This document shows, in pieces, positions 1 through 64,000 of a stretch of DNA of 64,000 nucleotides. Source of the stretch: Planctomycetota bacterium (lineage in GTDB: Bacteria; Planctomycetota; UBA1135; UBA2386); assembly GCA_965250175.1 (NCBI GenBank), contig CBDFNI010000010.1, positions 1,549,637 through 1,613,636 of the forward strand, read 5' to 3'. The position numbers were made by a program, and so were the translations under genes. The first letter of the stretch is position 1. Each line of letters starts with the position of its first letter. A model generated the notes under the pieces. The model worked only from the letters and a program-made list of their open reading frames with translations. It was not told the DNA's origin and made no database searches.

Positions 1-2954
1 GTCAGGGCAAGGCTTGCGGTCGCGCTGCTGGTTCCCGTCGCTGTTCCGGCCAACTGCACCACCGCGCCGCCGGCGAAGGTCAGGACACCAGTCGCCGATG
101 AAGTGCCGGTTGCTGTGCCAACCAGGGCGGAGTCGTTTGCCAGAACAGCAGTGGCTGAACTGATCCCGGTTGCCGTCCCAGTCATCCCCAGAATAGCCGA
201 CAGGGTGCCCGTGGCGGATGCGGTGCCCGTGGCTGTTCCCACCAGGGCGACTTCTGTGCCGATGCTCAGGGCGCCCATGGCGCTGCTGGTTCCCGTTGCG
301 GTGCCGGTTAGTGCGGAATCATTGGTCAGGGTAGCGGTGGCGCTTGATGTGCCGGCGGCGGTGCCGGTCATCAGGACCTGGACGGTCAGCGTGGCCGTGG
401 CTGAACTGGTGCCAGTGGCTGTTCCGGTCAAGGCTGAATCGTTCGTCAGGGTGGCAGTCGCTGATGATGTGCCCGCAGCCGTGCCCACCAGGTCAACCGT
501 CACCACCGAAGGCGTTGGCCCAAAAGCGAAAAGGACTTGCTTCTTGGCTCCAGGCGTTCCTGTCACCGTCCAGTCGTACTTGATGCCATTGCTGGTCAGT
601 GGCGTGGCGGACAGCCCAGCCGTCAGAATGTCGCCGGTCCCTGCAGTATCCAGCAGGTGCAAGGACTCGCTGGCGGTTGCGCGGCTCTTGCCCACCATTG
701 GGTTGGTTTTGCCGTCCTGGCTTTGGTAGCTGTAGGCTGCCTCGGTGACGCCATCGGTGACGCCGATGCTGAAGCCACCAGCATCCGTCCCGCTTTCCGT
801 GGTGTCAATGGCGCCGGCCAGGGTTCCTATTAGGCCGGCAAAGGCTGGCTGGAAACCTAGAGTTTCCTCCACGTCGGACGTGGTGCTGGTCGGGGAGTTG
901 ATGAACGACACCGTGCTGGTCGCATTGTTCAGGCGTAGGGCCAGGTAGCCGATTTCAATGCCGCCGGCGTCGTCCTTTGTTGTTGCTGTGAACCCGTTCG
1001 CGTGGGCGCTGATCTGGATTTTTTCGGTGATAGTCCCGCTTTCGTCCATGTCGGTGGCCACGCCATTGGTCGAAACTCTGACGTAGTTCTCCGCAGTAGT
1101 CCCGAAATTCTTTTCCGACCATTCGAAGCTCGCCTGGGTGTTGCTGTTACGTGACCAAACGCCGATAGAAAGTTTCGCGTGGTCCCGTTGCGTACCGTCC
1201 AGGGCTGCTTGCCGCGTGTTCCAGAAGAACACCAAGTCCGCCTGGTCGGTGGCGCCAAGCTCACAAACGACGTTCGTGGCGCTGTCCTGGGTAGCGTGAC
1301 TGGTGAAGCGGTCGCAGAAAGCCGTCAGGTCATCACCGCCAAACAGCACGGCGGTCAGCGGGTAGGTTTCGAACCCGCCGGACATACTCATGCTAACGCC
1401 ATCCGTAACCCAGTCATTCCAGTGGCCGTCCGTCAGGGATGACGAGCTGCTGGAATGCGATAACCAAATGCCGGCCAGGTCGGCGTCGTATAGCCCCACG
1501 TTCCTGGTGCTGGTGTCGCTGTTGCCCTCTTCGTTCGAAATGCTGGCGTGGCTGCTACCAGGCGGCGGGGTACCGCCCAGGCCGCGCCTTCCGTCGGTGC
1601 CGCCGATAAAGAGACTGGCATGGGCAGCTGTAGTATCCAGTGATATGGCACCACCGCCAAGGAATAGCGCGCCCTTGACTTGTCCGAATCCTGTGCTGGT
1701 GAAGTCCAAAGCACCCGATGCCGTAGGCGCTGGCAGGTTGACCACGGCCGCCTTGACGTCTGCCACCCCCTCCATGGTCATGGTGCCGACTGCGGAACTT
1801 GTGCCTGTAGCTGTTCCTGCAAGACCCAGGACCGCAGTCATGGCAGCGGTTGCAGTAGCCGTGCCCACTGCTGTGCCAACCATGTTGACGACCTTTGTCA
1901 GGGTTCCCGTCGCGCTGCTTGTTCCGGTCGCGGTGCCGGTTAGTGCGGAATCATTGGTCAGGGTAGCCGTGGCCGAGCTGGTGCCGGTGGCTGTGCCGTC
2001 CAGCAAGATGGGTTCCACCTGGATGGCAAGGGCAAAGAATTGGTTGTCTGCCTCAGCAAGCCCACCTGTAACCCAATCGAAGTCTACGCCTGTCGATGTG
2101 AATGACCATTCATCGGTGCCATTGACAGACGCAACCCGATCCTTGGACGCATAGGTGATGTCAGAATTGCCGCCCGTGTAATAGCGGGAGTAGGCACCGA
2201 CAAATTCTAGAGGGTCTGACGAGATACCATTGCCGGATGCATATTGTATGGCAGCCGACATAAACACGCGGTTCGTGCCGTCATACATGAAGTGCGAGAT
2301 GCTGCCGGCTTCCTCTTTGTCGGCAATGCTGTCTGTCGTCGCGGCTGGGTGCCACTCCGTATCCTTGATGCGGGTAAACATGCCCATCATCGCCTGCGGC
2401 TTGAACCCGAAGTTGAGGGACTTGGTGCCGGTGGTCGCCGTCTTGTCCAGCAGCAGGTTCAGCTTTACGTCGTCCAGCTTCAGCGCCAGATAGTTGGTGA
2501 CCCGACCTTCGTTGCCGCTTGGATCTACTGGGATTTGACCAGCAACAGCCCTTGGTGATGTCGCAGAAAATGACTTCCACTCAACTCCGCCCTGCGTATT
2601 TCCGCCGTTGTCCACAACCTCGCGCATTGAGTAGTTCTCGCCGCGAATGTGTGGGTCGGCTGTTGGATTGGCATCAGATTCAAACCATGAAACGCAATGC
2701 TGCTTGACTCCGTTTGTGGCGTCATTGATGCAGATGCCGTGAATGGCGCGAAACCTTGCGGGGGTTGCCCCCTGGCTACCAATCACCGTATCGCTAAGAA
2801 TCAGGTTCGGCTCAAAGCTGAGCGTGGTTACATTTAGATCTCCTGATCCGTTGTTGAGATGGTTGGCCTTTGCTTGGACTCCATCACCGGCAAATAGCAG
2901 CACGCCGATGCCATACCTTGCTGACGGATATGTATTGCTTCCACCGGTCCACGC
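1..2954 (-). CDS. Partial CDS whose C-terminal part lies beyond window position 1. It encodes a very large Thr/Gly/Ala/Ser-rich modular protein with at least two homologous modules of about 270 aa, separated by GTATGTSSATxTLTNDSAL-type repeats. Putative surface, adhesin or tail-fibre-like protein; family not recognised.
   Basis: The ORF is absent from the track because this frame has no stop inside the window; every listed minus ORF between 1 and 2954 is in one of the other two frames. Hand translation of the complement, with codons starting at 2954, 2951 and so on, gives four stop-free segments. They are AWTGGSNTYPSARYGIGVLLFAGDG (2954-2880), ITYASKDRVASVNGTDEWSFTSTGVDFDWVTGGLAEADNQFFALAIQVEPILLDGTATGT (2159-1982), SLTDGHWNDWVTDGVSMSMSGGFETYPLTAVLFGGDDLTA (1439-1322) and AAGTSSATATLTNDSALTGT (359-302). 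The track ORFs 103..729(+) and 1390..2154(+), with VPVAVP runs, are the antisense shadow of the GTATGT repeats. Not every codon was checked by hand. Confidence 0.6.
298..335. repeat. 38-nt perfect direct repeat, copy 1, inside the repeat protein gene.
   Basis: gcggtgccggttagtgcggaatcattggtcagggtagc is identical at 298..335 and 1930..1967. On the minus strand it encodes the ATLTNDSALTGTA part of the protein repeat. Confidence 0.85.
1930..1967. repeat. 38-nt perfect direct repeat, copy 2.
   Basis: Identical to 298..335, about 1.6 kb away within the same ORF. Confidence 0.85.
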
Positions 2955-4131
2955 TAGTGGTATGACGCAGAATTAGTAGGCCTTTATATTAAGCCTCCCT
3001 ACGCTTGCGGTGCGTAGGTATCGTTGGAGGCAAGACGATGCGCGTTGCAGTAGAGATTCAACTTACCAAGAGCGAGCGAAGCACCCTGACGAATTGGTCA
3101 CGCAGTCGGAGAATTTCGGTGAGGCAAGCTCAGCGAGCCCGAATGATCCTTCTTGCCGCTGATGGCTACTCGAATGCGGATATAGCTGAGGAGATGAGGG
3201 TCAAGCGACACACTGTGGGGCGTTGGCGAAACCGCTTCAGCGAGCATCGCCTCACTGGTATAGAGAAGGACCTTCCTCGGGGAGGTCGTCCCCGTGCGAA
3301 CGAGGAAGTTGAGAGTGAGATCATCCGCATGACTACGCAAGAGATCCCCGCGAACGCGACACACTGGAGCACGCGACTCCTTGCAGAGGAGATGGGAATC
3401 ACGCAGTCGATGGTCCACCGCACATGGAAGGCCAACGGTCTGAAACCTCACTTGGTGAAGACGTTCAAGGTCAGCAACGATTCTCGGTTCGAAGAGAAGC
3501 TGCGCGATGTGGTAGGTCTCTACCTGAATCCGCCCGAGAATGCACTCGTCTTTAGCGCGGACGAAAAGACGTCAATTCAGGCTCTCGATCGGACCCAGAA
3601 GAGCCTTCCACTGGTCAAGGGCCGATGCGGCACGATGACTCATGACTACAAGAGGAACGGAACAACCACCTTGTTCGCCGCGATCGAGTTGGGTCACGGC
3701 GAAGTGATCGCAACCTGCATGAAGCGACATCGACATCAGGAGTGGATCAAGTTCCTGAGAATGATCGACGAGCAAACTCCAGCTGAACTCGATCTGCACG
3801 TCATCGCCGACAACTACGCCACACACAAGCATGAGAAGGTTAAGCGGTGGCTGAAGCGCCATCCGCGATTCCACATGCACTTCATCCCGACAAGCAGCTC
3901 GTGGCTCAATATCGTGGAGGGGTTTTTCCGCAATCTTGATCAAAAACGCCTGAAGCGCGACGCGTTTCGCAGCGTCCCTCAACTCAAGAAAGCAATCATG
4001 GACTACATCGATAACCACAACGACGATCCGAAGCCGATTGTTTGGACCAAGGCCGCCGACGAGATCCTCGAAAAAGTCGGTCGCGCACGCGCTGCACTGA
4101 AAATGCCCCAACAGAGCGCATCACACCACTA
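2955..4131 (+). mobile_element. IS630-family insertion sequence, copy 1 (1177 bp counted with one flanking TA).
   Basis: It has the same length as 42877..44053 (inverted) and matches it at all but two positions. Similarity to that copy starts and stops exactly at TA dinucleotides on both sides. The imperfect terminal inverted repeats are TAGTGGTATGACGC and TAGTGGTGTGATGC. It carries one DDE transposase ORF. Confidence 0.9.
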
Positions 4132-4132
4132 G
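3038..4132 (+). CDS. IS630-family DDE transposase (364 aa from ATG 3038; the track starts 11 codons earlier at a TTG).
   Basis: The N-terminus has HTH-like segments (LTKSERSTL..., [21 protein letters not shown]). The DDE-type core contains [23 protein letters not shown] and [11 protein letters not shown]. The TAG stop overlaps the terminal TA. Confidence 0.9.
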
Positions 4133-4451
4133 CACGCTGTCATGGGCACCGGACAGCTCACGGATCGCCTACTTGGCTGATCAGGACACGGATAACGTGT
4201 TTGAGATCTATACCGTCCTCCCCGATGGCACAGGCAACACCAAAGTCAGCGGCACCCTCGCCGCAGACGGAGATGTGCAATTCATCTCCCCGTGGGCACC
4301 GGACAGTTCACGCATCGCCTACCGAGCCGACCAGGACACAGACAACGTAAATGAGCTCTACATGTCGACTGCGGACGGCGTTGCCAATGCCAAAATCTCT
4401 GGGACATTGGTGGCGGGTGGAAATGTAACCAGTTTTGCCATGTCACCATGA
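4133..4451 (+). pseudogene. Fragment encoding two PD40/TolB-type beta-propeller repeats. It is probably the 3' remnant of a larger gene and abuts the IS.
   Basis: Translation from the IS boundary reads [80 protein letters not shown]..., i.e. two copies of a WAPDSSRIAYxADQDTDNVxExY unit. The frame has no convincing N-terminus; the track starts at TTG 4173. Confidence 0.4.
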
Positions 4452-4642
4452 TCTCGGGACGGGCTCAGGTATCAAAGAGCCTTGAGGCCGGGTTTTTGGA
4501 CATGCCCGGGATTCGAGCTCCCGCGCCCCCACCCAGGCCCAGAACCAAAATCCAATCCAGGCAAGGCTTGTCAGCCAACAGAGATTAGACTTCTATCCCT
4601 CGTCTTGACCCCTGGAACAGCCCCCCCGAGCGGAACCCTTAC

Positions 4643-5980
4643 TTGAAGATTGCCATCCTAGGCGCCGGTATTTCCGGCACCACCCTCGCCCGCCTGCTCA
4701 GTGCCGACAAGCATCAGGTTGTGGTGCTGGAGAAGAGCGACCGCGCCGGCGGTCTGTGCAAGTCCCGCAAGATCCAGGACTTCACCTTCGACGATGCCGG
4801 CGGCCACATCATGTTCAGCAAGCAGACCAAGGTGCTGGATTGGATGAAGAACATCACCGGTGGCGAAGACGCCCTGGTGCGCAATGAACGGCACACCCGC
4901 ATCCGCTGGCACGACCGCTATGTGCCCTACCCCTTCGAGAATGGCGTGGGACACCTGACCAAGGAAGCCACCGTGGAGTGCATGGAAGGCTATGTGGAGG
5001 CTTACGTGCAACGGCGCCTGGGCCAGGCCTGCCCGGAGAAGTTCGGTGACTGGATCCAATGGCGCATGGGCCAAGGCTTCGCCGATCACTTCATGGTTCC
5101 CTACAACGAGAAGATCTGGAAGTGCGACCTGAACCAGATGGGCAGCCAATGGGTAGCGGGTCGCGTACCCGAAGCGCCGGTGAAGGACATCCTGAGTGCT
5201 GCCGTTGGCCTGCAGTCAGAAGGCTACACCCACCAGTCCATCTTCTACTTCCCCAAGCAGGGTGGCTTTGAAGCCATGGTTAAGGGCACGGTGCAGGAAG
5301 GCGGCTTTGAACTGCGACTGAACCAGGCAGTGGAAAGCGTGCACAAGCAAGGCGAACAGTACCAGGTGAACGGCGAAGACTATGACCTGGTGGTGAACAC
5401 CGTGCCCCTGCCCTTGGTGGAGTCGGCCATTGCTGACATTCCCGCAGCCATCCGCCAGGACATCCAGGCCCTCAAGCCCATCGGCCTGATCAACGTGATG
5501 ATCGGTGTGAAGCTGGATGAGCCCATGCCAAACCTGAGCTGGATCTACCTGCCCTTCAAGGAACAGGGCCCGGTGAACCGGGTCACCTTCTTCAGCAACT
5601 ACTCACCGCACAATGCACCCACCGGTCATGGTTCCTTCATGGCCGAGGTCACCCACCGCCAGGACATTGAACCCACCAAGGCCTGGCTCAAGGATCTGGT
5701 GGCAGCCCTGGGCAAGGCCGGCATCCTCAACCCGGCCAATGTGGTGCTGACGGAATTCGTGAATTCTGACTTTGCCTACATCGATCAGAACCTGGAATTC
5801 CCCGAACGGGTGCAGCGGGTACGGGAGTGGTTCGACCAGTCGGGCCTGATCACCTTTGGCCGCTTTGGCCGCTATGAGTATCACAACTCAGACCAGTGCA
5901 TTGCCCGGGCCATGGAAGTGCACCAACACATTCAAGAGATCGCCCAAAGCGGCAAACCCGCGCGGCCGAAGTTTGCCTAG
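4643..5980 (+). CDS. FAD/NAD(P)-binding oxidoreductase (amine-oxidase or protoporphyrinogen-oxidase-like family).
   Basis: 445 aa with a TTG start. The N-terminus carries a Rossmann motif: KIAILGAGISGTTLARLL..VVVLEKSDRAGG. Confidence 0.75.
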   Translation: MKIAILGAGISGTTLARLLSADKHQVVVLEKSDRAGGLCKSRKIQDFTFDDAGGHIMFSKQTKVLDWMKNITGGEDALVRNERHTRIRWHDRYVPYPFENGVGHLTKEATVECMEGYVEAYVQRRLGQACPEKFGDWIQWRMGQGFADHFMVPYNEKIWKCDLNQMGSQWVAGRVPEAPVKDILSAAVGLQSEGYTHQSIFYFPKQGGFEAMVKGTVQEGGFELRLNQAVESVHKQGEQYQVNGEDYDLVVNTVPLPLVESAIADIPAAIRQDIQALKPIGLINVMIGVKLDEPMPNLSWIYLPFKEQGPVNRVTFFSNYSPHNAPTGHGSFMAEVTHRQDIEPTKAWLKDLVAALGKAGILNPANVVLTEFVNSDFAYIDQNLEFPERVQRVREWFDQSGLITFGRFGRYEYHNSDQCIARAMEVHQHIQEIAQSGKPARPKFA

Positions 5981-6000
5981 CTGGCTTCATTGAGCTCGCA

Positions 6001-6375
6001 TCAATCTGCGGCGGGGGCCTCGTAGTCAGCCGCAACGGTGCTGATCACCGGCGTGATGATCCAGGTGAAGGGAGGGAAGCCATACCAGTAGTTCTCGGAC
6101 GCGGCCTGGAACACCCGGACATTATCACCGCCGTCCTCCTTGATGGTGTCAGTGAGGTCGTTGACCAGACCGCCGATCTCCATGTTGCCCAAGAAGGGCA
6201 GGATGACCAGAAATTTGAGGCCGACCTTGGTGGCGGTGGTCAGCTTGACGGCCTTGCCGTTGGCACCCACTCGACCATTCCACTGGGAGGCGTGGGAGTG
6301 GAAGGCACAGCTTTGACCAAGGGAAAGGAGGAGGGAAAGAGCAAGAAGACCGCAGAGGGATTTGATAAGTCGCAT
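6001..6375 (-). CDS. Small secreted protein or lipoprotein; family not recognised.
   Basis: The internal ATG at 6375 gives MRLIKSLCGLLALSLLLSLGQSCAF..., a signal-peptide-like N-terminus with a Cys after the hydrophobic core. Length is 124 aa. Confidence 0.5.
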   Translation of the reverse strand: MRLIKSLCGLLALSLLLSLGQSCAFHSHASQWNGRVGANGKAVKLTTATKVGLKFLVILPFLGNMEIGGLVNDLTDTIKEDGGDNVRVFQAASENYWYGFPPFTWIITPVISTVAADYEAPAAD

Positions 6376-6885
6376 GCCGCGGATCGTCCCAATTTCATCC
6401 CGGTTTTCAAGCTCGCTAAAAGCGCCGGGAGAGACCTTGCACAGGGACACAAAGCTCACGTAAGCGCCGCTTGCAACAGGTCCGGGAAGATCTCGATTAA
6501 GTCAGGTTAAAAAGGAGCGGGACAACCAGCATGGATAGGCTGCCCCGCATGACTCGAGATGACTGCGTGGCTCGCACTCCGCGCAGATATCCCTTCCAAA
6601 CCAATTATTGTCAGCAAGCTGAAAAGGCTCTTGGTTGATCTTGCTCCAATCAACCTGGCGTAGGGCCGAAACCCAACCGATAAAAGACCCCTCTAAGACG
6701 GTTGCCAAGCCTTCGCGTCCGGTGCCTGCTGGCACTGGTTTGGCGAGATCTGATTCCGAGAGAGCATGAAGGGGGTTACCCCCCGACTTACGCCCTAATG
6801 GACGACAGCAAGGAGCCTTGGTGTTCCCTGGCCCGGGAAAGAATTGGTCCAGAATGGAAGATGCCCGACTTAAGTCATTGCACAA

Positions 6886-8631
6886 TCAAAGCTTAAGGGA
6901 CTTCCCCCGACGCACGTAGATCAAGCCTTCCAGCATCATCCAGAGGATCAGGGTCAGCAGCAGACCATTCAACCCCAGCAGCAGCCAGTTCTCCTGCTGC
7001 AGGAAGCCCCCCATGCTCAGCAGAATGGACCAGATGGTGATGATCATGACGAAGAGCATGGGCAGGACCAGGGCCTTCACCGGCCTGCCCCGCTTCCAGA
7101 AGTAGACCGCCAGGACCATCAGGGTAATGGCCGCCAGCATCTGGTTGCTGGCGCCAAACAATGGCCACAGTACCCAGCCCACCTGAGTCTGCCGGCCGGT
7201 GCTGGGGTCACTGACGGAGATGAAAACCAGGGCCATGGCTGGCAGCACCGCCAGGAGAGTGGCCAGGTAACGGTTGGTGAGGGGCCAGATCCGCAGTGAA
7301 CGTGCCAACTCGGCAATGATGAAGCGTTGGATTCTGGTGGCGGAATCCAAAGTGGTGGCAGCGAAGGAGACCACCAACACCGCCATCAAGGTGATGGCCA
7401 TCTTTTGCGGCACATGGGCCGCCTTCAGGAACTCTGCCCCGCCCAAGACAAAGGCCTGCGCCTTGTTCTTACCGGCGTTACCCCAGGTGTCGTAGTAGCT
7501 GATCCAACTCAGGTCCTTTACCAATCCCTGGCCCGGCAGTTCGCACTGCCCCACATAGGCGATACCCGCAAGAGCAGCCAAGGCCGCCGCCAAGGCCAGG
7601 GCACCTTCTCCCAACATGCTGCCATAGCCGATGGCGCGGGCGTGGCGCAGGCTGCTGATCTGCTTGGAAGTGGTGCCAGAAGAAACCAGGCCGTGAAAAC
7701 CACTGATGGCGCCACAGGCAATGGTGACAAACAAGAAGGGCAGGATGGGCGGCGCGCCTTCGGTTTCAGTACGCAACCAGGGCGCATCGAAATCTGGCCG
7801 CAGCAGGATCACCCCCAGGTACAAAAGCCCCAAGCCCACCAAGAGTTGATGGCTGTTCACATAGTCCCGAGGTTGCAACAGGAACCACACCGGCAGCAGG
7901 CTGGCTACGGCACAATAGGCGAAGAGGAAGTAGATCCAGAAGTTGGTGGCCTGGGCCTTGTCCCAACCCAGAGCCAGGATGCTGCCCTCTCCTCCCGGCT
8001 CGACGGTGAAGTCCACCCGCCAGTCGGTTCCCAGCCAGACGAAGAAATAGAGCAGCACCAGTGCAATGAGAGAGGGGACCAGAGCCTTGAGCTTGTAGAG
8101 CATCCAGCCCATGGCCATGGCAATGAAGATGGAGGCATTCACCGGCAACACGGAGGAGGGAATGCCGGTGAACAGACCAGCGATGGCCATGGCAAAAACC
8201 GCCAGCACCAACCAACTCACAACCATCACAAAGCAGAGGAACAGCAGACGTACCCTGGGCGTGATCACATTGCCGGCGATGTCGGCAATGGAGCGACCCT
8301 GCTCGCGGATGCTGACCACCAGCGCGCCGAAGTCATGGGTCGCGCCCATGAAGATGGTGCCCAACACCACCCACAACAAAGCCGGCAACACTCCCCAATA
8401 GGCGGCAACGCAGGGGCCGATGATGGGTGCGGCGCCGGCGATAGAAGTAAAGTGGTGACCAAAGAGGATGTGCTTGTTGGTAGGCACATAGTCCCGACCA
8501 TCTTCAAACTCATGGGCTGGCGTCAGGATCTCATCCTGATCGTGGTAGATGCGCCGACCCAGATAGCGGGCATAAAAGCGATAGCCCAGGAAGAAGGCGA
8601 CCAGAACAAAGAGCGCGACGAGTGCTGCCAT
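6886..8631 (-). CDS. cstA: Carbon starvation protein A family peptide/pyruvate transporter.
   Basis: 581-aa polytopic membrane protein. The N-terminal region, RFYARYLGRRIY...PAHEFEDGRDYVPTNKHILFGHHFTSIAGAAPIIGP, is typical of CstA. Confidence 0.9.
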   Translation of the reverse strand: MAALVALFVLVAFFLGYRFYARYLGRRIYHDQDEILTPAHEFEDGRDYVPTNKHILFGHHFTSIAGAAPIIGPCVAAYWGVLPALLWVVLGTIFMGATHDFGALVVSIREQGRSIADIAGNVITPRVRLLFLCFVMVVSWLVLAVFAMAIAGLFTGIPSSVLPVNASIFIAMAMGWMLYKLKALVPSLIALVLLYFFVWLGTDWRVDFTVEPGGEGSILALGWDKAQATNFWIYFLFAYCAVASLLPVWFLLQPRDYVNSHQLLVGLGLLYLGVILLRPDFDAPWLRTETEGAPPILPFLFVTIACGAISGFHGLVSSGTTSKQISSLRHARAIGYGSMLGEGALALAAALAALAGIAYVGQCELPGQGLVKDLSWISYYDTWGNAGKNKAQAFVLGGAEFLKAAHVPQKMAITLMAVLVVSFAATTLDSATRIQRFIIAELARSLRIWPLTNRYLATLLAVLPAMALVFISVSDPSTGRQTQVGWVLWPLFGASNQMLAAITLMVLAVYFWKRGRPVKALVLPMLFVMIITIWSILLSMGGFLQQENWLLLGLNGLLLTLILWMMLEGLIYVRRGKSLKL

Positions 8632-8650
8632 CTGTTATTTGCTGAAGTCC

Positions 8651-9148
8651 CTATTTAGTGAAATCCATGGTGCAGACGCCCTGCTGGCCAGGAGTTTCTT
8701 CCACTCCCACCTCCAAGATTTCCAGCTGCACCTGCTGGAACTTCTGCTGGAGGCGACTGGCCAATTCCCGGCACAGGTAGGCCGCCAGGTTTTCCGCACT
8801 GCTGTTGTTGATGGGCAGCACGATCACCTCATCAGCGGGGACCAAATAGCGCCGCTCCTGGTAGAGAATCTCCATCTGCCCATCGGCCTGCTTGTTCGCC
8901 TTCAGCACTGGATGCTTGCCGGGAATCAGCAGATGCTCATCCAGGGCATCCACCAATTCCCGGATCAGCGGCTTGATGTCCTTGAAGTTCAACACCAGCC
9001 CGAACTTATCCAGGGCGGAACGCACCTCCACATACACCTTGTAGTTGTGACCGTGCAGACGCTCAGCAGTGCCGTCGGGGAAAATCAGGAAGTGCGCGGC
9101 ACTGAACTTGAGATAGTCCTTGTGGACTTTGATGGACCAGCTTTCCAT
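8651..9148 (-). CDS. 6-pyruvoyl-tetrahydropterin synthase / QueD family protein.
   Basis: Starting at ATG 9148 the protein reads MESWSIKVHKDYLKFSAAHFL...RLHGHNYKVYVEV, which contains the PTPS-family His motif. A 19-nt gap separates it from cstA downstream. Confidence 0.7.
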   Translation of the reverse strand: MESWSIKVHKDYLKFSAAHFLIFPDGTAERLHGHNYKVYVEVRSALDKFGLVLNFKDIKPLIRELVDALDEHLLIPGKHPVLKANKQADGQMEILYQERRYLVPADEVIVLPINNSSAENLAAYLCRELASRLQQKFQQVQLEILEVGVEETPGQQGVCTMDFTK

Positions 9149-9150
9149 GG

Positions 9151-9504
9151 TTGCGGAGAATAGCGACCGTGGACCTGAACAGCATCCCATTCAAGAAAAC
9201 CAGCTACAAAGGCGTGTGGATCCACTTCTTCTTTAGCGACCGGACGACGGGCCAGGCCACGGTGATGATCAAGATGGACCCGGGCTGCAGCTACCCCAAA
9301 CACCGCCACAAGGGAGCGGAGGAACTGTTCGTGCTACAGGGCGGCTACCGGGACGAGCACGGCGAATACCACAGCGGCGCCTATGTGCGCTACGAGGACG
9401 GCAGCGTCCACCATCCGGTGGCGCTAGCGGGAGACGACGCTGAACCCTGTGTGTTCTTCGCCATCTCCGCCGAGGGCATCCAGCTATTTGCCGAAGACGA
9501 ATAG
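9151..9504 (+). CDS. Cupin-domain protein.
   Basis: YPKHRHKGAEELFVLQG fits the cupin motif-1 pattern HxH...E...G. A later GAYVRYEDGSVHHP segment fits motif 2. The start is uncertain: TTG 9151 or GTG 9169. Confidence 0.6.
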   Translation: MRRIATVDLNSIPFKKTSYKGVWIHFFFSDRTTGQATVMIKMDPGCSYPKHRHKGAEELFVLQGGYRDEHGEYHSGAYVRYEDGSVHHPVALAGDDAEPCVFFAISAEGIQLFAEDE

Positions 9505-9585
9505 CTGTGGCTTAGCATAGCCGTTGCCTAGCAGCCGTTGAAGAAGTGCTCTGGTAGCCAAGCCGGTGGCTTTTGCAACGGCCTG

Positions 9586-11715
9586 CTAAACGTGATCTTC
9601 CAGGATCTTCTCAGCAATGGATGCCGGCACTGGCTCGTAAGAGCAAGGCTCCATGCTGTAGTGGCCACGGCCCTGAGTGGTCGACCGCAGGGTGGTTGAA
9701 TACTGGAACATCTCTGAGAGAGGCACCTTGCCCTTCACGGAAGTCAGGCCATCGGGCTTGGTGACCATGTCTTCAATGATGCCGCGGCGAGAACTCAGAT
9801 CACCGATCACGTCGCCGGTGTACTGCTCAGGGCTCTCCACCTCGATCTTCATCATCGGCTCCAGCAGTTGGGAATTGCCGTCAATGACCATACGCACCGC
9901 CAGACTACCAGCAGACTCAAAGGCCATGTTACTGGAGTCCACATCGTGGGACTGTCCATCGTAGAGTTCTGCCCTGACCTTGACGAAGGGGAAGCCAAGG
10001 CGGCCACCGGCCTCCAAGGCATGGCGCATGCCTGACTCCACCGAGGAGATGTATTCCCGTGGCACCCGGCCACCGACAATCTTGTCGTCGAAGGTCAGGG
10101 TCTCGGACTCCTCATCAGGCATGAAGCGCACCTTGACCACAGCAAACTGACCAGAACCACCGGTCTGCTTGATGTGCCGGGCTTCCACTTTCTTGGCCGC
10201 CTTCAGAGTTTGCTTGAAGGCAACCTTGGGCTTGCCCACGTTCACGCCGATCTTGAATTCACTGATGATGCGGTTGCAAATCACCTCCAGGTGCAACTCA
10301 CCCATGCCGCTGATCACCATCTGACCAGTTTGATCATCGGTCTTCGCCTTGAAGGTTGGATCCTCGCGCACCAGCTTGGCAATGACCGCCGACAGCTTGT
10401 CGCGGTCGCTGCCGGTCTTGGGCTCCAGGGACATGGAGATCACCGTGTCCGGGAAGTCCATGGCTTCGAAGGAGATGGCGGAGCTCTTCTCACAGATGGT
10501 GTCACCGGTGATGGCATCTTTCAGGCCCACGGCGGCGACAATTTCGCCAGCCTTGGCCACTTCCACCGCCTCACGCTGGTTAGCGTGCATGCGCACCAGG
10601 CGGCCGACCCGCTCTTCACGACCACGACGGCTGTTGTAGTACTTCTCGCCCTGCTTCATCTGCCCGCTGTAGATGCGCAGGAAGGTGAGGTCGCCATTGG
10701 GGTCATTGATGGTCTTGAACACCAGGGCACCCAGGGGCTGATCGAGCCGTGCCGGACGGATAATGGGTTCCTTGGTGTCCGGGTCGATGCCCTCGATGGG
10801 TGGCACTTCGTAGGGCGAAGGCAGATAGTCCAACACTGCATCCAAGGCATTCTGCACGCCCTTGTCCTTGAAGGCTGAGCCAGCCAGGACTGGAGTGATC
10901 TTCAGCGCAATGGTGCCAGCGCGAATGGCTTCCTTGATTTCTTCGATGGTGCCCTCTTCGCCTTCCACGAATTTCTCCAGCAGGGAGTCATTGAACTCGG
11001 CAACCTGCTCCACCATGGTTTCGCGACGAGTCTTGGCCTCGGCAAGCAAAGCTTCCGGCACATCGCTAATGGTGACGTCCTTGGCATCTTCGTCCCAGGT
11101 GTAGGCCTTCATCTCCACCAGGTCGATGACACCCTTGAAGTCCCGCTCAGCACCAATAGGCATCTGAATCGGCACGGCGTTGGCCTTGAGGCGCGCCACC
11201 ATGGTTTCCACGGCGTGGTCAAAGTCGGCGCCGGTGCGATCCATCTTGTTGACGAAGGCAATCCGCGGCACGCTGTAGCGGTTGGCCTGACGCCAAACAG
11301 TTTCGGACTGTGGCTGCACACCAGCCACGCCACAAAACACACCGATGGCGCCGTCGAGCACGCGCAAGGAACGTTCCACCTCGGCGGTGAAGTCCACGTG
11401 ACCGGGAGTATCAATCAAGCTCAGGCGGTAGTCCCTCCAGGTGCAAGTGGTGGCTGCGGAGGTAATGGTAATACCCCGCTTCCGCTCTTCCTCCAGGTAG
11501 TCCATGGTGGCCTCACCATCATGCACTTCGCCAATTTTGTGGCTCCTGCCAGTGATGAAGAGAATGCGCTCGCTCACCGTGGTCTTACCCGCATCAATAT
11601 GGGCAATGATGCCAATGTTGCGGGTCATGCGTAGGAGCTGGTCCTCTTTGGCCTGCTTCTTGTCAGAAGACTTTGCTTTTACTTCTTCGGTCATCGGAAT
11701 CTCTGTGCGGACCAT
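9586..11715 (-). CDS. fusA: Elongation factor G family GTPase (stand-alone paralogue).
   Basis: GTPase motifs [17 protein letters not shown] and NKMD are present, and the length (709 aa) matches full-length EF-G. A Lys-rich N-terminal extension ([21 protein letters not shown]) precedes the G domain. An alternative start is ATG 11694. No rpsG, rpsL or tuf genes are adjacent. Confidence 0.9.
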
Positions 11716-12189
11716 GGACCGGTCGCGCCGTCAAATGGATCGGAACCACCCTGTCCTCGCTTCCCAAGCATAGAGGGTCGGTTGCCGTCGTAATGGATAG
11801 GGGTGGGAAGCCCGGTTGGAACACCGGCTTAGGGGGGAAAATTTGGCTCAGGAGAGTAGCCCCACCCCCCCAACAGTCAAGCGGCTCCTGGCCCGCTTTT
11901 CCCACCGCGCTCGTAGGCGAGGGGGCGTAAATCCCGGTGAATACATGGAGAGCGACCGAGCCCCTCGGAGCCAGGCTTGGCTACCTGCCGAGAAGGACGA
12001 CCGAGCTCGACGCAGTAGAGACCTGGATTTACGTCACCGCAGTAGAGAGAGGTAGAGTTTGGCAGAGAGGGGTTGGGAAAGGCGGGCCAGCCCCAGGTCA
12101 GATTCCCTTGCCAAGGCGGCATGCCTCCCAGCCTGCAGTGCCCCCCAGGCAAATCCCGAAAATGCAGGCAAGGCCCTCAGGCCTGCCGC

Positions 12190-13917
12190 ATGCCCATGAT
12201 GACCACCAAACACCTGATCTTCGTCTCCCTCCTGGCCACCGCCAGCCTGCCTGGCCAATCTCGCCTGGGGCCCCAACAGGCCTTATCCCTGCTGAAGGCA
12301 GGAAATGAGCGCTTTGCCGCCGGCGAATCCCAGGCCAAACCCCTGGGCGAAGGCCTGCGCCGCAGCCTGGCCCAGGGCCAAAAGCCCCTGGCCATCGTCC
12401 TCACCTGTGCCGACAGCCGGGTGTCGCCGGAGCACCTCTTCAACGCCGGCCTGGGGGAACTCTTCGTCATCCGCAGCGCCGGGCATACCTGCAGTCCGGA
12501 CAACCTGGCCAGCATCGAATATGCGGTGGACCACCTGGACACCTCCCTGCTGGTGATCCTGGGCCATGACCACTGCGACACCGTGGCCGCTGCCCTGGAA
12601 GGCAAGCAGCAGACCCGAGCCTTCACCGGCATCCTGGAGGAATTGGCTCCGGCCTTGCAGGCCGCCCGCCAGACTGGCTTGACCGGGGATCCATTGGCCC
12701 GTGCGAGTGAGAAGGAAAACGCCCATCATTGTCTTGGGCAGTGCATGCGACAGAGCCCACTGCTGCAGCAGTTGCAGCAGAAGAAAGAATTCCTGGCAGT
12801 GGCTGCCCACTACGACATGGCGACGGGGCTGGTGCAATGGCTGCCCCACCGACCCTTGACCGCAGAGCATGGCCACGGGGAAGAAGCCACACCGCCAGAG
12901 CTGCCAACGAAGGTGCGGGGCATGGCTGCTCACGTAGCATTGCAAAGCCTGCAGGCCGGACACCGCCGCTTCCTGCACCACCACCAGGCAAGCGGCAACA
13001 TCTCGGCGGCCCGTCGACAACAACTCAGCCTGGGCGATCGCCCGGTGGCAATTGTGGTCACCTGCGCCGACTCAAGAGTGCCGCCGGAACACATCTTTGA
13101 CGCCGGTCTGGGCGAACTGACGGTGGTGCGGGTGGCCGGCAATGTGATCAGCCAGGAAGTCCTGGGCAGCATTGAGCATGCGGTGATCAGCAAGGGCGCC
13201 AACCTGTGCATCGTGCTGGGCCATGACCAGTGCGGGGCGGTGGCTGCAGCACTGGAGTCCTCGCAGGATCAACATCACTCCCAGAGCATGCAGCACTTGC
13301 TCAAACAAATGCAGCCAGCAGTGGAACGGGCTCAGCAAATGCATGGCCAGCATGACCACCTTGCCCTGGCGGTAGAGCAGAATGCCCTGCAGTCGGTGGC
13401 GAAGATCCGCACTGGTAGCACGGTGCTGCAACAGCTGGAGGCCAAGGGCATATTCATGGTGTTGCCGGCGGTCTACGAATTGGGCAGTGGTGACATCCGC
13501 TGGCTGAAGGGCGAATGGCAAGGAGAGCAGTTGGCCCACAAGCAAGAACACCAGGACCATGGACAGCAGGACAGTGAGCATGACCATGAAGTGGCTGACC
13601 ACCACGGGCGCGGGCATGCTGACCAACATGGCTCTGACCACCATGCAGGTAACCACCATGCCGACGAACTGGTTGCCGGCTTCCACCCAGCCCCAGCCTT
13701 CGAAAGCTGGCCGCCCGAGTCAGCGGAGCACGAGCATGGGCATGACCACCATGGGCAAACAAAAGAACCCGCCCATCCCGGTCACTGGGTCAATGTCCTC
13801 TGGGCTGGTCTGATCACCACCGCCTGCATGCTCTGGTTCATGTGGCGACGCAACCGGAAAGTAGCCTTCGCTGAACTGGCCGCCCGCGGCAAGGAATTGA
13901 ACCAAGTTAAGCTTTAG
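12190..13917 (+). CDS. Tandem (duplicated) beta-class carbonic anhydrase with an N-terminal signal peptide, a His-rich low-complexity region and a C-terminal transmembrane anchor.
   Basis: ATG 12190 gives MPMMTTKHLIFVSLLATASLPGQS. Two beta-CA cores are present: CADSRVSPEHLF...GHDHCDTV and CADSRVPPEHIF...GHDQCGAV. A His-rich stretch follows (HKQEHQDHGQQDSEHDHEVADHHGRGHADQHGSDHHAGNHHAD...EHEHGHDHHG). The C-terminus then has the hydrophobic segment VNVLWAGLITTACMLWFMWRR. Confidence 0.8.
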   Translation: MPMMTTKHLIFVSLLATASLPGQSRLGPQQALSLLKAGNERFAAGESQAKPLGEGLRRSLAQGQKPLAIVLTCADSRVSPEHLFNAGLGELFVIRSAGHTCSPDNLASIEYAVDHLDTSLLVILGHDHCDTVAAALEGKQQTRAFTGILEELAPALQAARQTGLTGDPLARASEKENAHHCLGQCMRQSPLLQQLQQKKEFLAVAAHYDMATGLVQWLPHRPLTAEHGHGEEATPPELPTKVRGMAAHVALQSLQAGHRRFLHHHQASGNISAARRQQLSLGDRPVAIVVTCADSRVPPEHIFDAGLGELTVVRVAGNVISQEVLGSIEHAVISKGANLCIVLGHDQCGAVAAALESSQDQHHSQSMQHLLKQMQPAVERAQQMHGQHDHLALAVEQNALQSVAKIRTGSTVLQQLEAKGIFMVLPAVYELGSGDIRWLKGEWQGEQLAHKQEHQDHGQQDSEHDHEVADHHGRGHADQHGSDHHAGNHHADELVAGFHPAPAFESWPPESAEHEHGHDHHGQTKEPAHPGHWVNVLWAGLITTACMLWFMWRRNRKVAFAELAARGKELNQVKL

Positions 13918-14411
13918 TCCTCTAGATCCAGTTCGCTCTGGATGATTTCAGCGATCCGCAGCAGGACTGCTCGGTAGCGATCCCGCTTCTGCACCGATTC
14001 CTTGAAGTTCATCACCATGCTTTCCAAGGAAGCCAGAGGATCAATGTTGGCCGTGGCAGTTCGCCCATTTTTTTGCACGACTTCCCGCTCGGGCACTGGC
14101 TGGGATGACACTGGCTGGGATGACACTGGCTGGGATGACACTGGCTGGGATGACACTGGCTGGGATGACACTAACGAGGCAGCCTCGGCGAGCTTCTTCC
14201 GCGCCTTGCTCTTGCTGCCATAAGGAGCGGTGGGAACAAGTTTGAGCAGAGCCTTAGCTCGGCCATAAACCACGGGATAGACCGTCAAACCTTCAAGCTT
14301 GGCTTGCGCTTTGATGTCGGCAAAGCTGGCTTCAGGATTCGCCGACAGCCGCTCTTTGGCGAATTCAATGGGAGTTAGTTTTGGAGATTCCATGGGCACA
14401 AAAGAAGACAT
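13914..14411 (-). CDS. Hypothetical protein containing five perfect tandem SSQPV pentapeptide repeats.
   Basis: 165-aa ORF; the start is ATG 14411 or ATG 14393 (MESPKLTPIEF). The repeat is in frame, and non-repetitive sequence flanks it on both sides. No family was recognised. Confidence 0.55.
   Translation of the reverse strand: MSSFVPMESPKLTPIEFAKERLSANPEASFADIKAQAKLEGLTVYPVVYGRAKALLKLVPTAPYGSKSKARKKLAEAASLVSSQPVSSQPVSSQPVSSQPVSSQPVPEREVVQKNGRTATANIDPLASLESMVMNFKESVQKRDRYRAVLLRIAEIIQSELDLED
14094..14172. repeat. Perfect 15-bp tandem repeat (cactggctgggatga) in 5 full copies plus a partial copy.
   Basis: The units were read directly at 14094-14108, 14109-14123, 14124-14138, 14139-14153 and 14154-14168, followed by a cact partial copy. 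On the minus strand they encode (SSQPV)x5. Confidence 0.95.
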
Positions 14412-14551
14412 GAATTGGTTGAGAGTGGGGGATGGGGCCTGAGATTAATGGCCTGCATGGCAACCTCTCCGACCCTCCTGCGCTCTAGAGAACACAAGGC
14501 CGGCGGATTGTCAACGCCCGCCTGACCGGCGAGGAAGGCTCAGGGCAACCA

Positions 14552-15742
14552 CTAGCGGGGGCGGAAGCCCTCAATCCCCTGTGCAACCCATCGCTTGGTG
14601 AACAGCAGGTGGCGGCCCATGGAACGGCGGCGGCGGAAGCCCAACAAGTGGAACATCTGCACCACAAACCATCGCGCCACAAAACCATTCACCACAACAC
14701 TGTGGGGATCCTCACGGTGTCGACTCACTCCCGGCATGAAGTGCACCAGCTTGTCCAAGCGCATGCGGCGCAGGACAGTGGACAGCCCCAACCAGAACGG
14801 ACGAACTTCGCGGACCAGGAAGAAGCCGTCTTCGCCTTGCCCTTGATAAAGCGGCAACAATACCCGGCAATTCTCAGAGGCTTTGAGCTCGCCAAAGACA
14901 TCATTGGCCAAGACTTCATTCTTGGCGACCTTCTGGAAGTTCGCATAGCCGGGCTGCATCCTGAATCGATGCTCTGGCTTGATCACCTGGCGGTGCCGCA
15001 CCTCCAGGACCGACGGCAATTCAACGGCGGAAGCCTGCAGGGTCTTTCGGAAAGGAGCCAGGTCCACTTGCCCAGCAGGTATTACCCCGGCCGCTGACAT
15101 GGCCAGCCAAACCGCCGCCTGCAGATTCTCTTCCGTGCAAGGATCATCATGCTGACCACCCTCCACAGCCACGGAGACCAGACCACGTTGGTTGAAGAAT
15201 TCCATCACCGCACCATCGATGCATTCCTCCAGACCCAGGATCATGGGAATGGGCAGGGCCTTGGCAATGTGACGGTTGGCCAGAGTGTCACCCAGGCAGG
15301 CGAAGGACGCCCCATAGGCTGAACTGGAATGCAAGTCCATGAACACAACCGGACCCTTGCTCTTCGCCAGGCACTCTTCAAAAATCTCCAACAGCTCACG
15401 CTGTTCATGATCTTCCGCAGTGTCCGAAGCCGGATCCCGCTCCGACAGACCATCCAATTGCTCCCGTAGCCAAGCCCGATTCAAATCCCGATGGATGAAC
15501 CGGCGACTTTCGGACAGAGCCTGCAAGTTGCCGGCAAGGGCAATGAATTTGCCGCAGACTTGAATCTGCCCAGAGCGCAATCCGTCCAACACCTTGCTGA
15601 GGGCTTTGACACCGCCAGGTTCATTGCCGTGCACGCCACCCAGAGCAATGAAGGTGGGGCCAGGAACCTCACAGTCGTAGCGGCCAAGCACCCGACTCAA
15701 TCCTTGTTCTTCTACAGGCATCTGTGGTGCGGTGTGACTCAT
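14552..15742 (-). CDS. Succinylglutamate desuccinylase / aspartoacylase (AstE/AspA) family zinc deacylase.
   Basis: FIALGGVHGNEPGGVKAL is the typical metal-binding HxxE region of this M14-like family. The protein is 396 aa. Its ATG overlaps the upstream stop (ATGA at 15739-15742). Confidence 0.75.
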   Translation of the reverse strand: MSHTAPQMPVEEQGLSRVLGRYDCEVPGPTFIALGGVHGNEPGGVKALSKVLDGLRSGQIQVCGKFIALAGNLQALSESRRFIHRDLNRAWLREQLDGLSERDPASDTAEDHEQRELLEIFEECLAKSKGPVVFMDLHSSSAYGASFACLGDTLANRHIAKALPIPMILGLEECIDGAVMEFFNQRGLVSVAVEGGQHDDPCTEENLQAAVWLAMSAAGVIPAGQVDLAPFRKTLQASAVELPSVLEVRHRQVIKPEHRFRMQPGYANFQKVAKNEVLANDVFGELKASENCRVLLPLYQGQGEDGFFLVREVRPFWLGLSTVLRRMRLDKLVHFMPGVSRHREDPHSVVVNGFVARWFVVQMFHLLGFRRRRSMGRHLLFTKRWVAQGIEGFRPR

Positions 15743-17664
15743 TCCGGACTGGACTCTTTTAGATGCTGCTCAAACAACAAGCTGGAGACGGTGATCAAAT
15801 CGTGCTCGGTGATGATGCCCACCAATTTTTCATTTTCCACCACTGGCAGGCAGCTGACCTTTTCATTTCGCATCAGTTCAATGACTTCCAGGGTGGTGGT
15901 TTCTGGCCCCACCGAAATCACTTCCTTCTTCATAATGTCCTTCACCGCCACATTCTTGGACTCTGGATTACCCAGCCCTTTGCCCAGCAGGCGCAGCAAG
16001 GAACGGTGTGAAACCAGGCCCACCAGCCGACCCTCATGATCTTCCACCGGCACATGACGGATATGCCGCCAATCCATCAGGCTGGCCGCCAGATCCACGA
16101 TGTCCTCCGGGCTTACGGTGAACAGGTCGGTGGTCATGTATTGATTGACCCGCATGTAGCTCTGCCGCCAACCACCGGACTCCGCCAGACTGGCCAGCTC
16201 CCAAAGATGCACCGGCTCTCCCGTCTGCTGCCGGGCCATGGTGGCTGAGGTCAGGGTGCGCATGCGTTCATCCTTGGTGCCCTGATTGCCCATGGCCGCC
16301 AGGGAACGCAGGACCCACTTGGCACCGGTCCTCTTGACCTTGACCCGCTCCTCCAGCACCCCCAGATAGCGGCTGCGGTCTGCCTCGTCGATGTTGGCCT
16401 TCTCCAGACCTGCGTGGGCCAGGGGCAGCAAGCGATCCAGAATCAGCTCGGCCACAGACAACTCTTCGCCATCCAACCAGCTCAATTCCGCCTTCAAACC
16501 ATGCCGGGCGGCGGCCACAAAATTGCCGCGGGCATCGTCGAAGCTCATGCGGCGGGCAATATCCTCCACCTCTTCGCCCATGCCTGACATCAGGCCAAAG
16601 AAGAAGGCGGAAGTCGCCATCTCGTCGATGAGGGAAGGCCCAGCCGGCAGCACCCGGTTCTCAATGCGCAGGTGCGGCTTGCCATCACTGATGCCATAGC
16701 AGGGGCGGTTCCAGCGATACACCGTGCCATTGTGCAGCCGCAAGGCAGGCAGGGTCGGTACCCCACCCTTGGCCAGTACGTCAAGGGCATCCTCTCCGGT
16801 ATCAGCGGCGATGATGGTGCGGAAGCGAGCCACGTCCTCCTTAAAGATCTCCAGCACCGAATCTTTCACCCAATCATCGCCAAAGCTGACCCGCGGCCGG
16901 CCGCCTCGGGCCTGGTGCGAATCCGAGCGGGAATCCACGGACTGCTGGAACAATGCCACCCGGGTCTCCTTCCACAGTCGCTGTCCCAATAAAAGCGGCG
17001 AGTTCACCGCCGTGGCCAGCACCGGCGCGGTGATCAACTGGGCCAGATTGTAGAGCCGGGCAAACTCGCCCGGGCTCACCTGGAAGTGCACCTGGAAGCT
17101 GGTGTTGCAGGCCTCCAACATGACATTGTCATGGGTGGTCTCCAGCTCATCCACGCCCTTCAAAGCCAGATTGAAGCGCCCACCCCGGAGCCCGGTCATC
17201 ACTTCGTTGAGCTGCAGATAACGCTCATTCTGGGTCATGTTGGCGATGCTCAGGTCGGACTTTCGCAGGCTGGGCAAGATGCCCAGCATGACCACCTGGC
17301 AGTTCTCCGCCGCTGCCGCCTCCTTGGCCCTGTTGACCATGGAGATCAGCTCATTTTCCATACGACGCAGGCAATCGCCGCCGTAGACCTGCGGCGAGAG
17401 GTTGGCCTCCAGATTGAACTGAGCCAATTCAGTGGTGTAGTTGTGACCCTTCAGACGCTGCAGAATGGGGCCAGCCTTGCAGGCCGGGCGGCCATGCGCG
17501 TCCACCAGGAACATCTCCTGCTCCGCCCCGATGCGACGCTTGTCAGCCTCCAACATGCCCTGATCCAACATGGTCTCCAGGGCCTGGACATCGGCCAGAA
17601 GCGACTTCATGAAGGCCCGGAGTTGCTCTTGGTCTACAGCCTTGGAAATACGGTTTTCGCCCAT
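15739..17664 (-). CDS. Glutamate-cysteine-ligase family 2 (carboxylate-amine ligase, YbdK-like) fused to a C-terminal CBS pair.
   Basis: The N-terminal ~480 aa has GCS2-type segments: RIGAEQEMFLVD, TTELAQFNLE, NTSFQVHFQV, RIENRVLPAGPS. The C-terminal ~130 aa has two CBS-like units: MTTDLFTVSPEDIV...VPVEDHEGRLVGLVSHRSLLRLL and IMKKEVISVGPETT...LPVVENEKLVGIITEHDLI. Confidence 0.8.
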   Translation of the reverse strand: MGENRISKAVDQEQLRAFMKSLLADVQALETMLDQGMLEADKRRIGAEQEMFLVDAHGRPACKAGPILQRLKGHNYTTELAQFNLEANLSPQVYGGDCLRRMENELISMVNRAKEAAAAENCQVVMLGILPSLRKSDLSIANMTQNERYLQLNEVMTGLRGGRFNLALKGVDELETTHDNVMLEACNTSFQVHFQVSPGEFARLYNLAQLITAPVLATAVNSPLLLGQRLWKETRVALFQQSVDSRSDSHQARGGRPRVSFGDDWVKDSVLEIFKEDVARFRTIIAADTGEDALDVLAKGGVPTLPALRLHNGTVYRWNRPCYGISDGKPHLRIENRVLPAGPSLIDEMATSAFFFGLMSGMGEEVEDIARRMSFDDARGNFVAAARHGLKAELSWLDGEELSVAELILDRLLPLAHAGLEKANIDEADRSRYLGVLEERVKVKRTGAKWVLRSLAAMGNQGTKDERMRTLTSATMARQQTGEPVHLWELASLAESGGWRQSYMRVNQYMTTDLFTVSPEDIVDLAASLMDWRHIRHVPVEDHEGRLVGLVSHRSLLRLLGKGLGNPESKNVAVKDIMKKEVISVGPETTTLEVIELMRNEKVSCLPVVENEKLVGIITEHDLITVSSLLFEQHLKESSPE

Positions 17665-17670
17665 GGGGTT

Positions 17671-19053
17671 TCAGTCGCGGAGGTGAGGAGGGGCTCCTGA
17701 GCGTAGCAAACCCGGGTCGGAAGCCATAGAACCTTGCCGACTCTGGGTCAGGGCCCAGGCAAAGCCCAAGTAGAAGGGCAGGTACTCCAGGGCCTTCAGC
17801 GCCAGACTCTCACCCTCCCCGGCGCTTCCCCTACCAGCGTAGGCCAGATAGATGCTGGCCCCGAACAGGAGCCAACCCGGGTTGGGATAGATGCACAGGA
17901 AGGGCATGAGCAGGGCCAGATACCAGGGGTGCATGGTGGGTGTGCAGGCGACGAAAAACAGGAAGAAGCCCGCCCCCACCTTGTGCAGGGGCCATCGCTG
18001 CCGGTAGGCCCAGGCCAGCAGGGCCAGTCCCAGCAATACCACCGGGATCTTGGCCACCACGTGCGGGTAGTGGCGGAACTGCATGCCAAACAGGGACAGG
18101 TGACGGCCGGTGAGACCATCCACCCAGTCGGTGGCCAGGGCAGAGCCCGCCCGCAGCAGATGGAACAGGCTGTCATTGCCAAACCAGCGCTCCCCATACT
18201 GCAGGGTCCCTTGCCACATGTTGGCATGCAGCAGCGGCCAGTAGAGCCCAAGCAAGACGGCAGCAAAGGGGATGACCAGTTTGGGCCAGCGCCGCAGCAT
18301 GAAGGGCAGCAACACCGCCGGCAGCAACTTGCTGGCGGTGGCCAGGGCCAACCAGGCGCCGGCGGTATAGGGCCGCAGGCATTGAAAAGCCCACAAGGCC
18401 AGCAGCATGCACAGCACAGCCAGACTGTCACTGTGCCCTTCGCCGGCGAACTCCAACACCATCAGCGGACAGAAGCCATAGACGATGGCGCGGGCGCTGG
18501 GCAGACCGATCTTCGGCAACCAGAACCAGAGCAGCAGGAACACGCAGAGATCGAAAAAGCCAAAGAGCAACTTCATGCCCAGGGGGCTGTGCTGCAACAA
18601 GACCCCCAGAGCCAAGGCGTACTGGGTGGTCGGCGGGTAGGCAGCCGGCACTTCTTTGTGGTTGATGAGCTGCCAGTATTCGGGGTGGCGCAATTCCTCC
18701 GACACATCCGCCGGCGCCACGCTGTAGGGATTCTCCCCCTGCAGCAGCATGTTGCCTTCGTGCATGTAGCGGTAGACATCATCGGAGAGCGAGGGAGTCA
18801 GGGGCAGGACCAACAGTCGCAAGATGATGGCCAGCAACAGGGCGCCGCACAGGGAAGGTCGATAGTTGCCCCGCAGCATTTGCCAGACCAGTGCCAGCCA
18901 GCCCAAACTGGCCAGAGCATGACAGCTCGCAGCCAGGGCAAAGTTCTCCGCCCGGGAACCTTCGGCCCACAGTTCGGTGGCCCACAGTTCAATGGCCCAA
19001 TGCCCAGCCAGCCCCAACAACAGGCAGAGCTTCCACAGGTGCAGCAAGCTCAC
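17671..19053 (-). CDS. Polytopic GT-C-type glycosyltransferase (DUF2029 / PIG-M-like mannosyltransferase family).
   Basis: 460 aa with many hydrophobic segments. The first-loop motif SDDVYRYMHEGNMLLQGENPY is typical of this family. The GTG start overlaps the upstream stop (GTGA at 19050-19053). Confidence 0.7.
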   Translation of the reverse strand: MSLLHLWKLCLLLGLAGHWAIELWATELWAEGSRAENFALAASCHALASLGWLALVWQMLRGNYRPSLCGALLLAIILRLLVLPLTPSLSDDVYRYMHEGNMLLQGENPYSVAPADVSEELRHPEYWQLINHKEVPAAYPPTTQYALALGVLLQHSPLGMKLLFGFFDLCVFLLLWFWLPKIGLPSARAIVYGFCPLMVLEFAGEGHSDSLAVLCMLLALWAFQCLRPYTAGAWLALATASKLLPAVLLPFMLRRWPKLVIPFAAVLLGLYWPLLHANMWQGTLQYGERWFGNDSLFHLLRAGSALATDWVDGLTGRHLSLFGMQFRHYPHVVAKIPVVLLGLALLAWAYRQRWPLHKVGAGFFLFFVACTPTMHPWYLALLMPFLCIYPNPGWLLFGASIYLAYAGRGSAGEGESLALKALEYLPFYLGFAWALTQSRQGSMASDPGLLRSGAPPHLRD

Positions 19054-19907
19054 TTGCCTTCGCGAGTCGGGGTGCGTTCCTCAGGTCGGTCTGCAGGCTT
19101 TTCTTGCGGCCGCCGCGCCACCTGGGGCTGCCGCCGGTGGAAGGTCAAGATCGCCTCGGTGCCGGGATCGGGACAGGCCTTGGCCACCCACCAATTGGCA
19201 TCCCAGCGCGCATGGGGATGGCGCATGGTGAGCAGATGGTTGGGCGGCTCCATGTAACAGACCGAGATCAGGTTGCCTTCCATGCTGGCAGCAAACACCG
19301 GCGGGTCGCCGCGATAGAAAGCAGCCATGCGACCGCCCAGGAAGATCCACTGGTTGCCGGTCACCGCCTCTTCCCCTTCCCAGTCATAGATCAGGTCCTC
19401 CACCATCATCTGCTGGGCCTGGCCCTGAGCATCTTGCCAGCCGAGGGTCATGAACACAGGCATGCCTTTGGGCGGCACCACGGTGAAGGGTGAAACTCCG
19501 GACTTCAGTTCTTCCATGCTGGGCATGGGGTCCTTATCCACCCGCTGGGCATTCTCGCCCGGCTGCAGACCCAGTGCCAGAAGGCCGGCGTTCAAGAGCT
19601 CCGGTTCCACCTGGGTGATCAAGATAGATTCGTGCTTCTTGCCCTTCTGATGAATCAGCAGGTACTCCACATCGTTGGTGGGACGGTTCACCGCAACGGC
19701 AATGCTGACAGTCTGCGTTCCTGTGTCCAGGTGCACCCCACCCTGGGCCAGCATGGCCATGAGCTTTTCCTGAACCGGTGATACTGGTTGCGCCGGTGCA
19801 ACAGGGTCAGTGGGTGTGACAGGTGCAGGTGGAGTGACCGACGAATCCTGCTGGCAAGAAACCAACATCATCAGCAACACTGCCATGCCGTAGTTCAACA
19901 CTCTCAT
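19050..19907 (-). CDS. Putative lipoprotein; function unknown (possibly YdjY-like, from memory only).
   Basis: MRVLNYGMAVLLMMLVSCQQD carries a lipobox-like LVSC. A Pro/Thr/Val-rich linker follows. The ATG overlaps the upstream stop (ATGA at 19904-19907). Confidence 0.6.
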   Translation of the reverse strand: MRVLNYGMAVLLMMLVSCQQDSSVTPPAPVTPTDPVAPAQPVSPVQEKLMAMLAQGGVHLDTGTQTVSIAVAVNRPTNDVEYLLIHQKGKKHESILITQVEPELLNAGLLALGLQPGENAQRVDKDPMPSMEELKSGVSPFTVVPPKGMPVFMTLGWQDAQGQAQQMMVEDLIYDWEGEEAVTGNQWIFLGGRMAAFYRGDPPVFAASMEGNLISVCYMEPPNHLLTMRHPHARWDANWWVAKACPDPGTEAILTFHRRQPQVARRPQEKPADRPEERTPTREGK

Positions 19908-22552
19908 TTGCCATTCTCCCGCTTTGTCTTGATCTCGATCAAGGTGGCCATGTCCGCTTCCGCCAGGTCCTGCCCTCGCTGCCAGGCCTTTGCAGCCAAG
20001 TCCAGCTTACCTGTCGCAGCCAGGGCCTGGGCATGGCAAATATGCTGGCGGCTGGCCAGGGCAGCCGGGGCATGCTCTTGCAGGGATGGCTCCGGCTCCT
20101 CCAAGAAGGCCCGCACCACAAAGAGCGGCAGGGGCTGCAGGAGCAGGCAACCGGCGGCTTCGCCGTAGAGCTTCGCCGCCTCTGCAAAGCGCCCCTGTGC
20201 TTCCGCCTCCTGCGCCAGCATCAGCTTGGATGGACCAACAAAGACCTGTGACTGGTCCGGTGCCGACAACAGCAAGCGAGCAAGGCCTGGCCCTAGATCC
20301 GACAACAGGTCATGGCGGTGGGCCAAGGCACAGAGAAACAGACCCAGGCGGCGACGGTTGAGGAAGGCTCGCCCGTCGCCAACTTCTGCCGCCACCTCGG
20401 TAAAAATTTCACCGGCATGCAAGCTCTCGTGCCGACGCAGCAGGTTGGCCATGGGCCGCAACAAGAGGTAGTTGCGGCGAGTGGAATTCCAACCATCGGC
20501 CATGCTCAAGGCGACCTCATGCTGCGGGCGCTGCAAAGGTTGCAGGACGAGAATCCGCGCCACCAAATCCAAGGCAGAATCGCTCAACGGCGGTGACATG
20601 CTGCCCACCACCTCGAACCACACCTCCTCTTGCCCAGCATCACCAACTTGTCCCGGCTTGGGCGCAACGGCCAACAACTCGCGCAAGTGGCCATGAAACT
20701 CCTCCGCCTCTGCACCGGTAAGTAATCCCTGCAAGGCCGCCAATCGAAGTTCGGCTTCTTCCTCTGTGGCTTCTTGCCAGATGCGCAGCAGTATTTTCTG
20801 CAGTCGCTGTTCTTTTTGTGGCAACAAGCAGGGCAGGATCTCAATCCGCTGAGCCAGGGAAAGGGCTTTTGCGTGTGCCAGCAGAGGTAGCAGAGCCTCG
20901 TAATCCTCTTGATCAAGCTGCCCCGCCATGGCTTTACCGGCTTCACGAATGACAGCCGGCGTCAAGTTGGGCAACTCCTTCAACAAGGTCTTGCGTGCCG
21001 TGGAAATCTCAAGCCGGAGCAAACCCTGGAGTAATTGCAAACGGTAGACCCGGGGATGATCAGGAGCCGCCTGGTCTATCCCCTGCAGCTCCTTGAGCAG
21101 GGCTTCTGCAAGCCACGGAGTCCGCCTTTTCAGCAAGGCACCCAGACCATAACTTTCCTTTTCCGCCCGGCTCAAGTCCGTCCAGACCTGATGAGCCAGC
21201 AAGGCGGAGCCACCAACCAACATGGCATGCTGCGCCGCGATACGCAGGCTAGGCAGAGGAGATTTCCCCAACTCCAGCAAGTCCGCCTCCAATCCCTGCG
21301 GCACACCTTGCCAGGCCAGGGTTGCGCAGCACTGTGCACTAAATTGTACGGATCGAGCCGCCAACAATTGCTTGTAAGCCGCAACGGGCAACACACCCTT
21401 CGGCAACTTCAACAAGCGCCGCAGCCGCCGCAGGTCGCTCTCTTGGGACAAGACATAGTCCACAAGCTGGGGGCTGTAGACCTTGCCAGCCAACAAGGCC
21501 GAGAAGGCATTGCCTGCCGTCAGCGGATCTCCGCTGCCTAGATAGGCCGCCACCCTGGCAATGCGCTTCGGTGTGTCCAAATATGGCGAGGTGAAGGGCA
21601 ACCAACACTGAGTGACCCGGTCTTCGCCGTCCAAAGCCTGCTGCACATGCTCGCTCAGCAACTCAGCATCTTGTCGATGCAGGAAACGCAAGGCCTCCAA
21701 TGCAAAGCCTGCACCGCGATTATTAATGACCTTCTGCAGCAGAGCCTGTCGACCCTTGGGGCTGATGCGCTGCAGCATGGGCAACCAAATGCTCGCAGGC
21801 ACGGGAGAAGTCACCGCCTCGACAACCAAAGCATCCGCAACTTCCGGCGCAAAACGCTGAGCTGCGCCATGGATACGGTAGACATCACAGCCTTCAGCCA
21901 ACAAGCCCAGCAACTCCACCGCCATTGCCTTATCAATCCACGAACCCGGCAAGGCAGCCATGGCCAACACTCGCTCCTCCTTGCTGAGCAAGTTTTCCTG
22001 CAACAGTCGCTGCAGCCAGGGTGCGGTGGCCTGACGTGGCCGATCGACTAGATAGTCCAACAAGCGACTGCGGGGCTCCGGTTGCTGCAGGACTTTTTCC
22101 GCCACCGACAATGGAAAGGGCGAACGAAAGAACACCATGATGCGGCAGGCCAGATCCTGCAGGGATTCATCTTCGCTGGTCAAGGCCGACAACAGGGTGT
22201 CGTCGTCCAGGACGCCTTCCTGATGCATGAGGTAGACCGCCTGCCAGCGCAGTTCCACAGAGGACTCCATGGCTTGCTGTCGCACCAAGGCTATGGGTTG
22301 GGACACAGGCTTTCCTGCTGGATGCAAGATGGAAGTAGCCGCCGCCACCACGTCGGGGCGAGGGTTTTGCAACAGGGCTTCCAAGGCTTCGCGGGGCGGC
22401 TCCTTGAGCAGACAGAGCTGCCGACGTCCCAACTCCACTTCCACTGGGTCCGCCGACTGCAGCATCGCCAACCATTCTGGCACCTGGCTTTGTTTCTCGC
22501 CTTGTGCAGGCAGATGCATGGCAAGAAGGATGGCTGCCGCCAGAAGTTTCAT
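19904..22552 (-). CDS. Large secreted alpha-helical repeat (HEAT/ARM-like) protein; function unknown.
   Basis: ATG 22552 gives the signal peptide MKLLAAAILLAMHLPAQGEK. The 882 aa are Leu/Ala/Glu/Arg-rich and contain HEAT-like units (e.g. LQSADPVEVELGRRQLCLL..EALEALLQNPRPDVVAAATSIL). The ATG overlaps the upstream stop (ATGA at 22549-22552). Confidence 0.6.
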   Translation of the reverse strand: MKLLAAAILLAMHLPAQGEKQSQVPEWLAMLQSADPVEVELGRRQLCLLKEPPREALEALLQNPRPDVVAAATSILHPAGKPVSQPIALVRQQAMESSVELRWQAVYLMHQEGVLDDDTLLSALTSEDESLQDLACRIMVFFRSPFPLSVAEKVLQQPEPRSRLLDYLVDRPRQATAPWLQRLLQENLLSKEERVLAMAALPGSWIDKAMAVELLGLLAEGCDVYRIHGAAQRFAPEVADALVVEAVTSPVPASIWLPMLQRISPKGRQALLQKVINNRGAGFALEALRFLHRQDAELLSEHVQQALDGEDRVTQCWLPFTSPYLDTPKRIARVAAYLGSGDPLTAGNAFSALLAGKVYSPQLVDYVLSQESDLRRLRRLLKLPKGVLPVAAYKQLLAARSVQFSAQCCATLAWQGVPQGLEADLLELGKSPLPSLRIAAQHAMLVGGSALLAHQVWTDLSRAEKESYGLGALLKRRTPWLAEALLKELQGIDQAAPDHPRVYRLQLLQGLLRLEISTARKTLLKELPNLTPAVIREAGKAMAGQLDQEDYEALLPLLAHAKALSLAQRIEILPCLLPQKEQRLQKILLRIWQEATEEEAELRLAALQGLLTGAEAEEFHGHLRELLAVAPKPGQVGDAGQEEVWFEVVGSMSPPLSDSALDLVARILVLQPLQRPQHEVALSMADGWNSTRRNYLLLRPMANLLRRHESLHAGEIFTEVAAEVGDGRAFLNRRRLGLFLCALAHRHDLLSDLGPGLARLLLSAPDQSQVFVGPSKLMLAQEAEAQGRFAEAAKLYGEAAGCLLLQPLPLFVVRAFLEEPEPSLQEHAPAALASRQHICHAQALAATGKLDLAAKAWQRGQDLAEADMATLIEIKTKRENGK

Positions 22553-23355
22553 ACGCCCATGACCTCGGCAATGGCCAAGGGCAGGTCTTCGGCAGTCAAA
22601 CCAGTCTGTGACAAACGCTGCGCCACCAAATCGCCGGCCTTGCCGTGAATGTTCACTGCCAGACAAGCAGCGTCAAAGGGCTCATAGCCCTGGGCCAACA
22701 GGGCGCCCAGCAGCCCGGCCAACACATCGCCACTGCCACCGGTGGCCATGCCCGGATTGCCGCTGCGGTTCTGGAACAGGCGCTGCCCATCACAGACCAG
22801 GGTGCCCGCACCTTTGAGCACCACTACCTGACCCGAACGCTTGACCAACTCATGCACAGCTGCAGGACGATCGGCCTGCACATCCACTCCCCCCAACAAG
22901 CGGCGAGCTTCGCCTGGATGCGGTGTCAGCACCAGGGGCGCGGTAGATTTGAACGTGCGAGGCAGGGGCGCCAACACATTCAAGGCATCCGCGTCCAAGA
23001 CCATGGGCACGCTGCTTTTCTTCAACAGAGCTGCCACTTGCTTTGCCGTGCTCACCGCCTGCCCCAGACCCGGCCCCACCACCACCGCATCGGGCTGATC
23101 CAAGAAACCTAGGAGGGCTGCGGTTCGCTTCACTGTGGTGGCCGCCGGCACCGCCACGGTGAAGGGCGCCATGAGTGCTTCCGGCAGGCAGGCTCGCACC
23201 AGACCGGCACCGCCGCGCAGGGCGCCGCGAGCTGCCAGGATCGCCGCTCCCAACATGCCGTCACTGCCCGCCAGCAAAGCCACGGTGCCAAAGCTGCCCT
23301 TATGCGCCTGTGGATCACGGCGCTTGAGACGGGGAAGCCTGGTAACGGTGCGCAA
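22549..23355 (-). CDS. nnrD: ADP-dependent NAD(P)H-hydrate dehydratase (YjeF C-terminal / carbohydrate kinase family).
   Basis: Motifs HKGSFGTVALLAGS, PHPGEARRLLG and TGGSGDVLAGLLGALLAQG are present. The track ORF (427 aa) would overlap the asparaginase gene by 475 nt, so I place the start at TTG 23355, 3 nt after the upstream stop. The start remains uncertain. Confidence 0.75.
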   Translation of the reverse strand: MRTVTRLPRLKRRDPQAHKGSFGTVALLAGSDGMLGAAILAARGALRGGAGLVRACLPEALMAPFTVAVPAATTVKRTAALLGFLDQPDAVVVGPGLGQAVSTAKQVAALLKKSSVPMVLDADALNVLAPLPRTFKSTAPLVLTPHPGEARRLLGGVDVQADRPAAVHELVKRSGQVVVLKGAGTLVCDGQRLFQNRSGNPGMATGGSGDVLAGLLGALLAQGYEPFDAACLAVNIHGKAGDLVAQRLSQTGLTAEDLPLAIAEVMGV

Positions 23356-23357
23356 AA

Positions 23358-24407
23358 CTAACTCCCTTCCGGACTTGCCGGCCAGTGCAAAGGCCAGGCG
23401 ATGGGACAGTGTACCCGGCCCAACTGTAGACCCTGGGTATTGTGAATGGGTGGCTCTTGAAAATCGGACAGGCTTTGCGGCACACCACCCTGCCAAAGTC
23501 CCAGACTGTCCAGCAAAGAAACGATGACCGGGAAGTAGCCCCGATCCTGTCCATCCAAGACCTTCACCGCCACGCCGATGTTGCGGCCTGGCAGGCCAAG
23601 GGCATAGACGCCTTCCGCTCCATTCTTGGGGAAGACCCGGCCCGGTGCGGACTGCACCAGGGAAGTGCACAAACGGCCCTTCCCTGCCAGCAACACTGGT
23701 TCTTTCGCCACCGCATTGAGCAAAGTCTCGCATGCCTGTTGACGAACGGGTGCCAGGCCCTTGGGGTTCGTCATTCGGCAAAAGGATCGAGCCAAAGACA
23801 CCAGGGGCATGCGCATGGTGGGTGCACCACAACCGTCCACTCCCAAACCAACATCCGATGCTTGCAGCCCAGCCATTTCCGCCACCGTCGCCCGGATCAA
23901 CTGCTGGCTCTCGCTATCCGCGTGCAGGTAGTCTTCCTTGGCCACCCCCATGTCCTTGGCCAACAACAGGAACCCAGCGTGCTTGCCGGAGCAGTTGTTG
24001 TGCAACTTGTTGGGCATGACACCATTGGCCAGCAAGGCCTGCCGGTCCGGCTTGCCGAAGGGAGCGTGCGGCCCACAGAGCAGATCGTCATCTTCGAAAC
24101 CGCCCTTGGTCAAGATGGACGCCGCCACCCTGGTGTGCTCCGGACTGCCGTTGTGGCTGGCGCACATGAGGGTCAGTTCTTGATCGGTGAAGCCCAGGCG
24201 CTCCGTCACCCCCCGCTCCAAAAGAGGCAGGGCCTGCAAGGCCTTGGTGGAGGAGCGACAAAAAACCAGCTCATCCGCATCACCTAGAGCCAACAGCACT
24301 TTCTCACCTTGCACCACCACCAGGCTGCCCTGATGCCAGGACTCGAGGGAGCCACTGCGACTCACAGTAGCAAGGATTTCGGCGGCAGGTGGTCGTTCGA
24401 CAGTCAT
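23358..24407 (-). CDS. Asparaginase II-like family protein (PF06089-type).
   Basis: From ATG 24407 the protein reads MTVERPP.... Motifs seen are CRSSTKALQALPLL, NNCSGKHAGFL, GVDGCGAP and KNGAEGVYALG. Confidence 0.8.
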   Translation of the reverse strand: MTVERPPAAEILATVSRSGSLESWHQGSLVVVQGEKVLLALGDADELVFCRSSTKALQALPLLERGVTERLGFTDQELTLMCASHNGSPEHTRVAASILTKGGFEDDDLLCGPHAPFGKPDRQALLANGVMPNKLHNNCSGKHAGFLLLAKDMGVAKEDYLHADSESQQLIRATVAEMAGLQASDVGLGVDGCGAPTMRMPLVSLARSFCRMTNPKGLAPVRQQACETLLNAVAKEPVLLAGKGRLCTSLVQSAPGRVFPKNGAEGVYALGLPGRNIGVAVKVLDGQDRGYFPVIVSLLDSLGLWQGGVPQSLSDFQEPPIHNTQGLQLGRVHCPIAWPLHWPASPEGS

Positions 24408-24473
24408 GGCTGAATGCTTTTGTAAGCTCCCAGACCATGGCAACACCAGCATATTTGCTCTAGGCTGCCGCCA

Positions 24474-24878
24474 ATGACCGATTTGGTAGAAGTCGAACTG
24501 CGCCGGGTGGTGATCCAGGAAAAGGATGACCAGCAATATCTGCATCTCTGCGAGAAGGACGGCGAACGAGCATTCCCCATTGTCATCGGCTTCAACGAAG
24601 CCGCGGAAATCAACCGCAAGCTACGCGGCGTGCAGGCCCCCCGCCCCATGACCCACGATCTGATCGCCCTGATCATCCAAAGTCTGGGGGGCGAAATTCT
24701 TCGAGTGGTCATCAGCGAGCTGAAGGACAGCACTTTCTACGCCACCCTGGTTTTGGAGCAGGGAGGCAAGGAAAAGCTCGTTGACTGTCGCCCCTCAGAC
24801 GCCATAGCCTTGGCGGTGCAATCCAAGGTACAGATCTTTGTAGCCAAACAGGTCCTGGACTCGGTGTCCCCGGACTAG
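24474..24878 (+). CDS. Bifunctional nuclease (BFN / DUF151) family protein.
   Basis: 134 aa with motifs FPIVIGFNEAAEI, RPMTHDLI and DCRPSDAIALAV. Confidence 0.8.
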   Translation: MTDLVEVELRRVVIQEKDDQQYLHLCEKDGERAFPIVIGFNEAAEINRKLRGVQAPRPMTHDLIALIIQSLGGEILRVVISELKDSTFYATLVLEQGGKEKLVDCRPSDAIALAVQSKVQIFVAKQVLDSVSPD

Positions 24879-24891
24879 ACGAATTCCCAAC

Positions 24892-24981
24892 GGAGGGATG
24901 GCAGAGTGGCCGAATGCGCTGGTTTTGAAAACCAGTTTACCAGCGATGGTAACGGGGGTTCGAATCCCTCTCCCTCCGCCA
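24892..24981 (+). tRNA. tRNA-Ser, anticodon UGA, with encoded CCA.
   Basis: I folded the cloverleaf by hand. The acceptor is GGAGGGA/TCCCTCC. The anticodon arm is CTGGT-TTTGAAA-ACCAG, giving anticodon TGA. The long variable arm is TTTACCAGCGATGGTAAC, and the T arm is GGGGG-TTCGAAT-CCCTC. The discriminator is G followed by CCA. Total length is 90 nt. Confidence 0.93.
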
Positions 24982-25009
24982 TTTTTCTTACCCATGCGCA
25001 GATGAAATC

Positions 25010-25768
25010 ATGTCCGACAGCTGGCTGAAGAGACAAATGGCTCGGCTGCTGCTGCGGCGTGGCTATGAGATCAAGGAGATCGGCGCCCCGCCGCGGGGAT
25101 TCGAGGCCTTCCTGGAGTATGCCAAAGGCCGTGGTCTGGCGCCGAAAACGGTTTTCGACGTGGGCGTGGGCACTGGCACTCCCTGGCTCTACAACGCTTT
25201 CCCGGCCGCCAAACTGGCGCTCTTTGAACCCTTGACGGCCTTTGCCGCTGAGCTCGAGGCATTGACCGAAAAGCATGGCGCAGACCTGCACCGGGTGGCC
25301 CTGGCCGATCGAGAAGGAGTGGCCGAGTTCAACCATAACGAAGCCTTTCCCACCAGCTCCTCCCTGCACAACATCGACGCGAACTTCGACAGCTACACCA
25401 CCTCCCACACCCAGCATCACAACTTTGTCAAGACAGAGGTCCCGCTCAACACCCTGGACAACCTCAACTCCTACGCGCCGCCCTATCTCCTGAAGATCGA
25501 CGTGGAAGGAGCCGAGTTGGGCGTCCTGCAGGGAGCAAAGAACACCCTCAAGGAAACCGACATGATCATCATGGAGATGTCGGTGGTGCGCAGGCTTGCC
25601 CACGAACCGAGTTTCGCCAAGATGATCGCCTACCTGGACGAATGCGGTTTCGATTTGTTCGACATCCCAAGCCTTTCGCAGATGGGCGCCAACGGCCCCC
25701 TGGTCTACTTGGATGCGGCCTTCGTTCGCAGAGGACACTCGCTCTCGACCCTTGAAGACGCCTCCTGA
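25010..25768 (+). CDS. FkbM-family SAM-dependent methyltransferase.
   Basis: The SAM-binding motif VFDVGVGTGT and the typical FkbM segment LLKIDVEGAELGVLQGA are present. Confidence 0.8.
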   Translation: MSDSWLKRQMARLLLRRGYEIKEIGAPPRGFEAFLEYAKGRGLAPKTVFDVGVGTGTPWLYNAFPAAKLALFEPLTAFAAELEALTEKHGADLHRVALADREGVAEFNHNEAFPTSSSLHNIDANFDSYTTSHTQHHNFVKTEVPLNTLDNLNSYAPPYLLKIDVEGAELGVLQGAKNTLKETDMIIMEMSVVRRLAHEPSFAKMIAYLDECGFDLFDIPSLSQMGANGPLVYLDAAFVRRGHSLSTLEDAS

Positions 25769-25803
25769 CTCTTGCCCCTAGCCACCTTCATCGAGGAACA
25801 AGG

Positions 25804-26901
25804 ATGATCTGGATTCTACGACTCCTGGCATTGGCGGCCCTCGGCCTGAACACCTACCTGTGCTTGTACACCTGGGATGCTGTGGGCGAGTTGGCGGGCT
25901 GCGGCGGCGACTCGGGCTGCGACAAAGTGCTCTCCAGCCACTGGTCTTCGTGCTTTGGCATACCAGTGCTGTGGTTGGCCCTGCCCATGTACGTCTGGCT
26001 GCTGTTGCTCAGCCTGCGCAAGTCACCGCCATGGCGGGCGCTAACCTTCATCACCAGCACCACCGCCGGCGCCGCCCTGTGGTTCACCGCCGTGCAAGCA
26101 TTCGCTCTGCAGGCCTATTGCCAGTACTGCCTGTCCATTCACCTGCTGGGCATGGCCCAGTTCATGGTCGTCCTGGCCATGGCGCCGAAGAAAGAAGGCA
26201 AACCCATGCTCTGGGGCCTGCTCTTTGTCACAGCGCTGGCAGCTGGGCAGCTTTCCTATTCGCCAGACCGCTCTCGCATCATTCAAAGCAGCGGCCTGAG
26301 CATGGACGTTAGCAACTACCCCATCCTGGGTTCAGCGGACGCGCCCCACGTCCTGGTGGAATTCCTCGACTACCACTGCCACTTCTGCACCGCCCTGCAT
26401 CCCAAGCTCATGCAGGCCATGCAACGTTACGGCGATCAGCTTGCTGTAGTGGTGATCCCCATTACCCTGGATACCAATTGCTTCCCGCCTGAGGGCCAGG
26501 CCATCCGACTACCCCAAGTCTGTGATTACGCTCGCCTGGCCTATGCGGTGTGGGAAGCGGAGCCAACGAAGTTCGCCGAATTCCACAACTTCATGAAGAC
26601 CACCCGCAGGCTAAATGCAGCCATGGCCAGAATGAAAGCCGAGGAACTGGTGGGCAAAGCGGCCCTGGAACAGGCCCTGACCAAGGTAAGAGAAGAACAA
26701 CGCCTGCAGCAAAGCCTGGCCTTGCATGGGCAACTGGTAGGCAAACTCATGGAGAAGAGCGGAGGGAACAAGCGAATGATCCCCAAGCTCATCATCAACG
26801 ACGCCACCATCCTGATGGGTCCGCCGCCCAATGCAGAAACCTTGTTCCAGCATCTGGAGACGCAGCTACAGATCAAAGCCGTGGAACAGCAGGACAAGTA
26901 G
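25804..26901 (+). CDS. Vitamin K epoxide reductase (VKOR) domain fused to a DsbA/thioredoxin-like domain.
   Basis: The N-terminal 4-5 TM region has loop cysteines (GCGGDSGCDKV) and a CQYC motif. The C-terminal soluble domain has the CxxC motif DYHCHFC. Confidence 0.8.
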   Translation: MIWILRLLALAALGLNTYLCLYTWDAVGELAGCGGDSGCDKVLSSHWSSCFGIPVLWLALPMYVWLLLLSLRKSPPWRALTFITSTTAGAALWFTAVQAFALQAYCQYCLSIHLLGMAQFMVVLAMAPKKEGKPMLWGLLFVTALAAGQLSYSPDRSRIIQSSGLSMDVSNYPILGSADAPHVLVEFLDYHCHFCTALHPKLMQAMQRYGDQLAVVVIPITLDTNCFPPEGQAIRLPQVCDYARLAYAVWEAEPTKFAEFHNFMKTTRRLNAAMARMKAEELVGKAALEQALTKVREEQRLQQSLALHGQLVGKLMEKSGGNKRMIPKLIINDATILMGPPPNAETLFQHLETQLQIKAVEQQDK

Positions 26902-26919
26902 CAAATAGTGGGCTAAGGC

Positions 26920-27651
26920 CTACCAGGGAATCTTGGTGCCGGTGAAGTCCTTGAAGCAGCCGCTCTCTTCCAGGGTCAAGCCATCCATCACGTGACACAT
27001 GTCCCGCACCGAATCGGCAATGGGCATGGAAGCTTCTGGACCACCCATGTCCGTACGCACCCAGCCAGGATGCAAGACCATGGTGGCCACCCCATGCTTA
27101 CGCAGGCTGAAGGCCAGGTTCTTGCACACCATATTCAAAGCCGTCTTGCTGATGCGATAGGACCAGGAACCCCCACTGCTGTTATCAGCAATGGAACCCA
27201 TGCGCGAAGTGATGTTCACCACCCGCGAGTTCTCACCCTCCGTCAGCAGCGGCAGCAACTGTTCGGTCATCTGCAGGGGAGCAAGAGTGTTTACCTGAAA
27301 CAGCTGACTGATCTCGCGATAATCCAAGTGACCAAATCGATTGCCCGAATCTCCCATGTCCCCGGCATTGTTGACCAACAAGTCCAAGCTCGGCCAGCGC
27401 TTGGCGATGGCGTTGCAAGCCTGGGTGATGGACTTCGGCTTGACCATCTCACAGGGAATCACATGCAGGCGATCCTTGTTCTTGGCCTGCAATTCCTTCA
27501 AGGCAGATGCGGCCTTCGGCTTGCGCACCAAGGCGCATACCTGCGCACCTTGACCCAAGAACCGGCGCACAAACTCCAAACCCAGACCGCGGTTGGCGCC
27601 GCTGACCACCACCCGCATGCCCTCGGGCTGCTCCTGCGAATCCTTGCTCAT
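26920..27651 (-). CDS. Short-chain dehydrogenase/reductase (SDR).
   Basis: The cofactor motif is VVVSGANRGLG, followed by NNAG. The catalytic YxxxK appears as SYRISKTAL. Confidence 0.85.
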   Translation of the reverse strand: MSKDSQEQPEGMRVVVSGANRGLGLEFVRRFLGQGAQVCALVRKPKAASALKELQAKNKDRLHVIPCEMVKPKSITQACNAIAKRWPSLDLLVNNAGDMGDSGNRFGHLDYREISQLFQVNTLAPLQMTEQLLPLLTEGENSRVVNITSRMGSIADNSSGGSWSYRISKTALNMVCKNLAFSLRKHGVATMVLHPGWVRTDMGGPEASMPIADSVRDMCHVMDGLTLEESGCFKDFTGTKIPW

Positions 27652-27762
27652 GTCCAGCTTTCTAGCACTGGAGCGCTGGGAAGGAAGGAGGAAAGCCAGA
27701 TCCTCGCCTCTCTACCACCTCTCTCTATGGCTTCCGCGAGCTGCCAGGGGTAAGACCTCCCG

Positions 27763-29544
27763 ATGTTCTCCCTGAAAATCTTCGGCAATGTCCTCCGCGG
27801 CAGACTCAATACCCGGCAGCTGCGCTTTGCCGCCGTGCTCGGCACCCTATTGGGCTTCGTCCCCGGCTTTGCCCTGCCCGGCGACCTGGGTGGCGGCTTC
27901 ATGCAGGCACCAGGCCTGATCCTGTTTCTGCTGTTCGGGGTCCTCATCCTCAACTGCAACATGGCGGTATTCAGCCTCACCTTGTTTATGGCCAAGGCAT
28001 GTTCTTTGCCCCTGATGGGGCTGTCCTTCAGCCTTGGGCAGTTCCTCCTGGACGGGCCACTAGGTGGTTTGCTGCAAGGGATGATCAACGCCCCGGTGCT
28101 GGCCTGGTTTGGCCTGGAGTACTACGCCACCACCGGCGGCCTGCTGCTTGGCCTGATCCTCGGTCTTTTGTGGGCAAGCTTCCTCTGCCGCAGCCTGGTT
28201 GCATTCCGCAATAAAATGGCACAGGCGGAAGAGAACTCCGCTGCCTTCCAGAAGTACCGGCAGAAGCGCTGGGTGAAGGTGATGACCTGGGCCTTCATTG
28301 GTGGCGACAAGGGCAAGAAGAGTTACCGGGAACTGTTCGAACAAAACAAGAAGGGCCTGCCCATCCGCGTGCCCGGCGTGCTCTTGGTGCTGGTGCTGAT
28401 CATTGGCCTGTGGTTGTTACAAAGCACCCTATCCGGCCCCCTGCTGCGCACGGCTTTGCGCTCTGGCCTGGAGCAGGCCAATGGTGCCACCGTAGACCTG
28501 GACAAGGCCAGCTGGGACCTGGCAGATGGCAAGGTCACCATACAGGGCCTGGCCATGGCAGACCCCCAGGCTTTGTTCCAAGACCTGTTCCGTTCCTTGG
28601 ATCTGGAACTGGACATGGGTACCACCGCCTTGCTGAGCCGCCGTCTTGTAGTGGACAAGTTGGTAGCCACAAAGGCCCGCAGTGGTGCCAAGCGAGAGAG
28701 CCCCGGCAAGTTGATCGCCGCGGCAGAACCACCACCGCCACCACCAGCAGAAGAGGGCGAAGAGAGCAAGACCCTGGAGGAATACCTGGCCGAGGCCAAG
28801 GTCTGGAAGGAACGCCTGCAACAAATCAGCCGTTGGCTGGAGACCATTGCTGGTTCCGGTGACGGTGAAGAAGAAGACCTGGCCGAAAGCATCCAACACC
28901 AGGTGGAGAAACACGGCTATGCCATGGTGGCCGCCAAGCATCTCATCGACGGCACCCCATCCTTCTTGATCAAGGAACTGGTGATGGAGGGCGTGGTCCT
29001 GGAACAACAGGACGGCAACACGGTGGACATCCGCGCCGAAAACCTCTCCACCCATCCGCACCTGGTGAAAGAGCCCATCAAGTTTTCCATCCAGGACAAG
29101 CAGGGCAACTTTGGCTTGACCCTGACGGTGGCCGCTGGAGGGGAAGGCAAGGTACAAACCCAGTTCTTCATCAAGGGCCTGCCGGCGGATGACATTAGCG
29201 GCCAGTTGAAGACCAAGGCCATGCAGGGTGGCAACATGGACCTGAGCCTGGATGGCGTGGTGGACTGCCAGCACCCGCAAGGTGTGTGGTTGGACAACAA
29301 GCTGCAGGTGCAATTGCACGACACGACGCTGACGGTCATGGGCAAGTCAGAGAAGATCTCCAATCTGAGCCTGCCCCTGGGACTGCGCGGCCCCCTGGCT
29401 TCACCCCGGGTTTCGTTGGACACCAAGGCCCTGCCTGCGGCGCTGCTGGAAGGGCAGAAGGACAAGCTGATAGATGAGGTCGAGAAGAAGGTGGATGAGG
29501 AGCTGAAGAAGCACCTGCCCGGCGGATTGTTCGGCGATAAATGA
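27763..29544 (+). CDS. Membrane protein with a multi-TM N-terminal region (about 190 aa) and a large C-terminal domain; family uncertain.
   Basis: 593-aa ORF with hydrophobic segments in the first ~230 aa, an acidic/Pro linker (EPPPPPPAEEGEESK), then a beta-rich region. From memory it resembles a fusion of the paired TIGR03546 and TIGR03545 families, but this is unverified. The next gene's ATG overlaps its stop (ATGA at 29541-29544). Confidence 0.6.
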   Translation: MFSLKIFGNVLRGRLNTRQLRFAAVLGTLLGFVPGFALPGDLGGGFMQAPGLILFLLFGVLILNCNMAVFSLTLFMAKACSLPLMGLSFSLGQFLLDGPLGGLLQGMINAPVLAWFGLEYYATTGGLLLGLILGLLWASFLCRSLVAFRNKMAQAEENSAAFQKYRQKRWVKVMTWAFIGGDKGKKSYRELFEQNKKGLPIRVPGVLLVLVLIIGLWLLQSTLSGPLLRTALRSGLEQANGATVDLDKASWDLADGKVTIQGLAMADPQALFQDLFRSLDLELDMGTTALLSRRLVVDKLVATKARSGAKRESPGKLIAAAEPPPPPPAEEGEESKTLEEYLAEAKVWKERLQQISRWLETIAGSGDGEEEDLAESIQHQVEKHGYAMVAAKHLIDGTPSFLIKELVMEGVVLEQQDGNTVDIRAENLSTHPHLVKEPIKFSIQDKQGNFGLTLTVAAGGEGKVQTQFFIKGLPADDISGQLKTKAMQGGNMDLSLDGVVDCQHPQGVWLDNKLQVQLHDTTLTVMGKSEKISNLSLPLGLRGPLASPRVSLDTKALPAALLEGQKDKLIDEVEKKVDEELKKHLPGGLFGDK

Positions 29545-30581
29545 ACAGACTGCCCTGCTATCTACTGTTGTTTGCCATTGCGGCCTGCGCTGGCGCCGGC
29601 GGGCAAGTCTCTGATGCCCTTGCACAGGTCAAAGGCATGCTTAGCAAAGAAGAGAAGCAAAGGCTGGTGGGCGAACTGATCGACGCAGCGGAAGGAAACC
29701 AGCCCTATGCTCGCTCCTTGTTGGCCGCCCATCCCGAAATCCTGGATGCGCCCCTGTGGCTGATGGAGGAAACCGCCCTGCACTTCATGGCCGTGGAGGA
29801 CTTCACCAAGGGCGTGAAGTTCCTACTGGAAAACGGCGCTGACCCCAACGTTCCCAGTGGATTTGGCCACACGGCACTCATTGATGTAGCTGGCAATGGA
29901 AATCTGGAGATCGTCAACATCCTCCTAAAATACGGCGCCAACCCTAACGCCACTTCAACAGTGCAGTGCAATGCCCTGCACTGGAGTCTTAATCATAGCG
30001 AAAGCCCCGCAATCATCGACGCGCTGATTGCCGCGGGGGCGGACACCAGTTACGTCACGGACACAGGTGAGAACATCTTTTCCGCATTGCCAGACAAGGA
30101 AGTCCTAGCCACCGCATACCTGGAGGTATTCCGCAAGCATGGACTGATCAAGCGCATCAACGAGGAAGTCTTCAATGGATCTACTCCATTGGTCGAAGCT
30201 ACGCAATTCGACTACCATGGCCTGATGCGAGCCCTACTCAAGGCCGGCGCTGATCCCAACCTGGAAACCAAGAATGGCCTCTACACCCCACTGACACACG
30301 CTGCGCAGTTTGCTTCTTGTAGTGACGTCGGAACCGAAGCCGTCCGCATCCTCTTGCAGGCTGGCGCCGATCCCAACAAGGGATGCAGTGATGGGCTAGA
30401 TTTACCTCTGCACCTTGCTGTGGAAGATGGGAGTGTGGAAGTCGTACGTCTCCTCTTGCAGGCAGGGGCCAAGCCAGGACAGCTAACTGAGTATGACGAA
30501 ACCGCCTACGACAACCTTCCCGATGACCCAGCCAAGGCCAAGGAGATCCTTGCTCTGCTGAAGAAGTTCGACCAGCCCTAG
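29541..30581 (+). CDS. Ankyrin-repeat lipoprotein.
   Basis: The N-terminus MNRLPCYLLLFAIAACAG has a lipobox-like IAAC. There are at least six ankyrin units marked by G-A-D/N-P-N turns: ENGADPNV, KYGANPNA, AAGADTSY, KAGADPNL, QAGADPNK, QAGAKPGQ. Confidence 0.85.
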   Translation: MNRLPCYLLLFAIAACAGAGGQVSDALAQVKGMLSKEEKQRLVGELIDAAEGNQPYARSLLAAHPEILDAPLWLMEETALHFMAVEDFTKGVKFLLENGADPNVPSGFGHTALIDVAGNGNLEIVNILLKYGANPNATSTVQCNALHWSLNHSESPAIIDALIAAGADTSYVTDTGENIFSALPDKEVLATAYLEVFRKHGLIKRINEEVFNGSTPLVEATQFDYHGLMRALLKAGADPNLETKNGLYTPLTHAAQFASCSDVGTEAVRILLQAGADPNKGCSDGLDLPLHLAVEDGSVEVVRLLLQAGAKPGQLTEYDETAYDNLPDDPAKAKEILALLKKFDQP

Positions 30582-32193
30582 GAGTCTGCCCCACGGGATG
30601 AGGAGGAATCCGGCCTCCGATCGCCCTCGAAATCGGGAAAAAGGTTAAGCCCCTGGCCCATCCCTGTACGTATTGAAGGCATGGCGCGCTTCAAAAAGGG
30701 TCAAGATCTCAACCAGCAGTACCTCCTACCCCCGTCAATCCGTGACTGGCTGCCTCAAGACCATCTTGCGTGGTACATCCACGACGCCGTCGAGTCGTTG
30801 GACACAGATGGACTCCTCGACCGCTACCGCATCTGCGGGAGTGGTGAATTGCCTTACGATCCACGGATGATGTTGAGGGTCTTGATCTACTCGTATTGCA
30901 CAGGGGTCTTCTCCTCCCGCAAGATCTCCAAGCACCTCGAAGAAAGCGTGCCTTTCCGGGTGTTGGCAGCTAATCAAATGCCGGACCACCGCACAATCTG
31001 TCGTTTTCGGGCGGAGCATGTCGATTTGTTCGAGAGCTTCTTTGTCCAGATCGTACAGCTCGCTTCTGAGGCTGGCTTGGTCAAGCTCGGCACCGTGGCA
31101 GTGGATGGCAGCAAAGTGAAGGCGAACGCCAGCAAGCGAAAGGCAATGAGCTACTCGCGAATGAAGTCCGAAGAGAAACGACTGCGCGGCGAGATCCGCA
31201 GAATCACCGAGATAGCCAAGGGAATCGACAAGGAAGAGGACGATCTTTTCGGTCCTGACTTTCGTGGTGACGAGTTGCCTGAAGAGCTATCAAACCGGGA
31301 GGGCCGCCTGAAGGCAATCCAGGAGGCAAAGAAGCGCTTGGAGAGACGTAAGGCCGAAGAGGACAAGCAAAAGGACGAGAAGAAGGCTCGCAAGGCCAAG
31401 GAAGAGGGGCGCGAGCTGCAGATGGCTCGCTTTCGGATACATCCCAAGGGCAAGCCACGGCCAAAGGATCAGGAAAACTTTACGGATCCAGATAGCCGGA
31501 TCATGAAGGACTCCAATGGATTCGAGCAGTGCTACAACGCTCAGATTGCTGTCGACAAAACGGAACAACTGATCATCGCCAATGGAGTCACAAACAACGC
31601 TGCGGATAATGATCAACTTCTTCCAATGGCTGAGCAAGCGATGGAGAACTCAGGTAAGCCGATAGAGCGCCTGCTTGCGGACGCGGGCTATCGCAGCGAA
31701 GAAAACTTCGAGCACCTAGAAAACGCCAAGATTGACGGTTTGGTTTCAGTGGGCAAGGAAGGAAAGGAGCGGCCGGAGACCAAACCAGATCTCCAAGCCA
31801 CTGCGCGAATGAAACGGAAACTTGGAACCAAGTACGGACGAGGCTGGTACCGACAACGCAAGCACATCGTTGAGCCGGTCTTTGGCTGGATCAAAAACGT
31901 AAGCGGCTTTCGGTCCTTCAGTATGCGAGGCATGGCAAAGGTGAGCGGTGAGTGGGATCTGATCTGTCTTGCAACCAACTTGAGAAGGCTGCACGGGAAG
32001 CTGGCGCTATGAAAGCCAAGGAAATTGGGCCATTACAGGCCAAGAAGCACTGATCTGACCCTGAAAATCGTCAACGTGGCCCCAGACCCAAAATCCATGT
32101 AGAATCCGTCAATCTGGATTTTCACAGCCCCACTAATCACTTATCCAGCTGCCACCGGGGTAGCGCTAAGTTGACTTTCCGTGGGGCAGACTC
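30582..32193 (+). mobile_element. IS1182-like (IS5 superfamily) insertion sequence, copy A (1612 bp), flanked by CTAG.
   Basis: The terminal inverted repeats are GAGTCTGCCCCACGG at 30582 and its complement ending at 32193. CTAG lies at 30578-30581 and again at 32194-32197. There is a single 443-aa transposase ORF. Confidence 0.85.
30681..32012 (+). CDS. IS1182-like DDE transposase, copy A.
   Basis: 443 aa. The N-terminal segment is LLPPSIRDWLPQDHLAWYI. The central part has AVDGSKVKANAS and a Lys/Glu-rich coiled region. The C-terminal part has LLADAGYRSEENF and EPVFGWIK. The family name is from memory. Confidence 0.85.
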   Translation: MARFKKGQDLNQQYLLPPSIRDWLPQDHLAWYIHDAVESLDTDGLLDRYRICGSGELPYDPRMMLRVLIYSYCTGVFSSRKISKHLEESVPFRVLAANQMPDHRTICRFRAEHVDLFESFFVQIVQLASEAGLVKLGTVAVDGSKVKANASKRKAMSYSRMKSEEKRLRGEIRRITEIAKGIDKEEDDLFGPDFRGDELPEELSNREGRLKAIQEAKKRLERRKAEEDKQKDEKKARKAKEEGRELQMARFRIHPKGKPRPKDQENFTDPDSRIMKDSNGFEQCYNAQIAVDKTEQLIIANGVTNNAADNDQLLPMAEQAMENSGKPIERLLADAGYRSEENFEHLENAKIDGLVSVGKEGKERPETKPDLQATARMKRKLGTKYGRGWYRQRKHIVEPVFGWIKNVSGFRSFSMRGMAKVSGEWDLICLATNLRRLHGKLAL

Positions 32194-32197
32194 CTAG

Positions 32198-33798
32198 GAG
32201 TCTGTCCCACGGGACAGCTGTGAATCCGGCCTCCAATAGCCTCTAAAATCGGAATAATATTAAGCCCTGGGCTCATCCCTGTACGTATTGAAGGCATGGC
32301 GCGTTTCAAAAAGGGTCAAGATCTCAACCAGCAGTTCCTCCTGCCTCCGTCAATCCGCGATTGGCTGCCCCAAGATCATCTTGCGTGGTACATTCACGAC
32401 ACCATTGAGTCGCTTGACACAGATGATCTCCTTGATCGCTATCGCGTCTGCGGCAAAGGCGAGTTGCCGTACGACCCACGGATGATGCTGCGAGTGCTGA
32501 TCTACGCATACTGCACCGGAATCTTCTCTTCTCGCAAGATTGCCAAGCACCTAGAGGAGAGTGTGCCTTTCCGGGTGTTGGCAGCCAATCAGATGCCGGA
32601 CCACCGCACGATTTGTCGGTTTCGGGCAGAGCATGTCGATCTGTTTGAGAGCTTCTTTGTCCAGATAGTGCAACTTGCTTGTGAGGCAGGCTTGGCCAAA
32701 CTTGGCACCGTGGCAGTGGATGGCAGCAAGGTGAAGGCGAACGCCAGCAAACGCAAGGCTATGAGCTACTCGCGGATGAAATCCGAGGAGAAGCGGCTCC
32801 GTGCCGAAGTCCGCAGGATCACCGAGATGGCCAAGGGGATCGACAAGGACGAGGACGAGATGTTTGGTCCCGACTTTCGTGGTGACGAATTGCCCGAGGA
32901 GCTTGCGAACCGGGAGAGCCGCCTGAAGGTGATCCAGGAGGCAAAGAAGCGCTTGGAAGAACGCAAGGCCGAAGAAGACAAGCGAAAGGACGAGAAGAAG
33001 GCCCGCAAGGCCAAGGAAGAGGGTCGTGATCTCCAGGTGGCTCGCTACCGGAAACATCCCAAAGGCAAGCCACGGCCACAGGATCAAGAGAACTTCACAG
33101 ACCCTGACAGTCGGATTATGAAAGACTCGAAGGGGTTTGAGCAATGCTACAACGCCCAGATTGCTGTCGACAATACGGAGCAGTTGATCATCGCGAATGG
33201 AATCACTGACAACGGTGCGGATACGGATCAACTTCTTCCGATGGCCGAGCAAGCGATGGAGAACACCGGCAAGCCGATCGAACGCCTGCTTGCGGACGCA
33301 GGCTACCGCAGCGAGGAAAACTTCGAGCACCTCGAAAACGCCAAGATTGACGGTTTGGTTTCGGTGGGCAAGGAAGGAAAGGCACGACCGGAGACCAGCT
33401 CAGAGCTCCAAGCTACTGCGCGAATGAAGCGAAAACTCGGGACCAAGTGCGGACGGGGCTGGTACCGAAAACGCAAGCACATCGTTGAGCCGGTCTTTGG
33501 TTGGATCAAAAACGTGAGCGGTTTTCGGTCCTTCAGCATGCGAGGTATGGCGAAGGTAAGCGGTGAGTGGGATCTAATCTGTCTTGCAACCAACCTGAGA
33601 AGGCTGCATGGAAAGCTGGCGATGTGAAAACCGAGGGAATCGGGCTATTACAGGCCAAGAAGCACCTCACAATCGTCATCATGGTCCCAGGCCCAAGATT
33701 GATGTAGGATCGGACGATCTGGGTTTTCCCAGCCCCACTAATGACTTATCCAGCTGCCACCTGGGAGACGCTAAGTTGACTTCCCGTGGGGCAGACTC
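32198..33798 (+). mobile_element. IS1182-like insertion sequence, copy B (1601 bp), in direct tandem with copy A and flanked by CTAG.
   Basis: The left inverted repeat is GAGTCTGTCCCACGG at 32198, and the right end ...CCGTGGGGCAGACTC finishes at 33798. CTAG lies at 32194-32197 and at 33799-33802. Confidence 0.85.
32296..33627 (+). CDS. IS1182-like DDE transposase, copy B.
   Basis: It is the same length (443 aa) as copy A. I counted about 41 substitutions by eye, roughly 90% identity. Confidence 0.85.
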   Translation: MARFKKGQDLNQQFLLPPSIRDWLPQDHLAWYIHDTIESLDTDDLLDRYRVCGKGELPYDPRMMLRVLIYAYCTGIFSSRKIAKHLEESVPFRVLAANQMPDHRTICRFRAEHVDLFESFFVQIVQLACEAGLAKLGTVAVDGSKVKANASKRKAMSYSRMKSEEKRLRAEVRRITEMAKGIDKDEDEMFGPDFRGDELPEELANRESRLKVIQEAKKRLEERKAEEDKRKDEKKARKAKEEGRDLQVARYRKHPKGKPRPQDQENFTDPDSRIMKDSKGFEQCYNAQIAVDNTEQLIIANGITDNGADTDQLLPMAEQAMENTGKPIERLLADAGYRSEENFEHLENAKIDGLVSVGKEGKARPETSSELQATARMKRKLGTKCGRGWYRKRKHIVEPVFGWIKNVSGFRSFSMRGMAKVSGEWDLICLATNLRRLHGKLAM

Positions 33799-34890
33799 CT
33801 AGGTGCGCATGCCGCTGTACACCACCACACCCAGCGAGCCAAAGATGATGGTCGGGGTCCAGGCCGCCACCACCGCATGCAGATAACCCTGGTGCCCCAG
33901 GTTCTGGCAGGTCAGGTCCAACAGCAGGTAGCCGGCACAAATGACAATGGCCAGGGCCACCCGTTCAATGCGCCGCCCCCGCTCGAAGTGCACTGCCAGT
34001 GGCAAAGCCAGCAACATCAACACCAGATTCGCCAGCGGGAATGTCACATGCGAATGCAGCGCCAACGTGTAACTGGACTTCCCTGGCCGCATCCGGCGCA
34101 GCTCCTGCAACTCAGTGTAGGAAAGGCCAGAGGCCTCTTTGTCCAACTTGCGTGACTGCCGGATGATGGTTGGCGTCACCTCTGACAAGCCCAGGTACTG
34201 CTCCGGGTCAGAGCGCCCTGCCTTGCCCTTGCGCAGACCGCCCAACAACTCCCAATCCTTCTTCTCCGGATTCCAGGTGGCCGACTTGGCCTGCACCAAT
34301 AGCTCATCCCCTGCCGTGCTCCCCGGGTCATAGAGAACCACATTCTCCATCAGTTCCTTGGAATGCACATAGCGCTCGCAAAAAAGCATCTGCCTCGGGT
34401 TGTCTCGGGACCAGAGCATCACCCGCTTCTGCATCACCTCTGCTGGATCCCCCTTCAGCATCAACTGCAGACTCTCCCGTTGCTCGGAGACATAGGGAAT
34501 CATCGTCTGCCACATCAAGGCCATGGCCAGGGCGGAGAAGAGTCCCAAGGCCATCACCGGCAGCAGGGTGCGGAACATGCTGCGCCCGGTGAAGATCATC
34601 GGCGTCACTTCGTTGCTGGCCATGAAGCGGGTCACCGCAAACATGGATGCAATCACCGTAACGAAGGGGGCAATGGTGACAAACAACGAGGGCAGGGACA
34701 GCAAATGGAACTTACCCAACATGCCCAGCAGGGCAAAGGTGCCAATGTCGTTCTCCTCGGCCGCCGACGTGTACTTATCCATCTCCAGCAGCACATCAAA
34801 TAGTACCGACATGAAGCCGAAGAAGAGCAGCGCCAGCACATAGGCACTCAAGGCGGCGGAACCGACATAGCGATCCAGTTTTCCTAACAT
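33799..34890 (-). CDS. lptG: LptF/LptG-family LPS export permease (second gene of the pair).
   Basis: ATG 34890 gives MLGKLDRYVGSAALSAYVLALLFFGFMSVLFD, a typical YjgP/YjgQ N-terminus. The protein has six hydrophobic segments and a periplasmic middle domain. The track start at 35007 would overlap the upstream gene. Confidence 0.75.
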   Translation of the reverse strand: MLGKLDRYVGSAALSAYVLALLFFGFMSVLFDVLLEMDKYTSAAEENDIGTFALLGMLGKFHLLSLPSLFVTIAPFVTVIASMFAVTRFMASNEVTPMIFTGRSMFRTLLPVMALGLFSALAMALMWQTMIPYVSEQRESLQLMLKGDPAEVMQKRVMLWSRDNPRQMLFCERYVHSKELMENVVLYDPGSTAGDELLVQAKSATWNPEKKDWELLGGLRKGKAGRSDPEQYLGLSEVTPTIIRQSRKLDKEASGLSYTELQELRRMRPGKSSYTLALHSHVTFPLANLVLMLLALPLAVHFERGRRIERVALAIVICAGYLLLDLTCQNLGHQGYLHAVVAAWTPTIIFGSLGVVVYSGMRT

Positions 34891-34900
34891 GTTGGCATGG

Positions 34901-35980
34901 TCAGTAGCGCAGGAAACGCCAGGTGAAGGGTGCTCCCAACAGCACAATGACCGCCGCCGGCAACCATGCCAGCCCTGGCCAATCCCAGTAAAGCAGCAGA
35001 CGCGCACTCAGTACATCGCAGGTGTAGAAAATGCACAGGGGCACCATGCAGTAACTCAGGGCCAGCACCCGACCCCGTTCGCGGGAGAGGATGCCAATGG
35101 AAAAGCCCAGGGACGCCATCAAAAAGGGCATCAGGGCAAAGCAAGCGCGACGGTGCACGGTGAAGCGATCAAACACCGGATTGCGGCGCACGCCCCGGTA
35201 GACCTCCGACAGCAGGCTATCACTTTGCAGGTCCCGCTCATTGGCATGGCGCCGACCGAATTCCTTGTTGCCCAGGGGCAGGGTCAACAGGGTGGAGCCC
35301 ACCCGGAATCCCTCCACCGGCGCAAAGACCGTTTCCAAGTGCAGACCAATGCTGTCCTCCTCTTGGTCCTGCACCACCCAGGCCCGCTCCGCCGTCACCA
35401 GAGTAACTCCCTGGCCAACCGTGCCACCAAACCTGGCAGCGTACTTGGGATCTTTCAAGAAGATCATCACCGTGTGGTAGACCTTGTTCTTGTCCTGGCG
35501 CTTCCAGGTCATGGCACCGGTACTGCCCAGGGAGATCCGGTCCATCTCGGTCATGTGACTGCTCAGCGCCCGCTTCACCACATTGGCCGCCACCCGATAC
35601 TTGTGGTAGTGGGCCCAGGGAATCTGGTAGTGCAAGGCCCAGGTGCCAAAGAGGGAGAAGACCATGCCCACCAAGAGGGCTGCCACCAGCGGCACCCGCG
35701 GGCTGATGCCGGCACTGCGGATGGCGGTGATCTCCCGTTCCTGGGAAGCCCTTGAGAAGGCCATGACACAGCCAAACAACAGGGAGATGGTCAACAGATG
35801 CGGGATGGCATCGGCGGCCAATAAGATCGTGGTCAGCAAGGCATCCAACAGGTTGCCGCCCTGCACCATGCTGATGCCCTTGTAGAGCAGGGCAATCAGG
35901 GCAATGCCAAAGAGGACCAGGAAGGTCAACACAGTGTTGACACTGATCTCGCGCAGATAGTAGCTGTGGATCTTCCACAT
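34901..35980 (-). CDS. lptF: LptF/LptG-family LPS export permease (first gene of the pair).
   Basis: MWKIHSYYLREISVNTVLTFLVLFGIALIALL is a YjgP/YjgQ-type N-terminus. The protein is 359 aa. Confidence 0.75.
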   Translation of the reverse strand: MWKIHSYYLREISVNTVLTFLVLFGIALIALLYKGISMVQGGNLLDALLTTILLAADAIPHLLTISLLFGCVMAFSRASQEREITAIRSAGISPRVPLVAALLVGMVFSLFGTWALHYQIPWAHYHKYRVAANVVKRALSSHMTEMDRISLGSTGAMTWKRQDKNKVYHTVMIFLKDPKYAARFGGTVGQGVTLVTAERAWVVQDQEEDSIGLHLETVFAPVEGFRVGSTLLTLPLGNKEFGRRHANERDLQSDSLLSEVYRGVRRNPVFDRFTVHRRACFALMPFLMASLGFSIGILSRERGRVLALSYCMVPLCIFYTCDVLSARLLLYWDWPGLAWLPAAVIVLLGAPFTWRFLRY

Positions 35981-36074
35981 AGGCGCACCAAGGTAGCCCT
36001 GGAAACATTCCTGTGAACCCTTTTACAAGCGGGGCGAGGAATCTTGCTGGCTCGTGTCATAATCCAGGCAAGCC

Positions 36075-37643
36075 ATGAGCCCGGCAGAACCCAAAACATC
36101 CAGCCAAACCACCATGCGCAGCGCCAAGCTGGAATGCGTCATGGACAGCCAGTGGGCGGCGGTGTTGCAACCTTTGCTGGAGAAGCACAGCCCGGAGGAG
36201 TGGGCCCAGAAGTTGCCGGGCTGGCAAGAGCTGAAGCGCTCCACCGTGCGCCAGGTGTTGCGGGGTGAGATCCCAAACATCCTGGAAGGCCACTCGGAAG
36301 GCCAGCAGACCCTGCCGGTCTACTTGAAACTGTTCCGCGCCGTACGCCTCTCCGACCGAGCCCGAGACTTGCTCAGCGGTTCCCGCTCCATGCGCGAGTT
36401 TCGCAACCTGCAAGAAGCCCAGGCTCGCGGCCTGCCCTGTGTGCAAGCCTTGGCCGCCGGCAGTGTCCGTGGCAGCCTGGGCAGCCGCAGTTTCCTGCTG
36501 ACCCTTGGCCAGGCGGGCCAGGCCTTGGCAAGGGGACCCCTGGAACCCGAACTGGCTTCTAAGGTGGGCGGTCTGTTGCGTCAGGCCCACGACCTGGGTC
36601 TGCACGCGCAAGACCTGCATCCCGGCAACTTGCTGCTGGGAGACGACGGCAGGTGCTACTTGTTGGATCTCACTTCGGCGGCCTTGGCCGATGCCTTGGA
36701 CCAGCAACAGCGAGCCCGGGCCCTGGCCTTCTTCTGCCAGGACTTGGATGGCATGGTGCAGGATCCAGCGGCAGCACCCCTGTTGCAGGCCTACGGCGCC
36801 AGCAATGAACTAAAACATAAGGCCCTGCAAGCGGGCCAGGTGCTGCGCCAACATGCCCTGGCCTCCTTCGGCCGCCGCGCCCTGCGCGCCTGTCGCCACA
36901 CCAGGCTGGAGCGAGGCCACCGCCAACCCCGTTGGTTCTGGCATCAGCCGGCAGCGGAACTCTGGGATCAAGCCCGTCGCTGCCAACAGCAACTGCCAGA
37001 TCTGCCGGCTGAAAAGCAAGGTCGCCGCGGCGCTGTCTTCCTGCATGAAGACCTGGCGGTGAAACAACGCAATGCTGCAGCAGCGCGGCGTTTGTTTGTG
37101 GCCAGCTACCTGCTGCAGTTCACCGGCGTTGCCAGCCCGCAACCGGTGGGCCTGCAAACTTTCAACGGCCAGGGCTGCGTCTTCTGGCGCCGCCTGCCCT
37201 GGCCCAACCTGGAAGCAGAACTTGCCACAGGTATGGCGGCCAAGGACATGCTGGCCTGTGCTGGCAACCTGGGCCAGGCGGTGGGACGCCTGCACGGCTT
37301 TGGCCTGCGCAACCGGGATCTGAAATTCGAAAACCTCTGCCGGGATCCACAGAGCAATAGAATCCTGATGCTGGACCTGGATGGCATCAAGCGCCGCAGC
37401 CTGCATGACATGCGCGGTCGCGCTGCTGACCTGGGCCGCTTGTTGGCCGCCTTCCAAAATGCCGGCGAACTGGTGGGCAACGGCACTCCCTCGGGCAACA
37501 AGCTCATGCTCACCTTCCTCCGCCGCTATATTGAAAGCTGCAAGAACCTATGCCTGCCAACGACCCTACCCCACCTATTGAAACTTACCGTGGCAAACGC
37601 GTCGACGTGGGCCTCCGCCCATCGGAACACCCCCGCTTCCTGA
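36075..37643 (+). CDS. Tandem lipopolysaccharide-kinase (Kdo/WaaP/InaA-type) family protein.
   Basis: Two kinase-like catalytic loops are present: LHAQDLHPGNLLLGDDGRCYLLDL and GLRNRDLKFENLCRD...ILMLDLDG. Confidence 0.7.
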   Translation: MSPAEPKTSSQTTMRSAKLECVMDSQWAAVLQPLLEKHSPEEWAQKLPGWQELKRSTVRQVLRGEIPNILEGHSEGQQTLPVYLKLFRAVRLSDRARDLLSGSRSMREFRNLQEAQARGLPCVQALAAGSVRGSLGSRSFLLTLGQAGQALARGPLEPELASKVGGLLRQAHDLGLHAQDLHPGNLLLGDDGRCYLLDLTSAALADALDQQQRARALAFFCQDLDGMVQDPAAAPLLQAYGASNELKHKALQAGQVLRQHALASFGRRALRACRHTRLERGHRQPRWFWHQPAAELWDQARRCQQQLPDLPAEKQGRRGAVFLHEDLAVKQRNAAAARRLFVASYLLQFTGVASPQPVGLQTFNGQGCVFWRRLPWPNLEAELATGMAAKDMLACAGNLGQAVGRLHGFGLRNRDLKFENLCRDPQSNRILMLDLDGIKRRSLHDMRGRAADLGRLLAAFQNAGELVGNGTPSGNKLMLTFLRRYIESCKNLCLPTTLPHLLKLTVANASTWASAHRNTPAS

Positions 37644-37684
37644 CCCGCCAGCAACGACGCTTGCGCATCGTGAAGCGTTACTTG

Positions 37685-38593
37685 ATGGGCAAGGGCGCCA
37701 AGGCAGTGATCTGGATCACGCTGCGGATTCCCCTGCCCCTCTATAGCTGGGCCATGCGGACTGTGATTCCCAGCATCGCTTCGTTCCTGCACAAGAAACA
37801 GGCGCAACGCAACCTGCAGTTGGGCATGGGCAATCAACTGAGTCCGGAACAACAGGCCAAGGTGATCAAAGGCGTGTTCCGCGGTCTGGGTTCCCTGACC
37901 CTGGAATGGCTGGGTTGCTTTCGCCATGGCTTCGAATTCGTCACCGAAAACCTGGACGATGCCGAAGCTCGTGCCCAGGCCATTCGCTTCACCGAGGAAT
38001 GGAAGGGTGGTTGGATCGGTCTCACCGGTCACATAGGCAACTGGGAACTCATCGGCGCCTGGGGTCAACGCCACCTGCCCCGCGGCGTCGGCGGCATCGT
38101 CGCCAAGCGCCAACCCAACCCCTACCTGAATGAAGAAGTTGAGAAGCTGCGCCGCTCCCTGGGGGTGGAAACCATCTACCGCGAGGAACTGGGCAAGATC
38201 ATGCGCTGCCTGAAGAACGGGCAGATGCTGGGCATGGCGCCGGATCAGGATTCGGAGAAGCTGCCCGGGGTGTTCGTGGACTTCATGGGCCGCCGCGCCT
38301 ACACGCCGGTGGGCCCGGCACGCATTGCCATCGCCGCCAACGTGCCCATCGTCATCGGCCTGTTCTTGCGGCAGGGCGACGGTTACCGGGTCTATTTGAG
38401 TGGACCCACCTATCCGGACCTGACAAGGCCGAAGGCGGAAGAAATCCTGCGCCTCACCCAGGCCTGGAGCAACAGCCTGGAAAAGATCATCCGCCAACAT
38501 CCGGAACAGTGGCCCTGGTTCCACAACCGCTGGAAAACCACGCCGGAAATGCTGCAGGCCAAGGGCCGGCAGGCGGTGAAGTTGGAAGGGTAG
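37685..38593 (+). CDS. Lipid A biosynthesis (LpxL/HtrB-type) lysophospholipid acyltransferase family protein.
   Basis: Motifs LTGHIGNWELIG (the HX4D/E-type acyltransferase motif region), MAPDQD, and FFHNRWK-like PWFHNRWK near the C-terminus are present. The start is uncertain: ATG 37685, GTG 37670 or TTG 37661. The track start at 37550 overlaps the kinase gene by 94 nt. Confidence 0.7.
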   Translation: MGKGAKAVIWITLRIPLPLYSWAMRTVIPSIASFLHKKQAQRNLQLGMGNQLSPEQQAKVIKGVFRGLGSLTLEWLGCFRHGFEFVTENLDDAEARAQAIRFTEEWKGGWIGLTGHIGNWELIGAWGQRHLPRGVGGIVAKRQPNPYLNEEVEKLRRSLGVETIYREELGKIMRCLKNGQMLGMAPDQDSEKLPGVFVDFMGRRAYTPVGPARIAIAANVPIVIGLFLRQGDGYRVYLSGPTYPDLTRPKAEEILRLTQAWSNSLEKIIRQHPEQWPWFHNRWKTTPEMLQAKGRQAVKLEG

Positions 38594-38608
38594 AGGGTAG
38601 GGTGCGGG

Positions 38609-39004
38609 CTACTGGCTACGAAGAGCGTCGTAGCGGGCCTGCAGGCGACGACGATGCTCGGCCTGGCTGGCAGACTGACCCTCTGCGGGAATCAGTGTTT
38701 CAGTGAAGGGACTTTCACTTACATCGTACAAGCCCGCCTTCATGGCCCGACTGTCCTGGAGAACAAGCTTGAACTGCGTATCCCGCAGGAACGCCTTCTC
38801 CTTCATCTGCGAGTAGACGAACTCACGATGCGGTCCAGCTGCACCCCTGAGTTGTCCAGCGAAGGATCGCCCGTCGATCTGGCGGTCGGTGGGTAAGTCG
38901 GCGCCGGCAAGGTCCACCACCGTGGCAAAGATGTCGGAGAAATCCGTGAGGCCTGAGTACTGGCTGCCCGCCTGCACCACGTCGGGCCAGAGCACATAAA
39001 AGGG
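38609..39004 (-). pseudogene. 3' fragment of a sulfatase gene interrupted by ISL3.
   Basis: Read from the IS boundary, the translation is (PF)YVLWPDVVQAGSQYSGLTDFSDIFATVVDLAGADLP...GRSF.... This continues the 5' fragment, which ends ...SSSRVPFY at 40616. Confidence 0.85.
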
Positions 39005-40615
39005 CCTCTCCTAAAGGAGGTGTAGGTCATGCCGGGTGCTGATTTCGTCTGGGGACCTTGTATTCGCAAAGGAGAACGCGGATAGCTGCATCTGAAACTC
39101 GGTGGGTTCCCGGTACAGGTTGTAGGCCCTCTTTGAGGATGTGGCAGAGTGCCAAGCCGCCCTGGCGGTTTGGCATCTAAGGAAAGGGCCGTGAGCCGTA
39201 GGGGCAGTCAAGGCTGGCCGTAGGCCACGAGCGGAGCGAGCTTGGCCTTTATGGCACCGAGGCTTGCGGCACAGAGCTGGGGAAAGCTGTTTGCGTTGAG
39301 CCAAGCGTACATAGAAATTGCGCACTGACTGCGTCGAGCATGTTTGATCGCTCTCGACGCAATGGACTTAGTTTTACGCAAGGTCGCATCAGTGCGCGTC
39401 ACCACCCTACTCAACAAGCTCCTCAATCTCCAGGGGCTCCGGGTCACCGGAGCCCAATTTCAAGACGGCGAGATGATTCTCAGTGTCCACCGACGATTCC
39501 AGCTTCTGACCTGCCCACACTGTGGCAAGCGCAAGCGTGGCCGAGAATCCAAACGAAAGCGGCGATGGCGACACTTGGGCATCTGGGGCCATGAGGTTTA
39601 CTTGGAGGGTGAAATACGGCGTTTACGGTGCAAGAAATGCAATGTGGTTGTGACCGAGGCGGTCCCCTGGGCCAGGCATGGCAGTGACTTTACCAAGCCC
39701 TTTGAGGATGTGGTCGCCCTGCTGGCGCAGCAAACAAACGTAACAGCCGTCGCCAGGCTGACTGGGATTTCGTGGGTGACCGTAGGAGCAATCGCTGAGC
39801 GTGTCGTCAGCGAGAACCTTGACCCAAACCGCTTTGATGGTCTGCGCCGCATTGCTGTGGACGAAATCAGCTTCCGCAAGCGACACCGCTACCTGACGGT
39901 GGTCACCGACCACGACAAGAGAAGGGTAATCTGGGTCGCCGAAGGCAAGAGTGCTGATGTGTTCAAGAGATTTTTCACCGAAATCGGTGCTGATGCTTGC
40001 GAGCACATCGAAATTGCCACCATGGACATGTCGGCTGCCTACCGAAAGGCGGCAGCGGAAAATCTTCCAAATGCACAGATCGTCTTTGATCACTTCCACA
40101 TTGCCAAGTTGGCCAACGAAGCTCTCAACGAGGTCCGGCGTGAACTCATGCGCAATGCCGACAATCCCGATGCCAAGAAGGCAATCAAGGGAACGATGTG
40201 GGCACTCCTTCACCGCCAAGATAACACCACCGAAAAGCACATGGGCATCATCGGTCATCTTCGCCCGGAGCAACCACTTGGGCGCGCCTACTTGCTCAAG
40301 GAGACTCTGCTCGACATCCTGCGAGGCAGCATCAAAGAGTCAGAGCTTGCTCTTGATGGTTGGATGGCCTGGGCTTCACGCTCCCGACTCAAGCCATTCG
40401 TCAAACTCGGCAAAACGATCCGCAAACACCTTGGCGGGATCCTGGCTCTCTTCAAAGAACGATTCACCAATGGCCTGGCGGAAGGCATGAACAACAAAAT
40501 TCGCCTCCTCAGCCATCGCGCCTATGGCTTCCACAGCGCAGCCCCTTTGATTGCTACCATCTTCCTCTGCTGTGGTGGGGTCAGGCTTCCTGACCTACAA
40601 CTGCTTTAGGAGAAC
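39005..40615 (+). mobile_element. ISL3-family insertion sequence (about 1.61 kb).
   Basis: The terminal inverted repeats are CCTCTCCTAAAGGAGGTGTAGGTCA and the complement of TGACCTACAACTGCTTTAGGAGAAC; 22 of 27 aligned positions match by hand. The flanking direct repeat CATAAAAGGG lies at 38995-39004 and 40616-40625. ISL3 elements make 8-bp duplications, so the exact ends are ambiguous by 1-3 nt. Confidence 0.85.
39362..40609 (+). CDS. ISL3-family transposase.
   Basis: From ATG 39362 the protein reads MDLVLRKVASVRVTTLLNKLLNLQGLRVTG.... It has a zinc-finger-like CPHCG...CKKC pair. The core contains AVDEISFRKRHRYLTVV and IVFDHFHI. The stop lies inside the right inverted repeat. Confidence 0.85.
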   Translation: MDLVLRKVASVRVTTLLNKLLNLQGLRVTGAQFQDGEMILSVHRRFQLLTCPHCGKRKRGRESKRKRRWRHLGIWGHEVYLEGEIRRLRCKKCNVVVTEAVPWARHGSDFTKPFEDVVALLAQQTNVTAVARLTGISWVTVGAIAERVVSENLDPNRFDGLRRIAVDEISFRKRHRYLTVVTDHDKRRVIWVAEGKSADVFKRFFTEIGADACEHIEIATMDMSAAYRKAAAENLPNAQIVFDHFHIAKLANEALNEVRRELMRNADNPDAKKAIKGTMWALLHRQDNTTEKHMGIIGHLRPEQPLGRAYLLKETLLDILRGSIKESELALDGWMAWASRSRLKPFVKLGKTIRKHLGGILALFKERFTNGLAEGMNNKIRLLSHRAYGFHSAAPLIATIFLCCGGVRLPDLQLL

Positions 40616-41591
40616 CATAAAAGGGCACGCGAGAACTGCTGTCCTTGTAGGTGAGCTTGCCACCCTGCACATCCTTGCCCTGATACCTGGAAGTGAATTG
40701 TCGAGCCGTGCCGTTGTCGCCAGCGACGATGATGATCGTGTCCTTGGTGATGCCCAAGGCGTCGATGCGCTGCAGCAGTCGACCGATGAGCCCGTCGGCA
40801 TACTCCAACATGCTGAGGTAGTGAAGCTCCTGGCGGGCGGCACGCTCGGCCCTTCCCGCATCGGCTCCCAATACCGTCCCTGAGTCGCCCAGCGGCGTGG
40901 GAACAAAAGGCGAGTGCACCAGACCCAGGGAATACTGCAGGAAGAACGGCTCCTTGCCGCCTGCCGCCTTGCTGACAAAGTCACAGGCCCAGCGATTTGT
41001 TTTATAGGGCAGGTACTCGGCTTCAGGCTTTGCCGGGCCATAGTCAATGGTGTGACCAACAAAGGGGTAACACTGGGCAAAGCCCTGGCTTTGCACATGC
41101 GCCTCGACCTCTTGTAGCTGGGCAGGCGTGGCTCTTGCCGCGCCAATGCCATGGCGCAAGTTCCACTTGCCTGCCATACCGGTCAAGTAGCCTTTTTCCT
41201 GCAGGATCTCGGCGAAGGTAATTTCCGTATCGGCCAAGGGACCGTTGGGCAGCAGCGGATAGGTCACCCCGGTACGAAATGGATAACGCCCGGTCAAGAA
41301 CTGGGCGCGGGTCGGCGCACAGGAGGGTGTGGCATAGGCATTGCGAAAAGTCATGCCTGCAGCGGCGATGGCGTCCAGGTTTGGTTGCTTGTACGGCACC
41401 AGCTCGCCGCTCTTTCGCACCAGCCCCTGCGACCCATAGCTATTCGTCGCCTCGATCCCCAGATCATCAATGAGGATGAAAACGATGTTGGGGCGGCTTG
41501 CCGCCGTCTTGCCGCTGGACATCGCAACGGTGCAGCTGACAAAGCCGACAAAAACGAAACCGAGACAGAGTTGTAGGTAGAGGTTTCTCAT
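40616..41591 (-). pseudogene. 5' fragment of the ISL3-interrupted sulfatase gene.
   Basis: ATG 41591 gives MRNLYLQLCLGFVFVGFVSC (lipoprotein-like). PNIVFILIDDLG follows, and the formylglycine motif appears as SCAPTRAQFLTGR. The track ORF reads from the gene into the IS and ends there. Confidence 0.85.
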
Positions 41592-41611
41592 AATTCTTGA
41601 GGTTACGAACA

Positions 41612-42523
41612 TCATTGGAACAAGCCTTCCACACTCAGGTAGCGTTGGCCGGTATCAGCGAACACCGCGACGATGACCTTGTTTCGATGTTCCGGCTGCG
41701 CCGCCAAAGCCAAGGCCGCATGGGCCGCGGCGCCAGAGGAGATGCCCACCAACAAGCCTTCGCGCCGGGCTACCTGACGAGTCATGTGGAAGGCCTCTGC
41801 TTCGCTCACCAAAAAGAAGTCATCGATCAGCGCCCGATCCAAAGTGTCCGGCACAAAGCCCGGAGCTGTTCCCATCATGCGATGCGGCTGCCATTTCCCC
41901 TGCGAGATAAAGGGCGCTTCCTTGGGCTCCACCGCCACCAACTGCACCTGGGGATTTTGTTCCTTCAAGTAACGCCCCGCTCCACACAGGGTCCCACCCG
42001 TACCCAAGGCCGCCACCAGAATGTCGATGTGACCTTGGGTGTCCTGCCAAATCTCCGGCCCAGTTGTAAGGTAGTGGGCCTTGGGGTTGGCCGGGTTGAC
42101 ATGCTGGCCGATGTAGAAGTACTCCGGGTTGGCACCAAGGATCTCCTGCAGCTTCTGCTTGGCTCCTTTGGTACCCAGTGCAGCCGGCGTCAGGATCAGC
42201 TCCGCCCCCAGTGCTTGCAGCACTTGCCGCCGTTCCAGACTTTGCATCTCCGACATCACCAGGATGGCCCGGTAGCCGCGGACCGCAGCAATGGAAGCCA
42301 CCGCCATCCCCGTGTTGCCACTGGTGGCTTCGATGAGGGTATGGCCTGGTTGGATTGCACCTTGGGCCTCAGCCTCATTGATGATCTGCAGGACCGGTCG
42401 ATCCTTGAGACTCAGCGGGTTCAGGAATTCACACTTGGCCAGAACCCTGCCCGACTCCGCCAGCCTTTGCAGCCGCAGGAGAGGAGTCTTACCGATGAGT
42501 TGGGTCGCGTTCTGGTAGATCAT
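41612..42523 (-). CDS. cysK: Cysteine synthase / O-acetylserine sulfhydrylase family PLP enzyme.
   Basis: From ATG 42523 the protein reads MIYQNATQLIGKTPLLRL. The PLP-lysine region is FLNPLSLKDRPV, followed by TSGNTG. The ATG overlaps the stop of the upstream sulfatase fragment (ATGA at 42520-42523). The cysK versus cysM assignment cannot be resolved from this sequence. Confidence 0.8.
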   Translation of the reverse strand: MIYQNATQLIGKTPLLRLQRLAESGRVLAKCEFLNPLSLKDRPVLQIINEAEAQGAIQPGHTLIEATSGNTGMAVASIAAVRGYRAILVMSEMQSLERRQVLQALGAELILTPAALGTKGAKQKLQEILGANPEYFYIGQHVNPANPKAHYLTTGPEIWQDTQGHIDILVAALGTGGTLCGAGRYLKEQNPQVQLVAVEPKEAPFISQGKWQPHRMMGTAPGFVPDTLDRALIDDFFLVSEAEAFHMTRQVARREGLLVGISSGAAAHAALALAAQPEHRNKVIVAVFADTGQRYLSVEGLFQ

Positions 42524-42876
42524 GGCCGAGCCGCCTGCCAACCGCTACGCAACTGCTTGGCCAACCGCTGCAGCAGTTCCTTGTCGACTTCATCGACGAT
42601 GTTCCGGTTCTCTTCCGGGTCTTCATGGTGGTCGTAGAGTTCTTTGGCCACCAGTTTTCCTGCAGTCTTCGTCTCCTTATCCCAGGGGTGCCATTCCACG
42701 TAGTTGTATTGCTCCGTGACCATGCTGTAGCCCATGTATGTCTTGCCATCAGGACCACGCCAAATGCCTTCCCGCAGGAACTGGCTGAAGACAGCGCTCT
42801 TCCAGGGCTGGGCAACATCCTGGGTCAAGGGCTGCATGCTGCAACCTTCCAGACCGTCAGGTAGCTGCAAGCCCAC
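42520..42876 (-). pseudogene. 3' fragment of a second sulfatase gene, interrupted by IS630 copy 2.
   Basis: Joining the two flanks across a single TA restores one frame: ...[30 protein letters not shown].... The fragment ends ...LRSGWQAARP. Confidence 0.85.
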
Positions 42877-43970
42877 TAGTGGTGTGATGCGCTCTGTTGG
42901 GGCATTTTCAGTGCAGCGCGTGCGCGACCGACTTTTTCGAGGATCTCGTCGGCGGCCTTGGTCCAAACAATCGGCTTCGGATCGTCGTTGTGGTTATCGA
43001 TGTAGTCCATGATTGCTTTCTTGAGTTGAGGGACGCTGCGAAACGCGTCGCGCTTCAGGCGTTTTTGATCAAGATTGCGGAAAAACCCCTCCACGATATT
43101 GAGCCACGAGCTGCTTGTCGGGATGAAGTGCATGTGGAATCGCGGATGGCGCTTCAGCCACCGCTTAACCTTCTCATGCTTGTGTGTGGCGTAGTTGTCG
43201 GCGATGACGTGCAGATCGAGTTCAGCTGGAGTTTGCTCGTCGATCATTCTCAGGAACTTGATCCACTCCTGATGTCGATGTCGCTTCATGCAGGTTGCGA
43301 TCACTTCGCCGTGACCCAACTCGATCGCGGCGAACAAGGTGGTTGTTCCGTTCCTCTTGTAGTCATGAGTCATCGTGCCGCATCGACCCTTGACCAGTGG
43401 AAGGCTCTTCTGGGTCCGATCGAGAGCCTGAATTGACGTCTTTTCGTCCGCGCTAAAGACGAGTGCATTCTCGGGTGGATTCAGGTAGAGACCTACCACA
43501 TCGCGCAGCTTCTCTTCGAACCGAGAATCGTTGCTGACCTTGAACGTCTTCACCAAGTGAGGTTTCAGACCGTTGGCCTTCCATGTGCGGTGGACCATCG
43601 ACTGCGTGATTCCCATCTCCTCTGCAAGGAGTCGCGTGCTCCAGTGTGTCGCGTTCGCGGGGATCTCTTGCGTAGTCATGCGGATGATCTCACTCTCAAC
43701 TTCCTCGTTCGCACGGGGACGACCTCCCCGAGGAAGGTCCTTCTCTATACCAGTGAGGCGATGCTCGCTGAAGCGGTTTCGCCAACGCCCCACAGTGTGT
43801 CGCTTGACCCTCATCTCCTCAGCTATATCCGCATTCGAGTAGCCATCAGCGGCAAGAAGGATCATTCGGGCTCGCTGAGCTTGCCTCACCGAAATTCTCC
43901 GACTGCGTGACCAATTCGTCAGGGTGCTTCGCTCGCTCTTGGTAAGTTGAATCTCTACTGCAACGCGCAT
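42876..43970 (-). CDS. IS630-family DDE transposase, copy 2.
   Basis: The protein is identical to that of copy 1 in the track translation. Confidence 0.9.
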
Positions 43971-44053
43971 CGTCTTGCCTCCAACGATACCTACGCACCG
44001 CAAGCGTAGGGAGGCTTAATATAAAGGCCTACTAATTCTGCGTCATACCACTA
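42877..44053 (-). mobile_element. IS630-family insertion sequence, copy 2, inverted relative to copy 1.
   Basis: It is 1177 bp with TA at both ends. Only two differences from copy 1 were found by eye: copy 1 has G at 3532 and C at 3622, where copy 2 has A and T. Both changes are synonymous in the transposase. Confidence 0.9.
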
Positions 44054-45263
44054 GTTCACACAAGGTTGGATAGACATCCACGAACTCCACCAGGCGATGA
44101 CACTGATTGCCGTTCTCCTTGGCACCAGGGGCAGAGACAATCAGCGGCACTCGGGTGTCGATATCGTAGTTGGTCATCTTGCACCAACTGCTGTGCTCGC
44201 CCAGCTTCCAACCGTGATCCCCCCAGAGCACGATGATGGTATTCTCTGCCAGGCCCAAGCTATCCAAGGCATCCAGAAGCCGGCCCACCTGGGCATCGAT
44301 GTAACTCACCGAGGCGTAGTAACCATGCCGCAGCAAGCGCTGCTCTGCTTCGGTCAAGGCGCCCTGATCCGGCCTGGGGCCGCCCTTGAAGTCGCTGTAG
44401 CCTCGTAGCTCCCGCATGCTGTTGCTGGCCATGGACGGTGCATCCTTGGGCAGGTAGCCGTTGTCCGCCAAGGGAATCTCATTGCGGTCGTACAAGTCCC
44501 AGTATTTCTTCGGCGCATTGAAGGGCAGGTGGGGTCGGTAGTAACCCACAGCAAAGAAGAAGGGCTCTGCTCGTTCCTTCAGCTCCGCCAGCTTGGCCAC
44601 AGCCACGTCGGTTTGCGCCCCGTCAAAGTAGACATTGTCCGGCAGGTCCACACACTCGGTGGCCGTGTGCTTCAGGTACCACTGGCCAAAGCGATCGATG
44701 TAACGCTCCTGCCTCCCGGCAGCGGTGATGTCCGCCTGCAAGCTGGCCAACCATGCCACATTCTCCGGCTGGCGATACACCGCATCGGGATCAAAGGGAT
44801 AGCCATCAATCTGCAGCTTGGGCTCGCTCCACGACAGGTCATCGGGCAGGTTGTTGTGGAAGATCTTGCCAATGGCGGTGCTGAAATAACCCTGCTGCTT
44901 GAAGTACTGGGCCAGGGTAACAACTTCAGGCCTGGTCTTGCGAAAGTCGGTGTACAAGTCCCACACCTTCAGGCTGTCCGGCCGCAGGCCAGTCATCAGG
45001 CTGGCCCGGGATGGGTTGCACACCGCTTGTTGGCAGTAGGCCTTGGTGAAGGTCACCCCCCGCGTCGCCAGGCGATCGATGTTGGGGCTCTGGATGTGGG
45101 AAGCACCGTAGCAACCCAGCTCGGGCCTGAGGTCATCCACGGCGATGAACAACACATTGGGACGCTTTGCGCTTGGGGCCAATCCCTGCTCTTGCTGGGC
45201 ATGGACAGGACAGGAGCAGACAAGGGCGAGGATGGCGAGAACCAGCGGCATGGGTGGTTTCAT
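44054..45263 (-). pseudogene. 5' fragment of the IS630-interrupted sulfatase (iduronate-2-sulfatase-like).
   Basis: The signal peptide is MKPPMPLVLAILALVCSCPVHAQ (ATG 45263; the track starts at 45272). PNVLFIAVDDLR follows, and the formylglycine motif appears as CNPSRASLMTG. The fragment ends at the IS within YPTLCEL. Confidence 0.85.
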
Positions 45264-45391
45264 GGCCAACACCCTATAGAGGAATTGCTATCCGCCATAA
45301 TACATATCAGCCCCCCTCCCCCAAAAAGCAAAGCTTGCCTGCCTGGTTAGAACAGGTTCGTCCAGGAAGCTGCCAATGGCGCAAACCCTCG

Positions 45392-47146
45392 CTACCGGGA
45401 CTCTTCCGCAAAGTCAGAGTGCTTCAGGAACTCCCGGCCGGAACCAAACTTCTGCACCCAGAAGCTGCCCTGGTTGCCAATGGCAAATTCCCGATGGCCC
45501 TGGTGCAGGATGCTGCGATGGTGCGCGGAAGAATGCAGCCAACCCAGGAATGTGCCTCGGGCCTGCGGGTTGCGGCTGATGTTTTCGCCGCTGCCCCGCA
45601 TGTATCCCTCCTTGCGCATGCGATCCACCGGCGACCGACGACCCGGACTGGGAGAGAAGTGACTGAAGTAACCCAGGCGAACCATCTCTTCCCCATGGCC
45701 CCGCGCCGCCGCCAAAATCTTCAGGTTCAGGGCCAAGGCCTGCCGACCCAACATGCGACGGTAGGCATTGGTCTCCCGCAGGATCAAGGCTTCGCCGGGC
45801 TTCAGCCTGGCTGCCAGGGCGGCATTGAAGCTGACAATCTTTTGCCGCAAAGCAAGCTGGTCATACTCGGACTGATCCAGGCAGAAGTTTTGCACGGTCA
45901 ATTCCCCTTGGGCGGGCAGGATCCGAATCCAGGTCAAACGATGCCGGGCCAGATCCATGGACTTGGCCAGCTCCCTATCCGCGCCAGCATCCCTATCTGC
46001 GCCAGCAGCCGTGTCCAACAAACACTGCTGCAACCATTGCAGGGCAGCTAGTTTGTCCTGCAGGCTGGATGGCGGCGTGACTTTGGTAGCCCTGCTTTCC
46101 CAGATCTCCCGCACTTGCGCAACCCGTTGATCCACTTCCTTCTGCACCTCCGGGTAGCGGGCTGCTGTTTTGGCATCCACTTCCGGTTGGCGGTAGGGAT
46201 AGAAGTACTTCACCTCATCATTGATGAGTTCCAGGGCATGAGCCCGCCGCAGATCCAACTCAGCGCGCTGCTGCACAACCTTGACCCAGGAACCCTTGAA
46301 GCTGTGCCCATCCAGCGCCTCCAGCATGCGCTGGCACTCACCCTGCAGGGCAAGCTTGAGCAAAGCTGCGGGTTGCTCCTGGCTCAGGTCCCCGTAGATC
46401 TTGGCCCGACTCTTTGCCGAGCGCCCGGCCAAGGCTGCCAGGCGACGCTGTAACTTGAGGATGAAGTCTTGGCTAAAGGATTGTGGTGCTGGTGTTGCAG
46501 GTTCTTCAGCTTTGGGAAGAACAACTGGAGCCAGGCGCTGTGGTTCCGGTTTGCTTGGTTCAGGATTACTAGCCACTGGTTTGGGCTGAAGCTCTTGTTC
46601 TAGCTCCTCTGCAGGTAGTTCAATTCTGACTTGCGGTTCAGGTTCCGGTTCAATTTCCACCTCTGCTGTTGGCTCAGTGGGTGCTGGTCCAGAGATTGGC
46701 GTTTTCACCACAACCTCCTTGTCCTGCAAGTCCTGACGGATCTCCCGCAGGCGTCCCAAGATCAGTCGAGCTGCCTGCTGCTGATGCTTGCTGCCCTTAT
46801 GCTTTATGGCCTTGAACTCAGACAAGTGCTGTTGGTAACCCTTGCTCTTGTACTCCTGGGCAATCTGCTGCAGAAAACCCGCATGAGCTGTTTGGATGGC
46901 GGTCACTTCCGCCTGCGACTGTTCCACCAAAGCCAGGCGACGAGGATCCTGTTGCACCCAATCCCGGCGCAAGCGCCCAAGGATCTGTTCTACTTTTTTA
47001 AAGTCACCGCGACGTTGGGCTTCCTTCAGGGCATAGGCCTGGGTGCTTGGCAAGGCCACATGCCCCTCACCACATTGGTACAAGCCAAAGATCAGCAGCA
47101 GGCCCAGCAAAAGCACCGCCGCAATCATTCCCTTGGTTGTGAGCAT
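45392..47146 (-). CDS. Membrane-anchored protein with a C-terminal CAP/SCP (YkwD-like) domain.
   Basis: The N-terminal TM segment is MLTTKGMIAAVLLLGLLLIFGLY. A long helical and Pro/Glu-rich middle region follows. The C-terminus reads ETNAYRRMLGRQAL...GYFSHFSP...GENISRN...WLHSSAHHRSIL, which fits a CAP domain. Confidence 0.7.
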   Translation of the reverse strand: MLTTKGMIAAVLLLGLLLIFGLYQCGEGHVALPSTQAYALKEAQRRGDFKKVEQILGRLRRDWVQQDPRRLALVEQSQAEVTAIQTAHAGFLQQIAQEYKSKGYQQHLSEFKAIKHKGSKHQQQAARLILGRLREIRQDLQDKEVVVKTPISGPAPTEPTAEVEIEPEPEPQVRIELPAEELEQELQPKPVASNPEPSKPEPQRLAPVVLPKAEEPATPAPQSFSQDFILKLQRRLAALAGRSAKSRAKIYGDLSQEQPAALLKLALQGECQRMLEALDGHSFKGSWVKVVQQRAELDLRRAHALELINDEVKYFYPYRQPEVDAKTAARYPEVQKEVDQRVAQVREIWESRATKVTPPSSLQDKLAALQWLQQCLLDTAAGADRDAGADRELAKSMDLARHRLTWIRILPAQGELTVQNFCLDQSEYDQLALRQKIVSFNAALAARLKPGEALILRETNAYRRMLGRQALALNLKILAAARGHGEEMVRLGYFSHFSPSPGRRSPVDRMRKEGYMRGSGENISRNPQARGTFLGWLHSSAHHRSILHQGHREFAIGNQGSFWVQKFGSGREFLKHSDFAEESR

Positions 47147-47150
47147 GTCC

Positions 47151-48077
47151 TTAGCCAGTAATGTCCGAGGACAAGGCGCCTATCCCCAGTTCGCCGGAAT
47201 CCTGCATGGCGGCCAGGCGCTGCATCTCGTTCTGCAACTGCCGCACATTGCCGGGCCAGGGAGCCTTGAGCAGTGCCTGGTTTGCCGCATCATCGAAGGT
47301 GAACTTACGCCCCACAGCGGCGGCGGCTCGGTCCAGGAAGAAGCTAGTGAGCAGAAGAATGTCATCCCCGCGCTCCCGCAACGGTGGCAGGGTCAAGGCC
47401 AACACATTCAGCCGGTAGTACAGGTCTTCGCGAAAGGTCTTTTTCGCCACCATCTCTTCCACACCCTGGTTGGTGGCGGCGATGACCCGCACATCCACCT
47501 TGCGTATCTTGGTGCCCCCCACCGGCCGCACCTCCCCTTCCTGCAGGGCGCGCAACAACTTGGCCTGCATGGACAGGGGCATGTCGCCAATCTCGTCCAG
47601 GAACAGGGTGCCCTTGTGCGCCGCCACGAAGTGACCGCTGTGGTCCCGCACCGCTCCGGTGAAGGAACCGCGCACATGGCCAAACAGGACCGATTCCAAC
47701 AGGGTCTCGGGAATGGCGGCGCAGTTCTCACTGACAAAGGGCTGCCTGGCCCGTGGGCTAAGTTTGTGGATGGCCTTGGCCAGGACTTCCTTGCCGGTGC
47801 CACTCTCGCCACGGATCAACACCGGGGCAGAGGCAGCGGCGAACTTGCTGGCCTGCTTTTCCAGCTTGAGGATGGCAGCACATTTGCCAATCAGGCCATG
47901 CCAGGAATAGGGCACTTCGATCTCTGGCGTTGCTGTTGCGGTAGCCGCAGCCGCAGTGGAAGCCATGGCTTGCTCCAACATCTCCTGCATCTCCAAAAGC
48001 AAATCCGCATCGTGCAAGGAGAGTGCCTGATCCAGGATCTGCCGCCACTGCTGCAGGATGGCATGCCTATCCGTCAA
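47151..48077 (-). CDS. Sigma-54-interaction AAA+ domain protein lacking both a receiver domain and a C-terminal HTH.
   Basis: Motifs seen are Walker A GESGTGKE, the GAFTGA-type loop as GSFTGA, Walker B LFLDEIG, RLNVL and GNVRQLQN. The ORF ends 19 aa after GNVRQLQN. Only about 65 aa precede the AAA+ core. The TTG start at 48077 overlaps the end of uvrD by 11 nt. Confidence 0.75.
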   Translation of the reverse strand: MTDRHAILQQWRQILDQALSLHDADLLLEMQEMLEQAMASTAAAATATATPEIEVPYSWHGLIGKCAAILKLEKQASKFAAASAPVLIRGESGTGKEVLAKAIHKLSPRARQPFVSENCAAIPETLLESVLFGHVRGSFTGAVRDHSGHFVAAHKGTLFLDEIGDMPLSMQAKLLRALQEGEVRPVGGTKIRKVDVRVIAATNQGVEEMVAKKTFREDLYYRLNVLALTLPPLRERGDDILLLTSFFLDRAAAAVGRKFTFDDAANQALLKAPWPGNVRQLQNEMQRLAAMQDSGELGIGALSSDITG

Positions 48078-50217
48078 AACATTCTCCCTCGGGCAGGACC
48101 TGGAAAGCCTCGTGATCCGGCAGCAGGGTGCGATCCACTGCGTCCTTGAAGCGCACCACCACCTGCGTACGCGAGCCCATGCCGTTGACGCGGAGCACTT
48201 CGCCGGGGCCGTAGATCTTGTGGATCACCTTGCTGCCCGGGTAGAGGGGCTGCATCTCAATGTCCGTATCCATGTCGTACTCCGACTCCTCCTCATGCAC
48301 ATCATAGGCATCCCAGGCACTGGCGCCACGGTCCACATACTCGTCGGGAATCTCCGCCAGGAAGCGGGAAGGACTCTGGGTGTTGGTCATGCCGGCAACC
48401 ATGCGCGCCCGACTATAACTCAGCAACACGGTCTTGCGGGCACGAGTCAGGGCCACATACATGAGACGACGCTCCTCCTCCAGGTCGGAAGGCTCCAGCA
48501 AGGAACGCTGGTGCGGAAAGATTCCTTCTTCCAAGCCCATGACCACCACATGATGAAACTCCAGGCCCTTGGCGGAGTGCACGGTCATCAGGGAAATGCG
48601 GGGCCCTTCGCTCTGCTGGCGATCCTCGGAAGTCATCAGACCAATGCGATGCAGGTAGGCCGCCAACCCCTCACCATTCTCCGAATCATACTGGGCCGCG
48701 TCATTCAGCAATTCGCCCACGTTCTCCAGGCGCGCCTCATCCTCCGGCTCACCCAGACCACCGGCATACTGCAGGTAATTGCTCTCCTCCAACAACACCT
48801 GCAACACATCCGCCGCCCGGCTCTGGTCGGTCACCGCTTCCAGCACCGCCGCCAGTTGCTGCACGCCCTTCTTCGCCTTGCCGCTCAAGAGACCAGGCGC
48901 AGCCGGATCTCTGACCACTTCCGAAAGGGACATCTGCTGCTGCTCCGCATGCTTGCGCAACTTCTGCACACTCACCTTGCCGATGCCCCGGGGCGGCACG
49001 TTGATGATGCGCTCCAGACTCACGTCATCCAGGGGATTCACCAACACCCGCAGGTAGGCAATGAGATCCTTGATCTCCCGGCGCTCGAAGAATGACAGGC
49101 CCCCCACAACTTTGTACGGCAGGCCCATGTGCCGCAGGGACTGCTCCAACAAACGGCTGAGGAAGTGGGCGCGATAGAACACGGCGCACTGGTCCGGATC
49201 CATGCCATCATTCAGCAGGCCCATGAGGTGGCGAGCAATGTCCTTGGACTCGGTGATGGCATCGTTGCAGCGCAGCAGCTGCAACTGGGAACCGAATTCC
49301 GCCTCGGTGAGCAGCTCCTTCTCCATGCGCTGCTGGTTGTTCTCGATCACCGCCTGAGCTGCACCCAGGATGCAGGCGGTGGAGCGGTAGTTGGTCTGCA
49401 GGCGAATGATCTGGGTGTCCGGGTAGTCATTCTCGAAGTCCAGGATGTTGCGCAGCTCGGCCCCGCGAAAGCGATAGATGGACTGGTCCGGATCGCCAAC
49501 GACGCAAATGTTGCTGGTCTCCTTACCCAAGAGACGCAGCAGTTTGTACTGGACGAGGTTGGTGTCCTGGAATTCATCCACCAGGATCCAGCGATAGCGC
49601 TGCTGGTAGATCTGGGCGATGGCCTCGTGTTCTTGCAACAGATCCACGAAGCGCAGCAGCAGGTCATCGAAGTCCATGGCACCGAGGGCCAACATGCGCT
49701 CTTCGTAGGGCCGATACAACTTGCCGACGATGGCATCCAGGCTGCTCATGCCAGAGATCATGTCGTCGGGGCGCATGCCCACATTCTTCAGGCGAGAAAT
49801 GCGGCGGCCCACGTCGGCGGGGCGGGCTGTACCCTCATCCAGGTCCAGGCTCTTCATCAGGGACTTGATGCAGGCGTTGCGGTCGTAGGTGTCGTAGATG
49901 GAGAAGTCCCGGGGGTAGCCGAGAAGGTGACCGTCTTGGCGCAGGAATCGGGCGCAGGCGGAGTGGAAGGTGGAGACATGCACGCGAAAACCGCCCTGGG
50001 CCTCGACGCGGTAAGCCATTTCCTGGGCGGCCTTGTTGGTGAAGGTGAGGGCGAGGATCTGGCTGGGCTGCACGCCTTGCTGCAGGAGGTGGGCGATGCG
50101 TCGGGTGATGACGCGGGTTTTGCCGGAGCCGGCACCGGCCAGGACCATGAGGGGCCCTTCGCCGTAGGTTACGGCTTTGCATTGGTCTTCGTTCAGCTCG
50201 GCCAGCACATCAGTCAT
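48067..50217 (-). CDS. uvrD: UvrD/PcrA/Rep-family ATP-dependent DNA helicase.
   Basis: Motifs include Walker A AGAGSGKT, TFTNKAA, TFHSACARFL, VDEFQDTN, QNYRS-like TNYRST and VALTRAR. The C-terminus has a Tudor-like tail. Length is 716 aa. Confidence 0.9.
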   Translation of the reverse strand: MTDVLAELNEDQCKAVTYGEGPLMVLAGAGSGKTRVITRRIAHLLQQGVQPSQILALTFTNKAAQEMAYRVEAQGGFRVHVSTFHSACARFLRQDGHLLGYPRDFSIYDTYDRNACIKSLMKSLDLDEGTARPADVGRRISRLKNVGMRPDDMISGMSSLDAIVGKLYRPYEERMLALGAMDFDDLLLRFVDLLQEHEAIAQIYQQRYRWILVDEFQDTNLVQYKLLRLLGKETSNICVVGDPDQSIYRFRGAELRNILDFENDYPDTQIIRLQTNYRSTACILGAAQAVIENNQQRMEKELLTEAEFGSQLQLLRCNDAITESKDIARHLMGLLNDGMDPDQCAVFYRAHFLSRLLEQSLRHMGLPYKVVGGLSFFERREIKDLIAYLRVLVNPLDDVSLERIINVPPRGIGKVSVQKLRKHAEQQQMSLSEVVRDPAAPGLLSGKAKKGVQQLAAVLEAVTDQSRAADVLQVLLEESNYLQYAGGLGEPEDEARLENVGELLNDAAQYDSENGEGLAAYLHRIGLMTSEDRQQSEGPRISLMTVHSAKGLEFHHVVVMGLEEGIFPHQRSLLEPSDLEEERRLMYVALTRARKTVLLSYSRARMVAGMTNTQSPSRFLAEIPDEYVDRGASAWDAYDVHEEESEYDMDTDIEMQPLYPGSKVIHKIYGPGEVLRVNGMGSRTQVVVRFKDAVDRTLLPDHEAFQVLPEGECFDG

Positions 50218-50275
50218 GGCCTGAGCATAGGCTGCGGGTCGGGATTACACCACCGAGAGAAAGTGGGTGTTTCGC

Positions 50276-51523
50276 TCACTTGGCTGCGCGCTGGTCTTGG
50301 GTAAAGCGCTTGATGCACTCTCGCGCCTCTTCAAGGTTTTCGTTAAGCACCTTGACGACCAACAACTGCGTGCCAGGGACATCAGTAAGCGGGTTGCAGG
50401 AGGGTAATTCTGATTCAAAGCTTCTACCCCACATCCCATGAAATACCAGAAACGTGGAGTACTTCAAACTCACCTCACCCGGTTCCCCTGCCTCCAGGAG
50501 ATCGAACACCTCCTGTAACTTGTCCAAATAACCACGACTACCTTCAATCTTGACGACGTGCCTCCATTCATTTTTTCGAACAGGGTTCACAGCTTTAGCA
50601 TCATGGTTCCCATACCTTACGCTCGATCCGGTCATCCTCCAGATGTAGAGACGAACCGAAACCCTCTTGGCAAAGCAATTGAGGCCAAATTCACGCACTT
50701 CCTTCTTTTCCCCAAGGACTCCGCAAGGAGTGGTTTTGAAATAGCCTGGGCAAAAGTACAGTTGGTGAATTTTCCTTGCTTGATCCACCATCCGCGAGAA
50801 TTTCACAGACCCTTGCCGATCGTCTAGTTCCTCGAGGCACCTCTTGGCAATCCTATGGATGGGGAGATTGTTGGTGAAGCGAGACAATCTGCCCCACTCT
50901 TGTGCCATGTAGGATTTGTTCGTCGACGCGAGAACTTCCGCACAAGCCAAATATGAATTCAGAGGGGTGAGATGAGTGTCATCTAATGAATCCCATGACA
51001 TGCCAGTTTTTCGCTCCATGAGAGCGGTCCATGAGTCATTCGGTGGCGGTGGTGGAGGCAAATAGCTGCGCTGGTCCTGCACATGAGCAAAAACACCAGC
51101 ATCCAGCCCCCTAGAATCCAGATATCCCCTGAATCCATCTTGAACCGAGGGGACGTACCCATTTCCAAAACTGGCCATATAGTTCAGAACGGCGACTCCG
51201 GAGAACTCATCTGGATAGCGTGACGCCACCCAATCCACCTTTTTCCAGTTTTCGAAATCGTACAACTCAGCAATGAATGACTCCACCATGGCGAACTTGG
51301 AGAGCTTGGCATGCGGAATGCGTTCCAGATGCACCGACCCGGCAGGAATGGCCAGGTAGTGTTTGAACTCTTCGGAGTCCAACACCGCCTGGAACCAGGC
51401 CTGGTCAATGTCTGTCAACCTTGCCGCATTCCATCCGGTGGCCCACTTCTTGTCCTGCGCGGAAACGGAACACGCAATTCCCAGCAAGAGAACCGAGGTC
51501 AGGACAAGGGATTTGCTATTCAT
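50276..51523 (-). CDS. Hypothetical secreted protein (415 aa from internal ATG 51523), low GC, family not recognised. It is in frame with the upstream metB-like gene and no stop separates them.
   Basis: MNSKSLVLTSVLLLGIACSVSAQDKKW is a canonical signal peptide located 435 codons into the 850-aa track ORF. Single 60-nt lines sampled by eye in this region give 42-57% GC, against about 60% for the flanks. Confidence 0.55.
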   Translation of the reverse strand: MNSKSLVLTSVLLLGIACSVSAQDKKWATGWNAARLTDIDQAWFQAVLDSEEFKHYLAIPAGSVHLERIPHAKLSKFAMVESFIAELYDFENWKKVDWVASRYPDEFSGVAVLNYMASFGNGYVPSVQDGFRGYLDSRGLDAGVFAHVQDQRSYLPPPPPPNDSWTALMERKTGMSWDSLDDTHLTPLNSYLACAEVLASTNKSYMAQEWGRLSRFTNNLPIHRIAKRCLEELDDRQGSVKFSRMVDQARKIHQLYFCPGYFKTTPCGVLGEKKEVREFGLNCFAKRVSVRLYIWRMTGSSVRYGNHDAKAVNPVRKNEWRHVVKIEGSRGYLDKLQEVFDLLEAGEPGEVSLKYSTFLVFHGMWGRSFESELPSCNPLTDVPGTQLLVVKVLNENLEEARECIKRFTQDQRAAK

Positions 51524-52828
51524 ACCATCGGGCCCGCTGGTCCGAAAATCCGAACCAGCGAGCCCGACAGCTTGAGGCACTGAGTCATAAGGCACCACTG
51601 GCACACCATCCAGTTTGCCAGCCTTCGCCGGTACACCATTCCGCTGCAGCAGCACAGCCTCCACCCGTTGCAAGCCTGCTCGCAGGTCGGCCAGGAGATC
51701 CTCCTGATCTTCAATGCCCACCGACAGCCTGAGCAACTGGTCCGAGATGCCCGCAACCTTGCGCGCCGCCGGATCCATCGCAGCATGAGTCATCGTCGCC
51801 GGGTGTGCCACCAGGCTCTCCACCCCGCCCAAAGATTCCGCCAACGAGAAGCATGTAAGCCCATCCAGGAAGGCTTGCACCGCACCGGGAACATCAGGCA
51901 ACTCAAAGCTAAGCATCGCACCAAAGCCCTCTTGCTGCTGCTTCGCCAATTCATGCCCCGGATGACTCTTCAAGCCAGGGTAGAACACCTTGGCCACCGC
52001 ATCGTGCCCATCCAAAAACGCCACCACCGACTCCACATTTTCTACATGCAAACGCAGCCGTGCATGCAGCGTGCGAATGCCCCGCAAGGTCAGGAAGCTG
52101 TCGAAGGGAGCCCCCGTGATGCCCAAGCAGTTCGCCCACCAGGCCAACTTCTCATGCAAGTCATCCGTTGCCGCCACCACGGCGCCACCCACCACATCGC
52201 TATGGCCGTTCAGGTACTTCGTCGTCGAGTGCACCACGATGTCAGCGCCCAAGTCGATGGGCTTTTGCAGCACCGGTGACAAGAACGTGTTGTCCACCAC
52301 CACCAGCGCGTCACAGTCTTCACCGTGCTTCACCACCGCCTTGATGTCCGTGATCCTTAGCAGCGGATTGCTGGGCGTCTCCACCCAGATCATCTTTGGC
52401 TTTTGCGCCACCGCTTCTTGCAGCGCCTTTTTGTCCGTCTGATCCACCAGCAGCAACTTGAACTGCTGCTTCGCCGCCAGAGTTGTCATCAAGCGATAGG
52501 TACCGCCATAGCAGTCGTGCGGTGCCACCAACAGATCGCCGGGTTGCAGCAACTGCAGCGCCAGCGTGATGGAGGCCATCCCCGAGGATGTCACCACCGC
52601 TCCCGCACCATTCTCCAGCTTCGCCAGGGTTTCCCCCAGCAGATCCCGCGTCGGGTTGCCCGAACGCGTGTAGTCGTACTGCCGCTTCTGGTCGAAGCCG
52701 GCGAAGGAGAAATTGGAGGAGAGATGCAGTGGCGGCACCACTGCGCCGAACTGAGTGTCGCTTTCCAGACCACTGCGCACCGCCTGGGTGGCAGCTGCTT
52801 GAGCTTTGTTGGGTATGTTGTTTGTCAT
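51524..52828 (-). CDS. Cys/Met-metabolism PLP enzyme (cystathionine gamma-synthase or O-succinylhomoserine sulfhydrylase type) lacking its own stop codon.
   Basis: Motifs YTRSGNPT, SGMASI, the PLP-lysine region HSTTKYLNGHSD and the C-terminal RLSVGIEDQEDLLADL are present. Recognisable similarity ends near 51650, but the frame stays open into the next coding region. Confidence 0.8.
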
Positions 52829-52830
52829 GG

Positions 52831-53841
52831 CTATAGAGTTGTTGAGAGAGAGTCTTGAAGAATGGGGGTCAAGGCCTGCACTTCCTTGAGGAAGGCGTCG
52901 TGGCCAAACAATGAGGGTAGAACTTGCAGGTTGCCGTAGGGGCCCAGGGCCGCTACCAGTTCCTGCGCTTGTTGCAACGGCACCAATTGATCCGTGGGCA
53001 CGGACACCACCGTGGTGGCCACCTTCACCTGCTTTGGATCTATCAGGTGCAGGTCAATGGCCTGGGACAGCAGCAGGAAGACTTCGGGATCAAACTTCTT
53101 GGCGAAGTCAACGCCGCGGGCCGTGAGGTAGTCCTCCACCTCGAAGCGGGCGATGCCGTCTTCGAAGCGAGGCTCCTGGCTGAAGCGCTGGCCGAACTCG
53201 TCGTAGCTGCGGTAGCTGGCCATGGCCAAGCCTCGCGCCAGACCCATGCCCTGAGCAATGTCGCCATGGGCTTGAGCCAAGCGCACGGTTTGCCGTTGGA
53301 TGCTGCGCCAGGCGGTGGCCATAGGATGGCTTTGGTGGGCAGCGGAGATGCAGACCAGACGCTGCAGGCGTTCCGGGAACTCAGCCGCCAGGGCCAGGCC
53401 AACCATGCCGCCGTAGGAAGAACCGATGAAGGAGTGCACTGCCGGTTCCTGCAGATGATCCAAGAGGCAGACCAGGGCCCGCGCTTGATCCTTGGAAGAG
53501 ATGGCGGGGATGGGCTCAGTGCTACGCCAGTTGCTGGGTCCGGTGGAAGCACCTTGACCGCCCAGGTAGTCCACCCCCAGCACGCGGTACTGGTCGGTGT
53601 CGATGGCCAGCCCTGGGCCAACGAAACTTTCCCACCAGCCACGCTGCGGGTCGAATTCATTGGAACTCACGTGCCGGCCGGCGGAGATGCCGCCATGCAC
53701 CACCACCAGCGGTGCGTCTTGCGGTCCATTCAGTTCAAAAGCCAACTGCGCACCGCGGAGTTCACCGCCGTGCTGCAGCTTGAACTGCAAGGGTAGATGG
53801 TAGATTCCCGTTCCCTGGGAGATTGTGACGCTGGTGCTCAT
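52831..53841 (-). CDS. metX: Homoserine O-acyltransferase (MetX family, alpha/beta hydrolase).
   Basis: From ATG 53841 the protein reads MSTSVTISQG.... Motifs seen are VVHGGISAGRH, GVDYLGG and the nucleophile elbow GSSYGGMVGL. Two nucleotides separate its stop from the metB-like start. Confidence 0.85.
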   Translation of the reverse strand: MSTSVTISQGTGIYHLPLQFKLQHGGELRGAQLAFELNGPQDAPLVVVHGGISAGRHVSSNEFDPQRGWWESFVGPGLAIDTDQYRVLGVDYLGGQGASTGPSNWRSTEPIPAISSKDQARALVCLLDHLQEPAVHSFIGSSYGGMVGLALAAEFPERLQRLVCISAAHQSHPMATAWRSIQRQTVRLAQAHGDIAQGMGLARGLAMASYRSYDEFGQRFSQEPRFEDGIARFEVEDYLTARGVDFAKKFDPEVFLLLSQAIDLHLIDPKQVKVATTVVSVPTDQLVPLQQAQELVAALGPYGNLQVLPSLFGHDAFLKEVQALTPILQDSLSTTL

Positions 53842-53855
53842 TGAATCTCCTGGGC

Positions 53856-54911
53856 TTAGCTGGCAACACAATGTGGGCGGCACTGCGGGTAGAGAGCCCA
53901 CAGGTCATCCAACAAGGCCGATGCGGTACCATCTGGTCCCAGACCCTGGCCCACATGCACGCGGGTCACCCCGGACGCCAGGGTGTAGGTGTAGACCACC
54001 CGATCCGCCGGCACCGCCAAGGGTGAAGTCAGGGGCAGTTCCTCGTAGGAAACCTGCAGGGCACCATCACGACGACCACGAGCCACCAGTCTGGTGGTGA
54101 AGCCACGGGATTGGCGTTCGCGCAATACATCAGGATCCAAAGTGTTCAGGTGCTGGCGCGGGATGGATGCAATATCCACCGGGCCATGCCACAAAGCACC
54201 AGTGACTATGGCCAGCTTCACCGCGGCATCGGTGCCGTCCAGGTCCAAGCTGGGGTCCGTCTCCAAAACGCCTTGCGCCTGCGCCTTGGCGATGCCGCCT
54301 TCGATGCTATCGCCGGCTTCCACGGCTTGGATCACCGCGGTGGTAGAAGCGTTACCCACCAGCGCAAGCTCCAGACTTTTCGTGCGCAGCTCCGGCAGCT
54401 CAAAACGAAAGGTCAAGCCAGTGCCACCGAGCACCGCATTCAGCCCTACCTTGTTGACGCCTAGTTGCAGCAGGCGATCCACTGCCAGGCAGATGGAATC
54501 CTTGGCGCAGAGCACAAGATGACTGCCGGCTTGCAGAGCTGCCAGACTGCGCTTCACCGCAGCTTGACCGTTGCTCACATTGGTGGCGGTGGCATCCACC
54601 ACCACGTCGGCCTGGGTCAGGCCTAATGCCAGTGCGGCGGGCACGTTTTCAGCGCCGGCGCGTTGGGCCAGCTTGCCGCCTTGGCCCTTGAATGCCGCCA
54701 GTGCCAGGGAGTCCAGGCCATGCCGATGATGCAGGGTGGCACTGGAGTCGGTGAGCCCGATGAGGCGGAAGGGCGTGTTGGGAAGAAGAGAGAGGAAGGC
54801 GCGACCAACCTGTCCAGCTCCCAGAACATGCAGGGAGGGAGTGAGCAGGGGAGGGGTGCTGGGCAGGGTCGGGGACGTGCCGGAAGTGCAGTAGGTTTCG
54901 GTAACTTGCAT
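53856..54911 (-). CDS. hom: Homoserine dehydrogenase.
   Basis: The NAD motif is LGAGQVGRAF. The catalytic-domain segments are ALVGNASTTAVIQAV and ETDPSLDLDGTDAAVKLAI. A GGAG Shine-Dalgarno-like motif lies 7 nt upstream of ATG 54911. Confidence 0.8.
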   Translation of the reverse strand: MQVTETYCTSGTSPTLPSTPPLLTPSLHVLGAGQVGRAFLSLLPNTPFRLIGLTDSSATLHHRHGLDSLALAAFKGQGGKLAQRAGAENVPAALALGLTQADVVVDATATNVSNGQAAVKRSLAALQAGSHLVLCAKDSICLAVDRLLQLGVNKVGLNAVLGGTGLTFRFELPELRTKSLELALVGNASTTAVIQAVEAGDSIEGGIAKAQAQGVLETDPSLDLDGTDAAVKLAIVTGALWHGPVDIASIPRQHLNTLDPDVLRERQSRGFTTRLVARGRRDGALQVSYEELPLTSPLAVPADRVVYTYTLASGVTRVHVGQGLGPDGTASALLDDLWALYPQCRPHCVAS

Positions 54912-55014
54912 TGTGGTTCTCCGCAGATGAATCGAAATAGAATCTATCTGGGAACCACTCAGCTCCGGGGAGGCATGGTCGACAAGTCCGTCGTGCCTCT
55001 ACCTGGGGCGCTTT

Positions 55015-55126
55015 GGACTCATCTTCCGGTAACCTCGTGGTTCCCGCGGGAATTAGCACCTGCCGACCGTCCGGTGGTTGCTCCAGCTTCATAGGGCCCG
55101 TCCCTCAGCTAGTCTGGATGAGTATG
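55015..55126 (-). promoter_or_regulatory. SAM-I (S-box) riboswitch in the leader of hom-metX-metB.
   Basis: The minus-strand sequence is ACUCAUCCAGACUAGCUGAGGGACGGGCCCUAUGAAGCUGGAGCAACCACCGGACGGUCGGCAGGUGCUAAUUCCCGCGGGAACCACGAGGUUACCGGAAGAUGAGUC. It contains the conserved S-box blocks: P1 CUCAUC...GAUGAG, GAGGGA, GGCCC.AUGAAGC, GCAACC, GGUGCUAAUUCC and GAAGAUGAG. The aptamer ends about 105 nt upstream of the hom ATG. Confidence 0.88.
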
Positions 55127-55187
55127 TAGGATTACTTACGGGGCATCTTCGGCACTGTCAACCGGGGGGCTAGAGGTTTTTTCTGTC

Positions 55188-57494
55188 TTACCGCGTAGCG
55201 AATTGGACCTTCAGCCGCCGCGGTTCGCCATCGGAACCGACATAAGTCCATTCCACACGCATGCTGCCCTTCAGGGGAGCCAGGGGATAGAAGACCGCCA
55301 GACCCGGTGCGGAGGCCCGCCGGTTGCTGCCTTGGTCCGCCAGATGCAGGATGCCCGGCACCGGCTTGTCACTGCCCTCACCCCGGAACAACTGGCATTG
55401 GATGGACTCTCGCTGCCTTGGCAGGCCGGAGCCAAAAAAGTGCAGGCTCAGTGGGTAGCCCAGGATCTTGCGCCTGCCTTCGCCGTTGGCGTCCAGCAAT
55501 CGCTGCACCTCGGGCCCGAGTTCCTTCACCTGCACCTGCCGCGGCACACCCACGGCACGGTAGGTGGGATGCTGGGCCATCTGCATGCTCCCCGTGGTGG
55601 CTGAACCCCGAAGGGTATCCATGACCATGATGGGACCTTCCGCATACATGCCCAACACCAGCAGGTTGGAATTGAGGATGGCGTCCCGGTAACCGGGCAA
55701 GGCCATCCAAGCCTGCATGACCTTGGCCGGCTTCTGGCTCTGGGTGTTGACTACAGCCATCTGGGCAAAGAGATTGCCATGGCGAGTTCCATGCTCCAAG
55801 TCTTGGTCCTGCATGTGTTCCAGGGCCGGACCACGCTGCTTGGAATTGGCCTTGAGATAATGCACGTGGTTGCGACAGCGTTGGGAAAAACTAGCATTCC
55901 AGCTCACCACCGACACCTTCATCTCGGCACGCTTGTCGTTGAAGGCCCGCAACCATTTGGGGGCGTCCTTGCTGGAAGCCTCCAGCGGTGAAACCTTGTT
56001 GCGCAATGCTTTCAACACCGGCGTCTTGCCGGTCCAAAAATCCCGCCAGCCCTGCTCCAGATGATCCAGGGACAGACCCTTGGTCTTCTCCACAAACAGC
56101 TTGCGCACTCCTGCAGCATTCCTTTCCTTGCGGGTCTTATCCAAGTGCCGCAGCAATGCGGGATCCCGTCGCAACAGATAATCCGCAAAGGACCAGGACT
56201 TGATGCGCGCATCATCGGGGAACTGTGCCGCATTCAGCAGCGGCAACCTGGCTGCTGGAGTACCCGCCAGGTCATAGGCCGCCTCCACCGCCAGGTCAGA
56301 CCAGGACTCCATGTCCGGCACCATCAGCGGTATCTTGCGATCCCCGACAACGGTGAACTCCTTCTCATTCACATTGATTATATAGATCAGGTTGCGGCCA
56401 AAGAATCGCCCCACCACCGCATGGCCAATGCCTTCGGTCAAGGCATCGGTGTGAAAGTTCGCAAAGTCCTGGGCGACTCCCCGCACGGCGCGATCGAAGA
56501 CTGCCGCCAGGCGGCCGATGCCTATATGCATGCCATTAGACGAACCGGAGCCTAGTACATAGCCCCCGGGATCTTCCATCATCAGGTCGAACACGGCTTG
56601 GTTTGGCACCAGGCCGCGGTTGGCAGTGAGCACCTTGCGGAAATCATCCGGCTCGCGCAGGAAGACATGGTGCCGCAACACCGACCTACCGTCGCCAAAA
56701 ACGTCATAGCCCGCATAGGCATCCCGGCAAAAGGCCAGGGATCGCTCCGCAAACATGGCTGCTTCCTTCAGGGTCTCCTCATCCCAGTCGCCCCAGACCT
56801 GGAAGTTCTCCGACTTCACCCCAATGTAGGAAAGCTCCGCCTTCTCCAGGTAGGGGTGGGTCGCCCCTTCCTCTTGGCGCTGCACTGCATACTCCTTGCG
56901 CAATTCTCGCTCCACCGCTTCTTCCAACATGGTGGAACGCTCATAGATGACCTGTTCCAGGTCGGTGCCCCGCAGCCGCTGTGATCCATTGCCTGCCAGG
57001 TCCTTCATGCCCAAGGCCACCTGCGCCTCTTCACTCTCGGGCACAAAGCGCAGCACCCGCTGCCAATGAAACTGCGACCTGTCGCTCCGCCCCGCCGCCT
57101 CATAATCCACCGCCATGGCCTGGTGCGCCTTGCCCACCTCCTTGCAAAGCTTGCTCCAGGCCTTGGTCTGACGCTTGGCCGCCGCCACATCCGGATTGCT
57201 CTGCATGGGGAAGGAGAAGCTCTTGTCCGGCGCCCATGCCTTGCCACTGGGAATGAAGCCCAGGTTCTTGCGCGCATCCGCATCGTCGTTGTCGTACTCC
57301 GCCAGGATCTCCAACCAGATCAGCTTGGCCTCTTGCGGGAGACCTGCCCGTAGGGCGGAGCTGGCATAGGCGTTCAGGGCCTTGGCCTGCTTACGCAGGA
57401 ATTGCAACTCTTCGGCGTCCTGCGCCAACACGGGCACAGCCAAGACAAAGCTGAGTGCCAAGATGTTAAGGGTACTGCGCATGCTGCGGATCAT
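55188..57494 (-). CDS. Large secreted protein of unknown function with a CAP-like segment near the C-terminus.
   Basis: The signal peptide is MIRSMRSTLNILALSFVLAVPVLAQD. The protein is 768 aa. The segment NHVHYLKAN...HGNLFAQMAVVN...LPGYRDAILNSN resembles CAP/SCP motifs, but only weakly. Confidence 0.65.
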   Translation of the reverse strand: MIRSMRSTLNILALSFVLAVPVLAQDAEELQFLRKQAKALNAYASSALRAGLPQEAKLIWLEILAEYDNDDADARKNLGFIPSGKAWAPDKSFSFPMQSNPDVAAAKRQTKAWSKLCKEVGKAHQAMAVDYEAAGRSDRSQFHWQRVLRFVPESEEAQVALGMKDLAGNGSQRLRGTDLEQVIYERSTMLEEAVERELRKEYAVQRQEEGATHPYLEKAELSYIGVKSENFQVWGDWDEETLKEAAMFAERSLAFCRDAYAGYDVFGDGRSVLRHHVFLREPDDFRKVLTANRGLVPNQAVFDLMMEDPGGYVLGSGSSNGMHIGIGRLAAVFDRAVRGVAQDFANFHTDALTEGIGHAVVGRFFGRNLIYIINVNEKEFTVVGDRKIPLMVPDMESWSDLAVEAAYDLAGTPAARLPLLNAAQFPDDARIKSWSFADYLLRRDPALLRHLDKTRKERNAAGVRKLFVEKTKGLSLDHLEQGWRDFWTGKTPVLKALRNKVSPLEASSKDAPKWLRAFNDKRAEMKVSVVSWNASFSQRCRNHVHYLKANSKQRGPALEHMQDQDLEHGTRHGNLFAQMAVVNTQSQKPAKVMQAWMALPGYRDAILNSNLLVLGMYAEGPIMVMDTLRGSATTGSMQMAQHPTYRAVGVPRQVQVKELGPEVQRLLDANGEGRRKILGYPLSLHFFGSGLPRQRESIQCQLFRGEGSDKPVPGILHLADQGSNRRASAPGLAVFYPLAPLKGSMRVEWTYVGSDGEPRRLKVQFATR

Positions 57495-57510
57495 AGGTTA
57501 AGGTTTGGCC

Positions 57511-59643
57511 ATGCCATGGTTTGACCCAGCATCCTACCGAAACAGCACAATGCTGGCATTGCTTTTCGTCTTCGCCTGCCTGCTGCCCGCGCAAGAGCAG
57601 CCGCAAGAACGATCACAAGAAACAACGCCAGAGCCAAAGCAGGAGCAACGCTGGATCACTGTGCAGAACCTGGCGCCCGCGGCTCGGGAAGAATGGGCCC
57701 AGGTGGTAGTACCCTTCGCCAAGGGCCAGGTAACAGAATCTCCCGACCTGCATGTGCAGGGACTGCCCACGGTATGGCAACCCTTTGGCGCCCGCTGGGA
57801 TGACGGGTCCTGGCGCCAAGCCCTCTGCTTCTTTCCCATGGCCATGCAGGGCCTGAGCGAACGCAAGCTCCTTTTGCAAGCGGGGCCTGGCCCGGAACTG
57901 GATACGAAATTCGACAGCGACCCCAGCGCCGAACTGGACCTGCGCTTTGTGCTGCAGAATGGTCAACAGGAATTCATCGGCAAGCCCGAGCTGGTCTGCC
58001 TGCTGGAAGAAAATCCAGCACGGCAAGTGACCCTGCTGCGTTGCCGCCTGGGCGACAGCGGTCTATTGGCCGAGGTCATCCTGACTCGCTACCACAACCA
58101 GGAGATCATGCCCTTGGACATCGCTGTCTTCTTCAGTGACCCCAACAGTTCTGACATGCAGCGCGAAGTTGAACTGCTGTCCCTGCAGTGCCAGGGCATG
58201 GACCTGCAGTTCTACCACGGCCCGGCCCTGGGCATGTCCAAGCAGACCAGGGAAGATGGCATCCAGTACTCCATCCTGCAGAACGCCTCGCTGGGAGACG
58301 GACAGGGCATTCGCCGAACTGGCGTGCTGTTGCCGACGGCTGCGGATGCCGAGAATCCCGAGAGCTCTTCAGCGATTGCCGCAGCCACCTGCCCACTGTT
58401 GGCCGCCACTACTTGGAGCGACAGTCAGGCCTTCGGCCCCTTTGGCCTGGTGCCCCAAAGCCCGCCCTGGCTGCGCGGCAACCTGGGTCGGCGGGCCATG
58501 GCCAAACGGCATGCCAACTTCGCGCGCCAAAGCCAGACGACCGGTAACCCCTTCCAACATTACCCATTCAGTCTGGCCAAGTATCCGGGACAGACCGGCA
58601 ACCAGGCTGACTTTGGTTTGCTGAAGTTGAGTCCGGTAGCTCGCAGCGGCCTGCCCTCCTTCCTCTGGGAAGTAGAACTCTCGGTGCTGCAGGAAGCCTG
58701 CCGGCCGGTGCACATGTTCGAAGGCAATGGCGAACCGCTGCAAGCCAGTGATCATCCGGACTGGGTGGTGTGGAATGGTCGCACCCACTGGAACAGCAAG
58801 GTAAGCGTGGACCGCCTGGGCAAGCCCGCCCCACAACCCAAGTTCGACAGCCACGGCTGGGCCGGCAAGGACCGGCAACACTGGAGTAGCAACTACCTCT
58901 GCGCCTACTACCTGCTCACCGGCAAGCACTGGGCGCTAAGGGAAATCGAAAACGATGTGCAGCTGTTCATGGCTTGCCAGACTATCAAGGAAGGCCAGGT
59001 CACTTCCAAGTCCGGTGCGCCCAGGGCGGCCGGGCGCTGCATGCTGGCAGGTTGCTGGTACTACCTGTGCACCGGTGATGCAGACCTGCTGCAACGCATG
59101 CACCTGCGCATGCAACTTGCCCACCTGCCCTACTGGCAACATCGAGAATTGCCCACGGACAAGGTGCGCACCATGTCGGTGATGCGACCGGACCCGCGCG
59201 TTCTGAAAGGCCAACATGCCTACTGGGTGCCGTGGCAGGATGCACTGGCTTGCGTTGGCTACGCTGCTTTTTATCGCCTGAGTGGCAACCCCCTGGCGAA
59301 GGAGATGGCGGACGGCCTTTCGCTAAACGTCCTGCGCCATGGCTGGCGCATCACGCAAAAGGGCGCCCAGGTGGGTTACGCGCTGAGTTGGCTGGATGAG
59401 GGCCTAGGCCTTAGCGAGGCCGAAAAACAATTGGACGATGGCAAGCTGGCGACTTGGGCTGGCGGCGGCATCGGCATCTGGAGTCTGCCGGCGGTGGAAT
59501 GGGCCCGACAGGCCGCAGAGGCCCAAGGAATGCGGGAGTTAGCAGGAAAGGCGGCGCACATCCTGGGCTTGCTGCGGGCCAGCCGCCGACCAGGCAAGGA
59601 CGGTTGGTGGGACGACCTGAGTGAATGGGACGCCCTGCGCTAG
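57511..59643 (+). CDS. Large secreted protein of unknown function.
   Basis: ORF of about 710 aa. The hydrophobic N-terminus is MLALLFVFACLLPAQEQ. The start is ambiguous: TTG 57505, ATG 57511 or ATG 57550. No family was recognised. Confidence 0.65.
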   Translation: MPWFDPASYRNSTMLALLFVFACLLPAQEQPQERSQETTPEPKQEQRWITVQNLAPAAREEWAQVVVPFAKGQVTESPDLHVQGLPTVWQPFGARWDDGSWRQALCFFPMAMQGLSERKLLLQAGPGPELDTKFDSDPSAELDLRFVLQNGQQEFIGKPELVCLLEENPARQVTLLRCRLGDSGLLAEVILTRYHNQEIMPLDIAVFFSDPNSSDMQREVELLSLQCQGMDLQFYHGPALGMSKQTREDGIQYSILQNASLGDGQGIRRTGVLLPTAADAENPESSSAIAAATCPLLAATTWSDSQAFGPFGLVPQSPPWLRGNLGRRAMAKRHANFARQSQTTGNPFQHYPFSLAKYPGQTGNQADFGLLKLSPVARSGLPSFLWEVELSVLQEACRPVHMFEGNGEPLQASDHPDWVVWNGRTHWNSKVSVDRLGKPAPQPKFDSHGWAGKDRQHWSSNYLCAYYLLTGKHWALREIENDVQLFMACQTIKEGQVTSKSGAPRAAGRCMLAGCWYYLCTGDADLLQRMHLRMQLAHLPYWQHRELPTDKVRTMSVMRPDPRVLKGQHAYWVPWQDALACVGYAAFYRLSGNPLAKEMADGLSLNVLRHGWRITQKGAQVGYALSWLDEGLGLSEAEKQLDDGKLATWAGGGIGIWSLPAVEWARQAAEAQGMRELAGKAAHILGLLRASRRPGKDGWWDDLSEWDALR

Positions 59644-59672
59644 GCCTTGCCTAAGCCCTCCTGCCGCCACAG

Positions 59673-59713
59673 AGCAGGGGCGAAAACAGAGAAAAACCCT
59701 GCTTTCAGTTTTT
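59673..59713 (+). terminator. Possible intrinsic terminator downstream of 57511..59643.
   Basis: The stem AGCAGGG (59673-59679) pairs with CCCTGCT (59697-59703) and is followed by TTCAGTTTTT. The 17-nt loop is larger than in typical terminators. Confidence 0.3.
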
Positions 59714-59790
59714 GCCCTGGTCATAATCCCCAACGTTATCCAGTTGCTGGATAGCCGCTTACGTCTCATACCTCTGGGAGGGGGTGCAGG

Positions 59791-59919
59791 ATGGACAAGT
59801 CAATAGCCCTTGGCGCAGGCCTGGATCTGCGTCGCAAGTTGGTAGCTCTAGGCAGTGTTTGTGTCGTCTCAATTCCCTGGTGGCTGGGCCTGCTGTGGAT
59901 GTTGGGTCTGCTGGGCTGA
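59791..59919 (+). CDS. Candidate small membrane peptide (42 aa), below the track size cut-off.
   Basis: GGGAGG lies about 10 nt upstream of ATG 59791. The translation is MDKSIALGAGLDLRRKLVALGSVCVVSIPWWLGLLWMLGLLG. It has one hydrophobic C-terminal segment. Confidence 0.3.
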   Translation: MDKSIALGAGLDLRRKLVALGSVCVVSIPWWLGLLWMLGLLG

Positions 59920-59947
59920 CGGCCCGTAACCACACCCACTCAGTAAA

Positions 59948-60430
59948 TCAGCCGCCTTTCGAGTCCACAGCAGTAGCTGGTTGGCCAGGCTGGTTTTGCC
60001 CAGGCTCTTCACTCAAGTTCTTGAAGAATGGCCAGTGACTGGCTGAGAAGTAGATGCGGCGGCGAGTGAGGTCCAAGCCAAACATGCGCCAATCTTCAAG
60101 GACAGGATCGCCTCTCTTAGGCCATTCGTCCACAACCACCTCAAACCTGTCGCCATCCATGAACTGCCCATCGCCGAGCCAATAGGTGCCGTTGTATTTT
60201 GGATCGCGCCAATTGAATCTATTGTCACCTCGCAACGTAGCCAGATCCGCCTCGCTCAGGCCTAGGACCAACACCATGCCATTGAAGTGGATGACTTCTT
60301 GATGGGGAATGCTGCCAAGATCTACGGCCATCTCCTCTGTCATGAAACCGCCTGGTCCCCGATCCATATAAGGGTCACTTGGATTACAGGCCGTCAACGA
60401 CAAGGCAACAATCAGTGCAAGGTGTTTCAT
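59948..60430 (-). CDS. Lipoprotein of unknown function (low-GC island).
   Basis: MKHLALIVALSLTACNPSD has a canonical lipobox, LTAC. The protein is 160 aa. Confidence 0.65.
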   Translation of the reverse strand: MKHLALIVALSLTACNPSDPYMDRGPGGFMTEEMAVDLGSIPHQEVIHFNGMVLVLGLSEADLATLRGDNRFNWRDPKYNGTYWLGDGQFMDGDRFEVVVDEWPKRGDPVLEDWRMFGLDLTRRRIYFSASHWPFFKNLSEEPGQNQPGQPATAVDSKGG

Positions 60431-60546
60431 CTCTGGGCTCCGTCGTACAATAAAACAGGCAGCCTCAGGGACTGCCCCACCGACCCGGTTGCGGGGAGTC
60501 GTTGGCTGATTTCACCATAAAGTGCGTAGATGATCGTCGTCCCAAA

Positions 60547-63500
60547 TCATTTATCGGGTGCGCGTTCTTCGAAATCAGCCCAGAGCCAGGGGCCCTTCAA
60601 GCGGCTTCCAGTATCGTTGACATCATCCTGCACAACTTTTTGGACGTAAGCGTAGATACCCTCGCGAGATTCGATGTTCACATCGAATCGAAGGAAAATG
60701 TAGGCGGGCGTCCTCGCAAACCGATTCTTGTCAAGTTTAACGAGCACATTTGGATGGCTGATGAGAACGTCGCTGAAGAGGACATAGTACTTTGAATCCG
60801 AGACGCTCTGCACATTGCTTCTATAGAGAATGTAACTAAGAGTGGCTTCGCTGCCGACACCGCCATCGGGCGGGAGGGCTCTGATCCAAGCGCTCTCAGA
60901 AGCCTCTCTCAGCATTTTTGGCATGGGAACAAGATCGCTAAAGACCGGCATGCCCGCGCCGGCAAAGTGTAACGGAAGACCTTCTGCGAAAGGATTACCG
61001 TGCACATTGACATCAAGTGTCGCCCATATGGGGTAGTCTCGCATGGGATCGTCGGCTTTCAAATTGTCCTTGCCGATTATTGCTTTTCCGGCGGCGATTT
61101 TTTGCGACAACTCAGCAATCTCAAACTTCATTCTGCTCAATTTGAGTGTCACATCGCCTTTCCCGTGGATAAGAGTCGCCTCTTGATGTCCCTCCACCCT
61201 CGCTACGCTGTCCGACTTGAACAAGCCTACAACGGCCTTTTTCACATGAGACATAAGGTCGATTCGCGACTCATCGGTCACTGCCCCTCTTGCAAGTGAT
61301 CTGGAAATCACCGCGATAACTGGATGCGCCTTGTTTTGATGGAAGACATAGCCGCGTCTACTCAATCGTGCTTCCACCGCAATCCCAAACACCGAACCAA
61401 CCCGCCGGTCGCTCACCGTCATATCTGACTTTTTCACTCGGTAATGGAGAAACAAAACTGTCTCCGAATCGCTATCCTCGGTAATTCCTTTCAGCTTCAA
61501 GTACTGGATTATCTCGGCTTTCACCGTCGATAAACCTGCTAGGTCGAGACCCTCGGTGATGTTGCTAGTCGGATGTATGCTGACCCTTTTGAGAAGCGCC
61601 CCCCTCTGCGCCTTTGTTAGAAGGGGAGCGTCGTTGATGGCGCGCGCCCACGCCTGATTCTTCGTCTCATTCCTGGGCGACGCCCCAGCAACCGCTTTGT
61701 TCGCCAGGCCTTCTTCCGTAAAGCGTTCTCTGACCGCGCTGGCCAGCTTTTGCTTTCCCTGTGCCTCGTAAGTTTTCGCAAGCGTGTCAATCGCCGCGAT
61801 GACAGACCTGTGATACGGCTCGTGGACCTCTTCAATCATCTTGAGACGGTGCTCAAGAAGCGGCTCCGCCAGCGCGTGCATGCCCTGCGACGTGTACGCC
61901 AGAGCCAGATGGCCCAAGCTCGTCGCCACATTAGGAAACCCAGGATGCAAGCTCCTCTCGATGACTTGCAGGGACTTCTTGGCAACCGCCTCGGCGCGAA
62001 CAAAGTCCTTCGCATTGTAGAGATCCGAAAACGCACTGGTGAGGCGGCTCCATTCGATGGCGATCGCCTCTTCCTCGGCCGGCACCGGTCTCGACAGGAT
62101 CGTACTTTGGTCGGGCGCGGTGGATTCAGGCGTCTTCGGCGGACCCTTGAGCGAGATTCGCTCTCGTAACATTCGCTCGCGATTTGCGAGGGCACTGAGT
62201 TTCCGGCTTTGCCTGTGGCGTTGGTATTGTCCTCTTAGATTATCCAGGGTCGTCTTGAGGCCTTGGGTATCGGGCGTCGGAACCGACTCCCAAATTTCCA
62301 GAGCGCGAAGGTACAACGGCACGCCGAACCGGCCTTCGAGGATGTAGACCGCGGCGAGCATGTTCAGGCTCAGCGCTACGTTGGAATGATACGGACCGTA
62401 GGTGAGCTCGGCGAAGGCAACCGCCGCCCTGGCCTCAGCACCCGCCAGCTCATACTCACGCGCATCAATATGTTTCCTGATCCTGGGTTCAAAGGCTTCC
62501 CACCTATCGGGGATGGCTTCAACCTTCGATGCACCTGGTTTTTCTGCGCTTTCCGGTTGTGCCGCGCGTGACCCCTGCAAGAGCGAATCAGCCAACTCGA
62601 TTGAATCAGGGAGAGCTTTCGGCGTCTTGTCCACGGGCCGGGCTTTCGGCGCGGCGACCTTCGCAAGTTCGTACAGGGGTTTGGCCAAATGGCTCTCGTC
62701 CTGGGCCACACGCAGGGCCGCAAGATCCCTAAGCGTTTGCGCATAGAGTGGATGCTCATCATCCATCAACTTCAGCGCGCCTTTGTATAGCGGCAAGGCG
62801 AAGGCGTAATTGCGATTCATCGCGAGAACCCGCGCTTGAACGGTCAGGTTTGTGATCGCATCCGGAGAGGCGTGCGCCCATCGACCTTCTGCTTCACGCC
62901 GAGACTTTCGGATATCCTCACTCAAAGGCGGCATAGGATTCCGGGCATGGTTTACCTCCCACATCTTCTCTTCGATCTGATAGTGATGCGCGCGATGGTC
63001 ATGTAGATCGTAGAGATTCTGCTGGGTGACCATGACCAGGAGTTTTTTTCCAAAGTGCGAATCCTTCGGACCTATGGTCGCCGCAAATATTTCCAGGGCT
63101 TCTTTATAGAGTCGCTTTGGTCTGTCGAATTCCCCCTGGGCGGCGTAGCCCCTGGCCAATTGGTACAGGCTCTCACCGACCAGCCGATGCGGTTGCTCGA
63201 GCAACTTTCGGCGCGTTTCCAGCGCCATCTTGTTGAGTTGCTCGGCGTAGGCGAATTGCCCCCGTCCGTGGTACCTTCTCCACGCGAGATCGTGCATGAC
63301 TACCGCAACATGGAGGTTCTCGATGGCCTTGTAACCCGCGGTCGCTCTCCGGAGTCTAAGGTCGAAAGGCTCGGCATTTTCCTCACCGAGTATCCGCGTG
63401 TTTTCGTCGATGACGGCCAACTTCGTCAGGTCCGGGCGGTCGGCTTGGGGGATCAGCTCCCGTTCCTTCATCGTACGCCGGTTCAGCTCGTCGACTCTCC

Positions 63501-64000
63501 TGCGAAATCCGGTAATGCTGTACAGCCTCGCCAGGTTGTCCATGGTTATGACGATGTCGGCGTGGTCGGGCTCCGGTGTCTTCTGCCAAATCTTCAGCGC
63601 GCGATCGTACAGCTCCTTCGCGTCGGCGTACCGGCCCTTGTGCTGGTATATGTAGCCGAGGTTGTTCAGGCTCCGGGCGGTGTTCGGATGGTTGCGTCCA
63701 AATTCTCCTTTGGCGGCGGCAAGGGCCTTCTCAGCAAGCTCCGTACTTCGTTGAAAGTCATGGACACGTTGGCACTGCATAAGCGCCACGTTGATGCCGT
63801 CCCAGCTGCCGGCAGCGTATTTAACCTTAGAAACCTGCGGACCTGGCACAGGGGTCACTTTGGCTTCGACTTTCGGGCGCCCTCGAGGCACTTTGGCTTT
63901 GACCACCGTGGGCGTTGGGGTCACTGGGCTCACTGGGGTCACTGGGGTTTTGTCGGGCTTTGGCCTCTTTTCCCATATCTCCCTGGCGCGCGTCGGCAGC
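60547..64000 (-). CDS. Very large TPR-repeat protein with an unrecognised C-terminal domain of about 430 aa. The N-terminus probably lies beyond the window end.
   Basis: The track ORF starts at GTG 63942, but the frame stays open to position 64000; hand translation upstream gives ...LPTRAREIWEKRPKPDKTP-VTPVSPVTPTPT. Multiple TPR units occur, e.g. ARSLNNLGYIYQHKGRYADAKELYDRALKIWQK and ALSLNMLAAVYILEGRF. The last ~430 aa (from ...HPTSNITEGLDLAG to ...WADFEERAPDK) show no motif I recognise. Confidence 0.7.
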   Translation of the reverse strand, partial: LPTRAREIWEKRPKPDKTPVTPVSPVTPTPTVVKAKVPRGRPKVEAKVTPVPGPQVSKVKYAAGSWDGINVALMQCQRVHDFQRSTELAEKALAAAKGEFGRNHPNTARSLNNLGYIYQHKGRYADAKELYDRALKIWQKTPEPDHADIVITMDNLARLYSITGFRRRVDELNRRTMKERELIPQADRPDLTKLAVIDENTRILGEENAEPFDLRLRRATAGYKAIENLHVAVVMHDLAWRRYHGRGQFAYAEQLNKMALETRRKLLEQPHRLVGESLYQLARGYAAQGEFDRPKRLYKEALEIFAATIGPKDSHFGKKLLVMVTQQNLYDLHDHRAHHYQIEEKMWEVNHARNPMPPLSEDIRKSRREAEGRWAHASPDAITNLTVQARVLAMNRNYAFALPLYKGALKLMDDEHPLYAQTLRDLAALRVAQDESHLAKPLYELAKVAAPKARPVDKTPKALPDSIELADSLLQGSRAAQPESAEKPGASKVEAIPDRWEAFEPRIRKHIDAREYELAGAEARAAVAFAELTYGPYHSNVALSLNMLAAVYILEGRFGVPLYLRALEIWESVPTPDTQGLKTTLDNLRGQYQRHRQSRKLSALANRERMLRERISLKGPPKTPESTAPDQSTILSRPVPAEEEAIAIEWSRLTSAFSDLYNAKDFVRAEAVAKKSLQVIERSLHPGFPNVATSLGHLALAYTSQGMHALAEPLLEHRLKMIEEVHEPYHRSVIAAIDTLAKTYEAQGKQKLASAVRERFTEEGLANKAVAGASPRNETKNQAWARAINDAPLLTKAQRGALLKRVSIHPTSNITEGLDLAGLSTVKAEIIQYLKLKGITEDSDSETVLFLHYRVKKSDMTVSDRRVGSVFGIAVEARLSRRGYVFHQNKAHPVIAVISRSLARGAVTDESRIDLMSHVKKAVVGLFKSDSVARVEGHQEATLIHGKGDVTLKLSRMKFEIAELSQKIAAGKAIIGKDNLKADDPMRDYPIWATLDVNVHGNPFAEGLPLHFAGAGMPVFSDLVPMPKMLREASESAWIRALPPDGGVGSEATLSYILYRSNVQSVSDSKYYVLFSDVLISHPNVLVKLDKNRFARTPAYIFLRFDVNIESREGIYAYVQKVVQDDVNDTGSRLKGPWLWADFEERAPDK

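Follow-up and report, generated by a model that had tools for sequence, protein, structure and literature searches.

A metB gene without a stop codon reads through an RNA hairpin into an unrelated predicted lipoprotein gene

In the 64-kb stretch of DNA analysed here, referred to as the window, an uninterrupted ORF on the minus strand extends from ATG 52828 to the stop codon at 50278-50276 and comprises 850 sense codons and the stop. The identical 850-aa protein (P0020, 100%) is entered in the NCBI/ENA record as a single product encoded on a 2.15 Mb contig. The question raised by this locus is whether the protein is a bifunctional enzyme or the product of two joined genes, and what joined them. 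The ORF is chimeric, as an earlier note on this DNA had claimed: its first 393 residues make up a complete cystathionine gamma-synthase (MetB), whereas residues 436-850 (hereafter X) are a protein unrelated to MetB, encoded by a compositionally foreign gene of lower GC content that opens with a signal peptide. The note had placed the end of MetB at about residue 395, followed by about 40 unrelated residues; this two-part layout holds, while the figures shift to a domain end at about 392-393 and a linker of about 43 residues before Met436, which consists of the variable MetB tail (26 codons) and a hairpin. The parts of the ORF and the spacer that follows it are listed below.

51650..52828, minus strand: catalytic part of metB (ORF residues 1-393), cystathionine gamma-synthase / O-succinylhomoserine (thiol)-lyase
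51572..51649, minus strand: variable C-terminal tail of MetB (ORF residues 394-419), stop codon absent
51524..51571, minus strand: 22-bp RNA hairpin with the loop AUUU (ORF residues 420-435)
50276..51523, minus strand: X, predicted lipoprotein gene of 415 aa (ORF residues 436-850 and the stop)
51523-51473, minus strand: predicted signal peptide of X
51472-51470, minus strand: predicted lipobox Cys codon of X
50218..50275, minus strand: spacer of 58 nt from the X stop to the helicase start, with no terminator-like site

Residues 13-386 match Pfam family PF01053 over profile positions 1-380 of 381 (E 7.5e-138; 459.7 bits, cut-off 27), and residues 11-388 score 607.4 bits with the cystathionine gamma-synthase model TIGR02080 (cut-off 504.55). 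The window MetB and its relatives share an identical HSTTKYLNGHSD motif, which includes the PLP-binding lysine; the S-x-T-K lysine motif, HSTTKYLNGHSDVVGG, does not differ between the window and P0021-P0030, the role of this lysine being established for the family. The codon score of this part, 0.35 bits per codon, is that of other host genes. Single-domain enzymes of this type measure about 380-420 aa and end shortly after a conserved GLxR helix, which the 850-aa ORF does not. The best-listed 120 MetB relatives are 382-487 aa long, none longer, and all of them are free of the X domain; unlike the MetB of relatives, in which a stop and then a hairpin follow, the window ORF has no stop and continues for 457 further residues. 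The tails of 86 MetB orthologues reach from -1 to 45 aa beyond residue 392, and those of the eight closest relatives extend 9-27 aa past the conserved GLxR and are not alignable. Tails as long as 45 aa are tolerated among orthologues, and the MetB part, intact as judged from its sequence, should therefore remain active.

A conserved bifunctional protein of the Rosetta-stone type would show the same architecture in independent genomes, and this was not the case: a word-indexed search for MetB-X fusions in other genomes returned the window's own protein as the sole fusion. An exhaustive profile search of 1.84 billion proteins gave 18 representatives of the X family, all of at most 544 aa and all free-standing (18/18), none of them with MetB (0/18). 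These results agree with the earlier note, which had rated a true fusion the least likely of its explanations. An apparent second MetB read-through, at L048, was rejected, as MetB there is a normal 397-aa protein. The metB-X ORF is an accident confined to one genome, unless it reflects a sequence error, and not a designed bifunctional enzyme.

The 415-aa part beginning at ATG 51523 matched no Pfam or NCBIfam family, which bears out the initial impression that it holds no recognisable motif, and X was not found in two metagenome scans or in one viral scan. P0001 is a free-standing 415-aa protein that is 35% identical to X over residues 36-405, and the motifs common to the closest full-length homologues are all kept in X. 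The signal peptide proposed at ATG 51523 was likewise upheld: MNSKSLVLTSVLLLGIAC satisfies a lipobox rule after PROSITE PS51257, which asks for an n-region with a K or R, an h-region free of charged residues and [LIVMFWSTAG]2-[LIVMFYSTAGCQ]-[AGS]-C, with the Cys about 15-35 residues from the start. Counted from ATG 51523, X has K4, LTSVLLLGIAC and Cys18; counted from the annotated start at 52828, the lipobox Cys is residue 453 and lies outside the positional limit. The rule is also satisfied by P0001, P0002 and P0014, the lipobox Cys is aligned in P0003, P0005 and P0007, and a secretion or lipoprotein signal opens most complete X-family members in register with ATG 51523. X and several homologues resemble bacterial lipoproteins handled by Lgt/LspA in their n-region, hydrophobic h-region, [LVI..][AGS]C motif and Cys at 15-37, and X is predicted to be an exported lipoprotein. 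In contrast to bacterial lipoproteins, X would carry its signal internally, at ORF residues 436-453, should translation follow the annotated ORF.

The composition of X differs from that of its surroundings. Its GC content is 0.515 and its GC3 0.595, the GC3 of 13 other window genes being 0.65-0.80, and its codon score is 0.02 bits per codon versus 0.25-0.53 for host genes; among the 16 window genes measured, X is the lowest in GC, GC3 and codon score. The drop in GC had been described as falling exactly over 50.3-51.5 kb. The drop is real, but windows of 300 nt show it with gradual edges: a GC of 0.49-0.52 over 50300-51350 gives way slowly to 0.58-0.61 by 51500-51650, while at the 3' end of X the change from 0.50 (50300-50599) to 0.63 (50000-50299) is spread over about 300 nt. 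Codons 6-65 of X have a GC3 of 0.72-0.75, and the 5' compositional boundary is gradual as well. The MetB tail and the hairpin together have a host-like GC of 0.61.

The genomic surroundings of the ORF allow the position of X to be compared with the corresponding position in relatives. The following features flank the ORF.

55016..55124, minus strand: SAM-I riboswitch aptamer (Rfam RF00162, 79.8 bits, gathering score 44.4)
53856..54911, minus strand: hom, short homoserine dehydrogenase, 351 aa (Pfam PF00742, E 2.9e-23)
52831..53841, minus strand: metX, homoserine O-succinyltransferase type, 336 aa (NCBIfam NF006449, 362 bits, cut-off 296)
48067..50217, minus strand: PcrA/UvrD-type helicase, 716 aa (PF00580, PF13361), native syntenic flank
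47151..48077, minus strand: sigma-54 activator AAA+ protein, 308 aa (PF00158, E 2.1e-70), native syntenic flank

The SAM riboswitch that had been suspected in front of the methionine operon is confirmed and is of the SAM-I type. The metX start at ATG 53841 is preceded by AGGAG, and its ORF is open from GTG 53901; the helicase scores 712 bits with TIGR01073, which is under the cut-off. In its riboswitch, its gene order and the full-length N-terminal 393 residues of the ORF, the locus is like MetB of the Xanthomonad-type SAM-I-riboswitch hom-metX-metB operons. The same operon is found in the closest relatives, whose MetB is 75-77% identical. The window hom is 54-58% identical to the hom preceding metX-metB in L088 and L091-L094; the L088 riboswitch upstream of hom scores 81.4 bits, and upstream of hom L094 carries homologues of the window's 768-aa protein.

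In two of three relative lineages a comparable hairpin begins 5-18 nt past the metB stop, and hisS comes next. The hairpin of L088 (-37.6 kcal/mol, z -4.4) begins 5-6 nt past the metB stop, and that of L092 (-42.9 kcal/mol, z -4.1) about 18 nt past it. In one lineage hisS is followed by LysM, a radical-SAM gene (rSAM) on the opposite strand, a UvrD-type helicase and a sigma-54 activator. Along its whole length, the window helicase shares 56-60% identity with the helicase of L091-L093 located about 3 kb downstream of metB, and the window sigma-54 activator is 59% identical to the gene after the helicase in L092 and L093. In L091-L093 the interval from metB to the helicase contains hisS-LysM-rSAM and no X, and hisS, LysM and rSAM are absent from the 64-kb window. 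X occupies the slot of this block, just 3' of a retained hairpin. It had been stated that the foreign ORF sits inside the riboswitch-controlled operon; X does lie downstream of the riboswitch on the same strand, but the hairpin that ends the operon in relatives separates it from metB.

Both the atypical composition of X and its absence from the syntenic position in L091-L093 point to horizontal acquisition. Atypical GC and codon usage, a patchy family and the replacement of syntenic genes are also features of small genomic islets and single-gene acquisitions; unlike these, X is flanked in the window by no integrase, tRNA, IS element or significant direct repeat, and the nearest transposase is about 6 kb away. 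The homologues of X occur in unrelated, variable gene contexts, one of them within an integrase islet (L083). A microhomology insertion at an 11-nt repeat flanking X, GACCAGCG[G/C]GC (51542-51532 and 50296-50286, with one mismatch), was considered and rejected, as the repeat is at chance level, with 17 such families in 2.4 kb, and the model fails to regenerate the hairpin.

The hairpin at 51524..51571 is the longest uninterrupted one in the 64-kb window. As sense RNA it has a folding energy of -44.3 kcal/mol (z -9.1), and as antisense -30 kcal/mol; its stem of 16 Watson-Crick and 6 G.U pairs is perfect on the sense strand only, and the region is non-coding by score in all three frames. Its 3' end directly adjoins the ATG of X, the U and G of the AUG pairing at the stem base. 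That foreign DNA should start exactly at this ATG is an observation for which loss of a stop codon gives no account. Programmed -1 frameshifting calls for a heptamer of the form X XXY YYZ placed 5-9 nt ahead of a stable structure. The bases gac tca gtg cct caa, 5' of the hairpin, include no such slippery heptamer, and frameshifting of this kind was rejected.

A long, stable GC-rich stem right after the last gene of the operon is characteristic of intrinsic terminators and of 3' stabilising stem-loops. Unlike an intrinsic terminator, the window hairpin lies inside an ORF and lacks a U-tract, its stem being followed by AUGAAUAGCAAAUCCC, whereas its counterpart in L091-L093 has a U-rich tract (AUUUCUCGUUUG, 3' of the stem in L092); the label "terminator" is therefore owed to position only. 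A terminator scan found none on the minus strand, and a search for an Rfam family gave only far-sub-threshold noise. In position, the hairpin is the equivalent of the one that stands 3' of the met operon in relatives. Uninterrupted stems of at least 9 bp after metB are modestly enriched among 86 orthologue loci (21% vs 7%); this test missed the bulged hairpins of the closest relatives, for which RNAfold z-scores were used instead.

In sequence, the hairpin is not similar to the hairpins of relatives and is not conserved among them, and it could in principle have arrived with X. The foreign segment would then include the hairpin and part of the linker as the donor 5' region of X, and a junction within the metB tail would have deleted the stop. 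A single event would cover both the insertion and the stop loss, and the abutment of the X ATG on the hairpin would be explained. Relatives, however, show a significant hairpin at exactly the same position after metB, the GC of the tail and hairpin is host-like, and the coding score favours the MetB frame right up to the hairpin. Inheritance with X was rejected because none of the five distinct homologue loci examined (0/5) has a comparable hairpin upstream of its start, and a foreign segment of this extent is regarded as extremely improbable.

The reading that we prefer, with a probability of roughly 60%, is that two genes that were originally separate became one ORF when the metB stop codon was lost, recently and in this lineage only. 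The ancestral layout, reconstructed from relatives, would have been SAM-I riboswitch, hom, metX, metB, stop, long GC-rich hairpin and hisS, the hairpin acting as a 3' terminator or stabiliser of the operon. In the lineage of the window, the hisS-LysM-rSAM block would have gone and the foreign stand-alone lipoprotein gene X would have taken its place. The ancestral metB stop is expected at the 3' end of the tail, within about 20 nt 5' of the hairpin. It would have been lost most simply by one substitution, for which the in-frame near-stops of the tail provide the candidates: TAA to CAA at 51574-51572, TGA or TAA to TCA at 51583-51581, or TAA or TAG to TAT at 51589-51587. Without the stop, the reading frame by chance stays open across the 16 codons of the hairpin and continues in phase into X, a coincidence whose probability is estimated at about 0.16-0.2. 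As no relative above 77% MetB identity was found, the position of the ancestral stop and the timing of the change are inferred rather than observed.

The earlier note had suggested that metB lost its stop when a foreign gene inserted at its 3' end. The foreign nature of X agrees with its composition and its free-standing family, but the removal of the stop by the insertion is improbable: the retention of the hairpin between the MetB tail and the X ATG indicates that the foreign DNA joins 3' of it, whereas the missing stop belongs 5' of it, so that the insertion was probably not the cause of the stop loss. The TGA at 51522-51520, which overlaps the X ATG (ATGA), had been taken for a coupled-gene junction. 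The overlap exists; in a translationally coupled pair, however, the upstream frame would end at this TGA, which lies in frame +1 and not in that of MetB. Before X, frame +1 is Cys/Trp-rich nonsense with a non-coding score, and a frameshift into it ending at the overlap was rejected for that reason; the overlap is read as a coincidence.

Against loss of the stop in the organism itself stands the prospect of a sequence or assembly error, in which the real metB stop would lie just 5' of the hairpin and MetB (about 414-419 aa) and X would be ordinary neighbours. Either a substitution at an in-frame stop or a 1-nt deletion just upstream, shifting the TGA at 51587-51585 out of frame, would suffice. 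The layout would then match that of relatives exactly (stop, 0-15 nt, hairpin), and there is indeed a TGA 13 nt before the hairpin, in frame +2; the fusion is known from a single genome, and frameshifts occur in the assemblies of relatives, for example in the split hom of L091. An indel hiding the stop, which had also been proposed, is nevertheless disfavoured. The MetB tail up to the hairpin scores best in frame 0 (+3.2 bits, against -4.6 and -12.4), frame +2 being clearly worse (-12.4 bits) and Cys/Trp-rich, so that any indel would have to lie within a few nucleotides of the TGA. The stretch 51572-51660 contains no homopolymer of 4 or more, no split genes were seen among about 25 other window genes scanned against Pfam, which include proteins of 709, 716, 920 and 1131 aa, and the 2.15 Mb contig suggests a good assembly. 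An error is unlikely, although it deserves serious attention.

If the stop codon was lost as preferred here, ribosomes starting at the metB ATG would translate the hairpin, preventing its folding and suppressing any terminator function, and would reach X. They would make a single 850-aa chain, MetB-tail-preX, governed by the SAM riboswitch. A separate start at ATG 51523 is disfavoured, since that codon is paired at the base of the stem. X would be a mislocalised C-terminal passenger or, less certainly, would be exported by means of its now-internal signal.

It is also conceivable that the fusion was selected, stop loss having been favoured as the only way to express X, which has a buried start and no promoter of its own. 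The internal signal would then insert into the membrane with MetB inside and X outside, Lgt/LspA would lipidate the chain and cut it at Cys453, and the products would be a released mature lipoprotein X and a membrane-tethered MetB. The sequestration of the X start in a -44 kcal/mol stem, the intact lipobox, the intact MetB and the positive charges R429 and K439 on the MetB side of the hydrophobic segment are consistent with this, and the retained homologue motifs indicate that X is not decaying. But no second genome with MetB-X was found, the linker is non-coding by score and bears no sign of adaptation, and export signals that follow a large folded domain do not usually undergo processing as cleavable signals; selection for function is decidedly improbable. 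Still more doubtful, and very improbable, is the more specific proposal that stop loss served as an activation switch for a promoterless acquired X with its start codon locked in the terminal hairpin, ribosomes melting the hairpin and thereby abolishing termination, and Lgt/LspA cutting the polyprotein at the internal lipobox. If it were true, a foreign X would be expressed under SAM-riboswitch control, with membrane-tethered MetB and mature lipoprotein as products.

Among the closest known systems are read-through gene fusions and C-terminal extensions in which 3' non-coding sequence is recruited, an example being 'The Recent De Novo Origin of Protein C-Termini' (PMC4494051). As in stop-loss fusions, translation at this locus would enter a formerly non-coding hairpin and then the next ORF, by chance in frame; unlike in them, translation would run on into a preprotein that was acquired horizontally and brings an export signal of its own, and what is recruited from non-coding sequence is a structured RNA element of 22 bp. 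The locus would offer a clean, datable case of a foreign gene wired into a host operon, in which a single stop loss makes a terminator coding, and, provided that read-through does occur and that export of X persists, a natural test of the processing of an internal lipoprotein signal.

For annotation, the publicly recorded 850-aa "MetB" is best understood as MetB joined to an unrelated lipoprotein gene and not as a bifunctional enzyme. The AF2 model of X (pLDDT 81.8) has a fold composed of a helical N-domain and an alpha/beta C-domain, and this confident model found no match among solved or viral structures. The X family modestly extends the list of uncharacterised envelope proteins.

An 850-aa open reading frame runs without interruption on the minus strand from the ATG at 52828 to the stop codon at 50278-50276, and its description as chimeric in the earlier note is borne out by profile searches, in which PF01053 and TIGR02080 matched the N-terminal part only. 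The match to Pfam PF01053 (E 7.5e-138) covers residues 13-386, and that to the cystathionine gamma-synthase model TIGR02080 covers residues 11-388 with 607 bits against a cut-off of 504.55. The PLP-lysine motif of MetB, HSTTKYLNGHSD, is intact. The identical 850-aa product is recorded at NCBI/ENA as one protein (P0020), a singleton cluster from a single contig of 2,149,505 bp; thus, the source annotation also takes the ORF as one gene, and the fusion is confined to one genome. The methionine operon and the DNA that follows it include these features:

55016-55124, minus strand: SAM-I riboswitch (79.8 bits), upstream of hom, metX and metB
53856-54911, minus strand: homoserine dehydrogenase gene, hom
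51649-51572, minus strand: codons 394-419, following the MetB domain
51571-51524, minus strand: codons 420-435, a hairpin
51523 onwards, minus strand: codons of X, the downstream part

The homoserine dehydrogenase is short (351 aa), and its best score against the NCBIfam models for this enzyme is 126 bits versus a cut-off of 373, far below every such cut-off; the enzyme appears to represent a divergent subfamily of Hom.

No Pfam or NCBIfam model matched X (415 residues). The drop in GC content that had been estimated by eye is real: in 300-nt windows GC is 0.49-0.52 over 50300-51350, compared with about 0.60 on either side. X has a GC of 0.515 and a GC3 of 0.595, while GC3 is 0.65-0.80 in 13 other genes of the window. 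A codon model built from 12 genes of the window gives X 0.02 bits per codon when read in its own frame; host genes reach 0.25-0.53. Its codon usage is foreign and its reading frame is unambiguous.

A word-indexed search of 5.8 billion proteins returned a sole homologue, P0001 (415 aa), which is free-standing and shares 35% identity with X over residues 36-405. When 1.84 billion cluster representatives were searched exhaustively with an HMMER profile, 18 X-family proteins of 65-544 aa were identified (E <=0.001). A MetB domain is present in none of the 18, in agreement with the doubt expressed earlier about a true fusion; a conserved bifunctional architecture was accordingly tested and rejected, no fused MetB relative being listed either. 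Cys18 of X aligns with a Cys closing the hydrophobic N-terminal stretch in P0001, P0002, P0003, P0005 and P0007, and X, P0001, P0002 and P0014 conform to the lipobox rule, which upholds the signal peptide proposed at ATG 51523. The signals of the more distant members P0010, P0013 and P0015 read, from their sequences, as the signal-peptidase-I type. The aligned signals mark the family as one of exported proteins, with N-termini that line up with ATG 51523.

Searches of Pfam, NCBIfam, PADLOC, PHROGs and PDB sequences gave no match to the family. AlphaFold2, with an 18-sequence alignment, gave a confident model of X (pLDDT 81.8, pTM 0.77) with a helical domain (residues 33-256) and an alpha/beta domain (residues 270-414), for which Foldseek found nothing at E <0.1 in PDB or BFVD. 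The distant members P0009, P0010 and P0014 have only the N-terminal helical domain, with its conserved motifs FAHIxDE, QPYMxxEWxRLSxFxxN and EFSxLV, in common with the family; they carry another C-terminal domain of about 150-200 aa with the shared end motif FxLGGTSAGTxxFRK. The neighbours of X homologues are as follows:

L001: aminotransferase and subtilase
L083: integrase-DUF5343-DpnII/MboI islet
L084: sigma factor and asd
L085: lipid A acyltransferase

These contexts are unrelated to one another. X is thus a stand-alone gene for an envelope protein, rare and patchy in its distribution. The islet of L083 (4644-9110) consists of a tyrosine integrase, a hypothetical gene, DUF5343, a DpnII/MboI-like gene and then the X homologue P0003, the only family member seen beside mobility- or defence-like genes.

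Among GTDB species representatives MetB identity reached only 68%, and synteny with the window downstream of metB was absent. A larger protein collection contained MetB relatives of 382-415 aa that are 75-77% identical, none of them fused among the matches listed. In loci L088-L090 the order is SAM-I riboswitch (81.4 bits), hom, metX, metB (399 aa), stop, hairpin and hisS, the hairpin lying 5-6 nt past the metB stop (18 bp, GC-rich, -37.6 kcal/mol, z -4.4, no U-tract). In the Tara Oceans scaffolds L091-L093, hom, metX and metB (402 aa) are likewise followed by a stop, a hairpin about 18 nt further on (roughly 20 bp, -42.9 kcal/mol, z -4.1, with a U-rich tract) and hisS, and then by genes for a LysM protein, a radical-SAM protein (other strand), a UvrD-type helicase and a sigma-54 activator. 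In L094 the hairpin is absent and metB overlaps the cupin gene that follows it. The full-length identity of the window's helicase to that of L091-L093 is 56-60%; the sigma-54 activator is 59%, hom 54-58% and metX 52-60% identical to the relatives' counterparts. Two proteins encoded upstream of hom in L094 share 41-44% identity with the 768-aa protein found upstream of the window's riboswitch. Synteny with these relatives is therefore present on either side. The sole difference in layout is that X (1.25 kb) occupies the slot held in the relatives by hisS, LysM and radical-SAM genes (about 3 kb), none of which occurs anywhere in the window. X is thus foreign to its slot.

Beside the riboswitch, on its upstream side, the 768-aa (55188-57494, minus strand) and 712-aa (57505-59643, plus strand) proteins have no Pfam or NCBIfam match. 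Two tandem paralogues related to the former occupy the same position in L094 (1-3502), so that this uncharacterised protein is conserved next to the met operon. In L091 (1881-2953) hom is split into two ORFs matching residues 5-110 and 116-336 of the window's Hom, probably by a frameshift in that assembly.

The 43-residue stretch that links the MetB domain to Met436 has two parts. Residues 394-419 score best in frame 0 (+3.2 bits versus -4.6 and -12.4 in the other frames) and resemble the tails of MetB orthologues, which are variable and rich in Pro, Ala and Val. In the eight closest relatives such tails extend 9-27 aa past the conserved GLxR; counted from residue 392, they measure -1 to 45 aa in 86 orthologue loci. 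The ATGA overlap, taken earlier for a coupled-gene junction, was rejected, since its TGA (51522-51520) lies in frame +1, which scores -4.6 bits. Programmed frameshifting was also tested and rejected.

Codons 420-435 form an uninterrupted 22-bp hairpin with an AUUU loop, the longest of the 64-kb window, non-coding by score in all three frames and without an Rfam match. It folds with -44.3 kcal/mol (z -9.1) in the sense RNA versus only -30 kcal/mol in the antisense, because 6 of the 22 pairs are G.U. By our calculation, the probability that all six mismatches are G.U on the sense strand is at most 1/64 under random transitions, which suggests an element that operates as RNA in the sense transcript. 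The stem directly abuts ATG 51523, whose U and G pair in a 3-bp extension, and no comparable hairpin precedes the start of X homologues at five distinct loci. By position, the window's hairpin corresponds to the one that follows metB in the relatives, and it separates metB from X.

The foreign DNA would thus have joined immediately 3' of the hairpin, and the ancestral metB stop would have lain about 0-15 nt 5' of it; from this junction we infer that the insertion or replacement did not itself remove the stop, contrary to the earlier suggestion. Frame 0 contains no stop; frame +2 ends at 51587-51585 and frame +1 at 51522-51520. Three in-frame codons in the stretch 5' of the hairpin are one substitution from a stop, TAT (51589-51587), TCA (51583-51581) and CAA (51574-51572). 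Loss of 1 nt shortly before the out-of-frame TGA at 51587-51585 would also remove the stop from the frame, but the frame scores and the lack of homopolymers speak against it. We consider that a genuine mutation joined the two genes by stop loss, with a probability of roughly 0.6. A base-call error, which would leave two ordinary genes, is rather doubtful: no split gene was seen among roughly 25 others scanned in the window, the contig has a great length, and no error-prone repeat occurs in the critical stretch, so that genuine mutation, including a selected fusion, is favoured. Selection for the fusion is improbable in itself; the chance that 16-22 open codons land in frame with X after stop loss is about 0.16-0.20 at this base composition, so selection is not needed to explain it.

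A translating ribosome that blocks a stem cancels its terminator or pause function, as in established attenuation. By analogy, translation from the metB start would pass through the hairpin, keep the stem from forming and cancel any such function, drawing X, and perhaps the helicase 58 nt on, into the SAM-controlled operon in both transcription and translation. Independent initiation at 51523 while the stem is folded is unlikely; the absence of a Shine-Dalgarno sequence there is uninformative, because most genes here lack one. MetB activity should persist, as the fold is complete and orthologues tolerate long tails. If export and cleavage are still driven by the lipoprotein signal, now internal (ORF residues 436-453), the fusion would resolve itself into two products; an adaptive "stop-loss activation" of the foreign gene with such processing has a small probability. 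Only 58 nt (50218-50275, minus strand), with no terminator-like or promoter-like site, separate the X stop from the helicase start, and the helicase may be co-transcribed with the met operon and X.

All components are of known kinds (MetB enzyme, S-box operon, operon-end hairpin, lipoprotein precursor), as are single-gene horizontal acquisition and stop-loss read-through (for the latter compare PMC4494051). What is singular is their combination, in which the foreign gene lies right against a retained terminal hairpin, itself turned into coding sequence.

Four transposase genes in the window are consistent with a rearrangement-prone genome. Two are tandem, near-identical 443-aa IS transposase genes (30681-33627, plus strand; DDE_Tnp_1 and DUF772) with identical 30-nt upstream regions and, between them, a 17-bp hairpin (32177-32214), the window's second-longest. 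The others are interleaved with sulfatase genes in a stretch rich in IS elements (39344-45272):

39344-40609, plus strand: ISL3 transposase
40581-41615 and 44043-45272, minus strand: two sulfatase genes
42876-44003, minus strand: IS630-type DDE_3 transposase

Elsewhere in the window, a 614-aa protein (12073-13917, plus strand) contains two beta-carbonic-anhydrase (Pro_CA) domains.

Follow-up and report, generated by a model that had tools for sequence, protein, structure and literature searches.

The segment analysed here, positions 59650-64000, closes a window of 64,000 nt (the whole stretch of DNA that was analysed) and falls in a 7.7-kb slot of a Planctomycetota genome. At one edge of this slot lies the upstream neighbour, a family-conserved gene of 712 aa with its stop at 59643, and at the other a single-copy tRNA-Arg(ACG) gene (L001 9387-9463), the 3' side of which the slot abuts. 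Between them are the gene of a large TPR protein, an ORFan lipoprotein gene, an IS3-type element and a DUF6188 gene. The features are arranged as follows:

59678-59717, plus strand: hairpin with a T-run after the 712-aa gene (fold -21.5 kcal/mol, z -1.95)
59791-59919, plus strand: 42-aa micro-ORF, with the SD-like run GGGAGGGGG 6-7 nt before the ATG
59948-60430, minus strand: predicted lipoprotein of 160 aa, with a signal sequence and an L-T-A-C lipobox by inspection
60457-60477, minus strand: G+C-rich hairpin with a T-run, terminator-like in a consensus scan
60547-64461, minus strand: large ORF of 1304 aa running past the window end, taken in full from the assembly
60550-61671, minus strand: C-terminal domain of the large ORF (residues 931-1304, 374 aa), a rare uncatalogued family
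about 60550-61089, minus strand: second half of this domain, bearing the invariant residues of the family
about 61198-61614, minus strand: first half of this domain, modelled as a beta-alpha-beta3-alpha sandwich
61672-64000, continuing to 64461, minus strand: TPR part of the gene, from Pfam and fragment searches
about 61723-61989, 62326-62460, 62665-62838, 63052-63273 and 63466-63771, minus strand: TPR_12-type blocks within the window, from Pfam searches of fragments
63817-63969, minus strand: P/T/V/K linker (residues 165-215), by composition

The earlier note on this DNA had recorded an ORF of more than 1150 aa running off the window, and its extension in the assembly bears this out. Met1 of the full ORF has only eight codons upstream before a stop, a AAAGGAAG run precedes the ATG, and the first TPR block (E 5.1e-26) precedes any later candidate start. 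Inspection revealed a single hydrophobic segment, at residues 3-23, ending in V-F-A before Q. The protein is predicted to begin with a cleavable Sec-type signal peptide, which would direct its export by the Sec pathway. The signal peptide and most of the first TPR block are encoded past the window end, between it and the gene start at 64461; the Pro/Thr/Val/Lys-rich stretch formerly taken for the N-terminus is an internal linker. The host genome carries two Omp85-family genes and therefore belongs to a diderm cell.

Pfam search with the whole protein returned TPR_12 (PF13424, E 9.1e-48), TPR_NPHP3 (E 7.8e-37) and TPR_10 (PF13374, E 1.6e-26), and the scores of TPR_12 (160.8 bits against a cut-off of 30.1) and TPR_10 (91.9 bits against 27.5) place it among the TPR proteins. 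Searches with six fragments resolved the array into six short TPR_12-type blocks on flexible linkers, in which we see a two-block unit present in three copies. Pfam lists TPR families only, and we accordingly found no effector domain, be it an NTPase, a nuclease, a protease or another. In PADLOC-DB 2.0, the protein matches only the generic model PDLC01169 “TPR” (E 1.4e-4), and five other proteins of the locus match no family.

The C-terminal domain is about 374 aa long rather than the 430 aa first assigned to it, and the start quoted then, ITEGLDLAGL, is residue 968, leaving 337 aa. The same note could name no family for this region, and we found no match to it in Pfam, NCBIfam, PHROGs or PADLOC, nor in a PDB profile search; Pfam gave no family for the relatives of the domain either. 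Only five relatives were recovered among 1,835,955,588 representatives. AlphaFold2 models of the domain (mean pLDDT 46.7) and of its second half (pLDDT 37.1, too low for use) predict long beta hairpins and contain no barrel.

Structural similarity search of the first half using Foldseek, with a query model of low confidence, retrieved LptE, PelC, TraT, HpaA and CsgG with E-values of 7e-5 to 3e-3. Structure alignment with VIA-align over about residues 20-158 of the same low-confidence model gave LptE (Z 9.1), CsgG (Z 9.0, with an rmsd of 3.7 over 121 residues) and PelC (Z 8.6). Across LptE, CsgG, PelC, TraT and PqiC, the modelled sandwich aligns over 108-127 residues with Z of 8.0-9.1 and an rmsd of 3.3-4.4 for most. 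The domain differs from these proteins in being internal to the 1304-aa protein, without a lipobox, and in matching neither Pfam nor NCBIfam. Ribosome hibernation factors, members of the same fold class, align to the sandwich too, at Z 7.4-7.8. By the program's own note, models without a true match typically have a best Z of 7-8, and Z under 8 is common by chance. We thus regard the first half as weakly resembling the LptE/CsgG/PelC sandwich. The second half is the best-conserved part of the domain, and its invariant Tyr, Ser and Ser-His-x-Asn in the family alignment might belong to an active site instead of forming a surface for docking.

In the closest full relative, P0004, the signal sequence matches and ends in A-F-A before Q. 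The two proteins are collinear, with 50% identity over residues 648-1113, which spans the TPR part and the domain. In a distant relative, P0007, the C-terminal domain comes after GYF_2 (E 3.6e-6) and one membrane helix. In relatives, the domain is thus preceded by either a signal peptide or a membrane helix, which places it outside the cytoplasm. The chains of the relatives stop a few residues past a conserved W-L-W, and three of the five family members are fragments or frameshifted. The identity of 46-50% across the domain implies past purifying selection. With the protein as query, the domain was found in none of 400 other genomes of the phylum; a profile search of 400 genomes of the phylum likewise found none, its two weak matches spanning profile positions 2-60, outside the domain. 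Orthologues in the nearest available relatives are only about 50% identical at the amino-acid level, and absence there therefore cannot date the gain. For the TPR part, 20 relatives gave short generic TPR matches only (best E 6e-15).

The predicted lipoprotein, proposed before and upheld here with its lipobox-type motif, is encoded 116 nt downstream of the TPR gene on the same strand. Pfam, NCBIfam and PADLOC assign it to no family; it retrieves only itself among 34 candidates in 5.8 billion clusters, and has no match better than E 0.005 in 100 other genomes of the order; as judged from these sequence searches, it is an ORFan. The hairpin at 60457-60477 is intergenic, past the stop of the TPR gene and ahead of the lipoprotein gene, and at -12.6 kcal/mol (z -0.98) it is indistinguishable from shuffles. 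The stronger hairpin, reported earlier at 59673-59713, is present at about 59678-59717; only 6 of 200 shuffles fold as well, and it is likely the terminator that forms the left edge of the variable slot. For the 42-aa peptide with an SD suggested near this edge, the ORF and the SD-like run do exist, but its codon score is -0.122 per codon, whereas 582 long ORFs from this genome score +0.354 (sd 0.131), and a Pfam search gave no match. With this non-coding-like codon usage, the micro-ORF is probably no gene.

We compared the base composition with all same-size windows of the 5.1-Mb assembly. The proposed low-GC island holds only for 1.7 kb (59948-61671, the C-terminal domain and the lipoprotein gene), where GC is 0.525 (z -1.78; 4.5% of windows have GC this low), whereas for the whole of 59650-64000 the deviation is not significant (GC 0.560, genome mean 0.579, z -0.73, with 21% of windows as low or lower). 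GC recovers to the genome level near 61,600 and is thus not low all the way to the end of the window: the 1-kb windows from 60001-61000 onward read 0.529, 0.541, 0.583 and 0.585, and the lowest 500-nt window reads 0.498. Equally low values occur elsewhere in the 64-kb window, namely 0.540 (2001-3000), 0.542 (31001-32000) and 0.535 (50001-51000). The tetranucleotide distance of 59650-64000 has a z of 1.88, with 5.8% of 400 random windows as deviant. By part, GC and GC3 are 0.516 and 0.586 in the C-terminal domain, 0.536 and 0.596 in the lipoprotein gene, and 0.581 and 0.678 in the TPR part. Codon scores are 0.293 and 0.259 in the flanking genes, 0.186 in the own frame of the TPR gene (-0.066 in the best other frame), 0.147 in the part coding for the C-terminal domain, 0.110 in the lipoprotein gene (best in its own frame) and about 0 in the IS genes. 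Codon adaptation is poor throughout the slot, and the compositional support for acquisition, in GC as in tetranucleotides, is modest.

An IS3-family element of 1758 bp, which has a 4-bp target duplication, is part of the slot. Immediately upstream of the TPR gene are this IS copy and what may be an integrase remnant. The remnant, of 139 aa, has weak matches only (phrog_1 at E 0.02, XerS at E 0.084) and none in Pfam; no intact integrase was found in the slot, and neither an att direct repeat nor a repeat of the tRNA end. In the 20-kb locus, an aminotransferase IV and other housekeeping-type ORFs follow past the tRNA. Within the 20 kb read we found no partner, operon or pathway genes near the TPR gene and no glycosyltransferase or polysaccharide synthase or modification genes. 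Gene order was compared in the loci of five relatives, with 16 kb read. The relative G406 keeps the whole gene order, but has a different insert of 1.75 kb between the 712-aa gene and the tRNA; G138 keeps the tRNA with a different content of 5.8 kb, and in the other three loci the 16 kb read contains no tRNA-Arg. The genes of the slot were not found in the relatives searched. The slot is thus bounded by a tRNA gene and, as judged from these five loci, has content that differs among relatives. It resembles tRNA-linked genomic islands in abutting a tRNA, in varying between genera, in its atypical codon usage and in its mobile element, but differs from them in having neither an intact integrase nor an att direct repeat and in a GC deviation that is not significant. 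Foreign origin is better supported by gene content than by the GC dip. The TPR gene looks lineage-specific and was probably acquired horizontally, and acquisition is what the earlier note had suspected; this reading is drawn from context and codon usage, and not from the GC dip on which that suspicion was based.

We propose, with about an even chance of being right, that the 1304-aa protein is a lineage-specific exported scaffold or adaptor of the periplasm or envelope in a diderm cell, encoded by a probably acquired gene. The C-terminal domain, its first half possibly forming a beta-alpha-beta3-alpha sandwich as in the outer-membrane lipoproteins LptE, CsgG, PelC, TraT and PqiC, would serve to dock on a component of the envelope, with the TPR beads recruiting partner proteins.

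This arrangement recalls BcsC, PelB and PgaA, the periplasmic TPR scaffold-porins of polysaccharide export, which consist of a signal peptide, a TPR array and a C-terminal module. Were the protein of this exopolysaccharide or secretion type, its C-terminal module would be an outer-membrane channel or ring, which we consider unlikely. In favour, the protein likewise runs, in a diderm cell, from a Sec signal peptide through a long stretch of TPRs to a module without TPRs, a few hundred residues in size and here about 370; the modelled first half is similar to two proteins that assemble into rings associated with the outer membrane, PelC and CsgG, the models contain long beta hairpins, and the relatives terminate shortly after the W-L-W. 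However, Pfam gives the module no porin or barrel family, the model shows no barrel at its low confidence, the locus contains no synthase or other polysaccharide genes, the domain of P0007 is tethered to an inner-membrane helix, and six short TPR_12 blocks on linkers replace the one continuous superhelix of BcsC, PelB and PgaA. The fall in GC and GC3, whose extent coincides exactly with that of the C-terminal domain plus the lipoprotein gene, could instead delimit an exported effector and immunity cassette akin to polymorphic toxins, in which the domain would be an envelope-acting enzyme or toxin and the lipoprotein would protect the producer. The two are adjoining orphans on the same strand, and the invariant polar residues in the second half of the domain are in keeping with such a role. 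We nevertheless consider this cassette improbable: the uniform 50% identity of the TPR part and the domain in P0004 leaves no cassette boundary visible, Pfam, NCBIfam, PHROGs and PADLOC show no match to known families for toxins, delivery or immunity, the two genes have a terminator-like hairpin between them, and the domain also occurs on the membrane-anchored GYF_2 protein, which has no delivery architecture. In its boldest form, to which we give only a slender chance, the domain would found a new family of envelope modules, an enzymatic effector on a flexible periplasmic TPR stalk with the lipoprotein as its cognate protector, and the two would make up a new exported cassette for conflict or envelope remodelling.

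The gene might also have no current function, as imported DNA drifting in an IS-rich region. The poor codon adaptation across the slot, the IS copy and possible integrase remnant directly upstream, and an extremely sparse family, with fragments or frameshifts in three of the five members, are consistent with drift. Against it stand a frame intact over 1304 codons, a codon score clearly best in that frame, and the past purifying selection on the domain, so that drift has a slim chance at most. The least probable is an intracellular TPR sensor fused to an effector, the conflict or defence system at which the earlier note hinted. TPR_10 and TPR_12 arrays, of the kinesin-light-chain or nephrocystin-3 type, are common in STAND-type sensors; the repeat type is thus shared, the terminal module has no nameable family, and the slot beside the tRNA is variable and IS-bearing. 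But the protein differs from STAND sensors in its predicted signal peptide, kept in P0004, which argues against a cytoplasmic location, and in repeats split into beads by long linkers. No P-loop NTPase (NB-ARC, NACHT or AAA) was found before the repeats in Pfam searches with the 1150-aa and fragment queries or in the list for the full protein, and no known effector domain either; the PADLOC check of the extended locus yielded only the generic TPR model, and the neighbours, an ORFan lipoprotein, an IS and DUF6188, add nothing.

We accordingly advise against listing the locus among candidate defence systems. Exported scaffolds built of TPRs are a common type of protein, and the architecture of the probable envelope scaffold is by itself ordinary; the new element is the family of its C-terminal domain. 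If the structure and the partner of this domain were found, the known set of envelope modules would grow by one small family.

All three open reading frames (ORFs) reported in the earlier note were found in the window. The large TPR gene leaves the window on the minus strand, and its whole ORF in the source assembly (5.1 Mb, 10 contigs) encodes 1304 aa. Only 8 codons separate the upstream stop from Met1, and a AAAGGAAG run lies ahead of the ATG. The protein has a single hydrophobic segment, at residues 3-23 and ending V-F-A before Q, which by inspection reads as a putative Sec signal peptide. The gene sits in a slot of 7.7 kb between a 712-aa gene and a tRNA-Arg(ACG). On the minus strand of the extended locus L001, which reaches beyond the window end, the order is lipoprotein gene, hairpin, TPR gene, integrase-like remnant, IS3-family element, DUF6188 gene and tRNA.

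Features of the slot and its flanks, with codon-usage scores per codon
Window 57505-59643 (+): 712-aa flank gene; N-terminal hydrophobic segment, no Pfam, NCBIfam or PADLOC family; score 0.293
Window 59948-60430 (-): predicted lipoprotein gene, 160 aa; score 0.110
Window 60457-60477: terminator-like hairpin between the lipoprotein gene and the TPR gene
Window 60547-64461 (-): TPR gene; score 0.186, and 0.147 for its C-terminal domain
Past the TPR gene: integrase-like remnant of 139 aa; weak matches to phrog_1 (E 0.02) and XerS (E 0.084), no Pfam match
L001 6788-8545 (window scale 64788-66545, just past the window): IS3-family element of 1758 bp with orfA (HTH_Tnp_1) and orfB (rve); scores about 0
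L001 8810-9166 (-): DUF6188 gene (E 3.3e-9), adjoining tRNA-Arg(ACG); score 0.035
L001 9387-9463: tRNA-Arg(ACG), single-copy in the genome, its 3' end facing the slot
Flank: 213-aa gene; score 0.259

Pfam analysis of the TPR protein revealed TPR families only (TPR_12, E 9.1e-48; TPR_10, E 1.6e-26; TPR_NPHP3, E 7.8e-37). A Pfam scan in six fragments placed six short TPR blocks at about residues 41-168, 231-332, 397-470, 542-599, 668-712 and 825-913, separated by linkers of 60-110 residues each. The Pro/Thr/Val/Lys-rich stretch formerly taken for the N-terminus is actually a linker, at residues 165-215. In a secondary alignment, residues 1-326 share 26% identity with P0004, a relative described below, and repeat the arrangement seen in residues 648-930, a block, a proline linker and another block. 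From this arrangement we read the TPR part as probably a two-block unit present three times. The C-terminal module comprises 374 residues (931-1304, window 60550-61671), fewer than the 430 first estimated.

As the earlier note had it, this domain has no nameable family: Pfam, NCBIfam, PHROGs and PADLOC all gave no match, and a profile search of PDB sequences returned a single chance-level match (E 0.052). An exhaustive HMMER search of 1,835,955,588 representative proteins revealed five relatives (P0003-P0007), four of them at E below 1e-10, and a word-indexed collection of 5.8 billion added none. In P0004 (534 aa) a matching signal peptide and two TPR blocks precede the domain; this protein is collinear with residues 648-1113 of the TPR protein at 50% identity. 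Its similarity to the family stops exactly where P0005 begins, so a frameshift or an assembly error may have split a single homologue into these two proteins. Both P0003 and P0006 are fragmentary, and P0006 (80% identical) likewise finishes in unrelated residues. In P0007 (651 aa, 34% identity) the domain is preceded by a GYF_2 domain (E 3.6e-6), one membrane helix and a disordered linker. In both architectures, those of P0004 and P0007, the domain is predicted from sequence to lie outside the cytoplasm. Its second half has ten invariant positions across five aligned sequences, including a Tyr, a Ser and a Ser-His-x-Asn run. Language-model look-alikes of the domain were unnamed clusters only, with a best score of 0.82 and all below the lead level of 0.9. 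A pattern search from the domain alignment gave 39 matches in genome contigs and 88 in metagenome contigs, with no confirmed relative; a degenerate DNA pattern for the conserved motif F-[AV]-R-[TM]-P-A-[YF]-[IV]-F-L picked up 40 and 22 loci, and tblastn matched none of these 62 to the domain family. In 400 further genomes of the phylum the domain was found by neither a protein nor a profile query, and the TPR part drew generic short matches only in 20 relatives.

The AF2 model of the domain, built on a 6-row alignment, has a mean pLDDT of 46.7; its better part is residues 1-190, with blocks of 50-79, modelled at low confidence as a β-α-β3-α sandwich. This modelled first half resembles the sandwich of LptE, PelC, TraT, HpaA and CsgG, which a Foldseek search returned at E values of 7e-5 to 3e-3, yet with TM scores of only 0.35-0.52. 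VIA-align, in which top Z values of 7-8 are usual even without a true match, gave LptE (Z 9.1), CsgG (Z 9.0, rmsd 3.7 over 121 aligned) and PelC (Z 8.6), and also ribosome hibernation factors (Z 7.4-7.8). We regard an LptE/CsgG/PelC-like fold of the first half as no more than a lead. AF2 on a 5-row alignment gave no usable model of the second half alone (mean pLDDT 37.1). The two halves are not detectable duplicates of each other (hhalign probability 0.2%).

A plausible lipoprotein signal opens the 160-aa ORF, whose codon score is best in its own frame (0.110 versus -0.119). No relative was found in any collection searched; 100 genomes of the order yielded nothing beyond chance-level E values of 0.005-0.007, and language-model look-alikes were unnamed clusters with a best score of 0.88, below the 0.9 lead level. 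When the domain and the mature lipoprotein were modelled as a complex, the result (score 0.00, mark 0.32) spoke neither for nor against pairing. The 42-aa micro-ORF does have a good SD-like run, but its codon score of -0.122 is non-coding-like and it has no other support. Among the five runs found, no RNA run containing the stretch was listed; four runs of one sample contain it in full.

The 712-aa protein belongs to a conserved uncharacterised family, with orthologues in 12/12 same-family genomes at ~47-52% identity and 1-3 more distant paralogues in most genomes. The slot was compared in loci from five relatives. G406 keeps the order thiolase, cyclophilins, enoyl-CoA hydratase, pabB-like gene, aminotransferase IV, 213-aa gene, tRNA-Arg(ACG), 1.75 kb and 712-aa gene; its 1.75-kb insert holds one unrelated 449-aa secreted Cys- and Gly-rich protein (L017 10657-12006). 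In G138 the tRNA is still present at a distance of 5.8 kb, and the intervening genes are unrelated, with ORFs of 246, 208 and 338 aa among them (L013 3749-9542); no tRNA-Arg appears in the 16 kb covered of each of the remaining three loci. Since the five loci differ in content, the slot is variable between genera. In this family, insertions seem to recur beside tRNA-Arg(ACG). With no genome of the same genus among those compared, the comparison does not date the gain. The IS3-family element is bounded by imperfect inverted repeats at its termini and by a 4-bp target duplication, CTTC; 35 genome alignment rows at 99.9-100% identity on contigs C4-C10 of the assembly, or ~32 copies, point to recent IS expansion. 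All other slot DNA is unique in the genome. A supposed paralogue of the integrase remnant on contig C9 (tblastn) proved to be merely a shared IS end, and in silico removal of the IS regained no long frame for the remnant. We found no paper on DUF6188 in a literature search.

Composition is less uniform than a low-GC island reaching the window end. GC does dip locally (0.529 and 0.541 at 60001-62000) but then returns to 0.583 and 0.585, and other 1-kb windows fall to 0.540, 0.542 and 0.535 (the last at 50001-51000). Taken whole, 59650-64000 is not significantly low in GC (0.560, z -0.73; 21% of same-size genome windows are as low), and its tetranucleotide distance is borderline (z 1.88; equalled or exceeded by 5.8% of 400 random windows). 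Only across the domain and the lipoprotein gene, at 59948-61671, does GC sink to 0.525 (z -1.78), a value that 4.5% of windows equal or undercut. GC3 is 0.586-0.596 there and 0.678 over the TPR part, while the genome's long ORFs have 0.696 (sd 0.069); the DUF6188 gene has the lowest values in the slot (GC 0.487, GC3 0.487). Codon-usage scores divide the slot genes from the flank genes.

That the low-GC patch coincides exactly with the domain and the lipoprotein gene, together with the domain's invariant polar residues, would suit a pair made up of an exported effector and a protecting lipoprotein. We consider this improbable: conservation runs through TPR part and domain together, with no cassette boundary between them, and the terminator-like hairpin lies between the two genes. 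Somewhat less doubtful, though still unlikely, is a BcsC/PelB-like outer-membrane module, which has its parts in the same order and fits the PelC/CsgG-like lead from the low-confidence model; unlike BcsC and PelB, the TPR protein shows no barrel in its low-confidence models and has no accompanying synthase genes. The sensor-effector role first proposed is very hard to sustain for a protein with a predicted signal peptide, without an NTPase or effector domain and without support from PADLOC.

The genome is diderm and has two Omp85 genes. LptD was not found in it; neither was SBP_bac_10, a search made uninformative by a control without a match anywhere, and the literature search found nothing pairing LptE-like with tetratricopeptide. 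With about even confidence, we propose that the TPR protein is an exported scaffold docking on the envelope: the Sec pathway would export it, its TPR blocks would form beads on a string, and the terminal domain would dock on an envelope component. The whole architecture is a variant of exported TPR proteins, and the C-terminal domain represents a family that is new and very rare.
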